Shown piece after piece: positions 1 through 64,000 of a stretch of 64,000 bases of DNA. The translations under genes and the position numbers were made by a program. Source of the DNA: Thermodesulfobacteriota bacterium (GTDB lineage: Bacteria > Desulfobacterota_D > UBA1144 > Nemesobacterales > UBA2774); the NCBI GenBank assembly GCA_965216785.1, contig OZ244197.1, forward strand, positions 288,001-352,000, in the 5' to 3' direction. Numbering within the stretch: position 1 is the stretch's first letter; every line of letters starts with the position of its first letter. The notes beneath the pieces are model-generated. The model saw only the letters and a program-made list of their open reading frames with translations, ran no database searches and was not told the DNA's origin.

Positions 1-180
1 ATCATATATATCCTTCTCTGTTAGCTGGAGGTAGCGGAGCTTTTCAAGCGCGTCAGACGCGTTTGATACGAGCTCACGTATAAAAACCTCTTTATCCGTA
101 TAAAGAGAGTTTATAACAATGTCCAGAACCTGTTTTACTTCCGCTTTGAATTCATGTTTTTTTGCCGCAGTTTCAGCCAT
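1..180 (-). CDS. htpG: Hsp90 chaperone HtpG, N-terminal part (runs off window)
   Basis: Not in the ORF track. Manual translation [50 protein letters not shown] matches the HtpG N-terminal signature; GGGGG RBS upstream. Confidence 0.95.
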
Positions 181-311
181 ATTACTTTAATTCCCCCTGA
201 TTAATAATTATTTATATGAGTTTTATGATGATTTTGAACGGTTAAAAAATATTCATGTTTCGGAAAAATTCAAGGTGTTGTGAGAGTGTTTGGATCCATG
301 GGTAAAGAATA

Positions 312-1373
312 TTAGTCGAATGGCTCGTAAACGTGAAGTGTGGGACTCTGACTTATATGGCTATGCCAATTCGACTCGAGCTTGTCAAGACCGCCCGGAT
401 AGTATTTGTTAATTACATCAATCGATGTAACAGAAGGGTTGTCCTTCTTTTCTCTCAGAATTCGTATTACAGTATCCTGCCCATCCTGCGTAGACATGAG
501 GTAATGCACAAGCGACCAGGCAATCGAGCGTGTCTCATCGTCCTGAGCCTGACCGCCGCGTTTCCAGGCGCTGTCCCAGGAACCGAGATATGAGCTCAGT
601 CCCGGAAGCTTGTTGGATGCGAGGTCTTGTCTTAGCTTATAATATCTTGCGTCCTGATGACCTACCGTGACGTTTTCGTCCTCGGGAACGATTCTCTCGA
701 AATACTCCGCGAGCCCTTCATTAATCCAGAGGGGAAGATCGGGAGCTTTTTGAGTGAGTATTGAATGGTTAGCTTCGTGGTATATTGTGGCTATCACTTC
801 ACCTTTATCCCTCTGGCCGTTAACTACGGCTTCGTTATACATCGGCGAATAGAACCCCACTTCAGAAACTACCGGAGATACATCCCTTTGGTAGCTCATA
901 AAATGGCGTTTATTACCGAATATGCGTATCCTGACCGGAACGTCTTCATTGTAATTGAAAACCTGCTTGTAATAACCGAGGATAAAGTTAACCCCGCTCT
1001 GGATCTGCGAGCGCTCCTTGGGAGTCAGCCTGTAGCCTTCGGTCAGGATTTCAAGACCTACCACACCCCCGTTTTCATACCCGTTAACAGGGTGTTCGTT
1101 ATTGCCCCGCGTATTAGACTCAGTAGCCTGCGGGTCTTTTGATTCTTCTTTTTCCGAACCAGGCATAGCAAACCTTTGATTGTCCGCGTCGATAGGACAG
1201 CCGGTATTGGTGTATATATGCACTCCGTCCTCACCTATACACTTATAGTACTGCGCGTATAGAACGTCAGGAGCTATAAGCATTAACATCAGTATTGAGA
1301 ACAAAACTATCCAGCTACGCATTGGCGCGCGCATAGTAACTCTGTAATAAATGGACAAACAGGAGGCCGCCAT
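312..1373 (-). CDS. Secreted DUF4124 + DUF1570/MA-clan zinc metallopeptidase-like protein
   Basis: Signal peptide, then YKCxxxDGxxxYTNxxCP (DUF4124-like); HEANH plus WINEGLAEY gluzincin motif. True start probably 1334 or 1322. Confidence 0.75.
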   Translation of the reverse strand: MAASCLSIYYRVTMRAPMRSWIVLFSILMLMLIAPDVLYAQYYKCIGEDGVHIYTNTGCPIDADNQRFAMPGSEKEESKDPQATESNTRGNNEHPVNGYENGGVVGLEILTEGYRLTPKERSQIQSGVNFILGYYKQVFNYNEDVPVRIRIFGNKRHFMSYQRDVSPVVSEVGFYSPMYNEAVVNGQRDKGEVIATIYHEANHSILTQKAPDLPLWINEGLAEYFERIVPEDENVTVGHQDARYYKLRQDLASNKLPGLSSYLGSWDSAWKRGGQAQDDETRSIAWSLVHYLMSTQDGQDTVIRILREKKDNPSVTSIDVINKYYPGGLDKLESNWHSHISQSPTLHVYEPFD

Positions 1374-1434
1374 ATTATCTAAATAATAATGCCTTTAGCA
1401 CCCGGGGAAAAGAAGAATTTTAAATTTGAGGCAG

Positions 1435-2169
1435 CTATGTAACTATCTTTACCTCACCTGTGTGAAGATCGTAGTTTGCACCTACGATTTTTAATTTTCC
1501 TTCCTTTACTCTGTCAGCTATAACCGGAACAGAGCCATTGAGCTTGTCTACACCGAACTTAACATTGGAAACAATCGAGTTTTCAAGAAGGTCTCCGGGT
1601 TTGTCTTTGACAGCTTCAACTGCGGGCCCTATTGTAGTTACGATGTTGTTTATAGAACCGGGGAATTCAGTGCCCTTTTGAAGAGCTTCGATAGATCCGG
1701 CAATAGCTCCGCATTCAGTGTGTCCGAGAACCATTAGAACTGAAGCACCGAGCGCCAAGGTACCGAATTCGAGGCTACCCAGCACACCGTAATTTTCAGG
1801 ATTAACTATGTTTCCGGCAACCCGCACGACAAATAGGTCCCCTATGCCCTGGTCGAAAATGATCTCGGGGGCTACTCTTGAATCAGCGCAGGCTAGAATT
1901 GCGGCAAACGGCGTCTGACCTTGTGCTACTTCCTTACGCACTTCAACGGTTCTCCTGGGACTCTTTTTTAAAGATTCCACAAAGCGGGCGTTACCATCCA
2001 TAAGCTTCTTCAAAGCTTCATCAGGTGTAGCGGGCATCGAAGAATCGGCATGAGCGTGAGGTACAGACAATGCGTTACTCCCGAGCGTGATCAGAGAAGC
2101 GCCTAAAGCCGCAGCGCCTGAAACCTTAACAAAATTCCTTCTGGATATAGATTTATCGTGAGCCATCAT
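1435..2169 (-). CDS. Beta-class carbonic anhydrase with twin-arginine (Tat) signal
   Basis: SRRNFVK Tat motif; CADSR and HTECG zinc ligands; start at 2169 chosen from the AGGAGG RBS. Confidence 0.93.
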   Translation of the reverse strand: MMAHDKSISRRNFVKVSGAAALGASLITLGSNALSVPHAHADSSMPATPDEALKKLMDGNARFVESLKKSPRRTVEVRKEVAQGQTPFAAILACADSRVAPEIIFDQGIGDLFVVRVAGNIVNPENYGVLGSLEFGTLALGASVLMVLGHTECGAIAGSIEALQKGTEFPGSINNIVTTIGPAVEAVKDKPGDLLENSIVSNVKFGVDKLNGSVPVIADRVKEGKLKIVGANYDLHTGEVKIVT

Positions 2170-2252
2170 TTTCCTCCTGAGTATGTTTTTAGAAGTTAAT
2201 ATAACTAGAACTAATAATACTATCACTTAACAAAAAACTGTATCAGATTTTT

Positions 2253-2900
2253 CTATGTAACGATCTTAACTTCACCTGTATTAAGATCGTAGCATGCGCC
2301 GACAATCTTTACCTCGCCGTCTTTAGCCATTTGAGATATCTGCGGGGATGACGCTTTGAGATCCTCTACGCCTGTTTTCACATTGGAGACTATAGAGTTA
2401 TACAAAAGATCACCCGGATCATCTTTAACCGCCTCAACAACAGGGACTATTTTCTCTACCACTTTATTTATTGATCCTGGAAAATCTTTATTGTTTTCAA
2501 TAGCATCAATAGTACTGGCTATTGCCCCGCAGCCTGTATGCCCCAGAACCATTATAAGCTTTGCGCCGAGCTCAAGAACACCGAATTCGAGACTTCCCGG
2601 TACGCTGTAGTTTGAAGGGTCAACGACGTTACCGGCAACCCTGACCACAAATATATCTCCGATACAGCAACTAAAGATAATCTCCGGCGCCACTCTTGAA
2701 TCGGCGCACGTGAGTACCGCCGCATATGGTACCACTCCGGGAGAAAGCTCAGTATGCACCTCAACCGTGCTCAACTCAACCGATTTCCCTTTTGTTTTAT
2801 TAAACGATTCTACATATAGTTTGTTCCCGTTCATCAGGACGTTTAGAGCTTCATTTGGTGTTTTGAGTCTCCGCGTTTCATGATTTTGCTCCTCTGACAT
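2253..2900 (-). CDS. Beta-class carbonic anhydrase, cytoplasmic paralog
   Basis: CADSRV, RVAGN, HTGCG; no signal peptide; ends TGEVKIVT like its neighbour. Confidence 0.93.
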   Translation of the reverse strand: MSEEQNHETRRLKTPNEALNVLMNGNKLYVESFNKTKGKSVELSTVEVHTELSPGVVPYAAVLTCADSRVAPEIIFSCCIGDIFVVRVAGNVVDPSNYSVPGSLEFGVLELGAKLIMVLGHTGCGAIASTIDAIENNKDFPGSINKVVEKIVPVVEAVKDDPGDLLYNSIVSNVKTGVEDLKASSPQISQMAKDGEVKIVGACYDLNTGEVKIVT

Positions 2901-2950
2901 AACTTTTCCTCCGATTAATTTGAATATGAGTGTGTATGACAGTCCGGAAT

Positions 2951-3511
2951 TTATTTCCCTAGCTCCATATAGGATACGGGATCAGCGGGACATTGTCCCG
3001 TCCCGCACTCAAGGAAAGTGGTAATCACGTTAGATAAAGTGATAAGCACAATAAGAAAGAATACCGCTGTTATTAATGGCGTTTTGCGCGATTTTGCCTC
3101 TGTGCTGTCAACTTTTTCAAACTGACTATCAAACAACAACATTATGCCAATGAGTAAAACAGCCGCTGCGAAAACCACAAATGCCCAGGAATATAGGTGT
3201 ATACCTAACACCGAAGAGCCATAGCCGCTCGGTCCCGCGCCCGGGACAATGTGCAAGAGTATCTGCCTCACGGAGACTGAGGCTCCGAATACCGCGCTTA
3301 TGAGAGATACTCCGTAATGGGCGGGTCTCAATCCGTAGCGTATGTTCAGCATAGCTCCGAGGGCAACTCCAAGCATACCGAGCCTTTGGATCAAACAAAG
3401 GGGGCAAGGCACCTCCCCTTTACCAAACTGTACGTAGTAAGCTCCGAGGAGAACTCCTGAGATTACGAGTATGCCCGCGATATTTATTCTGACAGCGAAA
3501 TAAGGGGTCAA
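2951..3511 (-). CDS. Disulfide bond formation protein, DsbB family
   Basis: PCPLCLIQR motif, several TM helices, C-terminal ECGxxxCP pair. Confidence 0.85.
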   Translation of the reverse strand: MTPYFAVRINIAGILVISGVLLGAYYVQFGKGEVPCPLCLIQRLGMLGVALGAMLNIRYGLRPAHYGVSLISAVFGASVSVRQILLHIVPGAGPSGYGSSVLGIHLYSWAFVVFAAAVLLIGIMLLFDSQFEKVDSTEAKSRKTPLITAVFFLIVLITLSNVITTFLECGTGQCPADPVSYMELGK

Positions 3512-3524
3512 AAGACGTCACCTG

Positions 3525-3680
3525 CTAAAAGTTAAGATTTAGCGGCTCAGTCATGTGGTGGATGAACAAAAGCGCGCATAGTATGATTGTAATAAAAAAT
3601 AATCCTATTGAGGCCTGTCTCTTGCCGTACCAGGCGAGTATCATGGTTATCGCGAACAATAGGAAAAGTCCTGCCATCAT
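3525..3680 (-). CDS. Small two-TM membrane protein (DUF5993-like) upstream of the dsbB-family gene
   Basis: Not in the ORF track. Manual translation gives 51 aa: MMAGLFLLFAITMILAWYGKRQASIGLFFITIILCALLFIHHMTEPLNLNF; the HHxTxxLxLxF end is typical of this family. Confidence 0.8.
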   Translation of the reverse strand: MMAGLFLLFAITMILAWYGKRQASIGLFFITIILCALLFIHHMTEPLNLNF

Positions 3681-3719
3681 GGTTAAAATGTCCTCTGTAT
3701 ATCTTATAGCCGGCTGAAA

Positions 3720-4181
3720 TTATGACTGGTTCAAGAGCTTAATTCTGCGGTTGAGTAAAAGCCATTTGCCCTCTTCCCTGACCCATACGCTGTAGACCTC
3801 GTAATCACCGCTATGGTCTTTACCGTTGTAAGTCTTCGTCATGTTGATATTCACAACTGACTTTGCGACGTTACCTTTAATGTCGACCTTCACATGCTCG
3901 ATCTCCTGCCAGGCGATCACTTGCCCCGGCATAGTAGCCAGGAACTCATCTTTATTAAGGTCCGGGTAGGCAGGTCTATCCATACCGGAGATAACAAAGT
4001 TCTCATGCAGTATAGTAGCCATAAGCTCCTGATCCTGCGCCTGAAGAGCTTTAAAATACTGACGCTCTAAATTGACTACTCTTTTTTGGGACGCCGTCCA
4101 TGGGTGAGACAAGGCTAAGTTTGAACCTAAACATATAATACCGAAGAATAAAACAACAGATATAATAAGGTATCTATTCAT
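3720..4181 (-). CDS. Secreted NTF2-like/DUF4440 protein
   Basis: Signal peptide, NTF2-fold pattern ending VWVREEGKWLL; GGAGGAG RBS before the ATG at 4181. Confidence 0.75.
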   Translation of the reverse strand: MNRYLIISVVLFFGIICLGSNLALSHPWTASQKRVVNLERQYFKALQAQDQELMATILHENFVISGMDRPAYPDLNKDEFLATMPGQVIAWQEIEHVKVDIKGNVAKSVVNINMTKTYNGKDHSGDYEVYSVWVREEGKWLLLNRRIKLLNQS

Positions 4182-4314
4182 ATCTCCTCCATCTATAAAG
4201 TATATATTCAATATTTTAATGCGCTCTTATTAATAATCAATCACGCGCTTCCCTTTGCTAAGAGGGAATAAAAGTATAGTATAATCTTTTTGATTCCAAG
4301 AGAGTCTATGCAGC

Positions 4315-5688
4315 ATGAAAAAATCAAGAATAGTGACACAGTTCGTCTGCCAAAACTGCGGGAACTCATCCCCCAGGTGGCTCGGGAAATGTCCGGGGTG
4401 CGGCGGCTGGAACACATATGTCGAAGAGCAGCAGGAGAGAACTAAGCGGGCATCGAAATCAGGTACTGTCTCAGAGCCTGTCCCAATTACGGAGATAAAA
4501 AGCAGCAGCGAGGACAGAGTTCCTACTGGAAATACCGAGCTCGATAGAGTGCTCGGAGGCGGGTTTGTCCCCGGCTCCGTAATACTTGTCGGCGGAGATC
4601 CCGGGATCGGGAAATCCACCCTGGCGCTTCAGATGCTCAATAACATAAGCGCTGCATCAGGGAATAAAAACGGCAACTTGCTATACGTCACAGGGGAAGA
4701 GTCGCCCGAGCAGGTGAAGATAAGGGCGGAAAGAACCGGGGTTGCCAGAGAAAGCGTTTATGTACTTTCAGCTACATCGGTTGAGAGCATCATTCAGGAG
4801 ATCAGCAGCCTGTCCCCTACCCTGGCGGTGATAGACTCGATACAAACTATGTATACCGAAGAGCTTGCTTCCGCCCCGGGGAGCGTGGGGCAGATAAGGG
4901 AGTGTACGGCAAAGCTCATGCAGCACGCTAAATCCAAAGGACCCGCTGTGTTTCTCATAGGACACGTTACAAAGGAGGGGGCCATTGCAGGCCCCAAAGT
5001 GCTTGAGCACCTTGTGGATACAGTCTTATATTTCGAGGGCGGTAAAGACCACCCGTTCAGGATTCTTCGGGCTGTAAAAAACAGATTCGGCTCGACAAAC
5101 GAAATAGGCGTTTTTGAGATGACGGACGGCGGGCTTAAAGAAGTTAGAAACCCTTCTGAGATATTCCTTTCGGAGCGTCCCGAGGGGGCATCAGGGTCTG
5201 TAGTAACGCCGAGCATTGAAGGTACAAGGCCTATATTGGTCGAGATACAGGCTCTCGTTTCGCCCTGCGGTTTTGGAATGCCCAGAAGGACGACTATCGG
5301 GCTTGATAATAACCGTGTGTCTTTACTACTCGCCGTGCTGGAAAAAAGAGCGGGTCTACAGATCCTCGGGCAGGACGTGTTCATGAACGTCGCAGGGGGG
5401 GTAAAGATTGAAGAGCCCGCCATTGATCTTGCGATCACCATGGCGCTCGTATCGAGCTTTCTAAATAAACCCGTAGACCCCGGGGTTGTAGTTTTCGGAG
5501 AGATAGGTCTTGCGGGCGAAATCAGGGGCGTGTCGCAGATAGAGATGAGGCTAAATGAAGCGGAAAAGCTAGGCTTCAATAAGTGCGTAATCCCCAAGAT
5601 AAACCTTGACAGGATCGGATCGTACGACAATGCTATAACGCTTGTCGGAGTCGATTCCGTAGAGAGCGCAATAGAAGAATTCTTCTAA
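4315..5688 (+). CDS. radA: DNA repair protein RadA/Sms
   Basis: CxxC-CxxC zinc finger, GGDPGIGKST Walker A, KNRFG motif, Lon-like C-terminus. Confidence 0.98.
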   Translation: MKKSRIVTQFVCQNCGNSSPRWLGKCPGCGGWNTYVEEQQERTKRASKSGTVSEPVPITEIKSSSEDRVPTGNTELDRVLGGGFVPGSVILVGGDPGIGKSTLALQMLNNISAASGNKNGNLLYVTGEESPEQVKIRAERTGVARESVYVLSATSVESIIQEISSLSPTLAVIDSIQTMYTEELASAPGSVGQIRECTAKLMQHAKSKGPAVFLIGHVTKEGAIAGPKVLEHLVDTVLYFEGGKDHPFRILRAVKNRFGSTNEIGVFEMTDGGLKEVRNPSEIFLSERPEGASGSVVTPSIEGTRPILVEIQALVSPCGFGMPRRTTIGLDNNRVSLLLAVLEKRAGLQILGQDVFMNVAGGVKIEEPAIDLAITMALVSSFLNKPVDPGVVVFGEIGLAGEIRGVSQIEMRLNEAEKLGFNKCVIPKINLDRIGSYDNAITLVGVDSVESAIEEFF

Positions 5689-5727
5689 TCCGCATCGGTA
5701 CAGAGACTAAACATAGAGCAGACAATC

Positions 5728-6552
5728 ATGAGTACAAAGAACAAAGAAGCGGCCATAGGTGTATTTGACTCGGGGGTGGGCGGACTTACGGTCGCAAGAG
5801 AAATAATGAAGAGACTGCCCAGAGAGAACCTGATTTATCTGGGTGATACGGCAAGGGTTCCTTACGGTACAAAATCGGAAAGGACCGTGATCGCGTATTC
5901 AAAAGGCAATGCCGGATTTCTGGTCTCAAAGGGAATAAAGCTATTGGTAGTAGCCTGCAACACTGCCTCCTCAGTATCGCTTCCCGCGCTCTCGGAGGAG
6001 CTTAATATACCCGTTATCGGAGTCATCGAGCCCGGAGCAAAGAAAGCCGCCGACTTAACCAAAACCGGCAAAGTGGGCGTAATCGGAACCTATTCTACAA
6101 TCAGGAGCAGTGCTTATAAAAACGCATTAGAGAGTATATCCCCTGAGATAGAAGTCTTCTCAAAACCATGCCCGCTTTTCGTAGGGCTCGCCGATGAGGG
6201 ATGGACCGAAGGTGAGATAACGGAGCTTATTGCCAGGCAGTACTTGAGTAATCTAAAAGAAACAGGGATCGATGTACTCGTACTTGGATGTACGCACTAC
6301 CCGCTGCTGAAAGCAGTTATTCAGAAAATTATGGGGGAGGAAATCGCCCTTGTGGACTCAGCCGAGGAGACTGCCCTTGAGATAGGGAGCGTACTTGACG
6401 GACTCGGAGAATTGAATAATGGCACGTCTAACGGGGCAAGGGATTTTTACCTTACAGACGTCTCAGACACATTCGTTTCGATTGCAGGCAGATTTTTAGG
6501 TGAGAAAATAGAGAATATAGAGATGGTGGATATTGCGGGAACGCCTAGCTAG
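5728..6552 (+). CDS. murI: Glutamate racemase
   Basis: FDSGVGGLT, ACNTAS, LGCTHYP. Confidence 0.98.
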   Translation: MSTKNKEAAIGVFDSGVGGLTVAREIMKRLPRENLIYLGDTARVPYGTKSERTVIAYSKGNAGFLVSKGIKLLVVACNTASSVSLPALSEELNIPVIGVIEPGAKKAADLTKTGKVGVIGTYSTIRSSAYKNALESISPEIEVFSKPCPLFVGLADEGWTEGEITELIARQYLSNLKETGIDVLVLGCTHYPLLKAVIQKIMGEEIALVDSAEETALEIGSVLDGLGELNNGTSNGARDFYLTDVSDTFVSIAGRFLGEKIENIEMVDIAGTPS

Positions 6553-6575
6553 ACGCTCCCGGTTCTTTGTTCAAT

Positions 6576-7571
6576 TTAACCTTCTGATACTAAGCTTTTT
6601 ACTTTAGCAGTAAATGGCGGAAGCACATCGAATAGATCACCCACAATACCATAGTCGCATTTCTGGAATATCGGGGCCTCCGGGTCTTTATTGATAGCAA
6701 CAATAACCTTAGACGAGCCCATTCCCGCAAAATGCTGTACCGAGCCTGAGATTGCAATCCCTACATAAAGATTAGGTGATATGGCCTTACCCGTCTGCCC
6801 GATCTGCATGTCGTATGGACAGTAGCCCGCGTCAACGGCGGCTCTTGTGGCGCCAGCGGCAGCTCCCAATATGTCAGCAAGCTCGTATATGTGTTTAAAG
6901 TTCTCTTCGCTTCCGAGTCCCCTGCCACCGGCAATGACTCTTTCAGCCTCAGTTAGCTCGGGGCGGTCGGACTCTTTCGTTTCAACCTCTATTACCTTAA
7001 TCTTTATATCAGACGGGTTTATTTCCACGCCGCCATCTACGATTTCAGGGTCCTTGGGGTTTTCCACTGCTTTAAATGAGTTCGGCCTTACCGTGGTCAT
7101 CATCGGGTAATTCTGGTGGAACACCTGTGTGGGGATAGCTTTACTCGAATGTGAATAGCGCTCGATCTTAAGGGTGTTCTGATCGCTCAAGTCTATATCT
7201 ATGGCGTCCATTGTGACTCCGGCGCCCACGCGCGCCGCTACCCTTGGGAAGTAGTCCTGACCGAACACAGTGTTTCCACCTATAACGACTGCAGGCTCGT
7301 GCTTTTTAATAAGCTCACTAAGAGCGATGGTATAGCCTTCGGTATTAAAGTCTTTTAATAAATCATTGTCCACGACGTAAACCTTCTCAGCACCGTACTT
7401 GCCAAGTGATGCCGCGTGCCCCGAAACTCCAGAGCCAATTAGCACTCCGCACAGCTTACCGCCGAGCTTTCCAGCTATCTTCTGTCCGGCCTCTGAAAGC
7501 GCCTCATAAGTAACCTGTCTTACGCTGCCGTCTATTTTTAAATCAGCTACAACCCATACTTCGTTACTCAT
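6576..7571 (-). CDS. etfA: Electron transfer flavoprotein alpha subunit
   Basis: GGRGLG, RAAVDAG, QIGQTGK, ISGSVQH, AINKDPEAPIF. Confidence 0.96.
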   Translation of the reverse strand: MSNEVWVVADLKIDGSVRQVTYEALSEAGQKIAGKLGGKLCGVLIGSGVSGHAASLGKYGAEKVYVVDNDLLKDFNTEGYTIALSELIKKHEPAVVIGGNTVFGQDYFPRVAARVGAGVTMDAIDIDLSDQNTLKIERYSHSSKAIPTQVFHQNYPMMTTVRPNSFKAVENPKDPEIVDGGVEINPSDIKIKVIEVETKESDRPELTEAERVIAGGRGLGSEENFKHIYELADILGAAAGATRAAVDAGYCPYDMQIGQTGKAISPNLYVGIAISGSVQHFAGMGSSKVIVAINKDPEAPIFQKCDYGIVGDLFDVLPPFTAKVKSLVSEG

Positions 7572-7601
7572 AGTATTCCTCCTGAAATTTGGACAATAAA
7601 G

Positions 7602-8441
7602 TTATATAACCTTGGCCTCTTCCCTAAGGAGCTTTATCAGCTCTTCAGCGGCTCTCTCTACCTCTTCCCCTTTTACCATAGGCTCGTCGCTTCCTTTGAT
7701 TATAGTCAGTTTTCTTTCGATCTCAGGCACTTTCATCTGAGTAGTCTTCACCCTCGCGCCGTCTTTTCCGAGCGCTTCAGCGCTCAGCCCGAGCTCTCCG
7801 AGGTTAATATCCCCGGCTTCGACTACCGTAAGAGGTTTTTTCTTTGCCTTCATGATCCCTGGGAGCGAAGCGTAGCGGGGTTCATTCATTGCGTCAGGGC
7901 ATGTAATGAGACACGGGAGCGGTACTTCCACCGTAACGTGTCCGCCGTCGATCTCTTTTTGGCACACGGCCTTTTTCCCAGCGGGGTCAACTTCGATAAC
8001 TTTACTTACGAGCGATACGTGAGGTATTCCGAGCTCCTCGGCTACCTGAACGCCTACTTGTCCCGATTCTTCGTCGATAATCTTCATTCCGGTAAATACG
8101 ATGTCGAATTCCCCAAGCTTTTTTATCTCGCTGCCAATAACTTTACCGACAGTGAATGAATCCGTATCCGCAAAACCCTCACCTTTAATATGAACAGCGC
8201 TGTCGGCACCCATTGCCAGGGCCTGCCTAATGGTCTCAAGCACTCTGTCAGGACCGATGGAGATGATAACTACTTCCCCGCCGTGTTTTTCTTTTGTCTG
8301 AATAGCCTCTTCAACAGCGAACTCGTCGTAAGGGTTCATGATCCATTTCATTCCGCCCGTGTCTATCGAATCACCGCTTGAAGAGACATGTATTTTTGCC
8401 TCAGTGTCCTGTGTTTGACTCACCAGTACGAGTATTTTCAC
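7602..8441 (-). CDS. etfB: Electron transfer flavoprotein beta subunit
   Basis: NPYDEFAVEEA, ALAMGAD, NEPRYASLPGIMKAKKK; GTG start with AGGAGG RBS. Confidence 0.96.
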   Translation of the reverse strand: MKILVLVSQTQDTEAKIHVSSSGDSIDTGGMKWIMNPYDEFAVEEAIQTKEKHGGEVVIISIGPDRVLETIRQALAMGADSAVHIKGEGFADTDSFTVGKVIGSEIKKLGEFDIVFTGMKIIDEESGQVGVQVAEELGIPHVSLVSKVIEVDPAGKKAVCQKEIDGGHVTVEVPLPCLITCPDAMNEPRYASLPGIMKAKKKPLTVVEAGDINLGELGLSAEALGKDGARVKTTQMKVPEIERKLTIIKGSDEPMVKGEEVERAAEELIKLLREEAKVI

Positions 8442-8579
8442 TTGTTTCTACCTCCTTTAAAAATCTGAAAAACTAGAATGAAACACTACAGTTTGATAGC
8501 ATATTGTTGTTAAACTTAAAAAATTTCCCGGAACATAAAACTCAATACTTTACAGATGCAAAATAACCGGGGGTAGGTA

Positions 8580-8607
8580 ATTATAAATATTGACATTTCC
8601 TTGTCAA
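8580..8607 (-). promoter_or_regulatory. Sigma70 promoter of etfBA, overlapped by palindrome TTGACA-N6-TGTCAA
   Basis: Minus strand reads TTGACA-16 nt-TATAAT (consensus hexamers); palindrome at 8590-8607. Confidence 0.7.
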
Positions 8608-8725
8608 GAAAATAAGAACCCTGCGCTCGGAACGTCGTGTCGTCCGAGAGACAGGTTTGTAAGATTGTTACTAATAGAGTATAAGTAGGAGGCTTAAACC
8701 TTGGGTTTTCTGACGGTAAGATGAA

Positions 8726-9595
8726 ATGAATATAACCGTTCTATACATAATACTGCTTGTATTCACTATCACTACCTGGGGATACTCATGGGTGCTGATG
8801 AAAATGGGGCTCGGATACAGTGAGCCCTTCACTTTTGCTGCTTGGAGGTGCGCCATTGGAGCTGTGTCCATGATGATCTACCTCAGCCTCCGGCCCGTGA
8901 AATGGCCCACTTTAAAAAAACTACCCGACTACATAGCCATCGGGCTTTTTCAAACTACCTTCATGTTCGGCTTAATGCTTTACGGCATGAAGTACGTGAC
9001 AGCCGGAAAGACCTCTGTGCTGCTTTATACAATGCCTATCTGGACGATCCTCTTGGTGAACTTTTATTTAAAGGAAAAACTAAGTTCGCGTAAGTGGATC
9101 GGCGTAACACTCGGAACCGCGGGGATCATCTGCATCCTCGGCTGGGATACGCTCGTCAATCAAAACTTAACGATACTTATGGGAGAGCTGTTGATATTGG
9201 CAGGCGCGGTATCCTGGGCAGTCTCGAATATCTGGATTAAAAAGCGGATGGTAGGAGAAGATATCTATGCCATGAGCGGACTGCAGCTAGCGTTCGGGGC
9301 CTTGGGACTCGTGCTGCTCGCGGCCCCAACTGAGGGTGTTTTCAATGTGGACTGGAACGCGCACTCTATATATATACTTTTATTTACTGGGATAATCGCT
9401 TCAGCAGTCGATTTTACAATATGGTTTTATCTACTTAAGAAGATGGATATCAGCATACTGACTTTTTCATCAATGTTGGTCCCGGTTTTCGGCCTTTTAT
9501 TCGACTGGCTTTTATTGGGAAGCCCGCTTGACCCCGGAATTATCGTCGGGGGACTTTTGATCCTGAGCGGAATATATAAGGTGTCTAAAGCTTAA
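8726..9595 (+). CDS. EamA/DMT family transporter
   Basis: About ten TM helices, two EamA repeats, TWGYSW start and LKEKL motif. Confidence 0.9.
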   Translation: MNITVLYIILLVFTITTWGYSWVLMKMGLGYSEPFTFAAWRCAIGAVSMMIYLSLRPVKWPTLKKLPDYIAIGLFQTTFMFGLMLYGMKYVTAGKTSVLLYTMPIWTILLVNFYLKEKLSSRKWIGVTLGTAGIICILGWDTLVNQNLTILMGELLILAGAVSWAVSNIWIKKRMVGEDIYAMSGLQLAFGALGLVLLAAPTEGVFNVDWNAHSIYILLFTGIIASAVDFTIWFYLLKKMDISILTFSSMLVPVFGLLFDWLLLGSPLDPGIIVGGLLILSGIYKVSKA

Positions 9596-9730
9596 CTTCC
9601 GCCACTAATTGATAAAGCGCTAATTTGCCGTGTAATTTAGCGGGGCCATTGGGTATACTGTGAAATGGTTTGAAGAGGGCAAGTGAAATTCTTATCGAAA
9701 ACTAATTTTAGTCCCGAATAACATTTAATT

Positions 9731-12700
9731 ATGCGCCGCAAAATCTTACTCACCGTACTTATTTTCTTCATCCTCGTAATAATCCTTTTAGTAGGCGCTT
9801 TTTTCTTCACCCAGACCCAGTATTTCAGAGATTTCGCCAGAAGGACTACTGAAAGTATCGTAAGCTCAACCACAGGGCAGGAGTTTACGATAGGGAGCCT
9901 TGAAGGAAACTTCTTTAACAATATAAAGCTTACAGACGTCTCATTCAAAGTGGAAGGTGAGAGCTTCGTTACGGTAAAACAAGTCTCTCTCGATTACTCT
10001 ATTCCGCAAATGCTGGATGGCTCTTTACTGTTCAGCAAGATCATTCCCATTTACGATCTGAAAATTAACGAACTTGATGTAAATATGGTGAAGTACAGTG
10101 ACGGTACGTGGAACTTCGCAAAGATCGGAAGCAAAGAAGAGAAGGAAGAAGAGGAAAAGAAAGAGGAGAAGGAAAATACTTTCCCCGATTGGACTATAAA
10201 CCTAAACAAATTTCTTCTTACGAAAGGCGAGATAAAGATTGATGACAGAGAGTCGGGAAAGGTCAGCGCGTTCACGATACCCGAAATAGATTTGAGTGTT
10301 AACTTGATCGACATATTCCGGGAAATAGAGCTTGATTTAAAAAACGCGGATGTCTACGCAACCTCCCCCGAGCTTCGTGTCGAGGACCTCTCCGTTAAAG
10401 CCTACTATTCCCAGGAAAAAGCGGACATAGATAATCTAACAGTATTACTTAACGGCTCTGAGATTAAGCTCAACGCGAAAGCCTCGGCTCTTGAAACGAG
10501 CCCGGAGTTCTCTTACGATGCTTCGGTCTCAAATTACACGCTTGAGAACCTGGGAACTGTAAGCGTAAATACTAAAGGAAGCGGAGAGTTTAAAGATAAG
10601 AAGGAACTGAACGCTAAAGCTAGTATAGAAATTCCGGAGTCCGAGATGCTGGGGAGAAAGCTCACGGGAGAGATCGAGGAAATAAGTGTGAGCGGATCAT
10701 CGCTCAAGATCGGCGGCGGCAATATAAAAAGTGAGCTTGGTGAAATAAAAATTAGCGGAAGCGGCAACCTGTCGCGCTTAATAACAAAAGAGGGCGCGAA
10801 CAACTTCAGCCTCGACGTTTCACTTAACGACGTGAAGACCAAAGAGATATTCTCACTATTAAAAGAACAGAAAGAGACCCAGCCAAAGGGGCTCAACACA
10901 GAGCTCGGCGCGACTTTAAACGCGACTCTACACGCCGAGGCCGATTGGGTCGAACCGAGTGATATGATCGTCAAAGGCAACATAGACGAATTTGAGATAA
11001 AAGGTGATAAAGCAGGTGACTTGAAGTTAGACGGTTTAGTAGAATATACCAAAACGAATCTCGGTATCGACATTACGTCGAGCTTAAGCAAAGTCGATCT
11101 GTCCCAAATACTTGATAACGGCGGTCTCGCGAGCCAGATCACTTCTGAGCTTGCTATTAAAGGTAATATTCCCCTTGAAGGGAATGTCCTTCAAAGCTTA
11201 TCGGCCCAAGTGAAGGGGGATATTGAGCCCTCAAGCATATTCGGTATCGATATAACAAACGGCAACGTGGATATATCGCTTGAAAATGAGTTTCTGGACG
11301 TAAAGGCACTAGCTATAAACTCGAACGATTTCACTCTCACAGCACGAGGCAATAAAGCGAGCGGACAAGGTGTTGATCTGAACTACGAGCTTGAAGCTAA
11401 GGACTTGAGCTTCGTCTCAAGCTTTGTATCGGACACCGAGTTTGCAGGAGCTTTGAAAGCCACGGGGGACGTAAAGGGTGAGCTAACCAGCCCACAAGTG
11501 AGCATCGATCTTGAGGCAACTGAGTTGAACGTAAAAGAAGGAATGGGCGCAGAGAACATGACTCTTAAAGGAAACGGCACTATTGATCTTGCAAACCCTG
11601 ATCTGAAAGCTGAATTAAAGATAACTAACGCCATGGTCGACAACAGAGTTTTTGAGAGCATCGATGTTAATGCCCGGAGTGAGGCAGGGGGAATTAACAT
11701 TGTCACTGATATAAAAGAGAACGATCAGTTCATTTACGATATTGATGCTTTAATAAGTGGATTGAGCGATCAGCAGAAGAGGATAGAGATAACCGAATTG
11801 AAATTATTTGTAGAGGGCCATGAGCTTGATAACAAAGACAACATAGTCGTCAAATTTGACCAAGAACAGCTGATAGTAGAGAACTTTAACCTTTACCGAG
11901 ATACAAGCTCTATGACAGTAGATGCAAACATTGACTATGACGGCGCTATAAATGTACAAGCAAGGCTTAATAAAATAAGCCTAGACAATATTAGTAAGGC
12001 GCTTCAACTAAAAAAACCGTTTCAGGGCACACTGTCGGCAAACCTGAATGCACAGGGCACTATGGAGAGTCCCCAGATTAACGCGGATATTAAAACCCAA
12101 GGCTTTAGTTATGAAGAATTCCAAAACGATATCTCGCTTAATCTTTCCTACCTCTCTCAGAGCCTAAACCTGAAATTTCTGCTTACAGATGGTTCTTCGA
12201 CAATTATGGACGCAACGGGTAGCGCTAACGTTGATTTAAATTTGACGAAGATCGGTGAGAATCTCGAGAAAGGAACATTCAATCTCTCAATAACATCCGA
12301 GGGTGTAAACCTAAGCCCGGTTGCAAGCCTTGTCGATGAGATCGAAAAGTCCGAAGGGACATTGATAGTGGACCTAAGGGCTTCGGGCAGCTTAACGAGC
12401 CCAAACGTAAACGGGACAATTAGATTAGATGAGGCAACTTTTAAGATAAAGTCTCTTAGAAACGAATTTACATTCACAGACGCGGTAATCGAAATGAACG
12501 GGCAAAGGGGCACATTTAAGAATATGGAGATCGTCTCCGACGGAGGAACCGGGGTTTTCGAAGGCGACATCAACCTTTCCCCGCTCTCTTATACGATTAG
12601 CGGAACCATGGATAAATTCATTATCAAACCCGAGAGGATTAAATCCGCTCTTAGCGGGGATATAAAAGTTAGCGGTGACTCTGACAAACTGGACGTAGCT

Positions 12701-13558
12701 GGGAAGATAACTATAAGCAGAAGTCGCATTACTATTCCCGACGAGCCTCAAAAGGAGGTCGAGGATATCCAGTTTGTAGATGAAGACTCAGAAGAGGAAA
12801 TTCGTATCGGTGAAGGAACGAAAACGGATTTCTTTAAGGATAACGTAGCTCTTGATCTCGAAGTGACGATGACAAAGAACAACTGGGTAAGGGGGCGGGG
12901 AGCCAACATCGAGCTTAGAGGTAACCTTGATATAAAGAAAAAACAGCATGAAAACGTAAGAATTGTGGGTGATATCAGAACGGTTAGGGGAACCTATGAG
13001 AATTTTGGCAAGCTGTTCAGAATCGAAGAAGGCAACGTAAGTTTTTCTGGTGGAACGGAAATTAACCCGTTTCTTGATATAAAGGCTCTCTATAGGGTGT
13101 CTGACAATAATATATATATAAATATCGGGGGAAGAGCTAAATCACCCGAGATAAAGCTGACAAGCGACCCTGCGATGACTGAGACAGACATAGTCTCTTA
13201 TCTATTATTTGGTGTTTCCTCCTCCGATATCGGCTCGAATGAAAGACAGTCCGTTCAGAATGTCGCAACCGGAGTGGCGGGCGGAATTGCCGCAGCTCAG
13301 CTGGAAAGGCTGCTGGGACCCGCAATCTCGCTTGATGTAGTGAGCGTTGACGCAAATCAAGTAGAGGTGGGCAAATACCTGACTCAAGATCTCTATATTG
13401 CCTACAGACGCGCTGCATCCGAATCAATAGTAGACTCCACCAATATAACCACAAATATTGTGCTAGTAGAGTATCAAATATTCAAAAACATAACCATCGA
13501 CGCGGAAGTCGGCGGGGAAAACCCGGGCGCCGACCTATTCTATAATTTCAACTACTAA
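9731..13558 (+). CDS. tamB: Translocation/assembly module TamB (AsmA-like, C-terminal DUF490)
   Basis: N-terminal TM anchor, long beta-rich repeats, C-terminal NPFLDIKA...LTSDP...VGKYLTQDLY typical of DUF490. Confidence 0.85.
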   Translation: MRRKILLTVLIFFILVIILLVGAFFFTQTQYFRDFARRTTESIVSSTTGQEFTIGSLEGNFFNNIKLTDVSFKVEGESFVTVKQVSLDYSIPQMLDGSLLFSKIIPIYDLKINELDVNMVKYSDGTWNFAKIGSKEEKEEEEKKEEKENTFPDWTINLNKFLLTKGEIKIDDRESGKVSAFTIPEIDLSVNLIDIFREIELDLKNADVYATSPELRVEDLSVKAYYSQEKADIDNLTVLLNGSEIKLNAKASALETSPEFSYDASVSNYTLENLGTVSVNTKGSGEFKDKKELNAKASIEIPESEMLGRKLTGEIEEISVSGSSLKIGGGNIKSELGEIKISGSGNLSRLITKEGANNFSLDVSLNDVKTKEIFSLLKEQKETQPKGLNTELGATLNATLHAEADWVEPSDMIVKGNIDEFEIKGDKAGDLKLDGLVEYTKTNLGIDITSSLSKVDLSQILDNGGLASQITSELAIKGNIPLEGNVLQSLSAQVKGDIEPSSIFGIDITNGNVDISLENEFLDVKALAINSNDFTLTARGNKASGQGVDLNYELEAKDLSFVSSFVSDTEFAGALKATGDVKGELTSPQVSIDLEATELNVKEGMGAENMTLKGNGTIDLANPDLKAELKITNAMVDNRVFESIDVNARSEAGGINIVTDIKENDQFIYDIDALISGLSDQQKRIEITELKLFVEGHELDNKDNIVVKFDQEQLIVENFNLYRDTSSMTVDANIDYDGAINVQARLNKISLDNISKALQLKKPFQGTLSANLNAQGTMESPQINADIKTQGFSYEEFQNDISLNLSYLSQSLNLKFLLTDGSSTIMDATGSANVDLNLTKIGENLEKGTFNLSITSEGVNLSPVASLVDEIEKSEGTLIVDLRASGSLTSPNVNGTIRLDEATFKIKSLRNEFTFTDAVIEMNGQRGTFKNMEIVSDGGTGVFEGDINLSPLSYTISGTMDKFIIKPERIKSALSGDIKVSGDSDKLDVAGKITISRSRITIPDEPQKEVEDIQFVDEDSEEEIRIGEGTKTDFFKDNVALDLEVTMTKNNWVRGRGANIELRGNLDIKKKQHENVRIVGDIRTVRGTYENFGKLFRIEEGNVSFSGGTEINPFLDIKALYRVSDNNIYINIGGRAKSPEIKLTSDPAMTETDIVSYLLFGVSSSDIGSNERQSVQNVATGVAGGIAAAQLERLLGPAISLDVVSVDANQVEVGKYLTQDLYIAYRRAASESIVDSTNITTNIVLVEYQIFKNITIDAEVGGENPGADLFYNFNY

Positions 13559-13572
13559 GCACTATAAAATAA

Positions 13573-14001
13573 TCACTGTAAGCTTTCATTAGATGATACT
13601 TCTCCGCCTGGAGTGGGCATAGGGGAAGCGTGATGGACGCTAAGAAGCCACGAGGTGCCGGAGCGTACGAAGATATTGGTAGACTGAGCAAACCCCGACT
13701 GTACTTCGTCTCCCAGCCTGTGGCTTATTTTTTCAATGCATATAACCCAGGCCACATCTCCCGAGACCTCTGCCCTCACATCCGAAAGCTCGATTCCGAT
13801 CGGCCCGCCGTTTTCAAAAATACTTTTCCAGCTCTCACCCACCGCTTCCCATCCGTAGAGCATCGGCCATCCGGGATGAACACATTTGTCTTCCTCACTT
13901 CCTACCCATAGCTCTTCCATTCGCGTAAAGTCACTTTCTTCAATCGCCCGGTAGAAATTCTCATTCGCTGAAATCACTTCTTCTTGTAATTTTTCTTTCA
14001 T
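13573..14001 (-). CDS. SnoaL-like/NTF2 family protein
   Basis: ANENFYRA, CVHPGW, TNIF, VHHAS motifs. Confidence 0.88.
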   Translation of the reverse strand: MKEKLQEEVISANENFYRAIEESDFTRMEELWVGSEEDKCVHPGWPMLYGWEAVGESWKSIFENGGPIGIELSDVRAEVSGDVAWVICIEKISHRLGDEVQSGFAQSTNIFVRSGTSWLLSVHHASPMPTPGGEVSSNESLQ

Positions 14002-14086
14002 ATAACCTCGCCAGACACTCTCTTAAAGAAGGTGTTTGTTCTTATATTTTAACGAAGTATGCGGCAATAAACCATATCGCAAGCTC

Positions 14087-15217
14087 CTAAGCGGAGTTAT
14101 TAGTTATTATTTCAATCTCATCCAATACGGATTGGTCGGACTCATTTTCCTTATGCTCCAGAAGCGTATTCAGCGCCTCAGCGCCTTGAATTTTGTAAAG
14201 CGCCCAGACTGCGTGGGCCCTAACGAGTGGCTCCTCATCCGTAAGAGCGTCCTTTAAGACCGGTATAAACTCTGACTCTCCCGAATTTCCTATAGCAACC
14301 ACAGCGTTTCTGAGCAGCCCTCTTCTCTTGGTCCGCTTTACGGGGCTGCCTTTAAAGAGGAACCTGAACTTTTCCACATCCAAACCCGCAATAGTTGAAA
14401 GCTCCGGGTTGTAGAGCCCTTCTCTAGGCTGAAAAACCGGGTCCGCTGTGGCCTCAGCTTTTCTGTTCCATGGACATACGTCCTGGCATATGTCACACCC
14501 AAACACCTGGTTCCCTATGGCGTCTCTCAGCTCTAGTGGGATTTTGTCCCTCAGCTCTATAGTTAGATATGAAATGCAGAGTCTTGAATCAATCTCATAG
14601 GGCGCTTTAATCGCATCTGTCGGGCACTCGTCTATACACTTCGTACATGTACCGCATCGCTCGGGCGCTGGATTGTCATACTCAAGCTCAAGGCTCGTTA
14701 TGATCTCCCCGATAAAAATCCACGACCCGATTTCCTGGTTTATCAAGCACGTATTTTTACCTATCCAGCCGATGCCGGCGTATTTTGCATAATTTCTCTC
14801 CAGCACGGGGCCCGTGTCTACATACAAACGCATCTGCGGCTCTTGGGGAGTTATCGATTCGATATACCGCCGTAAAGTACTGAGCCTTTCTTTAATTTCT
14901 TCGTGATAGTCATCACCCCAGGCATAGCGAGCGATCCAGCCCCTTTTCTTATCATCGGTCTCAGTTGAGTAAGGGTTGTCGGTGTTGTAATTCAAGCCGC
15001 ATGATATAACAGATTTGGCCCCGGGGATAAAGCTTTTGAGGTCCTCTCTTTTCTCAGGATGTTTACCCATGTAGCTCATGTCCGCCGCATGCCCCTTTGC
15101 AAGCCACTCTTTATAGAACTGGTTTTCGGGGAAAGGACCCACAGAGGAGATGCCCACAAGGTCAAAGAGAGACAGCGCTTTGTCTTTTATAGAGTTCGTT
15201 AGCTCTATAGTATCCAT
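14087..15217 (-). CDS. queG: Epoxyqueuosine reductase
   Basis: ARYAWGDDYH, VDTGPVLER, CxxCxxCxxxCP, RLCISYLTIE, FGCDICQDVCPWN; C-terminal HEAT repeat. Confidence 0.96.
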   Translation of the reverse strand: MDTIELTNSIKDKALSLFDLVGISSVGPFPENQFYKEWLAKGHAADMSYMGKHPEKREDLKSFIPGAKSVISCGLNYNTDNPYSTETDDKKRGWIARYAWGDDYHEEIKERLSTLRRYIESITPQEPQMRLYVDTGPVLERNYAKYAGIGWIGKNTCLINQEIGSWIFIGEIITSLELEYDNPAPERCGTCTKCIDECPTDAIKAPYEIDSRLCISYLTIELRDKIPLELRDAIGNQVFGCDICQDVCPWNRKAEATADPVFQPREGLYNPELSTIAGLDVEKFRFLFKGSPVKRTKRRGLLRNAVVAIGNSGESEFIPVLKDALTDEEPLVRAHAVWALYKIQGAEALNTLLEHKENESDQSVLDEIEIITNNSA

Positions 15218-15281
15218 AGAAACCTATTTTATCACACATTCGTTCGTAGTAGGGTAGTCTCGATATCAATCTGCGGCTTAG

Positions 15282-15797
15282 CTACTCAGACCAGCCGCTC
15301 GGATAGTTCTTAGCTTTGCTAATAAGAAAAGCAATCTCGGTAAGGGCCAGCTGCCCAGTGCCGTACGCCGCGTAGTAAGACTCTTTTTTGACGTCCAGCG
15401 GGGCATCCCCGGTAACGGCGGAAAAACTTACCCTTTGAATTATGGGGAGATCAGAATCATCTCTGCAAATAAAGGCAATCTCACTATCTGTGACAGAGTA
15501 TTCCTCTTTAATTTTATTGTAGAAAGTGATCCTTTGTGTAACGCCTTGATGAAGCATAACTCCCAGGCTTTCCGCGACAGTGGAAATCTCTTCGGATGAG
15601 GACTCGGAAAACGCTATACACTCGACCTCTGAGTCTCTGAGATCTTCTAAAGCGTTGCCATTACTGACTGCCGTGCCTTTCTGTCCTGAGCCGTTAAGTG
15701 AAAACCCTTCGGCATTTACCAAAAGCAGCTTTATATTTGATAGCTTGAGTGTGAGGTCGGATCTTAGCTTTTGAAACAATTTTGCACCTGTGAACAA
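15282..15797 (-). CDS. KdsC-like HAD-family protein with degenerate active site
   Basis: Overall KdsC layout (IKLLLV..., EIAFI..DDxDLP, DAPxxVK) but the DVDG motif reads NAEG. Confidence 0.7.
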   Translation of the reverse strand: MFTGAKLFQKLRSDLTLKLSNIKLLLVNAEGFSLNGSGQKGTAVSNGNALEDLRDSEVECIAFSESSSEEISTVAESLGVMLHQGVTQRITFYNKIKEEYSVTDSEIAFICRDDSDLPIIQRVSFSAVTGDAPLDVKKESYYAAYGTGQLALTEIAFLISKAKNYPSGWSE

Positions 15798-15883
15798 ACT
15801 TTAAGACTTCAAGGAGTTTAGTCCAGATTATACTCTTTTCAAGTAGAGGGGAGTGTTTACGCTATGTATAATCTTAAACAGAC

Positions 15884-16582
15884 ATGATACCGCTTAGAGA
15901 TACTACGAAATCGGGCTCGTTCCCATTTGTCAACTTAACCCTGATTACAATAAACATTTTGGTTTTCTTATACGAGGTTTCGCTAGGGGAAAATATTCAT
16001 AATTTTATTTTAGAATACGGCCTGATACCCGCCAAAGTGTTCTCATCGGCAAATATTGATTTCGGCGACAGAATGCTGCCCTTTATATCCTCGATGTTTA
16101 TTCACGGGGGATGGCTGCACATTATAGGTAATGCTCTATTTCTGTTTATATTCGGAGATAATGTGGAAGCGAGGATGGGCCACTTTAAATATTTAGTGTT
16201 CTATATTGTGTGCGGTCTTGCAGCCGCACTCTTTCAAATAATAACCAACCTAGGCTCTGTGATCCCTATGGTCGGGGCAAGCGGCGCGATATCGGGAGTG
16301 CTCGGCGCATATATTACATTCTTCCCAAAATCAAAAATACTCACACTGATACCAATTTTTTTCTTTATCCAGCTCATACACATACCAGCCGCGATATTTA
16401 TATTCGTATGGTTCATCATACAGTTCCTAAGCGGAGTGGGGTCGCTTGGAGCGGCGCAGGACACCGGAGGGGTCGCGTTCTGGGCACATATCGGAGGGTT
16501 TGTAGCAGGGCTGATACTCGCCCGCTTCTTTCAGAAAGGGGGCCTCAGGGTAGTGGGGAAAGGGGACAGATATTACCACTAA
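15884..16582 (+). CDS. Rhomboid family intramembrane serine protease
   Basis: MIPLRD start, HGGWLHIIGN, GASG, AHIGG. Confidence 0.95.
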   Translation: MIPLRDTTKSGSFPFVNLTLITINILVFLYEVSLGENIHNFILEYGLIPAKVFSSANIDFGDRMLPFISSMFIHGGWLHIIGNALFLFIFGDNVEARMGHFKYLVFYIVCGLAAALFQIITNLGSVIPMVGASGAISGVLGAYITFFPKSKILTLIPIFFFIQLIHIPAAIFIFVWFIIQFLSGVGSLGAAQDTGGVAFWAHIGGFVAGLILARFFQKGGLRVVGKGDRYYH

Positions 16583-16661
16583 GCCCCTTACTAAAAATAG
16601 AGCCGATTCAGGCCATGCGTTCTGCTCTTATGAGTTACACTATAGTCCCCCGTACAAATGT

Positions 16662-17861
16662 CTACCCGCTTGTCATTAAGAACATAGGCTGCATTTCAAA
16701 GCTCTTATAGTAAGGGCGGAGACGCTCTTTATTGTAATACTTCTCAACATCGACAATTTTATTTGAACTCGTGACTACATTTATCGGTACGTTTTCGTAT
16801 CTTCCGTCTCTCATAACCACAAGTAGCCCATGCATTCCTTTCAGAATTAGATCAAGTGCCAAATTCCCGTATGCCATCGGCACAATCGAGTCAATAGCGT
16901 CCGGGTCTCCGCAGCGTACCAAGTAACCGAGCTTCTGCTCTATGACGTTGATTGTCCTTCCTTTATTGTACTTAGGGGAAAGAGCCTTTAGCTGTGATGA
17001 CACCATAGCACCTATACCACCTAATTTCGCATGTCCGAACGCGTCTTTGGCTGCATCCTGAAAAATCATTTCGCCGCCTTCAAACATGGCTCCTTCAGAG
17101 ACGAGCACGACAGAGTAATTGCTTGGATTTTTATCACGGTCCTCTACCATGAGCTCCGTCAGTCTCTCCATATCGAATTTGTACTCGGGGATGACACACC
17201 GGTTGGCGGCTCCCGCCATTGCCGGCAGCATAGCGGTAAAGCCAGCATAGCGCCCGAACACCTCAAGCACGAGGAACCTTTCATGAGAGCCAGCGGAAGT
17301 CCTGAGGTTATTTATCATCATTATAGTTCTGGTCACGCATGTGCTGAAGCCTATACAGTAATCAGTGCCGGGGACGTCATTATCCATGGTTTTAGGTATA
17401 GCAACGACTTTGACTCCCTCCTGAGACAATCTCACACCGTAGCTCAGTGTATCGTCCCCTCCTATCGGAATCAGATATTCCACACCCAGAAATTCAAGAT
17501 TTTTCAGCACTTCAGGGGTGAGATCGTTTATTTCATCTTTATATTTATCCCTTAGGTGCCCAGGGACGTCCGCCTTTTTAACATTGCTGGGACGAGTACG
17601 GGAGCTGTGCAGGAAAGTCCCGCCTGTCCTGCCCACCCTATTAACGAGCTCTTCAGTGAGAACAATATAGTTCTCACTATTGTCGGCGTCTTTATCCCGT
17701 ATTATCTCAAGCGCGCCTGCCCAGCCCCTGCGAATGCCGATTACCTTATACCCTTCCTTGATCGCCCTGATGGTAACGGCCCTGATGGCCGGGTTAAGAC
17801 CCGGGACGTCGCCGCCGCCCGTGAGTATCGCGATGACACGACCATTTTTTATTTTTTCCAT
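16662..17861 (-). CDS. 6-phosphofructokinase, probably PPi-dependent
   Basis: TGGGDVPGLN, GGDDT, PKTMDND, GRYAG. Confidence 0.92.
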   Translation of the reverse strand: MEKIKNGRVIAILTGGGDVPGLNPAIRAVTIRAIKEGYKVIGIRRGWAGALEIIRDKDADNSENYIVLTEELVNRVGRTGGTFLHSSRTRPSNVKKADVPGHLRDKYKDEINDLTPEVLKNLEFLGVEYLIPIGGDDTLSYGVRLSQEGVKVVAIPKTMDNDVPGTDYCIGFSTCVTRTIMMINNLRTSAGSHERFLVLEVFGRYAGFTAMLPAMAGAANRCVIPEYKFDMERLTELMVEDRDKNPSNYSVVLVSEGAMFEGGEMIFQDAAKDAFGHAKLGGIGAMVSSQLKALSPKYNKGRTINVIEQKLGYLVRCGDPDAIDSIVPMAYGNLALDLILKGMHGLLVVMRDGRYENVPINVVTSSNKIVDVEKYYNKERLRPYYKSFEMQPMFLMTSG

Positions 17862-18086
17862 AGTTTGGCCCTCGATGGTGATAGTTATTTACCCTTTTAA
17901 ACCGTGCGGAACTGCACATCTTATGATTATAACTCGAATTTGCAACTGGCCAAGTTTTACAATAATTTGTTAAAGTCCTTGGACTTCACATAGACAAATC
18001 CGGTATACTCTTAGGAATTAATTTAAGCCTGTTACTTAAAAATTGTGCTGTCTTGATTGACATTCAACTTAAAGTGTGATAAATAA

Positions 18087-20450
18087 ATGCCAATGTTTTA
18101 TAAGTATTTTATGCTCCCGGCGGCCTTAACGCTCCTACTCTTAGGATGCGGCGGCAGATCTATCACTTCAAACAATACAGAATCCACTTTTCCGGGAATC
18201 AATATTGATCCAGGGAGCACAGATTCAGAGATCGTTTACGTAGATAACCATAACCAACAAGAAGCTGTTATAGACGTAAAATCGAGCTTCTTTCTGATGA
18301 ACCCTCACCAGCAAGCCTGGACCAGTTATTACCTATTCGAGAGCACTCTGGCTGAATTCCCGGACGTAGCGCCAGAGACCGAACAGGAAATACCGGTTGT
18401 GTACAATGCCCGGGTCATGCACTACGTGAATCAATACCAGAACAGAGGACGCAGATCATTCAGCATTTGGCTTGAGCGCTCGGGGAAATATGTCCCAAAC
18501 ATGAAGACTATTCTCCAGGAAAGGGGGATGCCTACCGACCTCGTGTACCTCTCTATGATAGAAAGCGGTTTTCAAGTCAAGGCTAAATCACATAAAGCCG
18601 CGGTCGGGCCCTGGCAGTTTATTAAACCCACAGCCAAAAGATACGGCCTCAGAGTGGACGCGTGGGCGGATGAGAGGATGGACCCGAAGAAATCTACTAT
18701 TGCCGCGGCAAATTATTTAAGCGACCTCTATGCTATGTTTCAGAACTGGGAGCTCGCGGCGGCAGGCTATAACTGCGGGGAAGACAGGGTGCAGTCTGCC
18801 ATAGACAAGTACGGGATTAACGATTTCTGGCAGATTTCCGAATTCACTCTACCCAAAGAAACAAAGAACTATGTACCAAAGCTTATGGCGGCTCTAATTG
18901 TCGCAAAAAACCCTGAGAAATATGGATTCGTTGGAATACAGTATCAACCTTCCCAGGACTATGAGGTCGCATTCGTACCAGGACAAAAGAGCTTAAAGGA
19001 TATTGCCCAGGTCATAGGAGTTAGCCAAAACACTCTTGTAGAGCTTAACCCCGCGCTTAAATTAAAGGCAACACCTCCGGGAAGTTCATACGATATTAAC
19101 GTTCCTCCCGGCTACGGCGTAGTCGTCGCGCAAAAGAGCGCAGAGCTTCAGGGCCTTAAAAGTGTAAGCACTCAGATAGCAAGAGCCGGAGGAGGCGGAA
19201 CAAAATGGCATAAAGTGAGAAGAGGAGAAACTCTAGGCAAAATATCCGGCAGATATGGAGTAAGTGTTTCCAAGATTAAAAGAGCTAACGGGCTCAGAAG
19301 CTCAACTATTCGTACGGGCCAGTCGCTTAAGATCCCAGGTGTGGCCGGAGGAAGCTACAAGACGCCTTCTCATCACAATACCAGCACAGTGAAATACAAA
19401 GTACGCTCTGGAGATACTCTTGGTGCAATCGCAGCCAGACACAGAGTGAGCATAAGCTCTGTAAAAAGGGCAAACGGGCTCAGAGGATCTCTGATAAAAA
19501 CCGGACAAGTGCTTACTATCCCAGGCTCTTCGGGACGTTATTATGATACGGCGAGAAGCTCGGGTAAATCGACAAAGACCGCAAAATATAAAGTTAAATC
19601 AGGCGACACACTCGGCCTGATCGCATCAAAGCACAATGTGAGCGTTTCTACGATAAAAAGGGCAAACGGGTTAAAGGGCTCGATGATCAGATCGGGTCAG
19701 GTGCTTACAATCCCTTATATATCAAACGGCACGTCCGGCGCGTCAAACCAAAACTATGCCAGAGCCACCAGCACTAAATATAAAGTTAGATCCGGGGACA
19801 CCCTGGGGACTATAGCACAACGTCACGGAGTAAGGCTCTCTACGCTCAAGAGCGCGAATAATATTCACGGCTCTACAATCAGGTCCGGACAGGTGCTTAC
19901 CATACCGGGCTCTTCAAACGCATCCTACAGGGCAAGCGCAAGCAATCACTCTGTGAAATACAAAGTGAAACCGGGAGATACTCTTGGGAGTATAGCCCAG
20001 AGACACGGCGTGAAAACCGCATCGCTCAGATCCGCCAATAATATAAAAGGCTCAACGATCAGATCGGGTCAGGTGCTCACAATTCCAAACGGAAACTACT
20101 CAACAACGAGTAGCTCTAAAAAAAGTAAGCCCAGCAAATACACTGTGAAATCCGGCGATACACTCGGCTCAATCGCACAGCGGCACGGCGTGAAACTTGC
20201 TTCACTTAAGAGCGCGAACAATATAAAAGGCTCAACTATCCGATCGGGCCAGGTGCTCACAATTCCAAACGGAAATTATTCCTCTTCCACAAACTCGAGC
20301 AGTAATGTAATCAGCTATAAAGTAAAGAACGGGGACAGCCTTTGGGGAATCGCCAACAAGCACGATGTCTCGGTAGCCAGTATTAAGAAATGGAACAACC
20401 TTAAGTCGAACAACCTTCAGGCCGGAAAGAAGCTGACTATATATAAATAA
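18087..20450 (+). CDS. mltD: Membrane-bound lytic murein transglycosylase D-like lipoprotein with seven LysM domains
   Basis: Lipobox LLGC; SLT motifs [24 protein letters not shown]; seven YxVxxGDTL LysM repeats. Confidence 0.9.
19205..20447 (+). repeat. Intragenic tandem LysM-coding repeats (about 180-195 bp unit)
   Basis: 20041-20100 and 20221-20280 are identical at 55 of 60 positions at an exact 180-bp offset. Confidence 0.85.
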
Positions 20451-20494
20451 GAACTCTCTTATAGGGTGAGAACTCCCGCCCTTCTCAGCAAACT

Positions 20495-21145
20495 ATGAAT
20501 ACAGATCCGTTTAACAAACTAAGGAATTCCTACGCCGAAAAAAGAGAGCAAATCAGAAACAGGCTTTCGGAATTTAGAGAGATTTATGATTCCGGGACGG
20601 ACGAAAGTATATTCGAAGAGCTCGTATTTTGTATTTGCACTGCGGGGGCAAGCGCTAAGATGGGGCTTAAGTCTGTAGAGGCGGCAAGGGATGTTTTAAT
20701 AGAGGGGAGCTTAAAAACGCTCAGGCAAAGGCTCACCGGGGCGCATCGTTTTCCGAACAAGAGACCCGAATACATAATACACACAAGGGAGTATCTTAAA
20801 GCAGAGCATGGATTTAAATTAAAAGAGCTTATAAATTCCCTTGAAGACCCGCTGGAAAGAAGAGAGTTTTTCGCAGCTAACAAGAATATCAAAGGTATTG
20901 GATATAAAGAGGCAAGCCATTTCCTGAGAAACATCGGATTTTCAGGATACGGTATTTTAGACAAGCACATACTGAACACAATGCATGATTACGGAATTGT
21001 TAAAAGCCCGAAACCTCCTGCAAAGAGGGACGATTATCTTTCACTTGAAAGAAAGCTGATAAGATTTTCTGAAGATATTGGCATACACATAGATGAATTT
21101 GATTTACTTCTATGGAGCGAGAAGACGGGAGAGATACTTAAGTAG
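20495..21145 (+). CDS. ogg: N-glycosylase/DNA lyase (8-oxoguanine glycosylase, Ogg2-type)
   Basis: ELVFCICT, HRFPN, HhH motif KGIGYKEASHFLRNIG, ILDKH, DLLLW. Confidence 0.9.
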   Translation: MNTDPFNKLRNSYAEKREQIRNRLSEFREIYDSGTDESIFEELVFCICTAGASAKMGLKSVEAARDVLIEGSLKTLRQRLTGAHRFPNKRPEYIIHTREYLKAEHGFKLKELINSLEDPLERREFFAANKNIKGIGYKEASHFLRNIGFSGYGILDKHILNTMHDYGIVKSPKPPAKRDDYLSLERKLIRFSEDIGIHIDEFDLLLWSEKTGEILK

Positions 21146-21165
21146 CGAACAGCCGAGTTAAGTTG

Positions 21166-22539
21166 TCATTTACCCATACTTCTGGCGCTCTTACCGCTCC
21201 GCCAGTGCTCCTCGATTTCTTCCAAGCTCAGCCCCTTAGTCTCCGGCATAAAATAATAAACGTAGAGCCAGGCTACGACACATAATACGGCATAAAGCCA
21301 GAAAGTGTAAGACCTGCCGATGGCCTCAATCAGGCTAAGAAACGTGAGCGTAACGAGTAAATACATAGCCCAAATGACCGCTGTTGCCACACTCATCGCA
21401 ATAGCCCTTATCTTAAGAGGATATATTTCGGCTATTACGAGCTGAACGATAGTACCCGGACCGATCGTCCAAGCCGCTACAAAAAACAACAGGCTAGCTA
21501 CCGCAATGTAGCCCAGCAGGTTTCCCTGAGACTTTGGCAGATAGAACGTAAGACCCAAGACAGCCAAACCTATAAGCATGCCCACAAGCCCAGTAAGCAT
21601 AAGCGGTCTTCTGCCCAATTTGTCCACAAGCTTCATAGCAACTAAAGACATAATGACGAATACAACGCCAAGCGCTACTGTCTCAAGGATCGCCGTTGAT
21701 GCCGAGTGAAACCCCGCAAGCTCGAATATGGTCGGAGCATAGAATGTCGCTAGACTAAGGCCTGTCAGCTGTCTTATAGCCGCAAGCCCTAGCCCAAGTA
21801 CGAGTGCCGGTTTTACTACAGGGCTTAAGAGCTCGCGCCAGCCGTGCTGTGACTGTTTTAAGACATTCTCTATACAAGATAGCTCTTCCTCAACATCGTT
21901 AGTCCCCCTTAAAAGGACAAGGGCGTCCCTTGCTTTATCCTCATAGCCGTGTTTAAGGAGCCATCTGGGGCTTTTAGGGAGAAAGAACATGCCTATAAAC
22001 AGGAAAAAAGCGGGGATGAGACCCACTGCAAACATAAGACGCCACCGCCCGTAAGCCGAAAATATGTAATCCACAAGGTAGGAGATAAGCACGCCTGAAA
22101 GGATTGCTACCACAAAAATGGAAACCAGCATTCCCCTACTTTTAGGAGAGGAGATTTCAGATATATATAGCGGGACGGCAAACGAAGCCAGGCCGAAAGC
22201 GGCGCCGACCACGATCCTTGAAATAATGAGCCAAAACGTATCCGGAGTTAAAACAGTGCCTAAAACCCCTATGAATGAAATTACGGCGCTCAACATTAAA
22301 ACCCTCCGGCGCCCTAAACGGTCGGCCAGTCTACCCCCGAGCCCCGCGCCGATCATAGCGCCGAACAATGTCGAGCTTAACACTAGCTCCTGCATCCATG
22401 TGGTGAGCCCAAATTCTTTCTTAATGAATAGGATTGCCCCTGCAACGCCGGCAAGGTCGTAGCCGTAGATCATCCCGCCGAGTGAAGAGACGGCCGCCGC
22501 GAATATAAGGATTTTATTGTTGTTTTTAGAATTTGGCAT
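21166..22539 (-). CDS. Sugar porter family MFS transporter
   Basis: GYD in TM1, DRLGRR, YISEIS, PKSPRWL, AEIYP, PETKG. Confidence 0.93.
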   Translation of the reverse strand: MPNSKNNNKILIFAAAVSSLGGMIYGYDLAGVAGAILFIKKEFGLTTWMQELVLSSTLFGAMIGAGLGGRLADRLGRRRVLMLSAVISFIGVLGTVLTPDTFWLIISRIVVGAAFGLASFAVPLYISEISSPKSRGMLVSIFVVAILSGVLISYLVDYIFSAYGRWRLMFAVGLIPAFFLFIGMFFLPKSPRWLLKHGYEDKARDALVLLRGTNDVEEELSCIENVLKQSQHGWRELLSPVVKPALVLGLGLAAIRQLTGLSLATFYAPTIFELAGFHSASTAILETVALGVVFVIMSLVAMKLVDKLGRRPLMLTGLVGMLIGLAVLGLTFYLPKSQGNLLGYIAVASLLFFVAAWTIGPGTIVQLVIAEIYPLKIRAIAMSVATAVIWAMYLLVTLTFLSLIEAIGRSYTFWLYAVLCVVAWLYVYYFMPETKGLSLEEIEEHWRSGKSARSMGK

Positions 22540-22612
22540 GAAAGATACAATAACAGCCCGGAGAACAAATTGGAATAATATCGTTCAGAGCAGAAATTAA
22601 TTTACCGGGAAC

Positions 22613-23977
22613 CTATTTTTTATGCTTCCAGTTCTGCTGTATATCTTCAAGTTTCTGCCCCTTTGTCTCGGGGATAAAGAAGTAGAAAAGTAGCATAGTC
22701 AGAACCGCGAACACTCCGTAGAGCCAGAAAGCTCCGGAAACCCCTATAAATTTTGTAAGTGTGAGAAAAGTAAGCGTGACAAGAAAGTTCGTAGCCCAGT
22801 TGGTGAGAGAGCCGAGACTCATTGCCTTACCCCTTATTTTTTGTGGATAGATCTCAGCTATCAAGACCCAGAACACAGGCCTCGGCCCGACTGACCAGCA
22901 GCCTATATATAGAAGTAAAGCGCCAACGGCTATCCACTTTGCAAAGCTGGCGCCGCTTGGATAGAGGAATGCAATTCCGAGAAGTCCGAGACTCAAGGTT
23001 ATTCCGCAAAGACCGAAAATCATTAAGGGCCTCCGGCCTACCCTGTCAATTAGCGGAATAGCGACTGCCGACATTATCGTATTCACAACCCCAACTCCCA
23101 CAGTTGCAAGAATTGCGATCGAGGCCGATTTAAAACCGGCAAACTCAACAATAGTGGGTGAATAACCGTATAAAACCACGCTGAACCCGGCAAGCGAGCG
23201 GACAAAAGCAAGTCCTATACCTATGAGTAAAAGTCTTCTTATTGAAGGGTTTAATAGCTCGCTCCACCCACCCTTTTCGCTCACCCCTATTTGAGATAAT
23301 GTCTCTATTTCTTCTTGTTCGTCCACGTTGCCCCTCAGACGGTGAAACGCTTTCCGAGCCTTTTCCTTAAACGAATGGCCCGCAAGCCACCTGGGTGTCT
23401 CGACGCAACGGAGCATCCCGAAAATCAGAACAACCGCCGCAACGGCCTCTAGTCCGAACATTGTGCGCCAGCCCTCTGAAAACGAGAGCACGTAGTCGGC
23501 AAGATACGCGGCAAGCGTTCCCAGGGTTATGGCGAGCGTGTTCACGGTGACCATGCGCCCCCTGACAGAGGCCATTGTAATTTCCGAGATATAAATAGGG
23601 GATATAACAGAGACCATGCCGAGTGAAAGCCCGGTCATGATGCGCCCCGCAATGAGAATAGGTATCGTAGGAGAAAACGCCATAATAAGCGAACCCACCA
23701 AGAAGAGAGCACCCACCCCTATGAGCACTACCCTGCGCCCGATCCTGTCGGCGATTGTACCGCCAAGTGGAGCGCCCACCATGGCGCTTATGAAGAGCGA
23801 GCTTATAACCACCTCTTCCATACCGGAAGACAGCGAGAACTCCTGCTTTATATATAGAATGGCGCCTGAGATTACAGCCGTGTCGTAACCGAATAGGAAC
23901 CCGCCGAACGATGCGATTACGACTGAAAAGTAGAGAAAGAAATTTGGTGTGGATACACTACCGCTATCATTTGCCAT
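22613..23977 (-). CDS. Sugar porter family MFS transporter (second copy)
   Basis: GYDTAVISGA, DRIGRR, ETPRWL, AEIYP, PETKG. Confidence 0.93.
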   Translation of the reverse strand: MANDSGSVSTPNFFLYFSVVIASFGGFLFGYDTAVISGAILYIKQEFSLSSGMEEVVISSLFISAMVGAPLGGTIADRIGRRVVLIGVGALFLVGSLIMAFSPTIPILIAGRIMTGLSLGMVSVISPIYISEITMASVRGRMVTVNTLAITLGTLAAYLADYVLSFSEGWRTMFGLEAVAAVVLIFGMLRCVETPRWLAGHSFKEKARKAFHRLRGNVDEQEEIETLSQIGVSEKGGWSELLNPSIRRLLLIGIGLAFVRSLAGFSVVLYGYSPTIVEFAGFKSASIAILATVGVGVVNTIMSAVAIPLIDRVGRRPLMIFGLCGITLSLGLLGIAFLYPSGASFAKWIAVGALLLYIGCWSVGPRPVFWVLIAEIYPQKIRGKAMSLGSLTNWATNFLVTLTFLTLTKFIGVSGAFWLYGVFAVLTMLLFYFFIPETKGQKLEDIQQNWKHKK

Positions 23978-24062
23978 TTTTATTCCGATATACCACTGCC
24001 GAGCCGCATAATTGTAGCTAAGATACGTGACTCAGTAAATCTCCCGGGATATGGAGATAAAT

Positions 24063-24872
24063 TCAACCCCCCGTTCTAAAAGAGGGATAGAGCATCATGC
24101 CGCCGTCTATATAGAGAGTTTCACCGGTCATGTAGTCTGACTGATCAGACGCTAACCATACGACAGCTTTGGCTACATCCTCGACCTCGCCTATACGTCC
24201 TGCGGGGACGAGCTTTAGGAGACCTTCCATCCCTTCGGGGTTTCCCCAGACAGATTTGTTTATATCGGTTTTAATGGCGCCGGGGGAAACGGCGTTTACC
24301 CTGATGAGCTCGGGGGCAAGCTCCTGCGCAATTGATTTCATGAGCATCCTTACACCCCCCTTGGCTGCCGTATAGTTGGCGTGCCCCGCCCAGGGGATAG
24401 TGTCATGCACAGATGAAATGGCTATGATTTTACCAAGGGCGCGTGATAGCTCAGGGACCATCCCTCTTCTCTTAAACTCACGAACTGCTTCGCGCGAGCA
24501 TAGGAAATGCCCGGTGAGATCAACGGCAAGAGCCTTGTTCCACTGCTCAAGAGTCATTTCGTGAAACGGAGCGTCTACCTGAACTCCAGCGTTATTGACA
24601 AGTATATCTATACTGCCCCACGCATCTACCGCTTGCCGAAACATCTCCTGCACTTCTTGTTCGACGCTCACGTCGGCCTGGACGGCTATTGCCTCTCCGC
24701 CTGCGTCTTTTATCTCATTCACTACGAGAGCGGCTTTATCACCGCCGGCTCGATAGTTTACGACTACTTTGGCCCCTGCCCTGGCCAGCCCAAGAGCAAT
24801 GGACTTTCCTATTCCCGAGCTCGCCCCAGTAACAATGGCGCGCTGTGAGTCAAGAAGCTTCTTACCTTCCAT
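24063..24872 (-). CDS. Glucose 1-dehydrogenase-like SDR
   Basis: TGASSGIG, NNAG, SSVHxxIPW, YTAAKGG, PGAIKTDIN; IDGGMMLYP end typical of Gdh. Confidence 0.85.
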   Translation of the reverse strand: MEGKKLLDSQRAIVTGASSGIGKSIALGLARAGAKVVVNYRAGGDKAALVVNEIKDAGGEAIAVQADVSVEQEVQEMFRQAVDAWGSIDILVNNAGVQVDAPFHEMTLEQWNKALAVDLTGHFLCSREAVREFKRRGMVPELSRALGKIIAISSVHDTIPWAGHANYTAAKGGVRMLMKSIAQELAPELIRVNAVSPGAIKTDINKSVWGNPEGMEGLLKLVPAGRIGEVEDVAKAVVWLASDQSDYMTGETLYIDGGMMLYPSFRTGG

Positions 24873-24892
24873 GTAGACAACCTCCAGTGAGT

Positions 24893-27800
24893 TTAAGCTG
24901 CCCTTTTTGATCCGTGCTCTCTGAGATTCTCAATAATCACATAAAAAACCGGCACTACAATCAAGCTAAGCATAGTGGAAAGAATCATACCGCCGAACAC
25001 CGCCGTTCCTAGAGAATGCCGGCTTGCAGCCCCCGCCCCTGAGGCTATGACGAGCGGGAACACACCCAGGATAAACGCGAACGCCGTCATAAGAATTGGA
25101 CGGAGCCTGATCATCGCGGCCTGCATGGCGGCATCTGTGATAGAGAGCCCCTCTTCCCTTCGTTGTTTAGCGAACTCTACTATTAGGATTGCGTTTTTAC
25201 TGGCGAGACCTATTAACATTACTAGCCCAATCTGACAGTAAACGTCATTTGAGAGCCCCCTTAGGTACTGTGCGAATACCGCGCCCAGAAGCGCAAGCGG
25301 AACTGCTAGCATTACCATAAACGGCATGGCCCAGCTCTCATACAGGGCCGCAAGGAAAAGGAATACGAATACGATAGACAGCGCGAAGATCAGCGGCGCC
25401 AGGTTCCCAGCCTTTATCTCCTGATAGGACACCCCGGACCACTCATATCCCATCCCCTCAGGCAATATCTCGTCAGAGAGCTTCTCCATGGCTGCTATAG
25501 CCTGCCCTGAGCTGTACCCCGGGGCAGAGTCGCCGTCTATCTCTGTAGAGCGGTAGAGGTTATAGTGGCTAATAGTCTCAGGACCTACGATCTCACTTAT
25601 CTCAATGAGCGTACCGAGAGGAACCATCCCCCCAAACTCGCTCCTTACGTAGAGCCTGGAGATGTCCTCAGCCGTCGTCCTATAACTGTCCTCAGCCTGA
25701 ATGAACACCCTGTACACCCTGCCGAACTTATTAAAATCATTCACATAAAGAGAGCCCAGATATGCCTGCAGGGTGTCAAACACATCTGTTATGCTGACGC
25801 CTTGGGTCTTTGCTTTTGTACGGTCAAGGGTGATGTAGATCCCGGGGACGTTTGCGGTAAAAGTGCTGAAAAGGCCGACAAGCTCATCGCTCGCATTCCC
25901 TTTCTCGACCATCTCGCCCATGATTTCAGCCAGCTTTTCAAGTCCTAAGTCTCCCCTGTCCTGAAGCTCGTACTGAAAACCACCGGTCGAGCTTAGGCCT
26001 TGGATAGGCGGTGCGTTAAAGGGGACGATAATAGCGCCCTGAATTGAGGCGAACTCCTTTCTCGCCTGCGCAATCAGAGCGGTCACTCCGAGAGACTTCT
26101 TCTTTCTCTTGTCCCACGGTGCGAGCACCGCGAACATAGCGCCCGAGTTTGAATCAGAGCTTGAGGTAAGAAAGTTAAGCCCGACGATCTGAATCACGTG
26201 ATCAACACCCTTCATGTTCTTTAGCATTTCATAAGCTTTTTCCATAGTTTTCTGGGTCCGCTGAAGGGAAGCCCCCTCAGGCCCCTGGACATTAACGATA
26301 AAATAGCCTTGGTCTTCTTCGGGCACAAACCCCGTCGGGACAATGGTGAACATAAGGTATGTGCACACCATGAGCACCGCGAACACAGCAACCACGATCT
26401 TCCACCAGTCAGTAAGATACTGAAGCCACTTTTGGTAACGGTCCTTAAACCAGTCAAAACCCTGGTCGAATTTCTTATATAGGTAGAATTTCTCGCCCGT
26501 TGTTTTCCTTAGGAACAGCGCGCAAAGAGCGGGACTCAACGTCAGCGCGTTAATAGTAGAGATACCGACAGCGCATGCGATAGTGAGCGCGAATTGGCGG
26601 TATAGCTGTCCAGTAATGCCGGGCATGAAAGAGACGGGGACAAACACGGCCATCAACACGAGCGAGGTAGCCACGATCGGGCTTGTAACCTCTTTCATGG
26701 CGGCGCTTGTGGCCTCTTTTGAAGAGACCCCCTCCTCATCAATTAACCTAGAAACGTTCTCAACCACGACGATTGCATCGTCCACCACAAGACCGATCGC
26801 CAGCACTAGGCCGAAAAGAGTAAGCGTATTTATAGAAAAACCCAGGGCGTTTATGAGTGCGAACGTACCTATCAATGACACAGGAATAGTGATCGCGGGA
26901 ATAAGAGTCGCCCTGAAATTCTGAAGGAATACGAACACAACTATGAATACGAGTATGAAAGCTTCAAAGAGGGTGATAATCACCTCTGAAATAGAGGCTG
27001 TTACGAACTTTGTAGTATCGTATATGATGGCGTAATCAACACCCGAGGGGAAGTCTTCCTTAAGATCCTCCATCTTGGCCCTGATTTCAGTAGCAACATT
27101 AAGGGCGTTTGCGCCGGGAAGCTGGTAGATACCGATGCCCACCGTCTGACCGCCGTCGAGTGTAGCCGAAGTCTCGTAGTTCTCGGCGCCAAGATCTACC
27201 CGGCCTATGTCGCTTATCCTGACTACCGAGCCGTCCGGATTTGCTACGACGATTATGTCCTCGAACTGCTCTACGTTTTCAAGCCTGCCGAGGGTCGTTA
27301 TCGTGTACTGAAACTGTTGGCCTTCGGGTACGGGGGGCTCGCCTATCGAGCCTGCGGCCACCTGGGTGTTTTGCTCCGAGATGGCGTTTGTAACGTCTGT
27401 AGCGGTCAGGCCCAGAGATGCGAGCTTATCGGGATCCATCCATACGCGCATCGAGTACTCGCGCTGGCCCCAGATGGTTATATTCCCGACGCCCGGGATA
27501 CGCTTTAAGACGTCTGAGATGTGAATGTCTATGTAGTTACTTAAGAATAGGTCGTCCCTAGTGCCGTCGGGGGAGATCATGTTTACCGCGAGAATAAGGC
27601 TCGTCGACTGCTTATCAACGGATATACCGTACTGGCTTACCTCCTGGGGGACTCTCGGTGTAGCGAGCTGTACTCTGTTCTGGACGTCCACGGCGGCGAT
27701 GTCCAGGTCATAGCCTATCTCAAACGTCACGTTAAGGGACATAGTGCCGTCGTTTGAGCTGTAGGACTGCATGTAGGTCATGCCCTCAACGCCGTTTACC

Positions 27801-28003
27801 TGCTCTTCAATAGGGATGGTTACGGTCTCTTCGACCACCTCGGCGCTCGCTCCGGTGAACGTGGCGGACACGTTTACCGTGGGGGGGCTGATCTCGGGGA
27901 ACTGGGCAATGGGGAGTATAGGGATAGAGATACCGCCTATAAGTGTTATCAGGATTGCTACTACGGTAGCTAGTACGGGGCGGTTAATAAAAAAATCAAC
28001 CAA
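24893..28003 (-). CDS. RND (HAE1) efflux permease
   Basis: FFINRPV start, GLVVDDAIVVVEN, SKNAILIVEFA, RLRPILMT; proton-relay residues intact. Confidence 0.97.
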   Translation of the reverse strand: MVDFFINRPVLATVVAILITLIGGISIPILPIAQFPEISPPTVNVSATFTGASAEVVEETVTIPIEEQVNGVEGMTYMQSYSSNDGTMSLNVTFEIGYDLDIAAVDVQNRVQLATPRVPQEVSQYGISVDKQSTSLILAVNMISPDGTRDDLFLSNYIDIHISDVLKRIPGVGNITIWGQREYSMRVWMDPDKLASLGLTATDVTNAISEQNTQVAAGSIGEPPVPEGQQFQYTITTLGRLENVEQFEDIIVVANPDGSVVRISDIGRVDLGAENYETSATLDGGQTVGIGIYQLPGANALNVATEIRAKMEDLKEDFPSGVDYAIIYDTTKFVTASISEVIITLFEAFILVFIVVFVFLQNFRATLIPAITIPVSLIGTFALINALGFSINTLTLFGLVLAIGLVVDDAIVVVENVSRLIDEEGVSSKEATSAAMKEVTSPIVATSLVLMAVFVPVSFMPGITGQLYRQFALTIACAVGISTINALTLSPALCALFLRKTTGEKFYLYKKFDQGFDWFKDRYQKWLQYLTDWWKIVVAVFAVLMVCTYLMFTIVPTGFVPEEDQGYFIVNVQGPEGASLQRTQKTMEKAYEMLKNMKGVDHVIQIVGLNFLTSSSDSNSGAMFAVLAPWDKRKKKSLGVTALIAQARKEFASIQGAIIVPFNAPPIQGLSSTGGFQYELQDRGDLGLEKLAEIMGEMVEKGNASDELVGLFSTFTANVPGIYITLDRTKAKTQGVSITDVFDTLQAYLGSLYVNDFNKFGRVYRVFIQAEDSYRTTAEDISRLYVRSEFGGMVPLGTLIEISEIVGPETISHYNLYRSTEIDGDSAPGYSSGQAIAAMEKLSDEILPEGMGYEWSGVSYQEIKAGNLAPLIFALSIVFVFLFLAALYESWAMPFMVMLAVPLALLGAVFAQYLRGLSNDVYCQIGLVMLIGLASKNAILIVEFAKQRREEGLSITDAAMQAAMIRLRPILMTAFAFILGVFPLVIASGAGAASRHSLGTAVFGGMILSTMLSLIVVPVFYVIIENLREHGSKRAA

Positions 28004-28039
28004 AATAAATCTCCTTAGGTTTTATAATAAAGCGCTTAT

Positions 28040-29260
28040 CTACTTCTTATCATTGCCCGTGGGCTTTGGTGAAGCCGAAGGTTTTTCTTTCATTTCTTTT
28101 GCCTTGGCCTCTGCCTGAGCTTCGGTCTCGGTCTTAACGGTGAGTCCGGGCTTAATCCTCTGAAGCCCGTCTATGACTACCATCTCGCCTTCTGTAAGAC
28201 CCTTTTCTATGATCCGCTCCTCCTCGACTGAAGAGCCCGCGGTTACGGCCCGGAACTCGATCTTATTGTCCTTTCCGACGACGTAAACGAACGTATCGCC
28301 CTGCTGCTCACCCACAGCATTTTGGGGTACGACTATAGTGTTCGGGCGCTCTTTTAATAGAAGCTTTACCTTCGCGTACTGGCCCGGAAGAAGAGTCTTG
28401 GCAGAGTTTGGGATAATGGCCCTCATCTCCACGGTGCCCGTCGTGACGTCGATCTGGTTGTCTATGAAATCCACCTCTCCGTCTTCTGGATGGGTGCTGC
28501 CGTCTGATAGGATTATGCTCGCCGTAAGCGGCTTTTTATTCTGCTCCGTAAGCACCTGTGTGGTGTCGCGCTCGGCGACGCTGAAGTATACGTATATGGG
28601 GTCCAGCTTTACCAGGGTGGCAAGCTCGGTTGCCTCGCTCGCCCCTACAAGGTTCCCCACGTCCACCATACGCCTTCCAATGCGGCCGTCAAAGGGGGCA
28701 TTCATAGTACAGTAGCTGAGGTTAAGCTCGGCCTGTATCACGTTTGCGCGTGAGGCCTCTACCAATGCCCTCGCCTCTTTAGCCTGGGTTATAAACTGGT
28801 CGTATTCGTCCCTCGTTACGTAGTCTTTTTCCACGAGCGGCTCATAGCGTACCACCTGCTCCTTAGCGTAGGAAAGCGCCGCAAGGTTTTCGGCAAGCTC
28901 GGCCCGGGCCTCAAGCAAAGAAGCCTCAAAGGGCCTAGGGTCTATGACGAATAGAAGGTCCCCAGCCGAAACGTCAGAGCCGTCAACGAACGCTCTTTCT
29001 ATTAAGAAACCCTCGACGCGGGCGTTGATCGTAACTGACTCGATCGACTGCGCGAGCCCGACGTACTCAAGGTAGATGGGGACGGTCTCTTTTTTCACCT
29101 CGGCCACGGTCACGAGAGGCGTCGGCATCTTCTGCTCCTTATCCCCCTTGCCGCACCCTACCGGGACGATCAGAGTTACGAGCAGGCCAAGCACTAAAAA
29201 TAACGTAAGTCCCGCGCCCACCCATTTAGAAGCTCTAAATTTCTTACCTAGATATTTCAT
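28040..29260 (-). CDS. RND periplasmic adaptor (membrane fusion protein), lipoprotein
   Basis: VGC lipobox, ARVEG, APFDGRIG, LLPGQY. Confidence 0.95.
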   Translation of the reverse strand: MKYLGKKFRASKWVGAGLTLFLVLGLLVTLIVPVGCGKGDKEQKMPTPLVTVAEVKKETVPIYLEYVGLAQSIESVTINARVEGFLIERAFVDGSDVSAGDLLFVIDPRPFEASLLEARAELAENLAALSYAKEQVVRYEPLVEKDYVTRDEYDQFITQAKEARALVEASRANVIQAELNLSYCTMNAPFDGRIGRRMVDVGNLVGASEATELATLVKLDPIYVYFSVAERDTTQVLTEQNKKPLTASIILSDGSTHPEDGEVDFIDNQIDVTTGTVEMRAIIPNSAKTLLPGQYAKVKLLLKERPNTIVVPQNAVGEQQGDTFVYVVGKDNKIEFRAVTAGSSVEEERIIEKGLTEGEMVVIDGLQRIKPGLTVKTETEAQAEAKAKEMKEKPSASPKPTGNDKK

Positions 29261-30752
29261 CCGTAGTCTCCAATTCCTCTACTTGTTCTACTTGAACTTC
29301 TTCTACCTCTATCTCGGGCGAGGGTAGCTCCGTACCTATGGCATTGATCAGATCCGCATAGGAGGTAAATACCGAGGTTTTCGCCCCTACCTGCTCGGCG
29401 CGGGCCTCCGCAAGCAGCGTTTGTGCGTTAAGCAGCTCCACTATGTCACCCACTCCCGAACGGTAACGGGCAAGTGAGGCGTCGTATGACTCAATTGAGC
29501 TTTCGAGCAGTGTAGTCGCCGCGTCGAGCGATTGCACTGCCGTCCTGAAATTGTAGTAAGCGTCCCAAACTTCTTCTATGACAATCTGCTCCTGAAGCCT
29601 TAGCGCGGCGCGCGCGGATTCAAGCTCAGCGTCTGCTTCACGTACAGAGTTGATTATCGTAAACCCTTGAAAGATAGGCATTGTGAGCTGAAGACCGAAA
29701 AGATAATTTGTGAAAAAGTCGTCTGATCCTCCGTCAGGTCTCACCCACCACCTAAACGCCTGCGCGGTAGCTGAAATCTCGGGAAAGAACTCGCTCCTGG
29801 CCTCCCTTAATTCGGCCTGTCTCTCCCTTACTGTAGCCTGTACGGCGGCGACATCGGGTCTGTTTTCCATTGCAAGGTCTATGAGATCGTCAACGTTATC
29901 CGATAGGGCCTGCGCGGGGAGATCGTCAATGTCCTGCGCCACATCAAAATCGGTATTAGCGGGCCAGCCTACGTCGGTCGCAAGCTCTCCCCTGAATATT
30001 TCTACGTTCCCTCTGTCCTCAACTAGATCGAGCTGGACCTGGGAGAGAGTCGCCCGTGCCTGGAGCACATCGGGAAGCGTGCCCACTCCCGCCTCCAGCC
30101 TGAGCTCGGCGGCCTCGAGGCTCGTCTGGGCCTCTTCCATGTTAACCTCATCAGCTATCACAAGCGCTTTACTGCCAATGTAGTTATAGAAAGAGACCGC
30201 CACTTCATTAATTACGTCCTGTATAGCCTGGTTCTGGTTCCAGTTGGCGTTCATTAGAGCCATTTTTGCCGCTTCGACTTCAGCCTCCCTGCCGCCAAAA
30301 TCAAATAGCAGATAGTTTAACGTAGCGCCTACGTTTCCCGACTGCTCATCGAAAGCGCCGATCCCTGATGTTGAGCCTCCACCCCTTGAATATCCATAGT
30401 TTGCGGTGCCGCTTATTTGTGGATAGTACAGACCCCTTGCCTGAGCCCACGCGGCGGCGGCGGCCCTGGCCTCTTCCCAGGCTTGCTGAGTAGTGGGATT
30501 GTGCACGAGCGCTTCGTCGATGAGCTGAGAAAGTAAAAGCTCATCCGACTGTGGTTCGAGCTCTTCAGGAAGCGTGGGTAATTCCTCAAGAATGAAGGCC
30601 TTTTCACGCTCCTTCGCGCTCGGCTCCCACTCTTCTCCCGGCTCGGGGGAGGCTTGCTCATAGGGGTTAAGCTCGGGAATACCGTCGGCACAGGATTGCA
30701 GCAGAGCCGTAGCAAATATAGTAAAAACTAGAAAAGCTATTAGCCTATACAA
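29244..30752 (-). CDS. TolC-family outer membrane efflux lipoprotein
   Basis: Lipobox LQSC, ALVHNP, LFDFGGR, RPDV, RYRSGVG; two OEP repeats. Confidence 0.93.
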   Translation of the reverse strand: MYRLIAFLVFTIFATALLQSCADGIPELNPYEQASPEPGEEWEPSAKEREKAFILEELPTLPEELEPQSDELLLSQLIDEALVHNPTTQQAWEEARAAAAAWAQARGLYYPQISGTANYGYSRGGGSTSGIGAFDEQSGNVGATLNYLLFDFGGREAEVEAAKMALMNANWNQNQAIQDVINEVAVSFYNYIGSKALVIADEVNMEEAQTSLEAAELRLEAGVGTLPDVLQARATLSQVQLDLVEDRGNVEIFRGELATDVGWPANTDFDVAQDIDDLPAQALSDNVDDLIDLAMENRPDVAAVQATVRERQAELREARSEFFPEISATAQAFRWWVRPDGGSDDFFTNYLFGLQLTMPIFQGFTIINSVREADAELESARAALRLQEQIVIEEVWDAYYNFRTAVQSLDAATTLLESSIESYDASLARYRSGVGDIVELLNAQTLLAEARAEQVGAKTSVFTSYADLINAIGTELPSPEIEVEEVQVEQVEELETTDEISR

Positions 30753-30896
30753 ATCGAATCTCCAGATTGAGTGAAAGGTTGAGAGTACATAAATGAGCTT
30801 ATATATCTTACTTTGAAACTCTGCAGAATTACACGAAATAATAATATGTTTCCGTGACTATTGTCAAGGAGGGCGTTTTAAGTGAAAAGAGGCGCG

Positions 30897-31211
30897 TTAC
30901 GGGGCCCCTGTATCTTTATTGATCCTGTCTGCTGTTTGCTTGGCGTCGATCATTGAGACGACCACAAGTACCGTGCCCGCAAACCCGTACGCTAGAAATA
31001 AGAAAATATCGGGTCTATCCATTAGTGGGCCGCTTGAGCCGAATACAAGCGCGAACGGCTCGCTGATGAGATAACTAATACCGAAATTAAGGGCGAGAAG
31101 AAGTAGGCCCTTTAGAATCTGGTTATTATATATCTGCCCGAGTCCGGGCAGTACGGCGGAAAGCAAGAGGGCAAGTATGGGATTTTTTAGTTTAGATTTG
31201 TTATTGCTCAT
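30897..31211 (-). CDS. Small membrane protein (TM2/DUF5683-like)
   Basis: KNPILALLLSAVLPGLGQIYN motif. Confidence 0.7.
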   Translation of the reverse strand: MSNNKSKLKNPILALLLSAVLPGLGQIYNNQILKGLLLLALNFGISYLISEPFALVFGSSGPLMDRPDIFLFLAYGFAGTVLVVVSMIDAKQTADRINKDTGAP

Positions 31212-31250
31212 TTAGTGTATGGACTCTAAATTCATTTCATTGATATAGTT

Positions 31251-32039
31251 TCAAGCCGAGGAGCTTATCAGCTTACCCAGCTCTTGACCGGGGTCGGGAG
31301 TCTTCATAAAAGTCTCACCTATGAGAAAAACGTGGACACCTTCGGAGCGGAGCTTGGCAATGTCATCACTTGTGCGGATTCCGCTTTCGGCGACTACGAT
31401 GGTTTCGCCGGGGACTTTCTTGGATAGATTCAATGATACATTCAAATCAACTGTAAATGTTTTCAGGTCTCGGTTGTTTATGCCTATAATTTTAGCCCGG
31501 GCGCTAAGAGCGCGCTCAAGCTCATGTTCGTCATGCACCTCTACCAAAGCGTTCATACCGAGAGCTTCAGTAAGCTCGAGAAGCTCGCAGAGCTCATCCT
31601 GCTTGAGTGCGGCCACTATGAGTAATAAAGCGTCTGCACCGAAGTGCCTGGCTTCATATACCTGATACGGTTTCATTATAAAATCCTTTCTAAGAAGGGG
31701 AATATCCACCGCATTTCTTATCTGACTTAGGTACTCAAGGCTTCCCTTAAAAAACTTTTCGTCAGTCAGAACAGAGAGGGCGGAAGCTCCTGAAGAAGCA
31801 TAGCTTCGGGCTATACGCACGGGGTCAAAATCCTTTGAAATGATCCCCTTTGAGGGTGAGGCCCTTTTTATCTCGGCAATTATTCTAAGGTTTCCGTGAG
31901 GCTTTAGGGCCGCGTAAAAATCCCTAACGGCAGGGGCGCTGCCGAGCCCGTCTGCAATTTTCCCCAGTGGAAAAGTTTTTTCCGACTGCTCGATTTCAAT
32001 TAGCTTATTTTCAATTATTTCGTCTAGTATGGTGCTCAT
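31251..32039 (-). CDS. trpC: Indole-3-glycerol phosphate synthase
   Basis: IAEIKRASPSKG, LSVLTD, LRKDFI, GINNRDL, AESGI. Confidence 0.98.
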   Translation of the reverse strand: MSTILDEIIENKLIEIEQSEKTFPLGKIADGLGSAPAVRDFYAALKPHGNLRIIAEIKRASPSKGIISKDFDPVRIARSYASSGASALSVLTDEKFFKGSLEYLSQIRNAVDIPLLRKDFIMKPYQVYEARHFGADALLLIVAALKQDELCELLELTEALGMNALVEVHDEHELERALSARAKIIGINNRDLKTFTVDLNVSLNLSKKVPGETIVVAESGIRTSDDIAKLRSEGVHVFLIGETFMKTPDPGQELGKLISSSA

Positions 32040-32059
32040 CTTATATAGTTAACACAGGC

Positions 32060-33079
32060 TTAGTTATTGGTAGTAAAACTTATAAGCTCATTTAATTTTT
32101 TTAGAGCGGCACCCGAATCAAGCGACTGCTCTGCCGATGAAAGGGCTTCTGCCATGTCGGACGCCTGCTCGGCAACGTAGATTGCGGCTGCTGCGTTTAG
32201 AAGCGCGACATCACGTTTAGCCTCTTTTTCTTCACCCTTTAATATTGAAAGAACGATCTGTGCATTTTCTTTCGGGCTTGCCCCGCCTTTAAGCTCTGCC
32301 AGGTCCCTTCGTTTAATACCAAGTTCACTTGGGTCAAGCTGATATTTTCTGACCATACCGTCTTTGAGCTCTGAAACGATTGTTTTGCCGCCTACCGAGA
32401 GCTCATCAAGAGAGTCCGCGCCGTGAACTACCATAGCGCTCTTGTGTCCGAGGTTGCGAAGCACCTTCACTACAGGATCAATGAGGACTTCAGAATATAC
32501 GCCCATTACCTGATGTTTCACTCGCGCCGGGTTTACAATGGGTCCGAGAATGTTAAAGATTGTCCTTATCCCCACCTCTTTGCGCGGGCCCGCGACGTGC
32601 TTCATTGCGGGATGGTATATCGGGGCGAAAAGAAAAACAATACCGACATTATCGAGGCATTTACCCGCAAGCTCTGTTGAATGGTTTATATTCACGCCGA
32701 GCTCTTCAAGTACATCTGCGCTGCCGACAGGACTAGATACCGAGCGGTTACCGTGCTTTGCTACAGCTACACCGGCCCCCGCCACGATGAAAGAGGCCGT
32801 AGTGGATATATTGTAAGTCCCGAGGCTGTCTCCGCCCGTCCCGCACAGATCCACGACCGTATCATGTGAAGTGCTGACCTTACCCGCCTTCTCAAACATT
32901 GCCTTTGCCGCTCCTGTAATTTCAGACACGCTCTCGCCCTTCATCCTGAGCGCTACGAGAAAGGAAGAGATCTGGGCGGGCGTGGCCTCCCCCTCCATCA
33001 TCTGCTCTACGACAGCCGACATTTCATCTTCTTCAAGATCGATTCTCTCTACAACTTTGGATATAGCCTCTTTTATCAT
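32060..33079 (-). CDS. trpD: Anthranilate phosphoribosyltransferase
   Basis: CGTGGD, NIST, KHGNRS, GSADVLE, RTIFNILGP. Confidence 0.98.
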   Translation of the reverse strand: MIKEAISKVVERIDLEEDEMSAVVEQMMEGEATPAQISSFLVALRMKGESVSEITGAAKAMFEKAGKVSTSHDTVVDLCGTGGDSLGTYNISTTASFIVAGAGVAVAKHGNRSVSSPVGSADVLEELGVNINHSTELAGKCLDNVGIVFLFAPIYHPAMKHVAGPRKEVGIRTIFNILGPIVNPARVKHQVMGVYSEVLIDPVVKVLRNLGHKSAMVVHGADSLDELSVGGKTIVSELKDGMVRKYQLDPSELGIKRRDLAELKGGASPKENAQIVLSILKGEEKEAKRDVALLNAAAAIYVAEQASDMAEALSSAEQSLDSGAALKKLNELISFTTNN

Positions 33080-33520
33080 TTACAATTCACCTTTATCCCG
33101 ATCTTCCTTTACTTTGTCCAGGATGCCGTTTATGAATGCACCGGACTCTTCCGTGCCGAAGGTTTTTCCAAGCTCAACGGCCTCGTTTATGGTAACAGCG
33201 GGCGGAATGCTGCTCAAGTAAAGTATTTCATACACGGCAATCCTGAGAATATTTTTATCGATTTTAGATATTCTGGACAGCCGCCAATTCTTTGAATAGC
33301 GAACTATGATATCATCCAGCTGACTAAGGTTCGAACAGCATCCTTTGGAGAGCACGGACGAAAATTCTTTAACCTCTGCATCCGTGTTGACGCCGTCACG
33401 CTCCCAAAACAGGGAGAGCGATTCCTCTACTGAAGGAGATTCAGGGGAGGATTCGTTTAGCGAGTCGTGTTGATAGAGAAACTGGAGTGCAAGCTCCCTG
33501 GCGCGTCTCCTTTTACCCAT
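33080..33520 (-). CDS. nusB: Transcription antitermination factor NusB
   Basis: RRRARELALQFLY, INEAVELGK, FINGILD. Confidence 0.97.
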   Translation of the reverse strand: MGKRRRARELALQFLYQHDSLNESSPESPSVEESLSLFWERDGVNTDAEVKEFSSVLSKGCCSNLSQLDDIIVRYSKNWRLSRISKIDKNILRIAVYEILYLSSIPPAVTINEAVELGKTFGTEESGAFINGILDKVKEDRDKGEL

Positions 33521-33531
33521 GGGACGCTATA

Positions 33532-34008
33532 TTACCTTTTTTTGGATAATTCTTTAGTGAGATTTGCCATTTCTATGGCTGAGAGCGCGGCTTCACTGCC
33601 GCGGTTGCCTGCCTTGGAGCCCGCTCTTTCAATTGCCTGCTCTAGTGTCTCTGTCGTTAAAACGCCTGAGGAGACAGGCACGTTTTTATCTAGGCTGATC
33701 GTTATCAGACTGCTCGTTACTGTGGAGGCGAGGAATTCGTAATGAGAGGTCTGACCCCTAATAATAGCGCCAAGAGCAATTATAGCGTCGTACTTACCTC
33801 TCTCGGCCGCTTTCTTAACCGCAAAGAGAATCTCGTAGGACCCCGGTACTTTTATAACATCTATATCCTTTTCCGATCCGCCGTGTCTGGTAATTGTATC
33901 TACCGCGCCGCTCAAAAGCCTGTCGGTAACAAATTCGTTGAACCTGCTTACGACCACGGCAAGTTTGAGTCCTTTGGCGTTCATATTCCCTTCATAGGTT
34001 TGAGTCAT
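33532..34008 (-). CDS. ribH: 6,7-dimethyl-8-ribityllumazine synthase
   Basis: SRFN, VPGSYE, GAIIRGQT, EQAIERAG. Confidence 0.97.
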   Translation of the reverse strand: MTQTYEGNMNAKGLKLAVVVSRFNEFVTDRLLSGAVDTITRHGGSEKDIDVIKVPGSYEILFAVKKAAERGKYDAIIALGAIIRGQTSHYEFLASTVTSSLITISLDKNVPVSSGVLTTETLEQAIERAGSKAGNRGSEAALSAIEMANLTKELSKKR

Positions 34009-34019
34009 AAGAGTCTCCT

Positions 34020-35228
34020 TTAATCGACCATGGAAAGAATGTGACCGAGCTTGTCCTTTTTGACCTTAAGGTAATTGGAGTTCTCACCGTTGGGCGCTAT
34101 CTCTATGGGAACGCGCTCCACGATCTGGAGACCGAACCCTTCGAGTCCCTTCACCTTTCTGGGATTGTTTGTGAGAAGTCTGATATTCCTTACACCCAGG
34201 TCTAAAAGCACCTGAGCGCCGATTCCGTAGTCTCTGAGATCGGGCTTAAACCCGAGCGCCTCGTTTGCTTCAACGGTGTCGAAACCATCATCCTGAAGGG
34301 TGTAGGCCTTTATCTTATTCAGAAGACCTATGCCCCTGCCCTCCTGGCGCATATAGAGAATTACTCCCTTGCCGTCTTCATTAATAATGCGCATTGCCTG
34401 GCGCACCTGCGGGCCGCAGTCGCAGCGCAGTGAGCCGAACACATCGCTTGTAAGACACTCTGAATGAACTCTTACCAGCACGTCGTCTTCAGGGGTGATA
34501 TCGCCCTTAACGAGCGCTATGTGGTGCTGGGGGTCTATATCGCTCTCATAGACAATGACCTTGAAGTCGCCGAACTCTGTAGGTAGAGCGGCTGAGGCCG
34601 CTTGCTTGACGAAGCTTTCACGGCGCAGGCGGTAGCTGATGAGGTCTGCGATCGAGGCGATTTTGATGTCGTGCTTTTCTGCAAATGTTTCAAGATCGGG
34701 GAGCCTGGCCATATCTCCGTCGTCATTCATTATCTCGCATATAACCGCCGCGGGCTTAAGCCCCGCGAGACGGGCTATGTCAACCGAGCCCTCCGTATGT
34801 CCCGCCCTAACGAGCACCCCGCCTTGTCTTGCGATGAGCGGGAACACGTGCCCGGGCCTAACAAAATCCTCAGGCTTTGCATCCTCTGAAATAGCGAGCT
34901 TCATCGTGGATGATCTGTCATATGCTGAAATGCCTGTAGTGATCCCTTTGCAGGCGTCGATGGAAATAGTGAACGCCGTGTACTGGGGCACAGGGTTATA
35001 TTCGGGTGTTATTGGCTGAAGACCTATCTGATCGGCATTGTCCTTTGTGATTGCCATACAGATGAGCCCTCTTCCGTGTGTGGCCATGAAATTGATTACA
35101 TCCGGACCTGCGTGCTCTGCCGCTATAACTAGGTCGCCCTCGTTTTCACGGTCCTTGTCGTCTACCAGTATTACCATTTTGCCGTCTTTAATGTCGGAAA
35201 TGGCTTCTTCTATCGTACAAATCGGCAT
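34020..35228 (-). CDS. ribBA: Bifunctional DHBP synthase/GTP cyclohydrolase II
   Basis: DRENEGD, RAGHTE, VHSECLT, RCDCG, QEGRGIG, LTNNP; likely start ATG at 35228. Confidence 0.98.
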   Translation of the reverse strand: MPICTIEEAISDIKDGKMVILVDDKDRENEGDLVIAAEHAGPDVINFMATHGRGLICMAITKDNADQIGLQPITPEYNPVPQYTAFTISIDACKGITTGISAYDRSSTMKLAISEDAKPEDFVRPGHVFPLIARQGGVLVRAGHTEGSVDIARLAGLKPAAVICEIMNDDGDMARLPDLETFAEKHDIKIASIADLISYRLRRESFVKQAASAALPTEFGDFKVIVYESDIDPQHHIALVKGDITPEDDVLVRVHSECLTSDVFGSLRCDCGPQVRQAMRIINEDGKGVILYMRQEGRGIGLLNKIKAYTLQDDGFDTVEANEALGFKPDLRDYGIGAQVLLDLGVRNIRLLTNNPRKVKGLEGFGLQIVERVPIEIAPNGENSNYLKVKKDKLGHILSMVD

Positions 35229-35282
35229 TATTCTCAAAAACCCCCAAAATACTTATTGTTTAAATATATTAATCTGACTTAC

Positions 35283-35310
35283 AATATAAGCCAGGAACTA
35301 GTTTTGTCAA
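35283..35310 (-). promoter_or_regulatory. Putative sigma70 promoter of the ribBA operon
   Basis: Minus strand TTGACA-16 nt-TATATT, about 55 nt upstream of ribBA. Confidence 0.5.
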
Positions 35311-35421
35311 ATATGTAAGACGCCCGTAAGATTGAGAAAAAATGGCTGAAAAATTTGCATTAAGAATAAGATACCAAGCTCAGATGTCGGATAAATTTAC
35401 AGTAATTCCGCAGACTCTTTA

Positions 35422-36423
35422 TTAATTCGCCGTGATATTCGAATCTATATTTATACTCTTAGTGAGCGCTTCAAACGCTTTATTATAGTATGTCTTCCGA
35501 TCAGGATACACTATAAAAGCTCCGACTTGGGGATGTTTCTCTAAAAATTCAATTGCCTTGTCCTTACCCATTACAAATAGTGATGTGGCGTATGCGTCGG
35601 CAAGAGTGTTATTAGCTTCCATCAATACAGTTACGCTAAGAAAATCGTTCCCGGGCTTTCCTGTTTGGGGCAAGATCAGATGGTGGTAAGTCTTCCCGTC
35701 CGAAGTGACGGTCCTTTCATAACCTCCGCTGGTAGATATTGCGAGGTCACCCGCTCCGGTCTGAAACTCTGCGATCGCGCCTTGACTGCCCGGGTCTTTG
35801 ATACCCATATTTACTTCGTGGCCGAATACCCTTATATCTCCGGAAAGAGAGACAATACCTTTTGATACTCCTTGTTCTTTTAAAGCCTCGACTGCCTTAT
35901 CTATGGCAAAACCCTTTCCTATGCCTCCCAGATCGAGCATCATACCCTCTTTTTCTAAATAAACCGTATCACCCTCGATTAAAAGGTCTTTATAGTTGAC
36001 TAGCAACTTTGCGTTTTCGATATCTTCTTCCGTAATCTTAGATTGCCGGTCTCTTCCAAAGCGGTAAACGCCTATGGTGAGCGCGCCTATGGTCGGGTCG
36101 AACTCCCCTCCGGTTTCAGTAGCTACTTGTTTTGATATTAGAAGGACCTGACTTACGTCGGGGCTTACTTTTACCGGCTGTTTACCCGCTTGCCTATTTA
36201 TTTCAGATATCTCACTTGTGGGCTTGTAGTCAGAAAGGAGATTGTCGATCCTTGCTATTTCTGAAAACGCGCGGTCTGCCTGATTATTGCCAGCGCCGTA
36301 AATAAGCACACGGGCGTGTGTCCCCATGTGATACTGCTGCCTCTCAAGCGCGGGCCCCTCTGAAAAAGCGGAAACACTTGCTAAAATAAGAATGAATGTA
36401 CAGAGTAGTGATAAAGCTTTCAT
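35422..36423 (-). CDS. apbE: FAD:protein FMN transferase (ApbE family)
   Basis: MGT, FDPTIG, DLGGIGKG, STSGGYER, YHHLI, ADAYATSL; signal peptide. Confidence 0.95.
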   Translation of the reverse strand: MKALSLLCTFILILASVSAFSEGPALERQQYHMGTHARVLIYGAGNNQADRAFSEIARIDNLLSDYKPTSEISEINRQAGKQPVKVSPDVSQVLLISKQVATETGGEFDPTIGALTIGVYRFGRDRQSKITEEDIENAKLLVNYKDLLIEGDTVYLEKEGMMLDLGGIGKGFAIDKAVEALKEQGVSKGIVSLSGDIRVFGHEVNMGIKDPGSQGAIAEFQTGAGDLAISTSGGYERTVTSDGKTYHHLILPQTGKPGNDFLSVTVLMEANNTLADAYATSLFVMGKDKAIEFLEKHPQVGAFIVYPDRKTYYNKAFEALTKSINIDSNITAN

Positions 36424-36560
36424 GTTTAAAAGTGTATCACAACAACTAGTTATCTATACACGGACTTTAAAATAGTATTGACTTAAACCTCCGAAAGCAT
36501 TAACTTTTATACTGTAATGGCTTTATATTATTACAAAAATGCTATAGATTAGAGCAAGTT

Positions 36561-37943
36561 ATGATTATTCAATGCAGCAGGTGCAGCCGAAAGTTTAAAA
36601 TCGACAATTCCAGAATCAAGCCTGAGGGCAGTAATGTCAGATGCTCTAAGTGCGGTCATATATTTATAGTTAAAAGAGGGGAGCCTGTACTTGGCCATGA
36701 TCCGCTTACCGAGGAGCCTGAAAAGGTATCCCAAACTGATATCAATCAAGATATAAACATTGAGAAAATCCCTGTAGACACAAGAGTTGAAGAGAGTTTT
36801 AGTGAAACCAGCTCAGTTGAGGACGTCGATATCGGCCGAGATGAGATTGCTCAGCCCGAGGAAGTTCCCACGGAGCTTGGAAGAGATATGCCTGATGATG
36901 ATCAGCTGGACATTGAGTTTGATCATGTACATAAAAACGCCGAGAATTGGGAAGAGTTTGTAAGCATAAGTAAGACCGGGGGGCATAGCGAGGATATTGA
37001 GACAAGCGAGAGTGGGGTGAGTGAGAAGGAGCAAAACGACTTTAGCTGGGAGAATATAAATATAGAGGAAGAGCCTGAAGATCAGAGCCCCGATATTCCA
37101 CAGATGTTTGAAGACGAAGAGGATACGAGTCCCCAAGAGCCAGAAGATGCTGAAGAGGCCGAAAAGAATATAGCCTCTCAAGATAAAAGTGAATCTGACG
37201 GTTACGAGTATCAAAAAGGGTCAGCCGAGAAGCTTACCCTAGATAGGGAGTCTCCCGATAAGTATATGGATAGTGAGGGAGAGTTTGGGCAAGTAGAGCA
37301 AAGAACTGTTCACCGTAGGGCAGAATATTACGGGTCACAAGGTAAATCAAAAAAAGGCTTTTTAGGAAAAATTGTATCTACACTTATGATAGCAGCCGTT
37401 TTTGTCATAATTATTACAGCCAGTATTACTATATTGATTAACCTCGAGCTTATACCGGAGGAGAATGTAAGCAAGGCTAAAACCCTGGTTGAGTCGGTAC
37501 TGCCGATTAAGCTCACGGCAGAGAAAACCCGTGATATCGTAATTACCCAGCATAGCGGCAATTGGATGAATACCAGGTTCGGACCGCTGTACGTGATATC
37601 GGGAATGATTAAAAATATATCTGATCATCCGATTCATTACATACAGATAAGAAGCGAGTTTGTATCGGCAGGGAAAACATTATACGAGGATACAATCTAC
37701 GCAGGCAATACGTTTAGTGATAATGAGCTTAAGGTTTCGAAAGTTGAAGATATAGTCTTCAAGCTCAAAAAGAAAAACGGCGATATAGACTACTACGATA
37801 TGAAAAAGCTCTCAGGCCTGAATTACGACGTTAAGCCGGGGGAGTCTATACCGTTTTTCGCTGTTTTCCCCTATGACAGCACTGTTTTGGGCTTAAAATA
37901 TAACCTTGAAGTAGTAAATTACGAAGATTCTACGATCAATTAA
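36561..37943 (+). CDS. MJ0042-type zinc-ribbon membrane protein with DUF3426-like C-terminal domain
   Basis: CSRC...VRCSKCGHIF zinc ribbon, long acidic linker, single TM, periplasmic beta domain ending PGESIPF. Confidence 0.8.
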   Translation: MIIQCSRCSRKFKIDNSRIKPEGSNVRCSKCGHIFIVKRGEPVLGHDPLTEEPEKVSQTDINQDINIEKIPVDTRVEESFSETSSVEDVDIGRDEIAQPEEVPTELGRDMPDDDQLDIEFDHVHKNAENWEEFVSISKTGGHSEDIETSESGVSEKEQNDFSWENINIEEEPEDQSPDIPQMFEDEEDTSPQEPEDAEEAEKNIASQDKSESDGYEYQKGSAEKLTLDRESPDKYMDSEGEFGQVEQRTVHRRAEYYGSQGKSKKGFLGKIVSTLMIAAVFVIIITASITILINLELIPEENVSKAKTLVESVLPIKLTAEKTRDIVITQHSGNWMNTRFGPLYVISGMIKNISDHPIHYIQIRSEFVSAGKTLYEDTIYAGNTFSDNELKVSKVEDIVFKLKKKNGDIDYYDMKKLSGLNYDVKPGESIPFFAVFPYDSTVLGLKYNLEVVNYEDSTIN

Positions 37944-37991
37944 CCGTTTTCACAAAAGCACTCTAAACAGAGGAGTACCGCAATAATTTCC

Positions 37992-38020
37992 TTGCTATCC
38001 TGCAGTAACTCAAGTAAAAT
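37992..38020 (+). promoter_or_regulatory. Putative sigma70 promoter for the H1-like gene and guaB
   Basis: TTGCTA-17 nt-TAAAAT. Confidence 0.5.
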
Positions 38021-38155
38021 AACCCAGATAAAAGTAAGATATATTTTTACCACTCAATCTGATCTCTTATAAAATCAGAAGATTTATGAAAAAAGATTAT
38101 TTAGTGTATTTAAATAAATACGGGACGTTTTCTATTTGTACCAAGCGAGGTTATT

Positions 38156-38683
38156 ATGAAATCCACCCGTCTTAAAATTAGTGTAAGCCAGGACGGCCTG
38201 CTGCCGCAGGAAACGGCTGAAATTGCGACTCTGGAATTCCCAACGCTGCCTAAAAAGCTTCTTAAAGCTCTAGGTTTTGAGCGCGTAGACTCAAAAACCT
38301 ACGTAGGGGTGCTTCCTGTATTTATTAACCTTGGGGAAAAAGACCAGGAAATTGAGATTGAGCTCGGCGTAACTCTCCCCGAGATGAGAAAGAAAATAAT
38401 AGAGATAGTGAAAACCCCTGCAAGACTGATTGCAGTGGCTCAAGAAGCAAAAGCTGTATCTGAGGCAAAAACTGCTAAGAAAGCGGCGGCCAAAACGGCC
38501 AAGGCACCGGCAAAGCCTAAAGCCGAGCCCAAAGCAAAAGCCAAAGCCGCGCCAAAAGCAAAGCCCAAAGCGGCACCCAAAGCAGCTGCTAAAACTACAG
38601 CAAAAGCTAAACCGAAAACCGCGGCAAAAACCACGACCAAGACCCAAAGCAAGACTACTACTAAACGGACAACAAAAAGGTAA
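38156..38683 (+). CDS. Hypothetical protein with histone-H1-like Ala/Lys/Pro/Thr-rich tail
   Basis: GAGG RBS; about 95-aa globular N-terminus, then PKAK/AAPK repeats; 6 nt from guaB. Confidence 0.8.
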   Translation: MKSTRLKISVSQDGLLPQETAEIATLEFPTLPKKLLKALGFERVDSKTYVGVLPVFINLGEKDQEIEIELGVTLPEMRKKIIEIVKTPARLIAVAQEAKAVSEAKTAKKAAAKTAKAPAKPKAEPKAKAKAAPKAKPKAAPKAAAKTTAKAKPKTAAKTTTKTQSKTTTKRTTKR

Positions 38684-38689
38684 TAGAGA

Positions 38690-40168
38690 ATGCGCGCTGA
38701 TTTTGTGGAAGAATGTTTGACTTTCGATGATGTTCTTTTAAAACCTGCGTACTCTGAGATTTTGCCTAATGAAGTGGACGTATCCACTAATCTTACTGCT
38801 AAAATAAAACTCAACACCCCGCTTTTAAGCGCGGCCATGGATACCGTGACCGAAGCCAAAACGGCTATAGCAATGGCGCAGGAGGGCGGGATCGGCATTA
38901 TTCACAGAAACCTCGGTATAGACCTTCAGACAGCGGAAGTAAAAAAAGTAAAAAAGTACGAAAGCGGCATGATTGTAAATCCCCTTACCGTACGGGCGGA
39001 TCACAGGGTAGAGGAAGCACTGGAAATCATGCTGAAACAAAATATTACAGGGCTCCCCGTAACTAAAGAGGACGACACTCTGCTGGGAATTGTGACTTTC
39101 AGAGACCTTAGGTTCGAGAAGAACCTGGATTATAAGGTTAAGCAGATAATGACTCCGAAAAAGAATCTTATTACTGTCGGAGACGGGACGAACCTTGAGG
39201 AAGCCAAGGAGCTTCTCCATAAATACAAGATTGAAAAACTTCCCGTAGTTGATAAAAAGTTTAGACTCCGAGGACTCATTACAATGAAGGATATTGAGAA
39301 AATAGAGAAATATCCTACAGCTTGTAAAGACGACATGGGAAGACTTAGATGCGGGGCCGCAGTGGGCGTAGGCGCTGACAGAGAGGAGAGGATTGAGTCC
39401 CTGATAAAAGTCGGATGCGACGTTATCATAATAGACACTGCCCACGGTCATTCTAAAATGGTTATCGACGCGGTAGCCGATACGAAGAAAAACTTTTCAG
39501 GAATTGAGATAATAGCGGGTAATATAGCTACCGGGGAGGCTGCCGAGGCGCTCATTAAAGCAGGCGCGGACGGAGTGAAGATCGGGGTAGGCCCGGGCTC
39601 AATATGCACGACGCGCGTAATCGCCGGAATCGGCATGCCTCAAATATCGGCCATTCAGGACGTTTCAGAAGTGACGGAGAAGTACGGTATACCCGCAATT
39701 GCCGACGGCGGCATAAAGTATTCAGGCGATATAGCAAAAGCCCTGGTTGCAGGCGCTAACTCCGTAATGATAGGAAACCTATTCGCTGGAACCGATGAGG
39801 CCCCGGGCGAGGTGATACTTTTTCAGGGCCGCACGTATAAGGTGTACAGAGGTATGGGCTCAATCGAGGCGATGAAAAAAGGGAGCAGCCGCGACCGTTA
39901 CGCTCAGAATATCGGCGATGAAATGATAGATTCAAAACTTGTGCCCGAAGGCATTGAGGGCAGGATCCCCTACAGAGGCCCCTTGGGCGCTATGATTTAT
40001 CAGTTGGTTGGAGGGCTCAGGGCCGGAATGGGATACACCGGCTGTAAAACCATAAACGAGCTCAGGACAAAAGCGAATTTTATTAAAGTCACCAATGCAG
40101 GGCTTCGAGAAGGGCACGTTCACGATGTAATAATTACAAAAGAAGCCCCAAATTATAGAATCGAGTGA
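38690..40168 (+). CDS. guaB: IMP dehydrogenase
   Basis: [20 protein letters not shown] pair, [22 protein letters not shown]. Confidence 0.99.
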
Positions 40169-40238
40169 TGCTGTAATAAAGAGCTTTTAACTAAGTATTG
40201 CAGTATGCTCGAACGAATCTTTTTCTTCCGATTTAAAT

Positions 40239-41771
40239 ATGAGAGAAACTATATTAGTTCTTGATTTTGGCTCACAGTACACCCAGCTGATTGCAAGGAG
40301 GGTGCGGGAGCTGGGCGTATATTCAGAGATAAAACCCTATAACTTAACCCTAGCGGAAATTTCCGAAATAAACCCTAAAGCTATTATTCTTTCTGGGGGG
40401 CCTTCAAGCGTTTGGGACGAAGAGCACCCCTCGTTAGACACCAAAATATTCGATATGGGTTTGCCGATACTCGGCATTTGCTACGGACTTCAGATAACGA
40501 TGCACCTGCTGGGGGGCACGGTGGAGCGCTCTGAGAAACGAGAGTTCGGCCCCGCGCGGCTTAGCGTACTCGATGACTCCGATATATTCTCGGGAATTTC
40601 GAAAGAGAGTGACGTTTGGATGTCTCACGGAGACAGGGTCTTGGATCTGCCAGAGGGGTTCACGGTCATAGCAAAAAGCGACAACTCTCCACAGGCCGGA
40701 GTAAAAAGTGAAAAACTTAAGTTCTGGGGCACCCAGTTTCACCCAGAAGTCGTTCATACGGACTGCGGGAAAGAAATACTTTCTAACTTCGTACATAAAA
40801 TTGCGGGGTGCGCTAACTCCTGGACGCCGAAGTCATTCGCTGAGACCACGATAAACGAAATAAGGGAAAAGGTGGGAGACTCGCAGGTAGTATGCGGACT
40901 CTCTGGCGGAGTGGATTCCGCAGTGGCGGCGCTAATTATACAGCATGCCATATGGGACAAGCTCCACTGTATATTTGTCGACACCGGAATGATGAGACTG
41001 AACGAGGCAGAAGAGGTAGTCCGCTCTTTTCAGGATATGGGACTCAACCTTATCCATGTGGACGCTAAAGACAGGTTTTTAGAAAAGCTTCGTGATGTGA
41101 CGGACCCGGAAAAGAAAAGGAAGATTATAGGCGAGGAGTTCATCAGGGTTTTTGAAGAGGAATCCTCTCACCTGAGCGGGGCCGAGTATCTGGCGCAGGG
41201 GACGCTTTACCCGGACGTGATAGAAAGCGTGAGTGTGAAGGGCCCGTCGGCAACGATAAAATCACACCATAACGTAGGCGGGCTGCCAGAGAAAATGGAC
41301 CTTAAGCTTGTAGAGCCTCTAAGAGAGCTGTTTAAGGACGAAGTCAGAGCCGTAGGGCGAGAGCTTGGTCTAGACCCGAATATACTAAACCGCCACCCCT
41401 TCCCAGGCCCGGGACTGGCAATCAGGATTATGGGGGAGATCACGGAGGAAAGGCTCGACGTGCTAAGGCTGGCCGACTATATATTTATCGAAGAGATAAA
41501 AAAAGCCGGGATTTACGATGACATATGGCAGGCTTTCTGCGTCTTCCTTCCCGTGAAAACCGTGGGCGTGATGGGTGATGAGCGGACGTATGAGAACGTG
41601 ATAGCGCTAAGGGCTGTAACGAGCCTTGACGGAATGACCGCTAAATGGGCCAGAATACCCGCTGAAACACTTGAGAGGATCTCGGTCAGGATTATTAACG
41701 AAGTGAAGGGTATAAACCGCGTGGTGTATGATATATCCACAAAACCGCCGGGTACTATCGAATGGGAATAA
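40239..41771 (+). CDS. guaA: GMP synthase (glutamine-hydrolysing)
   Basis: [44 protein letters not shown]. Confidence 0.99.
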
Positions 41772-41790
41772 AATCTAAAACGATTTTATT

Positions 41791-41902
41791 AACCACAAGT
41801 GGACACGAATAAGCACAAATTTAGAAGTAAATACAAAAATAGTATTTATTTCTTTTCAAAACCGTATTTAAAATTCGAGAAAATTAGCGTTAATTCGTGG
41901 CT
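41791..41902. repeat. Degenerate REP/MITE-like inverted-repeat element with 10-bp-periodic CACGAAT units
   Basis: Left arm AACCACAAGTGGACACGAATAAGCACAAAT; reverse complement of right arm AGCCACGAATTAACGCTAATTTTCTCGAAT; nested hairpin AGAAGTAAATAC/GTATTTATTTCT. Confidence 0.6.
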
Positions 41903-41929
41903 GAATATATTCTTGCTTTGTAGTAGTTA

Positions 41930-42139
41930 TTAACTGGCCGGCTTTTTAAATATTCCGAACTCACCCGCAATAGTAACGAGCTCCCAGGACTCTTCACCGA
42001 GCTTCTTTAGGGTTGATTCTATACCATCACCCAGCTTAGTACGCCTCGCGGAGGCGGCGTCTTTCGATACGGCAATATCGTGGTCGCCGTTTTCATGAAA
42101 GAGCTTGTCTACGGAAATTACCTTATAGTCCCACTTCAT
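41930..42139 (-). CDS. DUF4177-like small protein
   Basis: MKWDYKV...LKKLGEESWELV pattern. Confidence 0.75.
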   Translation of the reverse strand: MKWDYKVISVDKLFHENGDHDIAVSKDAASARRTKLGDGIESTLKKLGEESWELVTIAGEFGIFKKPAS

Positions 42140-42375
42140 TCGGTCTCTTCCTCTTCTTCAGTCTCCGAGTCTTCCTGCCCAGCTTCTTGTTCCTGATCGA
42201 GCAGTGCTTCTTCCTCTGCGATTTCGTCTTCGAAAACAAGGGGCTCGCCCTTATCTTCAACATCGGGCAGGCCTTTTACGTATTTGTCGTAATCTTTTTT
42301 GGAAACTGCGCCTTCCCTAATATTCCTGTCTACAATTCTTACATCGTAATCTAATTCTTCTTTATTCTTGGTCAT
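42136..42375 (-). CDS. Small hypothetical protein with acidic tail
   Basis: GGAGG RBS before the ATG at 42375; YDVRIVDRNIREG...LPDV; stop overlaps the next start (ATGA). Confidence 0.75.
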   Translation of the reverse strand: MTKNKEELDYDVRIVDRNIREGAVSKKDYDKYVKGLPDVEDKGEPLVFEDEIAEEEALLDQEQEAGQEDSETEEEEETE

Positions 42376-42465
42376 ATATACCTCCGGCCCAATTAAAGAT
42401 ACCCTAAGATAGGCGTTTCGCAATTGAGGGTTTTGAAAACAATATAAAGTGAAAAGTTGTTAGTG

Positions 42466-43392
42466 TTATACCGCACTATTTTCCTTAAACCATAGCCAAG
42501 TATTTTTAATCCCCTCGCTAAGAGTTGTCTCGGGCGTCCATCCGAGCGCTTCTCCCGCAAGCTTAACGTCAAGACTGATGCTTTGCACCTCGCCCGGGCG
42601 CGGGTCCATGTACTTTACATTGAAATCTTCCCCAGATGCTGACTTGAGCTCGTCGATCAGACCGTTTACTGAGGTTTCTATCTCAGTTCCTATGTTATAG
42701 CTTCCCTCAGAGACGCCAAGAGCGAGCACATTGGCGCGCGCTACGTCGCCCGCGTATACGTAGTCCCGTGTCTGCTTACCGTCACCGAATACAAGACAAT
42801 CATCTGAGGACAGTATACGGCTGCAAAATATAGCGATAACCCCGGCTTCTCCGTGAGGGTTTTGTCTGGGACCGTAGACGTTCGCGTAGCGGAGAGCAAC
42901 GTAATCGAGTGAGTGAATGTGCCTGTAGTACTGAAGATATTTTTCCACGGCGTACTTGGAAGTCCCATATGGGGAAATGGGCATTGGGGGAGTACTCTCA
43001 TCGGCCGGGATGTCTTCGGGCTCTCCATAAATGGCCCCACCGGTGGATGCGAATATGAATTTCCCCACACTGTTAGCCACGCACGATTCAAGGAGATTCA
43101 GGGAGCCGATAATGTTAACGCCCGCATCGAACATCGGATTCTCTACCGATTTTCGTACGTCTATCTGAGCCGCATGGTGGTTTACAATATCCGGCTTAAA
43201 CCCCGAGATTGTTTTATCTACCACACCACGATCTGTAATATCACCCTCTACAAATTCTGCCTTCCGGGGAACGTTATCCATTAAGCCTGAGGATAAGTTG
43301 TCGAGAACTAAAACCTCGTGACCTTCTTGGATGAAAGCATCAGCTACCCAGGAACCGATAAACCCCGCGCCGCCCGTGACTAAGATTTTCAT
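42466..43392 (-). CDS. NAD-dependent epimerase (UDP-glucose 4-epimerase-like)
   Basis: TGGAGFIGS, STGGAIYG, YGTSK, RYANVYGPRQ. Confidence 0.92.
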   Translation of the reverse strand: MKILVTGGAGFIGSWVADAFIQEGHEVLVLDNLSSGLMDNVPRKAEFVEGDITDRGVVDKTISGFKPDIVNHHAAQIDVRKSVENPMFDAGVNIIGSLNLLESCVANSVGKFIFASTGGAIYGEPEDIPADESTPPMPISPYGTSKYAVEKYLQYYRHIHSLDYVALRYANVYGPRQNPHGEAGVIAIFCSRILSSDDCLVFGDGKQTRDYVYAGDVARANVLALGVSEGSYNIGTEIETSVNGLIDELKSASGEDFNVKYMDPRPGEVQSISLDVKLAGEALGWTPETTLSEGIKNTWLWFKENSAV

Positions 43393-43626
43393 ATATGAAA
43401 CCTCTTATAATATTTTAGGATAATTGTTTAGGATAACCCCATTTAGATATTTAATGCGTAAGCAACTTCGCGTAACAAAGCTAATATTCACTTCAAACTA
43501 CTGTGTTGTCAATAACTTTGTCGTCTATCTTGTAATATGAGTCGAAAAACAAGGTCATTTTACCTATTCAGAGGAGAATAGCCTTACCTAAGATAAGACA
43601 AAATTATGTACCGATTGACACCAATT

Positions 43627-43641
43627 TGACAAATTTTGTCA
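43627..43641. promoter_or_regulatory. Palindrome TGACA-N5-TGTCA, candidate sigma54 enhancer (UAS)
   Basis: TGACAAATTTTGTCA about 90 bp upstream of a -24/-12 element. Confidence 0.5.
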
Positions 43642-43729
43642 TCTGTGAATTTACCTTGATTTACCACCTGTCATAGCCACGCAAGAGATTTGTTGAATGA
43701 TATCAGCCTATTACATATCGTATTTCAAG

Positions 43730-43745
43730 TGGCATGAACATTGCT
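43730..43745 (+). promoter_or_regulatory. Sigma54 (-24/-12) promoter
   Basis: TGGCATGAACATTGCT has exact GG-N10-GC spacing and is near consensus TGGCAC-N5-TTGCW; 56 nt before the ATG. Confidence 0.8.
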
Positions 43746-43801
43746 TATAAGATTGCTGAGGAGCAGATAGCAGAAAGTAAATGAAGGATGGAGGATAAAA
43801 A

Positions 43802-45010
43802 ATGGATCGGAACAACGCGGATAGACAAAATAGTTTGCAGGGGGACAATTATTTGAACTACTCAAACTACTCGAACAACAAGGGGCAGAAGAGCTCGATC
43901 GTATCGGATCAGTTTAACTCCACAAGTGGAGGGGGATCACAGAAACCCAAGAGCAAAGTAATTGCGGATGATGATTACAGGCTGTTGCAGACATACTTTA
44001 AAGACGTTGGAGAAGAGGGGCTCCTGACCGCTAAAGAGGAGTTCCAGATAGCTACTAAAATAAAGACTTACAGCGCAAGATCGCTCGCGCTTGAAGGGAC
44101 AGTAGAGCAGCTAACGAAGAAGCTGGAGAAAAAAACCCGCTCCAATGTCTGTACTTGCCGGGTACAAAATGATAAACACGAAACCCCTAAGAACCCTGAG
44201 AAGCTGTGCGAAAGGGGGCTCTTGAAGAAGAACCTGAATAGAGCAAGCGCTCTAATGAGGGTCTATAGAAATCAGGAAACGCTGTATAAGGAAAGGTTCA
44301 CTAAATCCAACTTGAGGCTGGTCGTGAGTATCGCAAAGAATTACATAGGACGAGGCTTACCGCTGGCAGACCTTGTGCAGGAAGGAAACCTGGGACTGAT
44401 TAAGGCCGTTGAGAAATTCGAGCCGTCTAAGGGTTACAGATTCTCTACTTACGCCTCCTGGTGGATTATCCAGAGCATTACAAGATCATTATTTGATCAA
44501 ACAAGAGTTATAAGAGTACCGGTAAGGGTGCTGGAGCAATCCAACAAGATCAACAAGACCATAAATATGCTCACAAATGAACACGGTGATAAACCAAAAA
44601 TGGAAGACGTCGCTAAAAAGACAGGCCTTAGCCTGAAAAAAGTAAATAAGGTTATGAAAGCGACTTCAACAAGTATTATTTATCTTGACGCCGTAAGCGC
44701 CAACAGCCAGGAAGGAAAAAACAGCTTTGTGGATTATATACCGGACGAGGGACTTCCCACAGACACCGTGCTATCAAATGTTTCCATGCAGAACAAGGTG
44801 AAGGAAGCACTTTCGAACCTGAGCGACAGGGAAGAGGATATCCTCAGAATGCGCTTTGGTATCGGGTATGACGACTCCTACACGCTCGATGAGATAGGAT
44901 GCCGCTATAGTTTGACGAGGGAGCGTATCAGGCAGATTGAAAGACGCGCTCTTAAGAAGCTCAGACAAAACGGCACTGGTGCTGTGCTTAAGGAGTTTAT
45001 TACTAACTAA
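43802..45010 (+). CDS. RpoD/RpoS-family (group 2) sigma70 factor
   Basis: Region 1.2, NLRLVVSIAK, DLVQEGNLGL, RFSTYASWWI, TRERIRQIE; no region 1.1. Confidence 0.92.
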   Translation: MDRNNADRQNSLQGDNYLNYSNYSNNKGQKSSIVSDQFNSTSGGGSQKPKSKVIADDDYRLLQTYFKDVGEEGLLTAKEEFQIATKIKTYSARSLALEGTVEQLTKKLEKKTRSNVCTCRVQNDKHETPKNPEKLCERGLLKKNLNRASALMRVYRNQETLYKERFTKSNLRLVVSIAKNYIGRGLPLADLVQEGNLGLIKAVEKFEPSKGYRFSTYASWWIIQSITRSLFDQTRVIRVPVRVLEQSNKINKTINMLTNEHGDKPKMEDVAKKTGLSLKKVNKVMKATSTSIIYLDAVSANSQEGKNSFVDYIPDEGLPTDTVLSNVSMQNKVKEALSNLSDREEDILRMRFGIGYDDSYTLDEIGCRYSLTRERIRQIERRALKKLRQNGTGAVLKEFITN

Positions 45011-45032
45011 GCTTTAGATAACCCAATGAAAG

Positions 45033-46034
45033 TTAATTGCCGGGGGCTAGGGACTCGATGGTGTCCCTAACAACCTGGCGCGTAGCTTTGGGCGGAAACA
45101 GCAGTATCGGGGTAGTGGCGCCACGGGCGCGGTAGTTTTCAATCAGCGCCCTTCCCTTTTCGGCCGTACCCCAGATGGAGAGCGAATCGAGCATTTCATC
45201 GCTTACGCTCCGTAGCGCTTTTACCCTGTCTTTATTTTTAAACGCATTCACTATATTTTTAGCTTCATTCTCAAAACCATGCCGGCTGACCGTATTGTAG
45301 TAATACGTTCCCATGGCGCCTATGTAGTGCGCAATGTGCTCCTGAAGCGCTTTCTTTGAGGATTTCTCATCACTTGAAACCGCCGATGCAATATATGGAC
45401 AAATATTTATTTCGCCAATATCCCTACCCGCTGACTCAGCACCAAGAGACAAGTGCTCAGCGGCATCCTTTAACCCCTGAACCGGGATGAGAAAGGGTAT
45501 CCAGCCGTCTGCCACCTCCCCTGCAAGGTACGTGTTCTTCGGCCCTATGGCCGCAATGAGTATGGGTATGTCACTCCGCAGGGGTTTAAACTGGAGCTTG
45601 AAATTCTTGAGCTTAAATATCTCGCCCTCGTAATTTACCCTCTCATAGTTAAGGGCCATCTTAATGATCTCTACGTATTCCCTGGTCCTTTGAAGAGGTT
45701 TTTCGTATTTTATCCCGTGCCAATTTTCAATTACGATTGGACCGCTGGTGCCGATCCCGAGCATGATGCGCCCGCCGGAGATTTCATCAAGCGTGGCCGC
45801 ACTCTGGGCTATCATGGCGGGGGTTCTGCTGAAAACGGAGATTATCCCGGTTGCGAGTTTTATCTTTGAGGTCCTCGCCGCCAGGTGACCAATGAGCGAG
45901 AACGCGTCCCTGCCCCACATCTCGGGCACCCAAACGGAGTCGTAGCCGAGCTCTTCGGCGAGCTTTGCGTACTCTACGAGCTCGTCCATTGTAATATCGC
46001 TCCAGTAAGGCGCGACTATCCCGATTGTAGACAT
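45033..46034 (-). CDS. LLM-class flavin/F420-dependent oxidoreductase
   Basis: AEELGYDSVWVPE, SRTPA, TLDEISGGR, AGEVADGW; GAGGAG RBS before the ATG at 46034. Confidence 0.9.
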   Translation of the reverse strand: MSTIGIVAPYWSDITMDELVEYAKLAEELGYDSVWVPEMWGRDAFSLIGHLAARTSKIKLATGIISVFSRTPAMIAQSAATLDEISGGRIMLGIGTSGPIVIENWHGIKYEKPLQRTREYVEIIKMALNYERVNYEGEIFKLKNFKLQFKPLRSDIPILIAAIGPKNTYLAGEVADGWIPFLIPVQGLKDAAEHLSLGAESAGRDIGEINICPYIASAVSSDEKSSKKALQEHIAHYIGAMGTYYYNTVSRHGFENEAKNIVNAFKNKDRVKALRSVSDEMLDSLSIWGTAEKGRALIENYRARGATTPILLFPPKATRQVVRDTIESLAPGN

Positions 46035-46170
46035 CAAGGACTCCTCCCCTTTTAGCTTATCTATACCCAAATCTCGAAGCAATTACATTTACAACCCATG
46101 GTTGTATGATACATAGTATACTATCTCTCGAATATGAGAAAAGAGAAATTAGATACCGGAGAGTTAACGC

Positions 46171-47145
46171 ATGACTGAAACTAATAACGAAAAACTTATG
46201 AGTGCCGCAAGGATCGCGGTGAATGACTGTATGGCTGTAAAGCCGGGAGAAAGCGTGCTCGTGATAACCGACGAGCCTGCAAGATCAATAGGCTACGCCC
46301 TTTGGGAGGCTTCCAAAGAGGCCGGGGCAGAGGCGATAATAACGGAGATTACCCCTAGGGAATCAAACGGCGAGGAGCCTCCCCTTGCGGTAGCCGGGCT
46401 TATGAAAGATGTGGATGTAGTACTGATACCCACATCTAAATCGCTTAGCCATACGGATTCAAGACGTGAGGCAAGCAAAGCGGGGGTCAGGATAGCAACG
46501 CTTCCCGGGATTACAGAAGACATGATGATCCGCACGCTAAACGCAGACTTTAACCAAATAGCTGAGAAGAGCAATAAGCTTGCTGACATCCTGAGCGCGG
46601 GGACGAACGTGAGGGTAACATCTGAGAAAGGCACGGATATAAACCTCGTATTGGAATCCAGAGAAGGTCAGCCCGATACGGGACTTAACCACAACTCGGG
46701 TGACTTTAGCAACCTTCCAGCGGGGGAGGCGTACGCAGCTCCGCTAGAGGGAAAATCAAGCGGCACAGTGGTTATGGACGGCTCGATGGCAGGAGTGGGA
46801 ATTCTAGAAGGTGAGGTAATACGAATAAAAGTACAAGACGGCTATGCCGTGGAAATCTCAGGCGGAGAGGCCGCGGAAAAACTGGAATCCATTATGAAGC
46901 CGCATGGGAAAGACGCTTATAACCTTGCGGAGCTAGGAATCGGAACCCATGACAAGGCCCTTATAACCGGAAACGTGCTCGAGGACGAAAAGGTAATAGG
47001 AACTGTGCACATTGCATTCGGTGACAACAAGAGCATGGGAGGGGTGATAAGGGTGGCGAGTCATTTAGACGGCGTCATAATGGAGCCTACGGTTGAGGTT
47101 GACGGCGAGGTTATAATGAGGGCTGGAGAGTTTCTCATATTTTAA
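46171..47145 (+). CDS. M29-family (aminopeptidase T-like) metallopeptidase
   Basis: NLPAGE, AELGIG, LEDEK, HIAFG, HLD. Confidence 0.88.
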   Translation: MTETNNEKLMSAARIAVNDCMAVKPGESVLVITDEPARSIGYALWEASKEAGAEAIITEITPRESNGEEPPLAVAGLMKDVDVVLIPTSKSLSHTDSRREASKAGVRIATLPGITEDMMIRTLNADFNQIAEKSNKLADILSAGTNVRVTSEKGTDINLVLESREGQPDTGLNHNSGDFSNLPAGEAYAAPLEGKSSGTVVMDGSMAGVGILEGEVIRIKVQDGYAVEISGGEAAEKLESIMKPHGKDAYNLAELGIGTHDKALITGNVLEDEKVIGTVHIAFGDNKSMGGVIRVASHLDGVIMEPTVEVDGEVIMRAGEFLIF

Positions 47146-47187
47146 GTTAAGGGCGATACCTCCGGGTTCTGTGGTAAATTTATTCTA

Positions 47188-49437
47188 ATGGAAACTTCTA
47201 TAAGTAACCTTATATTTTTAAATCCCCCGGGTATATTCGAGGCTGTATTACTAGTACTCTTAGCTGTAGTAGTCGTCTACGGATCGTACAGGAGCACTAG
47301 ATTTCTGACTGACGGCAAAAAGAAATTTGCCCTTATCTCACTGCACGCGCTTTCCTTCGTTCTGATAGCGTTCCTGCTCCTTAACCCTGCCCTAAGGAAA
47401 GAGTCCTATAAGGAGGAGAAGAAAAACCTGAGTGTTATTGTAGACAGCTCGTTTAGCATGAGTCTTTCAGGAGATGAGAGCGGGAATACCAGGATAGATA
47501 GAGTCCGGGGGTTTTTAGACAAAAACACCGGCTTCTTTACCGAGATTGAAGAGAACTACATCGTTGAGTACTTAAGTTTCGATGACACTCTCGAGCCCAC
47601 GTCTAAAGAAGCTGTATTCGAAGATGAGCCCCTCGGGAAGCATACGAGTTTCGGAAATCTAGTTAGGGAGCTAAAGGAAAAGAGGGATAGGGGTGAGACA
47701 GATATTGCTATCCTCATTTCTGACGGCGGCAGGGAGGATGGTCGATCCGTGGAGATTTTAGATGATTTAGAGGACGTGGATTTCCCGATCAACTCCGTAA
47801 GCCCTGTATCCGGCACGTCGGAGAACGATGTATGGATAGATGATATAAACGCGAGCGAGGTAACTTTTCTAAGATACGAATTCCCGGTTGAGGTTGTTGT
47901 TAAGACAAACAGAAAAGACGGGATAGACCTTCCGGTCTCACTTTATGAAGACAATAGGCTCATTTCCATTAAGGAGGTCTATCTGCCTCCGAAGACCAAA
48001 GAAGGAATTGTCAGCTTTGAGATAAACCCTATAACTCTCGGGAGAAAAATCTACACGGTTTCTGTGCCTAAAGTATCTGGTGATCAGATTCCTGAGAACA
48101 ACGAAAAATCTTTTTTCACCGACGTTATTATTAACAAGATACGGGTGCTGCATGTAGCGGGGAGCCCGTCCTGGGACGTCAGGTTTATGAGAAGGGCGAT
48201 GAAGAGAAACCCGAACATCGATCTCGTTTCATTTTTTATCCTGAGGGACCCCTCTGACCTGGTGTTCGCTTCCGAGAGTGAGCTCAGCCTGATCCCCTTC
48301 CCGGTAAATGAAATATTCGGAAGCGAGCTTAAAAGCTTTGACGTAGTCATATTCCAGAATTTTAACTTTCAGCCCTACGGGATATTCGGCTTTCACTTGA
48401 GGAGTGTTAAGGACTATATAACCCAGGAGGGAGGAGCGTTTTTAATGATCGGGGGCAATAAGAGCTTTGAGAGCGGAAACTACGGGAGAACTCCGATCTC
48501 CGACATTTTACCCGTAGAGCTCGATTATCTCCCGCGCACGCTGTCCGATTCGATAAGCGATCAGGCGTTCAGACCGGAGCTAACTCAAGCGGGTAGGAAC
48601 CACCCGATAATGAGAATAATTCCTAACAAAGATGAGAACGAGAGATACTGGGACAATATGCCCGAGCTCGAGGGGCTTAATATAGTAAACGGCGTCGACC
48701 CGGACGCTGCGACCCTGCTCAAGACACCACAAGGAGAGCCTCTGCTCGCTGTAGGCGAGGTAGAGAAGGGAAAAGTGGCCGCATTTCTATCCGACTCCTC
48801 ATGGAGGTGGAATTTCGTGGGCGCGGGAGACGGGGACTTATCACCTTATTACGGAAAATTCTGGAACAGGCTTTTCCTCTGGTTCGTGGATGACCCGGAA
48901 CTACAGAATATCCGGATTAGCACGGACAAAGCAATCTACAATCCCGGAGACAGCGCTAAAATTGAGGTCAGGGGATCGGAAGCTGATATTACAGAAAAGG
49001 ATACTAAGCCAGTGTTAATACTTCCCGGCGGAGAAGAGGAAGATATAAAAATCGAGAAGACTTCTGAGAACGGATACAGCGGACAGATAAGGGTAAGCGA
49101 GTACGGGAATTACAGGCTTACTGTATCAGATGATGATTACGATTTATTTACCGACTCTGATAATAATGGTATATCATTTAGCGTAGAGCCTGCCGAGAAC
49201 GAAGTCAGGGGCCCGACTGCGAATAAAGGGCTTTTGGAATCAATAGCCGAGAATACAGGCGGGAGATTTATTACTACGGAACAAAGCCCTGGGAAGCTCG
49301 GTATAGATCACAGGAAAAAGAGGACGATAACGGGCTATGAGACTGTGGAGCTTTGGGACAGCCCGATCTTTTTCTTCCTGCTTGTGGGGCTTCTTTCAGG
49401 AGAGTGGCTCCTTAGAAGAAGGTGGGGTCTAAAATAA
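47188..49437 (+). CDS. Membrane protein with VWA-like and GATase1-like domains
   Basis: N-terminal TMs, DSSFSMS MIDAS-like motif, ISDG, GGAFLMIGG, C-terminal EWLLRRRWGL. Confidence 0.8.
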   Translation: METSISNLIFLNPPGIFEAVLLVLLAVVVVYGSYRSTRFLTDGKKKFALISLHALSFVLIAFLLLNPALRKESYKEEKKNLSVIVDSSFSMSLSGDESGNTRIDRVRGFLDKNTGFFTEIEENYIVEYLSFDDTLEPTSKEAVFEDEPLGKHTSFGNLVRELKEKRDRGETDIAILISDGGREDGRSVEILDDLEDVDFPINSVSPVSGTSENDVWIDDINASEVTFLRYEFPVEVVVKTNRKDGIDLPVSLYEDNRLISIKEVYLPPKTKEGIVSFEINPITLGRKIYTVSVPKVSGDQIPENNEKSFFTDVIINKIRVLHVAGSPSWDVRFMRRAMKRNPNIDLVSFFILRDPSDLVFASESELSLIPFPVNEIFGSELKSFDVVIFQNFNFQPYGIFGFHLRSVKDYITQEGGAFLMIGGNKSFESGNYGRTPISDILPVELDYLPRTLSDSISDQAFRPELTQAGRNHPIMRIIPNKDENERYWDNMPELEGLNIVNGVDPDAATLLKTPQGEPLLAVGEVEKGKVAAFLSDSSWRWNFVGAGDGDLSPYYGKFWNRLFLWFVDDPELQNIRISTDKAIYNPGDSAKIEVRGSEADITEKDTKPVLILPGGEEEDIKIEKTSENGYSGQIRVSEYGNYRLTVSDDDYDLFTDSDNNGISFSVEPAENEVRGPTANKGLLESIAENTGGRFITTEQSPGKLGIDHRKKRTITGYETVELWDSPIFFFLLVGLLSGEWLLRRRWGLK

Positions 49438-49476
49438 AGAATATATTCTCATTTCTGATAGGTAGAGTGTAAAAAG

Positions 49477-50241
49477 ATGATACTAGCAGTAGACATAGGT
49501 AACACCAATATAGTATTCGGACTATTCAATGGGGATGAGATTGTATGCGATTGGCGGGTCGGGACCGATAAAGCGAAGACTTCTGATGAGTATGGGCTCC
49601 TCTTTAAAAACCTTCTCGAGTTTAGAGGAATTGACATTGATAACGTAGATGGGGCCGCGATATCTTGCGTAGTGCCTACGATACTTGGCACGATAACGGA
49701 CGCTATAGATACCTATTTCAATGTGGACGCCATAGTAGTAGGCCCGGGAGTAAAATCGGGAATGCCCATTTTGTATCACAACCCAAAAGAGGTAGGTGCG
49801 GATAGGATATGTAACGGTGTGGCAGCCTTTGAGAAGTATAAAAGCAATGTGATAGTTGTGGATTTTGGCACGGCGACGACATTTGACTGCATCTCGGAAA
49901 AGGGCGAGTATATGGGCGGCATAATAACACCGGGGCTAATGATTTCGGCCGAAGCGCTTTACCGAGAAGCCTCCAAGCTTCCGAGAGTGGAAATCATGAA
50001 GCCGGAAAACGTGATAGGGAAAACTACAGTTGAGAGTATGCAGTCGGGTCTCGTATACGGATACGCCGGGCTAGTTGACGGCATAGTGGCGAATATCCGT
50101 GAAGAGATGAAAACAAGCCCGGGGGTAATTGCCACAGGAGGGTCCGCGAACCTCATAGCAACTGAGAGTAAAGCTATCGAATCTGTAGACGAGTTTCTCA
50201 CACTAAAGGGACTTAAGCTTATTTATGAACGAAACCTCTAG
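49477..50241 (+). CDS. coaX: Type III pantothenate kinase
   Basis: [23 protein letters not shown]. Confidence 0.97.
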
Positions 50242-50617
50242 ATTTATAATCCGGCACCATAAAACAAATAGACCGCACTATGATCTGACTCTTGAGAATA
50301 ATAAAGAGATAAGGTCATGGATTTTGCCCGGGGGAGTTCCGGGAGTAGAAAAAGAGAGGAAGATTGCGATTGAAGAGGCTGGGGAAGATATGTCTATTGA
50401 TGAATCCCTGGATGACATTTATAAGGATGCTTACGGACAAGGGCGGCTTAAGACCTGGGACAGCGGCCCTTACAGCATACTTACCGAAAACAGCATAAAA
50501 TATATAATCTCGGCAAGCGGAGAAAAATTTAAAGGCCGCTACCTCCTGCATAATCCCGGATGGGGAAGATGGACGAAGAAGAAGCTGTGGGTTATCGAGA
50601 AAGTCCCTGCCAAGTAA
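50225..50617 (+). CDS. Stand-alone LigD 3'-phosphoesterase-like domain, divergent
   Basis: RFII.HH....HYDL.LE....RSW..P, YGQG....WDSG.Y; overlaps the end of coaX. Confidence 0.75.
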
Positions 50618-50712
50618 TTCAGACTCAAAATATTTCCGAAATTTGTGTAAAGTAGTCTTATGCCGGTCCTCTTTAAAAAACCAGGCATTTACTAAACCTA
50701 TACGGTCTCTGT

Positions 50713-52053
50713 ATGACTAAATATGCGATTATCATAATAAGCGCGCTTTGCTCAGTGGCTCTATACCAATTCGCGCCTATTGATAAGAACGTTTTGAAAG
50801 GGCTTTCGATACTGCTGTTCATAGCTGCCCTATGGCTGACCGAAGCCCTTCCGATTACGGTCACAGCGCTGATAGTGCCGGTGCTGGCTGTTATAACGGG
50901 TATTTTCAACGTTAAAGAGGCTCTGAGCTACTTCGCGCACCCGATAATATTCTTGTTCCTCGGAGGTTTCGGACTGGCGGCGGCCTTGCACAAGTACAGC
51001 TTGGACGAGCTTTTCGCCGGCTATATAATGAAAGCCGCCGGCACGAAAATGCTGTACTCGATACTAGGGCTATTCGTATCAACCGCGGTTCTGAGCATGT
51101 GGATAAGCAACACGGCGACGACCGCTATAATGCTTCCCGTTGCTCTCGGACTTATAGCGAGCCTTAAAGAAAAGAACGCGGCGAACGAAACTTTCATTCT
51201 GCTCGGGGTCGCTTACTCGGCCAATATCGGCGGTATAGGAACCATAATAGGAAGCCCGCCGAATGCCATAACCGCAGCGAACCTGGGCCTTAGCTTCAGC
51301 GAATGGTTAAGTATCGGAATTCCAGCCGTATTGGTACTGTTCCCCGTGATGATAGTAGTACTCTATTTCAAATTAAGACCAAGGCTTCCGGAAGTAAGAA
51401 CGGTCCGTAAAACAACAGTGGAGCTAGTATTCAGTAATCCTAAGAGTTATAAGGTCGCGGCTATATTTGCAATCACCGTGCTACTGTGGTTATTTAGCAA
51501 ACCCCTCTCATCACTCTTGGGGATAGAAAAGAATTTTGACTCGCTTATCGCTGTGTTCGCGATAGTGTTACTTGTGCTTTTCAGAACTATCAGGTGGAAG
51601 GAGGTGGAGCGCTTTACGGACTGGGGGGTGCTGCTCTTATTTGGCGGGGGACTCGTGCTGAGCGGAGTATTGGGAGAGACGGGGGCGAGCAGATACCTTG
51701 CAGGGATAGTCGAATCCGGCATGTCCCACTACGGTCTATTACTTTTGCTCTTGGGTTCAGTAACACTAATGATTTTCTTGACGGAGTTTGCGAGTAACAC
51801 GGCGAGCGCGGCGATTATGGTACCTATATTTCTGACCCTCGGCCAAGAGCTTTCACTCGCCTCGCCTGATGTGCTGGCTCTGAGCGCGGGGATAGCGGCA
51901 TCATGCGCTTTTATGCTCCCGGTCGCGACACCGCCAAACGCGCTGGTTTTCGGAACGGAAAAGATAAAACAGCGGACAATGATAAAAACGGGCCTAGTAC
52001 TAAATATAATATCGGCGCTGATTATAGCCGTTATGGCCTATTTTATAATCTAA
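50713..52053 (+). CDS. DASS/SLC13 sodium:dicarboxylate symporter
   Basis: Two SNT motifs (WISNTAT, FASNTAS), GSPPN, PVATPPNA. Confidence 0.93.
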   Translation: MTKYAIIIISALCSVALYQFAPIDKNVLKGLSILLFIAALWLTEALPITVTALIVPVLAVITGIFNVKEALSYFAHPIIFLFLGGFGLAAALHKYSLDELFAGYIMKAAGTKMLYSILGLFVSTAVLSMWISNTATTAIMLPVALGLIASLKEKNAANETFILLGVAYSANIGGIGTIIGSPPNAITAANLGLSFSEWLSIGIPAVLVLFPVMIVVLYFKLRPRLPEVRTVRKTTVELVFSNPKSYKVAAIFAITVLLWLFSKPLSSLLGIEKNFDSLIAVFAIVLLVLFRTIRWKEVERFTDWGVLLLFGGGLVLSGVLGETGASRYLAGIVESGMSHYGLLLLLLGSVTLMIFLTEFASNTASAAIMVPIFLTLGQELSLASPDVLALSAGIAASCAFMLPVATPPNALVFGTEKIKQRTMIKTGLVLNIISALIIAVMAYFII

Positions 52054-52076
52054 ACAGCAGAGAATCAAAGAGTGCA

Positions 52077-52346
52077 TTACTGCTTGGTAAGCTTATGGGG
52101 ATTACGGTACGGGCATGAGCGGTCGCTGCACCTGTCGGGGATTATTTTCGTACCTTTCTACCATTAGTGAGCCGTGCAGTACTCACTGTTAGGCCTTGAG
52201 TCTACCCAGAAATTACATTCTTTTTCCCTGCACTTGTATACAGGGCCGAAGCGGCCCCTTACGGGATTTAATTCTCCCCATTTGCAATCAGGACATGTAA
52301 CCCCGGTTGGAGTCAGCTCTGTGAATTTACAATCTTCTTGTGCCAT
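52077..52346 (-). pseudogene. Topoisomerase-I-type C4 zinc-finger small protein, disrupted
   Basis: CPDC...GRFGPVYKC...C. After TAA and TAG the same frame continues KGTKIIPDRCSDRSCPYRNPHKL; an offset frame across the break reads GSLMVE. Confidence 0.65.
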
Positions 52347-52434
52347 TATCGAGACCGTCTCATAACATGATTTATCTTACTTATTGTATTATAGATGCGG
52401 CGGCACAAAATTGGTTTCGCATACTTGTCTGCAA

Positions 52435-53235
52435 CTACCAGCTTAGAGTGAACATCAACCCTGAAGACTGTCCGTCGGTAAAAGGCAAAACGGTAAATCT
52501 GTTTCCCTTTTTATTTTTGTGCACCTTGGCTACTCCCCTTCCGATGGCCGTGCCGAGCGCCGCGCCGAACAGTACGTCGGATAGAAAATGTTTGTTATCG
52601 GAGATTCGGGACAGCCCTACAAACCCGGCAAAAGCGTAGAGCGGGATACCGATTTTATGACCGTACATTGAATCTACGGTAGCGGCGAGAGCAAAGCTGC
52701 CTGATGTGTGACCCGAAGGAAACGACGAGGTAAAACGCGTGCCGCTGCCGTCAGGTCTCTCTCTACCTACTGTAAGCTTGAGCACACTTGTGCTGAAGGC
52801 TGTTAAAATATTCGCCTCAAAAAGAGCCTTTGCCGTCTCTATAAGTTTCTCATCGCCAGAGCTGGAACCTATTAAAAATAAAGCAGTATTGATACCGGCG
52901 AGTGTGAGTGCGTTTCCGCCTATATCACCGATATCACCGAATTTACCTAAAGAGTTATTCAGACTATCCTGGATTTCTCGGTCGGCATCTGTTTGGGAAA
53001 GCAGTAGAGACGCCCCCGTAGCAGTGCCTAAAATAGCGAGGTTCCAGCCCCTAAATGTATTACTCGCGCCGAGAAGTAGGTTTTTAGGAAGGGTCTGGGT
53101 TAAGTAAGTCTTATAATTTTCTTCTCCCGATTCTCCGTACTCAAGCTCCTCCGCTGAAGAACCCGGCAAGAGTAGAAAGATATATAGAGAAATTGCGATT
53201 AATAGCTTTACAATAAAATGCAGTGCTGTCTGCAC
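52435..53235 (-). CDS. PAP2-family phosphatase
   Basis: KLTVGRERP, SFPSGH, SRISDNKHFLSDV. The track start (53295) lies inside the promoter, so GTG at 53235 is preferred. Confidence 0.9.
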   Translation of the reverse strand: MQTALHFIVKLLIAISLYIFLLLPGSSAEELEYGESGEENYKTYLTQTLPKNLLLGASNTFRGWNLAILGTATGASLLLSQTDADREIQDSLNNSLGKFGDIGDIGGNALTLAGINTALFLIGSSSGDEKLIETAKALFEANILTAFSTSVLKLTVGRERPDGSGTRFTSSFPSGHTSGSFALAATVDSMYGHKIGIPLYAFAGFVGLSRISDNKHFLSDVLFGAALGTAIGRGVAKVHKNKKGNRFTVLPFTDGQSSGLMFTLSW

Positions 53236-53270
53236 TATATGATCTATAGTAGCCGCCCCCCTAGAGAACC

Positions 53271-53324
53271 AGAGTAAAGAGCCACTATTACACAATCATT
53301 ACGTGAAAATTACATTACTGTAAT
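53271..53324 (-). promoter_or_regulatory. Response-regulator box array plus -10 for the PAP2 gene
   Basis: Minus strand ATTAC-N6-GTAAT-N6-GTAAT-N6-GTAAT-N10-TACTCT. Confidence 0.75.
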
Positions 53325-53495
53325 ATTCAGGATATTTACCGTTAAATGATAGAATGAGGAATTATAATATAGTAGAATCATAATATATTAGGGTTAAGTA
53401 TCTTACTCCTATGCGTAAGTAATGACGGTAACTTAAGATTACTTTTTACAGCTGTAATTGAGATTCAACGATGGCGATGGGCTAGAGCGGGCTAA

Positions 53496-54785
53496 ATGAT
53501 GAAAATCAACTATAAGGTGCTTTCTATCATGACAGTCTTTATATTTTTACTCTTGCTTCCTACCGAATCCTACGGACAGGCGCGCAAAGCCCGTTCGGAA
53601 GGCTTTGACCCAAACGAACCCCCGGAGACAAGGTTTAAAATTGCCCCCTACCTTACGTTCGGAGCTCAGATTGAGGTTGAGTATAAGCTCGACAGGAACG
53701 TGGACCTGGACGGCTCTACAGATGAAGACCTTTCCACAATAGAGCCTGAAGTGAATCTTGCTTTCTCCTTTGATCCGTTCAGCTTCCTTCAGGTGTTCGC
53801 GAACTTTAAGCTCGGCTTGGAATTTGAGATAGAGGACGGCCGGAAACAAAAAGACCGCTCGGTGTTTGAAGTCGAGGAAGCCTATCTTTTTCTAAAAGAT
53901 TTATTTGATGACAGGTTTTCACTTCAAATCGGACGTCAGCAGTTTGATGACGAAAGACAGTGGCTTTATGACGCAGAGCTTGACGGGGTTAGAGCTTTTA
54001 TTTTGACTTATGGCGTTGTTACCCAGCTTTCCGTGAGCCGGGGCGGTCTCGTAAATAGGGATCTTTTGAGAGAGAGCGCCGGTGACAAGATAAATAACTA
54101 TATTGCTTATTCGACTTATTTCTTTAACGAGGATACAAACGTGGCGGCATACTTTGTGGCCCGTGATGATACCACGGGTGAGAACGACAGCCCTATATTT
54201 ATCGGGATTCACTCTGACGGAGAGGCTACTGACAGTCTGGATTACTGGATAGAGCTTGCCTATGTGACAGGGGAGGAAGGTACGAATAATTTAAGTGGGT
54301 TCGGGTTTGATATAGGTACGGTTTACGCTTTTGACACCTTGCTCGAGCCCTCAATTACGCTCGGATACGCGTTTGGGACCGAGGAATTCCGTCAGACGGG
54401 GCTTCAGAGTAACGAAGGGGATTTTAATGGTGTGGTTGATTTCCTTTATTACGGAGAGCTGTTTGACCCGGAGCTTAGCAATCTTTCTATATTGACAGGG
54501 GATGTAGGAATTCTTCCTACTGAGGAAACCTCTATTGACCTCGTATATCACTACTACTTTCAGACTGAGGCTTCGGATGAAATTAGGGAATCAACACTTG
54601 AAGCCGAGCCTGACGGAGTGAACAAGAGTCTTGGGAGCGAGATCGATCTGATACTCGGGTTCGAGCAGAAAAGTGAAAAAATCGCGGCTGCTTTATCTTT
54701 TGGATTCTTCTTTCCAGGAAGCGCTTTCCCTAATGACGCTGTGAACGCTTTTTCAACAAAACTTATTCTGTCGTATGAATTCTAG
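53496..54785 (+). CDS. Alginate-export (AlgE-like) outer membrane beta-barrel
   Basis: Signal peptide, EAYL, GRQQF.DERQWLYD.ELDG, FRQTGLQ.N, YYGELFDPELSNL, terminal YEF. Confidence 0.82.
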   Translation: MMKINYKVLSIMTVFIFLLLLPTESYGQARKARSEGFDPNEPPETRFKIAPYLTFGAQIEVEYKLDRNVDLDGSTDEDLSTIEPEVNLAFSFDPFSFLQVFANFKLGLEFEIEDGRKQKDRSVFEVEEAYLFLKDLFDDRFSLQIGRQQFDDERQWLYDAELDGVRAFILTYGVVTQLSVSRGGLVNRDLLRESAGDKINNYIAYSTYFFNEDTNVAAYFVARDDTTGENDSPIFIGIHSDGEATDSLDYWIELAYVTGEEGTNNLSGFGFDIGTVYAFDTLLEPSITLGYAFGTEEFRQTGLQSNEGDFNGVVDFLYYGELFDPELSNLSILTGDVGILPTEETSIDLVYHYYFQTEASDEIRESTLEAEPDGVNKSLGSEIDLILGFEQKSEKIAAALSFGFFFPGSAFPNDAVNAFSTKLILSYEF

Positions 54786-54842
54786 CGAAATAAGTTTAAG
54801 TAGGCTTGCGTATGAATAAAAAATGTGTAAGAAGGTTAAATT

Positions 54843-55517
54843 ATGCGGGTATTGGTTATAGAGGACGATAAAAAGATAGCCTCCTTTATTAATAAGGGCT
54901 TAAAACAGGCGGGATTTGCGGTAGACCACGCCGAAGATGGAGAGGAGGGTCTGAGCCTGGCGCTTCATGAGTCATACGACGCAGCAGTTGTAGACATCAT
55001 GCTTCCTAAGCTAGACGGGCTGAGCGTTATAGAAGAGCTGAGGAGAAGCAAGGTCAATACCCCCGTAATAATACTCAGCGCAAAACGCTCGGTGGACGAT
55101 AGGATCAGGGGGCTTGAAAGCGGGAGCGATGACTATCTTACAAAGCCGTTTTCGTTCTCAGAGCTTCTGGCACGCATATACGCACTTATCAGACGGGCGA
55201 GCGGGGCGGCTGAATCGACACGACTGAGCGTCGGCAGCCTTACGATGGACATACTCAACCGCGAAGTCATAAGAGATGATAAGAATATAAATCTGCAGCC
55301 GCGGGAATTCACCCTTCTCGAATACTTTATGCGGAGCGCCGGGCGGGTGCTTTCGAAGACCCTCATAATGGAGCACGTATATGATTATAACTTCGACCCG
55401 CAGACCAATGTCGTGGACGTGCTAGTTTGCAGGCTCCGTAACAAAGTGGACAAAGGATTTGAAAAGAAGATGATCCATACCATAAGAGGTGTTGGCTATG
55501 TTCTTAAAGAACCCTAA
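54843..55517 (+). CDS. OmpR-family response regulator (CusR/CopR-like)
   Basis: IEDD, DIMLP, DDYLTKPF, NVVDVLVCRLRNK, TIRGVGY. Confidence 0.95.
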   Translation: MRVLVIEDDKKIASFINKGLKQAGFAVDHAEDGEEGLSLALHESYDAAVVDIMLPKLDGLSVIEELRRSKVNTPVIILSAKRSVDDRIRGLESGSDDYLTKPFSFSELLARIYALIRRASGAAESTRLSVGSLTMDILNREVIRDDKNINLQPREFTLLEYFMRSAGRVLSKTLIMEHVYDYNFDPQTNVVDVLVCRLRNKVDKGFEKKMIHTIRGVGYVLKEP

Positions 55518-56883
55518 ACTGCTCTTTAAATCAAACAGCTTCAGGATGATAACGTGGTACACGGTGTTCTTTGTCCTGAGCTCCCTTATTGTAAACATCT
55601 ACGCATACTCGGTGATATCTAAATTTATATATGAGCAGAGTAGAGAGGAAGTAGGGGAGGATATAGAGGAGCTAAGGGATATATATCTGGAAAGCGGCAC
55701 TGAGGCGCTTCATACAGAAGTGTTTGAAGACGCGAACGACCCTTTCATAGTACGAATGGTCACAAAACAAGGGGATACGGCGCTGCTGAGAATCCCGCAA
55801 GATTGGGAGGGCGTTAACCTTGCGCAAATGGATCAAACACTTTACTCCCAGTATACACAGTGGGCATATCTTACAGAAAGCGGGATGGAGGAGCGGATTG
55901 AGTTTGCGACTCTAGGAGTATCGGATGGCTCGATATTACAGATCGGACAAGAAATTGACGCAAGAGAAGACCTCTTGAGCCGTATACGCCGGGTATACCT
56001 CTTTTCTCTGATTCCTATCCTGGTCCTTGGCTATTTAGGCGGGCTGTTCGTAGCCGACCGTGCTCTTAACCCTGTCAGACAGCTCATATCTACGCTCAAT
56101 TCCATAGTGGAAAGCGGGAAAATGAACGTCAGGGTACCAGTGCCTGAGACCGATGAACTGTACAGAGAGCTGATATCGCTCTTTAACACTATGCTCAGTA
56201 AAATAGAGACCTTGGTTAACGGAATGAGGGGAGTGCTGGATAATGTTGCGCACGATTTGAGGACGCCGATGACAAGATTTAGAGGCACTGCCGAGGTAGC
56301 GCTCGCGTCAGAGCAAAATGGGGAGACGCTACGCGAGGCCCTGGTTGATTGCGTTGAGGAATCTGAGCGAATCTTAATAATGCTGAATACTCTGATGGAC
56401 GTCTCGGAAGCGGAGACGGGAGCCATGAAGCTTAACCCAGAAAAGATGAACGTGACTCCGCTTATTGAAGACATAGTAGACCTCTACGACTATGTTGCTG
56501 AGGAAAAAGGCGTTACTGTCAAAACCGGCTTCCCGGAAGAGATTTATCTCACAGCCGACCGTAACCGTTTGCGCCAGGTGCTGGCAAACCTGCTTGATAA
56601 CGCCATTAAGTACACACCTGCCGGAGGGAGAGTAGACGTCGAAGCCAGCCGGGAAGACAAAGAAGTAAAAATCACGATAAAAGACACCGGGGTCGGCATA
56701 TCCGACAAAGAGCTCGACAACATTTGGGACAGGCTTTACCGGGGCGATAAAAGCAGGACTCAAAGAGGGCTCGGCCTCGGGCTTAGCCTGGTCAAAGCTA
56801 TCGTCGGGGCTCACAGGGGATACGTCGAGGTCCTGAGCAAGCCCGGCTCGGGCTCGGTATTTTCAGTACACTTGCCTGCGTAA
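55498..56883 (+). CDS. Sensor histidine kinase (two TM, HAMP, HisKA, HATPase)
   Basis: AHDLRTP, NLLDNAIKY, DTGVG, GLGLGL; overlaps the regulator stop codon. Confidence 0.95.
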   Translation: MFLKNPKLLFKSNSFRMITWYTVFFVLSSLIVNIYAYSVISKFIYEQSREEVGEDIEELRDIYLESGTEALHTEVFEDANDPFIVRMVTKQGDTALLRIPQDWEGVNLAQMDQTLYSQYTQWAYLTESGMEERIEFATLGVSDGSILQIGQEIDAREDLLSRIRRVYLFSLIPILVLGYLGGLFVADRALNPVRQLISTLNSIVESGKMNVRVPVPETDELYRELISLFNTMLSKIETLVNGMRGVLDNVAHDLRTPMTRFRGTAEVALASEQNGETLREALVDCVEESERILIMLNTLMDVSEAETGAMKLNPEKMNVTPLIEDIVDLYDYVAEEKGVTVKTGFPEEIYLTADRNRLRQVLANLLDNAIKYTPAGGRVDVEASREDKEVKITIKDTGVGISDKELDNIWDRLYRGDKSRTQRGLGLGLSLVKAIVGAHRGYVEVLSKPGSGSVFSVHLPA

Positions 56884-56924
56884 AGTAGCCTTTCAGATTG
56901 TTTCTACTATCTCCACCCTGAATT

Positions 56925-56978
56925 ATTTCAAAACCGTAATGTTAGGGAAATATTCCCGTAATCCTCTCCTGATAGTCT
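56925..56978 (+). promoter_or_regulatory. Response-regulator box array plus extended -10
   Basis: ATTTC-N6-GTAAT-N6-GAAAT-N6-GTAAT-N10-TAGTCT, with TG before the -10. Confidence 0.75.
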
Positions 56979-57008
56979 GTATGTAAAATCTAAATCAGGA
57001 GGTGTTTT

Positions 57009-57815
57009 ATGAGACGTATAAAGGCGTTTGGGTTTATTTCCGACGGTTTTAGAATGCGGGGGCGTATCGGGTTATTTGCTCTACTTTTGGCGGCGGTATT
57101 CGTCATGGGTCTCTCAGGAACCGCTGAGGCATTTGAAGACGCCGAGGTTAGGATCGAGACAAATTCCACCGATGGAGACTCCGGACTTCAGCTCTTTTTT
57201 GACGGAGAGCCATGGAAGAGAACCATAGTCAGGGGACCTGACGGGCGTATCGTATTTTGGGTTACCAACCTAGGGAAGCTGAGGAGATTCGGCACTACCG
57301 AGAATTTTATGGAGAGTAACGAGCCTAACTACGAGGAAGAAATGACCCTGCCCGAGATCCTCGAGTTTTTACCCGCGGGTGAATATAAGTTCCACGGTAG
57401 AACTGTCGACAACGAAAAACTATTTGCTACAGCGACATTAACTCATGACTTACCGTGCGGACCCGTAGTTACCTCGCCTGTATCACCGGATCCGGAAGAA
57501 GACCCTGAGCTGGACCCGAGCATGCCGGTAATTTCGTGGGAGGCGGTAGTGAACAAGATCGATACGGAATCTGATTTCGGGGAGTGCGATGAAGCAGACT
57601 TTGATATTACTGTCACCGGTTACGAGGTCGTGGTAGAAAATGAGAGCACAGACCCCACGGAAACGTTCACTATAAAACTTCCGGCGGGAGTGCTTCAGGT
57701 AACGCTTCCTCCGGAATTTGTTATCCCCGGCGATGATTATAAATTCGAAATACTCGCGATCGAGGAAAGCGGGAATCAGACAATAACTGAAAGTAACTTT
57801 ACGGCTATTGAATAG
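57009..57815 (+). CDS. Secreted acidic hypothetical protein, C-terminal beta-sandwich (Fn3-like)
   Basis: AGGAGG RBS; signal peptide ending AEA; ETNSTDGDSG...DGEPW motif; ends ILAIEESGNQTITE. Confidence 0.85.
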   Translation: MRRIKAFGFISDGFRMRGRIGLFALLLAAVFVMGLSGTAEAFEDAEVRIETNSTDGDSGLQLFFDGEPWKRTIVRGPDGRIVFWVTNLGKLRRFGTTENFMESNEPNYEEEMTLPEILEFLPAGEYKFHGRTVDNEKLFATATLTHDLPCGPVVTSPVSPDPEEDPELDPSMPVISWEAVVNKIDTESDFGECDEADFDITVTGYEVVVENESTDPTETFTIKLPAGVLQVTLPPEFVIPGDDYKFEILAIEESGNQTITESNFTAIE

Positions 57816-57844
57816 CCAATAAATTGAATAGCCCCTTTAAGGGT

Positions 57845-57904
57845 AAAGGGACCTCTCTTAACAGTATTGTTGCTGGAAGGGCAGCGGAGGGAGAGGTCCC
57901 CTTT
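57845..57904 (+). terminator. Branched stem-loop after the 57009 gene (terminator or structured RNA)
   Basis: GGGACCTCTC/GAGAGGTCCC 10-bp stem enclosing two small hairpins; only a short T tail. Confidence 0.45.
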
Positions 57905-58056
57905 CATATTGATTGCCAGCCCTAATATCTAAATGCTTTTAAACACAGCCCACCTTCTCTCTCATTATATATTTACCACCCCGGCCACACCTTCCCCATC
58001 GGCCGGGGTGTATCCCCGAGAAAGAGGTTTGGATTGCGTATGAAATGTGCAGGTTC

Positions 58057-58110
58057 CTTTCCGTTTTGTAATGATTGTGAAAGATTCGCGTAATTCTAGT
58101 TTGCTATTCT
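58057..58110 (+). promoter_or_regulatory. Response-regulator box array plus extended -10
   Basis: CTTTC-N6-GTAAT-N6-GAAAG-N6-GTAAT-N10-TATTCT, with TG before the -10. Confidence 0.75.
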
Positions 58111-58145
58111 GCAATTAAATTCAAGTTTACAGAGGAGGTATTAGT

Positions 58146-58871
58146 ATGAAGCGTTTAATTAGCCTAACGGCTTTATTGGTAACTATATCTATTCTGTCCA
58201 TTGGCGGCTGCAGCAGCAGCGGGGGCGGGGGAGGTAACAACGGGGGATGTCCTGAAACAAACACGAGTATAGCTGTCTGTGACCCGGAGACCGGAGTGTT
58301 CTCATTAACCATAGATAACGGTTTCTTCCCCCTGGTCGTGGGCGATGAGCTGGTGCTCGAAGGCGAGGACGATGAAGGCACTTTCATTGAGATTATTATT
58401 ACAGTTCTTGATGAGACGGAAGTAGTTGCCGGGGTAACCACAAGGGTTGTGGAGGAAGCAGAATTCGAGGATGGAGAAATGGTCGAGGTCTCAAGGAATT
58501 TCTTCGCTCAGGCCCAGGACGGCACCGTTTGCTACTTCGGTGAAGACGTGGACGATTTTGAGGACGGGATGATAGTCGGGCACGAAGGGGCATGGCGTGC
58601 CGGAGAGGACGGGAACCTGCCGGGAATAATTATGCCGGGGAATCCACAGGTCGGCATGGTGTTTAGTCAGGAAGTAGCGCCCGGCATAGCCGAGGACCAG
58701 GCCGAGATACTGCTTTTCGGCGAGACTATTGACGTGCCTGCAGGAGAGTTCAGTGATACGCTTACCACACTTGATTGTAACCCGCAGGAGAACGGCTCTA
58801 CAGATGAAAAGGTTTACATAAGAGGAATCGGGCTTGCTATCGATGAAGATGCAGAGCTCGTATCCTTTTAG
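58146..58871 (+). CDS. Highly acidic lipoprotein of unknown function
   Basis: GAGGAGG RBS, lipobox IGGC, Ser/Gly linker; IDN.FFPL, FAQ..DG.V.YFGE, WRAG.DG..PGIIMP. Confidence 0.88.
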   Translation: MKRLISLTALLVTISILSIGGCSSSGGGGGNNGGCPETNTSIAVCDPETGVFSLTIDNGFFPLVVGDELVLEGEDDEGTFIEIIITVLDETEVVAGVTTRVVEEAEFEDGEMVEVSRNFFAQAQDGTVCYFGEDVDDFEDGMIVGHEGAWRAGEDGNLPGIIMPGNPQVGMVFSQEVAPGIAEDQAEILLFGETIDVPAGEFSDTLTTLDCNPQENGSTDEKVYIRGIGLAIDEDAELVSF

Positions 58872-58910
58872 ATTGACTATTAAAAACAATCATCACTCTA
58901 AACCTCTTAT

Positions 58911-58950
58911 TGGGCGGTGAGAACAGGTAAATCCCTGCATTCACCGCCCA
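58911..58950. terminator. Hairpin between convergent genes (likely bidirectional terminator)
   Basis: TGGGCGGTGA...TCACCGCCCA perfect 10-bp stem with inner CAGG/CCTG. Confidence 0.65.
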
Positions 58951-58954
58951 CTTT

Positions 58955-59383
58955 CTATTCCGCTTTATTGATCTCGGCAAGCTCGATGAGGACTCCGTTC
59001 ATCGCCTTTGGATGGATGAACGCCACCCTTGAGTTGTAGGCGCCCGGCCTGGGGGATTCGTCTATGAGTCTTACCCCCTGATCTTTAAGTCTATTCAGCA
59101 CAGCCTCGATATCGTCTACGAGATAACAGATGTGGTGGATACCCTCCCCTCTCTTATCCAGAAATTTAGATATGGGGGAGTTATCGTCTAAAGGCTCTAG
59201 AAGCTCGATTGCGGTGCCGCCTTTTTCCGGCACAAGCATGGAAGTCTTTACGCCCTGGTCTTCAACAACCTCACGGTGCTCTACTTTAAGACCCAGAGCG
59301 GTCTCGTATATTTTTTCTACCTGCTCAAGGTCTCTTACAGCTATCGCGACATGATATAGATTTTCAAGTATTCCTTTATCCAT
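58955..59383 (-). CDS. mce: Methylmalonyl-CoA epimerase
   Basis: HVAIAV, EDQGV, IELLEP, GEGIHHI, FIHPK..NGVLIEL. Confidence 0.93.
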   Translation of the reverse strand: MDKGILENLYHVAIAVRDLEQVEKIYETALGLKVEHREVVEDQGVKTSMLVPEKGGTAIELLEPLDDNSPISKFLDKRGEGIHHICYLVDDIEAVLNRLKDQGVRLIDESPRPGAYNSRVAFIHPKAMNGVLIELAEINKAE

Positions 59384-59460
59384 TATTTTATACTCCGAAG
59401 TTTAAATGATTTTTATAATGACAGGTTGAGTTATATCTTACCTGTATAAAAGAGAAAACA

Positions 59461-59883
59461 TTAAACAGACTGGGCTTTTTTGGTTCCGGACTGGATCTTT
59501 CTTTCGATCCCCCTGGCAAACCTTTCCTCATTTACGATGTACATATCGTTTGAGCCTGAGGCTATCTTTTCCGTATCGTCGTATGCGTCTATCTTAAAGT
59601 AGATCGTGCTGCCTTTGCACTTATCGATTTCAGCCCTGACCATAAGCTCTGAGCCTATTGGCACAGAGGCAAAGTGGCTTAGCTCAATCCTGGTGCTCAC
59701 TACCATCTCGCCCTTATCCAGAAAAGGGGCCATAAGATCGGCGCACGTTGTCTGCACGAATGTAATGAGAGAAGGGCTTGAAAGCACCTGTGGGGAATTT
59801 GCGTGAAAGCGTGACGCGGCCATGTCGGGCTTTGTATCGATTCTTTTTTCTATGAACATCCCGGGCTCAAATGATCGTCTCAT
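59461..59883 (-). CDS. FlK-like hotdog thioesterase family protein
   Basis: VLSSPSLI...C, LSHFASVPIG, V.EERF pattern of the fluoroacetyl-CoA thioesterase family. Confidence 0.75.
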   Translation of the reverse strand: MRRSFEPGMFIEKRIDTKPDMAASRFHANSPQVLSSPSLITFVQTTCADLMAPFLDKGEMVVSTRIELSHFASVPIGSELMVRAEIDKCKGSTIYFKIDAYDDTEKIASGSNDMYIVNEERFARGIERKIQSGTKKAQSV

Positions 59884-60048
59884 AAATCCTCCGCATTAAT
59901 TTATAAACCACTTTAAGTTACCCATGTAACCCACGTGCAGGACTGCTATAACCACCCTACATCCTTAAATATACCTCAGTTTCATGAGCGTGTATATCTA
60001 TAAATATGGCTGAATTATCAGATCTTAAAAATGGACTCAGCAATTGAA

Positions 60049-61170
60049 TTATTGATAGCCGGTGAGCTCGACGTAGCCGCTTCCGGATGTACCGCTGCCT
60101 GAAGCACTTACGGCTCCTTCCCAGTAGACGAACGAGAGATTAAGCTCCTGGTTGGGCTGATAGGGCACGACTGTCAGATCAATCCCATATTCCGGAATAG
60201 ACACCTGCCACTTTGAGGGATAGGTGACACCTGTTTCAGGACTCTCCCAGGTACTGAGGACTTCTATATTGAACTCCGAAGCCTCAAGAGCTATTGTCGA
60301 ACCATCTTTTTCTATCAGTGTGCCGGCGGAGTGAGTATCAATAGAGCCGTCTTTTTTTCTTAGCTGATAGAGCATAATTTCACGCCCGTCATCGAGCTGA
60401 ATGGAAAACCAGTCCCAACCCTCTAGTTTTTCACTAAGTGCGCTCGTGCTCCATTCACGGTCGAGCCAGCTGAGTCCCTGCACTTCAAACTCACTACCGT
60501 CTACTTTGATACTTCCCTCTGTTTTAATGCGTGTAACTGAGTAGTAATAAGACGCGTTACCGGGCTCACTGCTCTTTTGACTAAGACCACGGTCGCCCTG
60601 GAGAACAAGGGGCTTTAGGGACTCTAGTGTCAGATTAATTGAGAAATCAATATCGCTTGCTGTAAGCTTGATTACGTCCCTTTCTTTAGTAGAATTCCAG
60701 TCCTTGATCCATACGCGGTGGGGATCGGCCTTTGCTCCGGCAAGCCCAAGCGCCGCCCTACTCCACCTTTCAGCGCTGTAGAATTTCTTGTTCTCTATAT
60801 CGCTTACAGTGAAGTGCGCGAAATAAATCTGGTTTGCCGCCCAAGCAGATTCCCTCTCTATATTATCGGGGGTTAAAGCTCTCCTGAAAAAGGTAAGCTG
60901 GTAACCGAAGCTGCGGCCTGAGCTGTCCTCTAAATTGCCGGTGTAATACCACCATTCGGTTTGATACCCAGGGTGCGGGCCCGAATCCTCAGGGAACTTA
61001 AAATTCCTTACTTCCTGAGCCCTCTTAAAACCTGGATGTGGCTCGCCTGAGAGGGTGCTTGAAAAGTCAGTGCGACGCTCCTTTTCCGGCTCAGCCCAGG
61101 ATAGTAAGATGAATGGACCTGTAAAAAAAGAGAGAATTAAAATGAATGCGACTATGTATCGTTTTTTCAT
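60049..61170 (-). CDS. AttH/CrtC-like lipocalin-domain secreted protein
   Basis: FP.D.GPHP.YQTEWWYYTG, SYYYS, WLDREWS, GWDWF, YWEG, GYVELTGY. Confidence 0.9.
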   Translation of the reverse strand: MKKRYIVAFILILSFFTGPFILLSWAEPEKERRTDFSSTLSGEPHPGFKRAQEVRNFKFPEDSGPHPGYQTEWWYYTGNLEDSSGRSFGYQLTFFRRALTPDNIERESAWAANQIYFAHFTVSDIENKKFYSAERWSRAALGLAGAKADPHRVWIKDWNSTKERDVIKLTASDIDFSINLTLESLKPLVLQGDRGLSQKSSEPGNASYYYSVTRIKTEGSIKVDGSEFEVQGLSWLDREWSTSALSEKLEGWDWFSIQLDDGREIMLYQLRKKDGSIDTHSAGTLIEKDGSTIALEASEFNIEVLSTWESPETGVTYPSKWQVSIPEYGIDLTVVPYQPNQELNLSFVYWEGAVSASGSGTSGSGYVELTGYQ

Positions 61171-61181
61171 AATAAACCTTT

Positions 61182-63737
61182 TTACTCCTCCCTTAATAAA
61201 GCGGCTGTGTCTTCCCGGTCTATTACAAGAGCCGGATAAACTCCCGCAGCTAAAGCCGCTATAACGGATACTGCAATCCCCTCGACGAAGAACCTAGGCT
61301 GAAGCGTGAGATCGATAGTCCATCCGAAAGAGCGGAGATTTACCACATAAATGAGTAAATACGAGAGCAGAAGACCCACTGGGATGGAGAGCAATCCTGC
61401 TGTGAGGCCAATGAGGGCATTTTCTAAAAATGTCATTTTTCTTAACTGCGCCACCGTCATTCCGATTGCCCTGAGCATGCCGAACTCCTTTACCCGTCCA
61501 AGCTGAAGGGCCATGAGTGAGCTAAGGACACCTATGAACGCAACCACCACGACTAGAATCCTGAGCGCTCCCGTGACCTTAAAAGTGCGGTCAAATGTAT
61601 TTAAGGCGGACTCTTTGAGAGCATAGTTGGAACGGACGCGGACATTATATTTTTGAGATAATTCATTTGTGAGCTCCCGCGCTATTTCTGCCGGGTCTTG
61701 CCGCGAGACAACATTTGCCGCAAGAGAATTAATCAGCGCATCGTCCCATAAAGAACGATATACAGTATCCGACATCAGGACGACCCCTGTTTGATAGCTG
61801 TAATCATAATAAATGCCAGCGACTTTAAACTCCCTGTACCCATTGTCAGTAAGAAGCTTGACGGTATGCCCAGGGCCGGGCTGAATGTTGTTTCTATATG
61901 CGAATGATTCAGAGACCAAGACCGAGTCCTTAAGAAGTTTCTGCCAAATCTGTGCCGGGCTTCCCTCGCTCCATATGAATTTTTTATTCTCAGACGCTAT
62001 ATCCTCTGTTACGGCGAGCAGGTTGAAGGGTCCGTACTCGGGACTCGTAAGCCTTAGTCTCCTGGCCGTAGCAACATTATCTATGCCGGGGAAACCGGCA
62101 ACTTCAGAGAAAATAGCGGGATCAAGCCCAATATTGCTGCTTACGTTCTGCGAAGCTGCGGAAATGAAAATATCTGCGTTAAGCGTGCCCTCGAGCCAGC
62201 TTACAACTGTGACCCTGAAGCTCCCTATCATAATCCCTACGCTCAGTATGACCGAAACAGCAACTGTGAGTGAGGCAATGGCAACACCTGTGCGGCTTAG
62301 TGAGCGTACAACATTGAGTGGAGCCATTTGAGCGATAACCCCGATAGAACCGCCAAGGTATGAAAAGAGATTCATTAACACTCTCGTAATGAGAGGGACA
62401 AGAAGGGAAGAGCCGAGGAGTATTAAGAACACAGAGACGAGGCCGAGGCCAAGGCTATCTGAAGGAATGTATATAAGCAGTAAGCCGGTAGCGATTAAAC
62501 CCGCCCCGGCAAAACTTAAAGGCTTAAGTGACTTAAGCACCAAGCTTTCCAATGTGGACCGGGACAGAGCGCCCGCCGGTTTAACACGGGAAGCCTCGTA
62601 AGCGGGAACAACGCCGGCAATAACCGATGCTACTATCCCAAGCAGTAAACCTTTTATCATAGTATAGGGTGATAGGGTGAAATCTGTAACCGTGAGTGTG
62701 AAGTAGAGGTCGTTTATAGTGCTCGTAACGAGGCCGAGAATCCCCCTTCCCATAAAAGCGCCGAGAAATAAACCCAAAATACTTCCGATGATTCCCAGTA
62801 TGAGGGTTTCGACAAGGACCGTTTTAAAGACCTCGGGGCCTGTGACGCCGAGCGCGCGAAGCACGGCGAATGTGTGGCGTCTTGAGAGAACCGAGAATAT
62901 GACGGCGTTATAAATAAGGAATAAGCCCACAAAAAGAGCGAGCAGGCTGAGGGTCATCAAATTGAGCTCAAAAGCCCTGGTCATACTCTCGGCTGATTTA
63001 GACACCTGATCGATGCGCTCGATATCCATGCCTTCAGGCAAAATATCTTGTATGAGGGCAAGACTGAGACTGCCCTCTGATGACTTGTCATCTAGAGAGA
63101 GATCAATGTGTGTTAGCAGGCCGCTCTTATTCAAAAGCTCCTGCGCCGTCGATATATCGCTGATTATAATTCCGTCAAGATCAATTGCCCCGGCACTTCT
63201 ATCGGGTTCTATAAAGCCGATTATCCGAACTTTTTCACTCATAGAGCCGTAGGTGATCTGGAGCTGATCCCCTTTGCTTATTCCTTCACTATCTGATAGG
63301 GACTTGGGTAAGAGAACAGCGCCTGGCGCAGTGAGTAATGAAGAGAAGGTTTCCGGCGGCAGGTCCTGATCTAAAATACTTTCACTTGAATTTGAGCTCG
63401 AGAAGGGATCGATGCCGATAAGCCTAAGAGCGCGCCCGTCAAGAGCAGGGACGTTAATATAATCTTCGACGTAAGGCAGGACATTACTTACGCCCTGTTT
63501 TATTAGATCGACATATACACCTTCTTCGACACTGCCGTTTCTCCCGGTTATACGGTGTGTGGCACCTTTGGAAAACGCCTCGGTGCTGATTGAAAACGAT
63601 AGCGCCGCGCTCTTGTTCGCGAGATCTACAGAGGTTACAAGCGCTACGCCAAGAGCGATTCCGAGAACGAGCAGAAAGCTCTGGAGCGCGTGTTTTCTTA
63701 TATAGCTAAATCCGACTCCGAGTAAAGTAAGATTCAT
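61182..63737 (-). CDS. FtsX/MacB-like ABC permease (AttFG-like)
   Basis: Two MacB/FtsX halves, GIALGVA, LRALG, FDRTF, N.RSFGW. Confidence 0.92.
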   Translation of the reverse strand: MNLTLLGVGFSYIRKHALQSFLLVLGIALGVALVTSVDLANKSAALSFSISTEAFSKGATHRITGRNGSVEEGVYVDLIKQGVSNVLPYVEDYINVPALDGRALRLIGIDPFSSSNSSESILDQDLPPETFSSLLTAPGAVLLPKSLSDSEGISKGDQLQITYGSMSEKVRIIGFIEPDRSAGAIDLDGIIISDISTAQELLNKSGLLTHIDLSLDDKSSEGSLSLALIQDILPEGMDIERIDQVSKSAESMTRAFELNLMTLSLLALFVGLFLIYNAVIFSVLSRRHTFAVLRALGVTGPEVFKTVLVETLILGIIGSILGLFLGAFMGRGILGLVTSTINDLYFTLTVTDFTLSPYTMIKGLLLGIVASVIAGVVPAYEASRVKPAGALSRSTLESLVLKSLKPLSFAGAGLIATGLLLIYIPSDSLGLGLVSVFLILLGSSLLVPLITRVLMNLFSYLGGSIGVIAQMAPLNVVRSLSRTGVAIASLTVAVSVILSVGIMIGSFRVTVVSWLEGTLNADIFISAASQNVSSNIGLDPAIFSEVAGFPGIDNVATARRLRLTSPEYGPFNLLAVTEDIASENKKFIWSEGSPAQIWQKLLKDSVLVSESFAYRNNIQPGPGHTVKLLTDNGYREFKVAGIYYDYSYQTGVVLMSDTVYRSLWDDALINSLAANVVSRQDPAEIARELTNELSQKYNVRVRSNYALKESALNTFDRTFKVTGALRILVVVVAFIGVLSSLMALQLGRVKEFGMLRAIGMTVAQLRKMTFLENALIGLTAGLLSIPVGLLLSYLLIYVVNLRSFGWTIDLTLQPRFFVEGIAVSVIAALAAGVYPALVIDREDTAALLREE

Positions 63738-63753
63738 GATTAGTTAACTGTGC

Positions 63754-64000
63754 TTAGTTACCAGATACCCGGACGAGGCTCCCTTTCTCAATGCTGTAAA
63801 CTGTGTCTCCCCGGCCCGCTATTTCACCGCTGTGCGTTGCAATTATCATTGTTTTCCCGGACTTACGCTGTATCCCTAGCAGCAGCTCAAGGACCTCTTT
63901 TGAAGTCTCCGTGTCGAGGTTTCCGGTAGGCTCGTCAGCCAGGATCAGCGCAGGGTCGTTGATGAGAGAGCGTGCAATGGCGACACGCTGCTGCTCTCCA
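63754..64000 (-). CDS. ABC transporter ATP-binding protein (AttE/LolD-like), C-terminal part
   Basis: Not in the ORF track. Manual translation [29 protein letters not shown]...IATHS; stop at 63754. Confidence 0.93.

Follow-up and report, generated by a model that had tools for sequence, protein, structure and literature searches.

A conserved CusR/CzcR-type regulon of acidic envelope proteins in Dadabacteria, a candidate for binding metal cations instead of pumping them

Analysis of a 64,000-nt stretch of DNA (the window: positions 288,001 to 352,000, forward strand, of contig OZ244197.1 from Thermodesulfobacteriota bacterium GCA_965216785.1) pointed to a conserved and likely self-contained regulon of the CusR/CzcR type at positions 52435 to 58871. 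With moderate confidence, we interpret it as a system that senses a metal cation and binds or buffers it in the envelope, and not as one that pumps it. The six genes of the original prediction (regulator, kinase, PAP2 phosphatase, barrel, secreted acidic protein and acidic lipoprotein) were all confirmed; the last two are called Y57 and X58 hereafter. The features are as follows.

52435-53295, minus strand: longest ORF of a PAP2-family membrane phosphatase (PF01569), the probable gene being 52435-53235
53287-53324, minus strand: array 1, ATTAC-N6-GTAAT-N6-GTAAT-N6-GTAAT, facing PAP2, with a -10-like TACTCT 10 nt past the last unit
53496-54785, plus strand: AlgE-like outer-membrane barrel, strongly acidic (PF13372)
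54843-55517, plus strand: OmpR-family response regulator, CusR/CzcR/HprR-like (best NCBIfam, TIGR01387)
55489-56883, plus strand: longest ORF of a HAMP sensor histidine kinase (best NCBIfam, TIGR01386), the probable gene being 55498-56883
56925-56962, plus strand: array 2, preceding Y57, with a -10-like TAGTCT (56973-56978) 10 nt on
57009-57815, plus strand: Y57, exported acidic protein of an unnamed family, with two FN3-like beta-sandwiches (predicted model, fold searches)
57845-58010, plus strand: two hairpins and a C/T-rich tract, between Y57 and array 3
58057-58094, plus strand: array 3, preceding X58, with a -10-like TATTCT (58105-58110) 10 nt on
58146-58871, plus strand: X58, very acidic lipoprotein, predicted all-beta (lipobox, predicted model)

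For the kinase, ATG 55498 is a likelier start than 55489, and for PAP2 one near GTG 53235 is likelier than TTG 53295, since the latter codon falls within array 1. An Rfam search of 51500-59500 gave no match. In another genus, a matching C/T tract and second hairpin come after a fourth array and a 44-codon ORF, both of which are absent from the window.

Each array consists of four units of a CusR/HprR/CzcR-type box with an 11-bp period. That three genes share this promoter array, as had been proposed, was confirmed by a 44-bp matrix built from 37 sites, all from relatives: across the whole 3.1-Mb genome arrays 1, 2 and 3 ranked at the top (30.6, 44.6 and 32.3 bits, respectively), the runner-up being an intragenic site of 15.5 bits. 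A matrix from a single other genus placed the same three sites at ranks 1 to 3 (40.0, 24.5 and 22.2 bits) with a thinner margin, the next site scoring 19.0 and ten column-shuffled matrices 15.2 to 18.6. The array pattern matched 52 times in 21 of 61 genomes, and the reversed pattern not once; 49 matches sit in the module, one of them before an RND operon (genome G044). The raw GTAAT-N17-GTAAT spacing occurred 12 times genome-wide and was not enriched, so that the case for the arrays depends on the matrix and on conservation; a sigma-70 scan stayed at chance level (8 found, 9.4 expected). The palindrome of array 1 also lies upstream of the barrel-regulator-kinase operon, and because relatives without PAP2 retain an array at the barrel gene, array 1 probably serves this operon as well, to judge from the sequence. 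In relatives, a solitary Y57 gene and three X58 paralogues at dispersed sites have arrays of their own (24.5 to 34.2 bits). The box is identical to that of CusR/HprR in the accessible text of PMC9302797 and to that of CzcR in the accessible text of PMC13209446. Under related regulators, it also precedes genes for PepSY (44.8 bits), HbpS-like (33.9), TPR (33.8) and GT2/GT39 (31.9) proteins and a copper oxidase (28.8), so that the type of box does not fix the signal.

The core of the module is conserved in Dadabacteria. Among 18 kinase-bearing relatives, X58 was present in all 18, more constantly than any other partner of the kinase, the barrel in 15 and Y57 in 13, but PAP2 in only five. The proposal of a single unit was upheld by this conservation and by the predicted co-regulation through the arrays; PAP2 was rejected as a core member, and phosphate release was not borne out as a core response because PAP2 is accessory. 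In a sister species (G001) the module is missing through a clean deletion, which fits a dispensable function.

Within the 92%-complete host genome, the array score did not exceed 3.5 bits in the 5 kb upstream of nine RND, five P1B and one oxidase genes. Four of the nine RND proteins are CusA/CzcA above cut-off, and none of the five heavy-metal ATPases or the copper oxidase has an array nearby. Ordinary CusRS control of pumps was rejected, as none of these 15 efflux or oxidase genes bears an array; the regulator, which is the sole CusR/CzcR/HprR-like one found in this genome, thus appears uncoupled from its pumps and oxidase, a reading supported at sequence level. The claim that the module has no pump is true of this genome but not of every relative: in G044 an OMF-MFP-RND operon follows the array, the best-scoring models of its RND pump being multidrug ones, all below cut-off.

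Both two-component proteins score best against the CusRS/CopRS/CzcRS/HprSR families, but remain below the curated cut-offs (regulator against TIGR01387, 270.2 bits for a cut-off of 279.2; kinase against TIGR01386, 215.3 for 292.55), and in the tree the regulator clusters apart from CopA- and CzcE-linked rows with 98/96 support. CusRS, CopRS and CzcRS normally control efflux or oxidase genes, whereas the host genome shows no array at such genes. Sensor loops of heavy-metal two-component systems are expected to carry His or Met as metal ligands. The composition found (27 Asp/Glu, 11 Lys/Arg and a single His) matched the Asp/Glu-rich, His-poor loop described originally; among 13 orthologues there are 0 to 2 His, none conserved, and Met in the sensor numbers only 0 to 3. 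The residues RE stand directly before the second membrane helix in all 13 sensors, and a [D/E]xxE motif, resembling the ExxE of ColS, is complete in only seven. In a comparison made among kin, net sensor acidity was 8 to 19% in all 12 loci with X58/Y57 against -1 to 4.5% in eight of nine others, the exception being L184 with 10%. Searched by sequence against the PDB, the sensor loop gave nothing significant.

The barrel matches PF13372 (119.2 bits, cut-off 25.2) and AlgE in the PDB, yet its charge is reversed at the positions of two pore arginines: E307 and D315 align with AlgE Arg353 and Arg362 (pore-ring residues from the accessible text of PMC4118822, numbering offset inferred). The net charge is -48, and it ranges from -38 to -63 in 13 module barrels against +2 to -22 in three barrels from polysaccharide clusters, a comparison among kin in which two of these three are nearly identical. 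Related barrels elsewhere belong to glycosyltransferase clusters, whereas the module holds neither alginate nor glycosyltransferase genes. The absence of an alginate synthase was therefore stated correctly, and alginate-type export was rejected on account of this absence and of the charge reversal. In G038, PhoX and czcCBA follow a barrel of 38% identity, and outside Dadabacteria a different predicted porin occupies the barrel's place before the regulator (L186, L187 and L191).

Acidity extends to the exported proteins. Based on heuristic calls, exported proteins of the host genome are acidic overall (median net acidity 4.3%; lipoproteins, 6.7%), which tells against the main reading; mature X58, Y57 and the barrel rank 3rd, 9th and 21st among 503. 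X58, with a lipobox IGGC at residue 19, and Y57 had no Pfam match at E 0.1, no NCBIfam match at E 0.01 and nothing significant by sequence in the PDB; their models reached pLDDT 89 and 92, respectively. The predicted fold of X58 is nearest to YmcC/DUF3108-like barrel proteins (4fvs, Z 11.2, rmsd 3.6, 163 aligned), with a further match to 3fzx (E 1e-4). PF21347 occurs on six of 120 long X58 homologues and not on the window protein, and the ESM Atlas returned unnamed or FN3 clusters only, plus a DUF3108-like lead below 0.9. X58 has 4714 homologues. Its residues E104, E114, E133, W150, E176, D184, D/E210, K222 and D233 are conserved, the Trp and several Glu/Asp being located on predicted strands. 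The C-terminal domain of Y57 is a predicted FN3 beta-sandwich (Z 10.0, rmsd 2.3, 95 residues), PF00041 being present on its homologues, and the N-terminal domain is less clear. This family comprises 2494 cluster representatives at E<=0.001 and 508 at E<=1e-30. The conserved residues of Y57 are E50, N52, D57, D65, E102, E105, H146, E247 and N256.

In other bacteria the two families also occur as fusions, in 14 of the 120 long X58 proteins and in 10 of 32 long Y57 representatives; other fusions among the same 120 involve PepSY-like domains (two) and metallophosphoesterases (two). Up to six X58 repeats stand in tandem in one chain, which fits binding better than catalysis. X58 elsewhere also adjoins ECF sigma factors, TonB-dependent receptors and other two-component systems, and in G059 it has a MerR-family gene on one side and a Cu-ATPase on the other. 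Plasmid sequences yielded three X58 matches; no Y57 homologue was found among them.

PAP2 matches PF01569 with 64.7 bits and intact KX6RP, PSGH and SRX5HX3D motifs, its only PDB sequence match being LpxE (6ebu, E 4e-4). A 59%-identical PAP2 in G056 lies between a true heavy-metal two-component system with a perfect box and czcCBA. PbrB of Cupriavidus, in the accessible text of PMC4790310, is likewise a membrane phosphatase and precipitates lead with phosphate from C55-PP; it differs in acting together with the PbrA pump. Since homologues of module parts sit in metal-resistance clusters, and the outputs and the sensor are carboxylate-rich, the metal link proposed originally was partly supported, with a change of candidates. 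A search of the host genome with TIGR03075 yielded no PQQ alcohol dehydrogenase, which weakens lanthanide acquisition (rejected as serving a PQQ enzyme), and in the neighbourhood evidence Zn/Cd/Cu-type systems are named more frequently than Ca. As the signal, a surplus of a divalent or trivalent metal from the Zn/Cd/Pb/Mn/Fe group is the likeliest candidate, and Ca comes next.

We propose that the kinase responds to a periplasmic metal cation bound by carboxylates, and that the phosphorylated regulator would bind the arrays head-to-tail, the last unit standing in for a -35 element. It would activate PAP2, Y57 and X58 and probably control the barrel-regulator-kinase operon. Membrane-anchored X58 and periplasmic Y57 may together bind cations through their conserved carboxylates, and the charge-reversed barrel may pass or bind cations in place of an anionic polymer. 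The accessory PAP2 would free phosphate from a lipid carrier or lipid A, and this phosphate could precipitate metal, as with PbrB, or alter the envelope charge. As acidic envelope proteins and a phosphatase replace pumps, the module likely traps or buffers metal outside the cytoplasm. In the copper-sequestering cop system, copB and copC encode an outer-membrane barrel and an Ig-fold periplasmic binder, of which the barrel and the putative binder Y57 are reminiscent. A doubtful extension would make the module the carboxylate counterpart of that system, with a cation-selective porin derived from AlgE by charge reversal, X58/Y57 as new binders of hard cations (Ca, lanthanides, uranyl, Pb), an acid-loop sensor and, in one genus, a 44-aa feedback peptide.

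Three other explanations were weighed against this binding regulon. An envelope-stress regulon is unlikely, although several observations favour it: the kinase would sense membrane perturbation or cationic peptides, PAP2 would remodel lipid A or recycle undecaprenyl phosphate, and X58/Y57 would be chaperone-like, lipid-carrying or kinase modulators. LpxE is the nearest solved PAP2, the modelled X58 has YmcC, LolA and RseB/MucB as fold neighbours, and the box of related regulators precedes GT2/GT39/GtrA and, weakly, HtrA genes. Under the fourth array, the 44-aa hydrophobic ORF is similar to MgrB and other feedback peptides. PP0900 encodes a PAP2 protein and is divergent to colR; as a phospholipid-metabolism gene upstream of colR, it is ColR-activated. 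This activation is described in the accessible text of PMC4074579, but so is the activation of ColRS itself by metals. PAP2 is moreover accessory, and envelope stress leaves the parallel acidity of the sensor, the barrel and both exported families, as well as the czc contexts, unexplained.

Acquisition or homeostasis of Ca, Mg, Mn or a lanthanide, in which the barrel would import the ion and X58/Y57 would hold or relay it as in a CarSR-like system, seems rather improbable. An acid-lined barrel suits cation entry, and outside Dadabacteria a different predicted porin takes its place; His and Met are nearly absent from the sensor, and a paralogous two-component system has a downstream beta-propeller gene, like CarP (PMC10574481, accessible text). 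The predicted regulon, however, holds no inner-membrane importer, neighbourhoods point to efflux and resistance genes, and both the missing TIGR03075 enzyme and the deletion in G001 argue against acquisition. Very improbable is the view that acidity is a trait of the habitat or family, the signal being an oxidant or small molecule as for HprSR and X58/Y57 being enzymes or ligand binders that act on glycan or lipid through carboxylates. The identity with the HprR box, an HbpS-like gene under the box in Vibrio, the conserved Trp and strand Glu/Asp of X58 and the service of related barrels to glycosyltransferase clusters agree with it. Against it, X58, Y57 and the barrel are within the top 5% of the host's exported proteins for acidity, the six X58 repeats favour binding, and sensor Met is scarce.

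ColRS, UzcRS, CarSR and UipRS have already established the broad logic, a metal-type two-component system whose outputs lie in the envelope, and this limits surprise. ColRS of Pseudomonas senses metal through glutamates near the second membrane helix, as the kinase of the module may; like the module, it has a gene of phospholipid metabolism ahead of its regulator and envelope outputs without a dedicated pump (PMC4074579, accessible text). The [D/E]xxE motif, complete in seven of the 13 sensors, is of disputed importance in the available sources. The module differs in its CusR-type box and in its outputs, which are X58, Y57 and a barrel, with no LPS kinases or EptA. UzcRS/UrpRS of Caulobacter and UipRS-UipA of Microbacterium are also tied to exported proteins without assigned function, and on their side the accessible text of PMC8963506 gives a CATTAC-N6 half-site and an acidic PepSY protein binding uranyl; from its box, a 72%-identical regulator is predicted to drive a PepSY gene in Paraburkholderia. 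UzcR, however, is described in the available sources as global (57 binding regions), against three promoters in the predicted regulon, and neither X58 nor Y57 is a PepSY protein. CarSR of Pseudomonas, with CarO and CarP, likewise joins exported outputs to cation tolerance (PMC10574481), whereas Pfam searches of the module proteins matched no PepSY, OB-fold or propeller domain. No account of the module was found in the literature on Dadabacteria metal two-component systems or DUF3108 at the level of listings, subscription papers lying outside, and for AlgE with heavy-metal two-component systems it was absent among the matches listed.

Two large unnamed families gain from this module a shared context, a regulator, a precise predicted site and candidate ligand residues, which makes the function of X58 and Y57 directly testable. 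Annotations of 'alginate export' can conceal charge-reversed barrels, and a CusR-type regulator and its box can be separated from efflux. If X58 and Y57 bind metals, they would be new metal-capture scaffolds and the two-component system a new biosensor part.

The six genes claimed by the original prediction were all confirmed in the window, in a 3.12-Mb genome assembled as one contig and 92% complete by marker count. The nearest homologues carry the label Candidatus Dadabacteria or Thermodesulfobacteriota, and the group is therefore named Dadabacteria here. X58 denotes the family of the 58146 lipoprotein, and Y57 that of the 57009 protein.

52435-53295, minus strand: PAP2 phosphatase
53287-53324, minus strand: promoter array
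53496-54785: AlgE-like barrel
54843-55517: regulator
55489-56883: sensor kinase
56925-56962, plus strand: promoter array
57009-57815: Y57 protein
58057-58094, plus strand: promoter array
58146-58871: X58 lipoprotein

The PAP2 protein matched PF01569, with its three catalytic motifs all intact, and the barrel matched PF13372. Heavy-metal models scored best for the regulator and the kinase, yet both remained under the cut-off (270.2 vs 279.2 and 215.3 vs 292.55, respectively). No gene among the six had a close paralogue over its full length elsewhere in the genome; for the regulator, the nearest one was 33% identical. Pfam and NCBIfam searches gave no match for X58 and Y57, nor did a PDB sequence search give a significant one. 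Among 503 exported proteins of the genome (heuristic calls, median net acidity 4.3%), mature X58, Y57 and barrel ranked 3, 9 and 21 for net acidity.

The module is real and conserved. An orthologous kinase was found in 18 of 60 relatives, leaving out three further matches of 28-29% identity which were paralogues. The expected co-occurrence was recovered, with X58 in 18/18 kinase-bearing relatives, the barrel in 15/18 and Y57 in 13/18, these genomes being kin of one another and many of them fragmented; two of the three barrel misses are contigs that stop within the kinase. PAP2 did not hold as a constant member: it was present in 5/18, and in one of these (G013) it lay beside a paralogous two-component system. 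Ten of the 20 loci examined show the order barrel-regulator-kinase-(Y57)-X58, amid differing flanking genes, and rearranged orders occur in others. In G001, a sister species of the same genus, a deletion of ~6 kb joins the PAP2 end to the X58 end and the module is gone.

L023 (G001:C164), 341-674 and 669-2300: locus of the deletion

In G032, the module genes are split over several frames (L042:7007-11109), through decay or assembly error. Downstream of the module, the window carries a CrtC/lipocalin gene and a two-FtsX-domain ABC permease (60049-63737), which have no array and are not kept beside the module in relatives.

Outside the group, X58 or Y57 accompanies related regulators of 60-67% identity in four loci (L074, L187, L191, L195). 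In L186, L187 and L191, the regulator is preceded by a predicted porin other than the barrel, and this porin has its own array. Locus L062, which the tree output assigns to Myxococcota, displays X58-barrel-regulator-kinase with an array. In relatives, three dispersed X58 paralogues and one lone Y57 had arrays of 24.5-34.2 bits; both families have therefore been repeatedly placed under this regulator.

The same array had been proposed at three promoters, and this was borne out: with a matrix built from 37 sites of relatives, the window arrays were the top three of the genome (44.6, 32.3 and 30.6; next site 15.5). Since the seed for the training sites derived partly from the window, the test was repeated with 20 sites of one other genus, and the arrays again ranked 1-3 (40.0, 24.5 and 22.2; next 19.0; shuffled versions of this matrix, 15.2-18.6). 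A degenerate pattern had 52 matches in 21 of 61 genomes, against 0 for the reversed pattern. Of these, 49 were positioned in the module, counting one before an RND operon in G044 and two inferred across contig ends; the remaining three lay after a related kinase fragment (G036), beside PAP2 at a contig end (G003) and where the match looks like chance (G011). Each array comprises an inverted pair, ATTAC-N6-GTAAT, then two further direct units at 11-bp steps, and a TAnTCT hexamer lies exactly 10 nt past the last unit in all three window promoters. Going by the behaviour of the OmpR/PhoB family, this spacing fits activation in which the last unit would stand in for the -35 element. The palindrome corresponds to the CusR/HprR box (PMC9302797) and the distal pair to the CzcR motif (PMC13209446).

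Relatives without PAP2 retain the PAP2-facing array ahead of the barrel gene, and barrel, regulator and kinase are therefore probably under its control as well. Judged by sequence, the module is tightly co-regulated. Genus g2 displays a fourth array, before a 44-codon ORF that is apparently leaderless and has a hydrophobic N-terminus (in L037 it starts with ATA); a C/T-rich tract and a terminator-like hairpin follow. This element may encode a feedback peptide or act as a dual-function RNA. Of it, the window has kept the tract and hairpin alone (57950-58010).

L031:8289, L033:8142, L034:4145, L035:8943, L037:8691, minus strand: fourth array and 44-codon ORF

The noted absence of efflux pump and multicopper oxidase genes from the module stood in this genome. 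Scores above cut-off identify four CusA/CzcA pumps and five heavy-metal P1B ATPases in it, and there is also one multicopper-oxidase domain. In the 5 kb upstream of 9 RND, 5 P1B and 1 oxidase genes, no array scored higher than 3.5 bits. As the window regulator was also the only CusR-like regulator found in the genome, the predicted regulon is the module itself. The generality of this uncoupling is countered by G044, where a 30.5-bit array precedes an OMF-MFP-RND operon, the pump of which scored best with multidrug models, under cut-off. An RND efflux operon 22 kb upstream in the window (24893-30752) was under the CusA/CzcA cut-off and had no array.

The sensor loop was, as predicted, not His-rich, with 0-2 His, none conserved. 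Sensors from X58/Y57 loci all had a net acidity of 8-19% (12/12), against -1 to 4.5% for 8/9 others (the exception, L184, reaching 10%), a comparison confounded by kinship and habitat. An RE before the second helix was invariant where ColS has FEARE, and the first acid was present in 7 of 13 sensors. One study attributes the sensing of Zn, Fe, Mn and Cd by ColS to ExxE (PMC4074579), while in another the motif is modulatory (PMC13524251). In a tree of 36 regulators, all uncharacterised, the module rows fell into a group of 29, separated with 98/96 support from the CopA/CzcE-linked and the actinobacterial rows; within that group they do not form one resolved clade. A paralogous system (regulator 62-65%, kinase 41-42%) precedes an exported beta-propeller-like protein with IPTL-CTERM; that of G013 has a divergent PAP2 with array and adjoins a cation-efflux gene and a metal-sensing repressor.

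L169:8220-12655, L176 and L170:8383-11817: paralogous system and beta-propeller-like protein

The X58 model was all-beta (pLDDT 89), its best fold match being a lipoprotein of Parabacteroides, 4fvs (Z 11.2, rmsd 3.6, 163 residues), with DUF1849 and small barrels ranking next; that of Y57 (pLDDT 92) had two beta-sandwiches, the second clearly FN3. Such likeness is no proof of function. Among 79 non-redundant X58 domains, E114, G132, W150 and an acid at 184 were invariant and E133, D/E210, K222 and D/E233 more than 90% conserved; as all but 2 of the 79 are acidic overall, acidity at specific sites is difficult to tell from general acidity. In Y57, E50, N52, D57, D65, E102, E105, H146, E247 and N256 were 92-99% conserved (156 domains), and 13 of 145 representatives were not acidic overall. 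Both families share a single chain, in either order, in 14/120 long X58 proteins and 10/32 long Y57 representatives, sets which may overlap. X58 is repeated up to six times per chain and is fused to PepSY-like domains or to metallophosphoesterases (2/120 each). The acidic PepSY protein UipA binds uranyl, according to a review (PMC8963506). We infer that X58 and Y57 are binding modules. A large group of exported proteins of ~480 aa (P0304-P0357) has X58 C-terminal to an unannotated half. X58 genes of Gemmatimonadota have an ECF sigma factor as neighbour, along with a TonB-dependent receptor-like gene, and tandem copies in Actinomycetota flank other OmpR-type systems.

L078, L086, L089, L106, L124, L125: X58 genes in these Gemmatimonadota or Actinomycetota settings

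The nearest plasmid homologues of the barrel are located in glycosyltransferase clusters. Ca. Manganitrophus and Escherichia plasmids carry AlgE-family barrels amid glycosyltransferase, phosphotransferase and ABC-transporter genes (L131, L132, L133, L134), which suggests an uncharacterised polysaccharide pathway. Net charge was -38 to -63 in 13 module barrels and -15, -22 and +2 in three polysaccharide-cluster barrels; several columns, e.g. D241 and D315, are acidic in the former and basic in the comparison barrels. With a +32 offset on 4afk chain numbering, AlgE Arg falls at 129, 152, 353 and 362, the residues named in PMC4118822. Arg353 aligned with E307 and Arg362 with D315, of which only D315 is specific to module barrels because E307 also occurs in the three comparison barrels. 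Export of an anionic polymer is unlikely; the module barrels would rather pass or bind cations.

Several neighbourhoods pointed to metal. The genes for a 59%-identical PAP2 and OMF-MFP-CusA/CzcA in G056 come after a perfect box and a regulator that passes the TIGR01387 cut-off, and a second PAP2 fragment there follows a Cd/Zn-type ATPase. A 38%-identical barrel lies ahead of PhoX and czcCBA in G038, and X58, without array, is flanked in G059 by a MerR-family gene on one side and a Cu-ATPase on the other. Other PAP2 homologues (G041, G059) had no metal context, and no PQQ alcohol dehydrogenase was found in the 92%-complete genome. PbrB offers a precedent for phosphatase-driven metal precipitation (PMC4790310). 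The signal is not readable from the box, because it also precedes HbpS-like (Vibrio), GT2-GtrA-GT39 fusion, TPR and CopA oxidase genes, and a PepSY gene in Paraburkholderia. There, a plasmid (L182:15001-23739) carries a 72%-identical regulator, arrays of 44.8 and 20.4 bits, the PepSY gene and an ABC/FtsX set, Paraburkholderia being a cultured host in which to study this regulator clade.

Cation sequestration or buffering by the module, the leading reading, is on this evidence an evenly balanced proposition. A response to envelope stress appears rather unlikely, cation acquisition is improbable, and an oxidant or organic ligand as signal is very doubtful. The module resembles ColRS, UzcRS or UipRS in its logic and the cop system in its layout, with no clear membership in any of them. 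What makes it valuable is a pair of large unnamed families that are partners of each other, together with an AlgE barrel of reversed charge, all of which are now open to testing.

What the first reader, a model, noticed from the sequence alone, without database searches (positions are those of the whole stretch)
53271..58110. Three promoters with the same 54-bp architecture define the regulator binding site
Seen, aligned without gaps. PAP2 (minus, 53324-53271): ATTAC-N6-GTAAT-N6-GTAAT-N6-GTAAT-N10-TACTCT. Gene 57009 (56925-56978): ATTTC-N6-GTAAT-N6-GAAAT-N6-GTAAT-N10-TAGTCT. Gene 58146 (58057-58110): CTTTC-N6-GTAAT-N6-GAAAG-N6-GTAAT-N10-TATTCT. No -35 hexamer is present. Known: OmpR/PhoB regulators bind direct repeats at 10-11 bp pitch over the -35 region, and CusR/CopR boxes are palindromic. 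Inference: this is a hybrid site, a cop-box-like palindrome extended by two direct repeats, for the adjacent regulator. It can be used to predict the regulon.
Basis: partly seen in the sequence, partly recalled or inferred. Interest (0 to 1): 0.72.

Follow-up and report, generated by a model that had tools for sequence, protein, structure and literature searches.

The report
CzcR-type activator boxes at four promoters
Three neighbouring genes share an identically spaced upstream DNA motif, conserved in related bacteria, that is likely the binding site of the adjacent metal-sensor-type regulator; the design is already known from CzcR, CusR and AgrR, but the genes it likely switches on here are uncharacterised, very acidic envelope proteins.

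Summary
Observation confirmed base for base. A matrix trained only on relatives scores these three sites 33-35 bits; the next best in the 3.12-Mb genome scores 14. The consensus pattern hits 29 of 120 genomes of the phylum, its reversed control none. Upstream of orthologous genes, the -10 at exactly 10 bp and the inverted first half-site each appeared in 31 of 31 sites picked without them. All 16 relatives with the regulator's orthologue carry the motif; PhoB does not track it. The last repeat-to--10 gap equals E. coli Pho boxes. Additions: the PAP2 palindrome likely also drives a conserved divergent promoter for the porin-regulator-kinase operon, and the predicted regulon in this genome is purely local. 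The kinase sensor is acidic without conserved His/Met/Cys, so the signal is likely a hard cation rather than Cu/Ag (untested). Binding and start sites are untested. New member of a known kind.

The parts
53271..53324 (-). Promoter 1 (PAP2): ATTAC 53324-53320, GTAAT 53313-53309, GTAAT 53302-53298, GTAAT 53291-53287, -10-like TACTCT 53276-53271
   Evidence: same architecture before PAP2 orthologues in L025, L059, L057, L058
53309..53324 (.). Perfect palindrome ATTAC-N6-GTAAT, likely shared by the PAP2 promoter and the divergent porin-regulator-kinase promoter
53350..53378 (+).
   Evidence: same offsets in 11 of 12 chosen loci (window included), one shifted by 1 bp; for coordinates
56925..56978 (+). 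Promoter 2 (gene 57009): ATTTC 56925-29, GTAAT 56936-40, GAAAT 56947-51, GTAAT 56958-62, TAGTCT 56973-78
58057..58110 (+). Promoter 3 (gene 58146): CTTTC 58057-61, GTAAT 58068-72, GAAAG 58079-83, GTAAT 58090-94, TATTCT 58105-10
52435..53295 (-). PAP2-superfamily phosphatase (PF01569); true start likely downstream of 53270
53496..54785 (+). Alginate-export-family (AlgE-like) outer-membrane porin, acidic
54843..55517 (+). OmpR/PhoB-family response regulator, nearest to the CusR/CzcR/HprR group (TIGR01387 270.2 bits, cut-off 279.2); predicted binder
55489..56883 (+). Sensor histidine kinase (TIGR01386 215.3 bits, cut-off 292.55); periplasmic domain with 15 conserved Asp/Glu columns and no conserved His or Cys
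57009..57815 (+). Uncharacterised secreted acidic protein (X57); predicted two beta-sandwich domains, the C-terminal one fibronectin type III-like
57830..57903 (+). Two hairpins between X57 and Y58, likely a terminator that makes promoter 3 necessary
58146..58871 (+). Uncharacterised acidic predicted lipoprotein (Y58); YmcC/DUF3108-like open beta-sheet model; 4,714 homologues

Best explanation
The three motifs are conserved, identically spaced promoter elements that likely bind the adjacent CusR/CzcR-like response regulator (54843-55517), which would activate PAP2, X57 and Y58 as a class II activator and likely its own porin-regulator-kinase operon from the same palindrome. Mechanism, step by step: (1, shown) four pentamers lie at 11-bp pitch on one helix face, the first inverted, the last 10 bp before a TAnnnT, with no -35 hexamer; (2, inferred from AgrR/CzcR) a phosphorylated dimer binds head-to-head on the ATTAC-N6-GTAAT palindrome, centred near -52.5; (3, inferred) a second pair extends head-to-tail over half-sites 3 and 4 (about -38 to -23), which have E. 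coli Pho-box geometry and would replace the -35 element by contacting sigma-70 region 4; (4, inferred) from the other strand the palindrome lies near -68.5 of a weak sigma-70 promoter for porin-regulator-kinase and would give positive autoregulation; (5, inferred, about 45%) the kinase senses a hard cation (Ca2+, Fe2+, Mn2+ or similar) through carboxylates and the regulon deploys acidic cation-binding envelope proteins, a porin and a lipid phosphatase.
For: Only three hits genome-wide, all within 4.9 kb of the regulator. Genome has two OmpR-family regulators, this one and a PhoB-like one. Among 60 relatives, 20 have the motif; 16 of 16 with the regulator orthologue (66% or more identity) have it; the other 4 have contigs ending at or inside the locus; 0 of 40 motif-negative genomes have the orthologue, while 33 of those 40 have the PhoB-like one. 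Hold-out: of 36 upstream regions of X57/Y58 orthologues, 35 usable, 31 had a site; TAnnnT at N10 in 31 of 31 when the matrix lacked the -10 (0 at N4-9 and N11-14), nTTnC at the N6 offset in 31 of 31 when the matrix lacked it; six genus labels. In 8 further genomes hit by the fixed pattern, 9 of 11 sites precede X57, Y58 or the regulator itself (two of these contigs had been seen). An off-locus hit in G013 precedes a Y58 paralogue. In four relatives a 44-aa ORF starts 8-9 nt after the -10, as expected if transcription starts there. Literature: CzcR box ATTAC-N6-GTAAT (PMC8469834, PMC8025907, passages); HprR/CusR box CATTACAAAATTGTAATG (PMC9302797, passage); AgrR inverted plus direct repeats both needed, class II, poor -35 (PMC7380067); one palindrome driving both divergent operons (PMC11195947). 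E. coli cusC and hiuH show palindrome, a repeat at 11 bp and a TAnnnT one base further; pstS and phoA show the 10-bp gap. Signal: Y58 ranks 2nd, X57 23rd and the porin 33rd in net acidity of 2,373 ORFs; kinase sensor 21-28% D+E in 11 orthologues against 14% with 9 His in CusS; BqsS/CarS binds Fe2+ through Glu (PMC12424716, abstract).
Against: No binding, footprint or TSS data. Motif and regulator sit in one cassette, so co-occurrence partly reflects linkage, and the relatives are not independent; spacer columns are also partly conserved. Regulator and kinase fall below the curated heavy-metal family cut-offs. In genera g3 and g6 the repeat tail points at PEP carboxylase with no TAnnnT at N10, so the tail is not always tied to a -10. 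The divergent promoter is not seen at that offset in 6 other rows (paralogous or rearranged systems and the two E. coli loci), and it has its own -35-like hexamer, so it could be constitutive or repressed. 4 of 35 orthologue upstream regions have no site. The signal is inferred from composition only.
Confidence: 0.87

Rival explanations
1. The sites are Pho boxes read by the PhoB-like regulator elsewhere in the genome; a phosphatase and a porin would fit phosphate starvation.
For: Half-sites 3-4 and the 10-bp gap copy the geometry of E. coli pstS and phoA (PMC1906773 passage); GTAAT is one base from GTCAT; a PhoB-like regulator exists.
Against: The PhoB-like regulator is in 52 of 60 relatives, the motif in 20, and G044 has the motif but no PhoB-like hit. 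The genome's pstS and phoB upstream regions lack the motif; one pstS has TTAAC repeats instead. Pho boxes as described have no inverted half-site, which is conserved here in 31 of 31.
Confidence: 0.04
2. The adjacent regulator binds, but only the palindrome (or only the three direct repeats) matters; the rest is inherited similarity from duplicated promoters.
For: CzcR3 footprints of about 25 bp cover only the palindrome at czcC1/czcC2 (PMC8469834 passage). The three promoters may descend from one copy; half-site 1 is degenerate at two sites.
Against: Across 35 non-window sites every pentamer keeps near-invariant G/AA or TT/C columns while spacer columns are far more variable; spacings never vary; in AgrR both kinds of repeat were needed (PMC7380067).
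Confidence: 0.07
3. The system is an ordinary copper/silver/zinc responsive CusRS/CzcRS orthologue, and the targets are metal-resistance accessories (a rival for the signal only).
For: Best family hits are the heavy-metal regulator and kinase models; the box equals the CzcR box; in G044 a site precedes an outer-membrane efflux/RND operon.
Against: No conserved His or Cys in the sensor and Met at one column in 5 of 11 only; both proteins are under the family cut-offs, whereas canonical regulators in L060 and L063 pass; no efflux genes among the window's targets.
Confidence: 0.25
4. Chance similarity in AT-rich intergenic DNA.
For: GTAAT is frequent (7,716 copies on both strands).
Against:: unique in the genome, conserved with fixed spacing, control pattern 0 in 120 genomes.
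Confidence: 0.005

Closest known systems
AgrR box of Cupriavidus metallidurans (PMC7380067; abstract, passages and whole Discussion read)
   Same: [quoted passage not shown]
   Different: AgrR repeats are optional, variable and on either side, core near -43.5 or slightly upstream; here two promoter-proximal repeats are fixed in 31 of 31 orthologous sites and the core is predicted near -52.5. Targets differ.
CzcR box of Pseudomonas (PMC8469834, PMC8025907; passages)
   Same: ATTAC-N6-GTAAT core with the GTAAT half better conserved than the upstream half.
   Different: Described as a 16-bp site; Zn/Cd signal and czcCBA efflux targets, absent from this locus.
E. coli CusR/HprR boxes at cusC and hiuH (PMC9302797, PMC11195947 passages; sequences read)
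   Same: Palindrome between a divergent regulator operon and target; a further half-site at 11-bp pitch; TAnnnT at nearly the same distance (49 against 48 bp from the first pentamer; my pattern assignment).
   Different: Fourth half-site not recognisable in E. coli; regulator identity 45%; CusS sensor is His/Met-rich, this one is not.
E. coli Pho box (pstS, phoA; PMC1906773 passage)
   Same: Direct repeats at 11-bp pitch ending 10 bp before the -10, replacing the -35.
   Different: Half-site GTCAT/GTCAC, no inverted half-site, different regulator branch.
BqsS/CarS of Pseudomonas aeruginosa (PMC12424716; abstract only)
   Same: Precedent for a kinase that senses a cation (Fe2+) through periplasmic glutamates.
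   Different: No sequence comparison was made here; a lead for the signal only.

Membership tests
CusR/CzcR/AgrR-type operator | 16-bp inverted repeat ATTAC-N6-GTAAT (perfect or imperfect) | tested here: met
   Perfect at the PAP2 site, 4/5 and 3/5 upstream halves at the others; nTTnC conserved 31 of 31 in a hold-out test
CusR/CzcR/AgrR-type operator | [quoted passage not shown] | tested here: met
   Two repeats at 11-bp pitch in all three sites and in 35 non-window sites
CusR/CzcR/AgrR-type operator | Good -10, poor -35, site overlapping the -35 region | tested here: met
   TAnnnT at N10 31 of 31; -35 matches 3, 2, 2 of 6. TSS itself not mapped.
CusR/CzcR/AgrR-type operator | Direct binding by the cognate regulator | not testable with these tools
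   Only indirect co-occurrence
Heavy-metal response regulator subfamily TIGR01387 | Score at or above curated cut-off 279.2 | tested here: not met
   270.2 bits; still the best of 96 families, next HprR 237.8 and CusR 236.5
Heavy-metal sensor kinase subfamily TIGR01386 | Score at or above curated cut-off 292.55 | tested here: not met
   215.3 bits
CusS-type Cu/Ag sensor | His/Met-rich periplasmic sensor | tested here: not met
   0-2 His, no Cys, 15 conserved acidic columns in 11 orthologues; CusS has 9 His and 7 Met in the same span
Pho box / PhoB regulon | 11-bp repeats ending 10 bp before the -10 | tested here: met
Pho box / PhoB regulon | Same motif at pstS and tracking with PhoB | tested here: not met

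The most novel reading that the evidence does not exclude
An undescribed branch of the CusR/CzcR family has traded soft-metal sensing for a carboxylate sensor of a hard cation (Ca2+, Fe2+, Mn2+, lanthanide or uranyl) and drives a compact envelope module built on two large uncharacterised, extremely acidic protein families; its rigid operator, a head-to-head dimer site fused to a Pho-box-like head-to-tail pair, is an ideal substrate for a four-protomer OmpR-family activation complex and marks the module in several phyla.
Probability: 0.3. Interest if true: 0.55.

Novelty: new member of a known kind. Interest (0 to 1): 0.32.

Why it matters
It gives a well-supported operator and a small regulon for a two-component system of an uncultured lineage (closest records are labelled Candidatus Dadabacteria / Thermodesulfobacteriota), and ties two widespread hypothetical protein families (4,714 and 228 homologues) to one signal, so a single reporter screen could assign them a role. 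The fixed palindrome-plus-two-repeats layout is a clean case for asking how OmpR-family regulators combine head-to-head and head-to-tail binding. The operator design itself would not surprise a specialist.

Tried and rejected
Regulon extension in this genome: none; next matrix score 14 against 33-35, and the partial hit TTTAC-N6-GTAAT-N6-GTAAT at G000:2450280 lacks half-site 4 and the -10, not followed further. A four-site motif facing the porin: not found in any of 17 porin rows apart from one truncation artefact. One search has three rows whose upstream region was cut by a contig end and picked another site (X57 L031, porin L027, porin L053); one search drops such rows (1 of 36). My hiuH coordinate was off by one; corrected. 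Pfam and NCBIfam give nothing for X57 and Y58; PDB sequence search gives nothing for Y58 and weak fibronectin III hits for X57; folds give Y58 Z 10.6, rmsd 3.7 over 162 residues to a Parabacteroides lipoprotein 4fvs and X57 Z 10.1, rmsd 2.3 over 95 residues to FN3 domains: no function follows. The wide profile search for Y58 was still queued at the last look and the atlas search for X57 did not complete. Of 80 X57 loci across GTDB most, chiefly Actinomycetota and Acidobacteriota, have no site; recognisable sites outside the Dadabacteria-labelled records are few and weaker (L072, L074, L078, L083, L086: 9-17 bits). The 44-aa ORF has no match in this genome (best E 2.4). CpxR (10-bp pitch) and WalR boxes were considered from memory only and dropped because the genome has just two OmpR-family regulators. 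Paper searches for this regulon found nothing: alginate export + PAP2 + response regulator + regulon, 0 papers; Dadabacteria + two-component + response regulator, 2 unrelated listings; CusR + inverted repeat + direct repeat + GTAAT, 0. PMC10127602 passages held no motif data. The UzcR search was seen as a listing only. Garber 2018 and the Urano papers were not read; supplements were not opened and may describe longer sites. Earlier-finding look-ups returned nothing.
Full report
Observation. The three strings are present exactly as written. Aligned without gaps they share 24 of 54 columns. The pattern GTAAT-N17-GTAAT-N10-TAnnnT occurs three times in the 3.12-Mb single-contig genome, at these three places. 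Leave-one-out matrices over all 54 columns put the held-out site among the top 5, 3 and 3 of 6.2 million positions. The -35 position matches TTGACA at 3, 2 and 2 of 6.

Locus. PAP2 phosphatase on the minus strand; divergent from it an alginate-export-family porin, an OmpR-family regulator and a histidine kinase; then two genes without any Pfam or NCBIfam family, here X57 (57009) and Y58 (58146). The regulator's best family is the heavy-metal group TIGR01387 (270.2 bits, cut-off 279.2), followed by HprR and CusR; the kinase's best is TIGR01386 (215.3, cut-off 292.55). The genome has only one other OmpR-family regulator, PhoB-like. The closest records holding X57 are labelled Thermodesulfobacteriota, Deltaproteobacteria or Candidatus Dadabacteria.

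Phylogenetic footprint. X57 is in 16 of 60 relatives and the regulator orthologue in 16; the cassette porin-regulator-kinase-X57-Y58 recurs with the same motif before X57, Y58 and PAP2. From 35 distinct non-window sites the near-invariant columns are TT and C of the inverted half-site, GTAA, G-AA, G-AA and the T, A, T of the -10, while spacers vary much more. Two hold-out tests remove circularity: of 36 upstream regions of X57 and Y58 orthologues, 35 were usable and 31 had a site; with the -10 left out of the matrix TAnnnT sat at exactly 10 bp in 31 of 31 and at no other spacing from 4 to 14; with the inverted half-site left out it sat at the 6-bp offset in 31 of 31; the sites span six genus labels. 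Kin are not independent, so these are not probabilities. The consensus pattern then hit 57 places in 29 of 120 genomes of the phylum and its reversed control none. In the eight genomes added by that search, 9 of 11 sites precede X57, Y58 or the regulator gene itself; one precedes an unrelated gene and one looks like chance; two of those contigs had already been seen. A matrix trained only on relatives scores the window's sites 35.5, 35.0 and 32.9 and the next best position in the genome 14.1, so the predicted regulon here is local.

Which regulator. Of 60 relatives 20 carry the motif. All 16 with the regulator orthologue are among them; G009, G016, G027 and G036 have contigs that end at or inside the cassette, with kinase fragments in the last three. 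None of the 40 motif-negative genomes has the orthologue; three have a more distant canonical heavy-metal regulator and 33 have the PhoB-like one, which G044 (motif-positive) lacks. The genome's pstS and phoB upstream regions do not carry the motif. G041 has X57 and Y58 but neither site nor regulator. In G063 the full four-site motif stands directly before the regulator gene. Linkage in one cassette weakens the co-occurrence argument, but no other candidate fits.

A fourth promoter. On the other strand of the PAP2 palindrome, TAGATT (TAGAAT in the window) lies 25 bp and TAGAAT 48 bp from the palindrome end, 17 bp apart, in 11 of 12 loci that I chose for having the palindrome upstream of the porin (window included; the twelfth is shifted by 1 bp); six further rows, from paralogous or rearranged systems and E. 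coli, do not show this offset. In E. coli cusR a TAGAAT lies 37 bp from the palindrome, one helical turn closer (my count). I infer a sigma-70 promoter for porin-regulator-kinase, with the palindrome centred near -68.5, and positive autoregulation as shown for a Pseudomonas CusR palindrome between divergent operons (PMC11195947, passages). The palindrome is kept even where the repeat tail faces PEP carboxylase and has lost the -10, which fits a role for it on the porin side.

Comparison with known systems. ATTAC-N6-GTAAT is the CzcR box (PMC8469834 and PMC8025907, passages) and the core of the HprR/CusR box at hiuH (PMC9302797, passage). For AgrR of C. metallidurans an imperfect ATTACA inverted repeat plus in-phase direct repeats, both required, acting as a class II activator at promoters with a good -10 and poor -35, is already published (PMC7380067, abstract, passages and Discussion). 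In E. coli sequence, cusC and hiuH have palindrome, a further half-site 11 bp on and a TAnnnT 49 bp from the first pentamer (48 here), and pstS and phoA have a 10-bp gap between last repeat and -10, the same as here (PMC1906773 passage). So the element works like an AgrR/CzcR operator whose promoter-proximal pair has Pho-box geometry. What differs is the rigidity of the two proximal repeats and the target genes. The proteins fail the curated family cut-offs narrowly (regulator) or clearly (kinase), so I file the operator as a member of the known kind but not the proteins as CusRS or CzcRS orthologues.

Mechanism. Shown: sequence, spacing, uniqueness, conservation. Inferred: a head-to-head dimer on the palindrome (centre about -52.5 if the start is 7 nt after the -10), a head-to-tail pair over about -38 to -23 replacing the -35 element, activation of three promoters, and autoregulation. 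Indirect support for the start site: in four relatives an extra copy of the motif is followed 8-9 nt after the -10 by the ATG of a conserved 44-residue ORF. Hairpins between X57 and Y58 explain why Y58 has its own promoter.

Signal and targets. The kinase's periplasmic domain is 21-28% Asp/Glu in 11 orthologues, has 15 conserved acidic columns, 0-2 His and no Cys, against 14% with 9 His and 7 Met in CusS. Y58, X57 and the porin rank 2nd, 23rd and 33rd in net acidity among 2,373 ORFs of 150 residues or more. Y58 has a lipoprotein-like N-terminus and a confident model (pLDDT 90.4) resembling YmcC/DUF3108-like lipoproteins; X57 (pLDDT 91.3) ends in a fibronectin III-like domain. Neither fold gives a function. 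My best guess, about 45%, is a hard-cation response in which acidic envelope proteins bind the cation; BqsS/CarS is a precedent for glutamate-based Fe2+ sensing (PMC12424716, abstract). A conventional Cu/Ag/Zn response (25%) or general envelope stress remain open. Paper searches for this regulon found nothing; the library omits most subscription papers.

Verdict. Confidence in the operator-regulator assignment 0.87; interest 0.32, carried mainly by the unassigned targets and signal.

Noticed in passing
window 53230-53270 (minus); L025, L059, L055: PAP2 orthologues have no ATG/GTG/TTG between the predicted -10 and the signal peptide in L025; a GG(T/C)GG followed 4-5 nt later by an in-frame ATA recurs in the window, L025 and L059, suggesting a non-canonical start codon.
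   Followed up: partly
L022:4142, L025:6286, L027:8139, L031:7940 (all minus), L048:7688: An extra copy of the motif between X57 and Y58 precedes a near-leaderless 44-residue hydrophobic ORF; its start is ATA in L048; absent from the window's genome. Could be a small feedback regulator of the kinase.
   Followed up: partly
L021, L024, L026, L029, L036, L052, L054: In genera g3 and g6 the palindrome and repeat tail face PEP carboxylase instead of PAP2 and lack a -10 at 10 bp; possible repression, a shifted promoter or a relic.
   Followed up: partly
L051:17403 (G044), L157:7598 (G070): Sites before an outer-membrane efflux/RND operon and before an unrelated gene, possible lineage-specific regulon members.
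   Followed up: no
G000:C1:971749-972200 (minus): The pstS upstream region has TTAAC repeats at 11-bp pitch, a candidate Pho box for this lineage.
   Followed up: no
window 55428-55430 region of the regulator (residue C196): The recognition helix reads DVLVCRLR with a Cys in all seven members of this branch aligned, where CusR, HprR and canonical relatives have Lys/Arg.
   Followed up: no
window 53415-53458: Further GTAAT/GTAAC/ATTAC pentamers and a TTACAGCTGTAA palindrome in the porin leader, not at 11-bp pitch and not evidently conserved.
   Followed up: partly
L056, L057, L058 (G021, G013): A paralogous two-component system (regulator 63-65% identical) with related boxes before PAP2 and before an IPTL-CTERM protein.
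   Followed up: no
G000:C1:2121237, 2179547, 2247633: Three near-identical copies of a sequence containing GTAAT-N6-GTAAT, probably ends of a repeated mobile element, not this operator.
   Followed up: no
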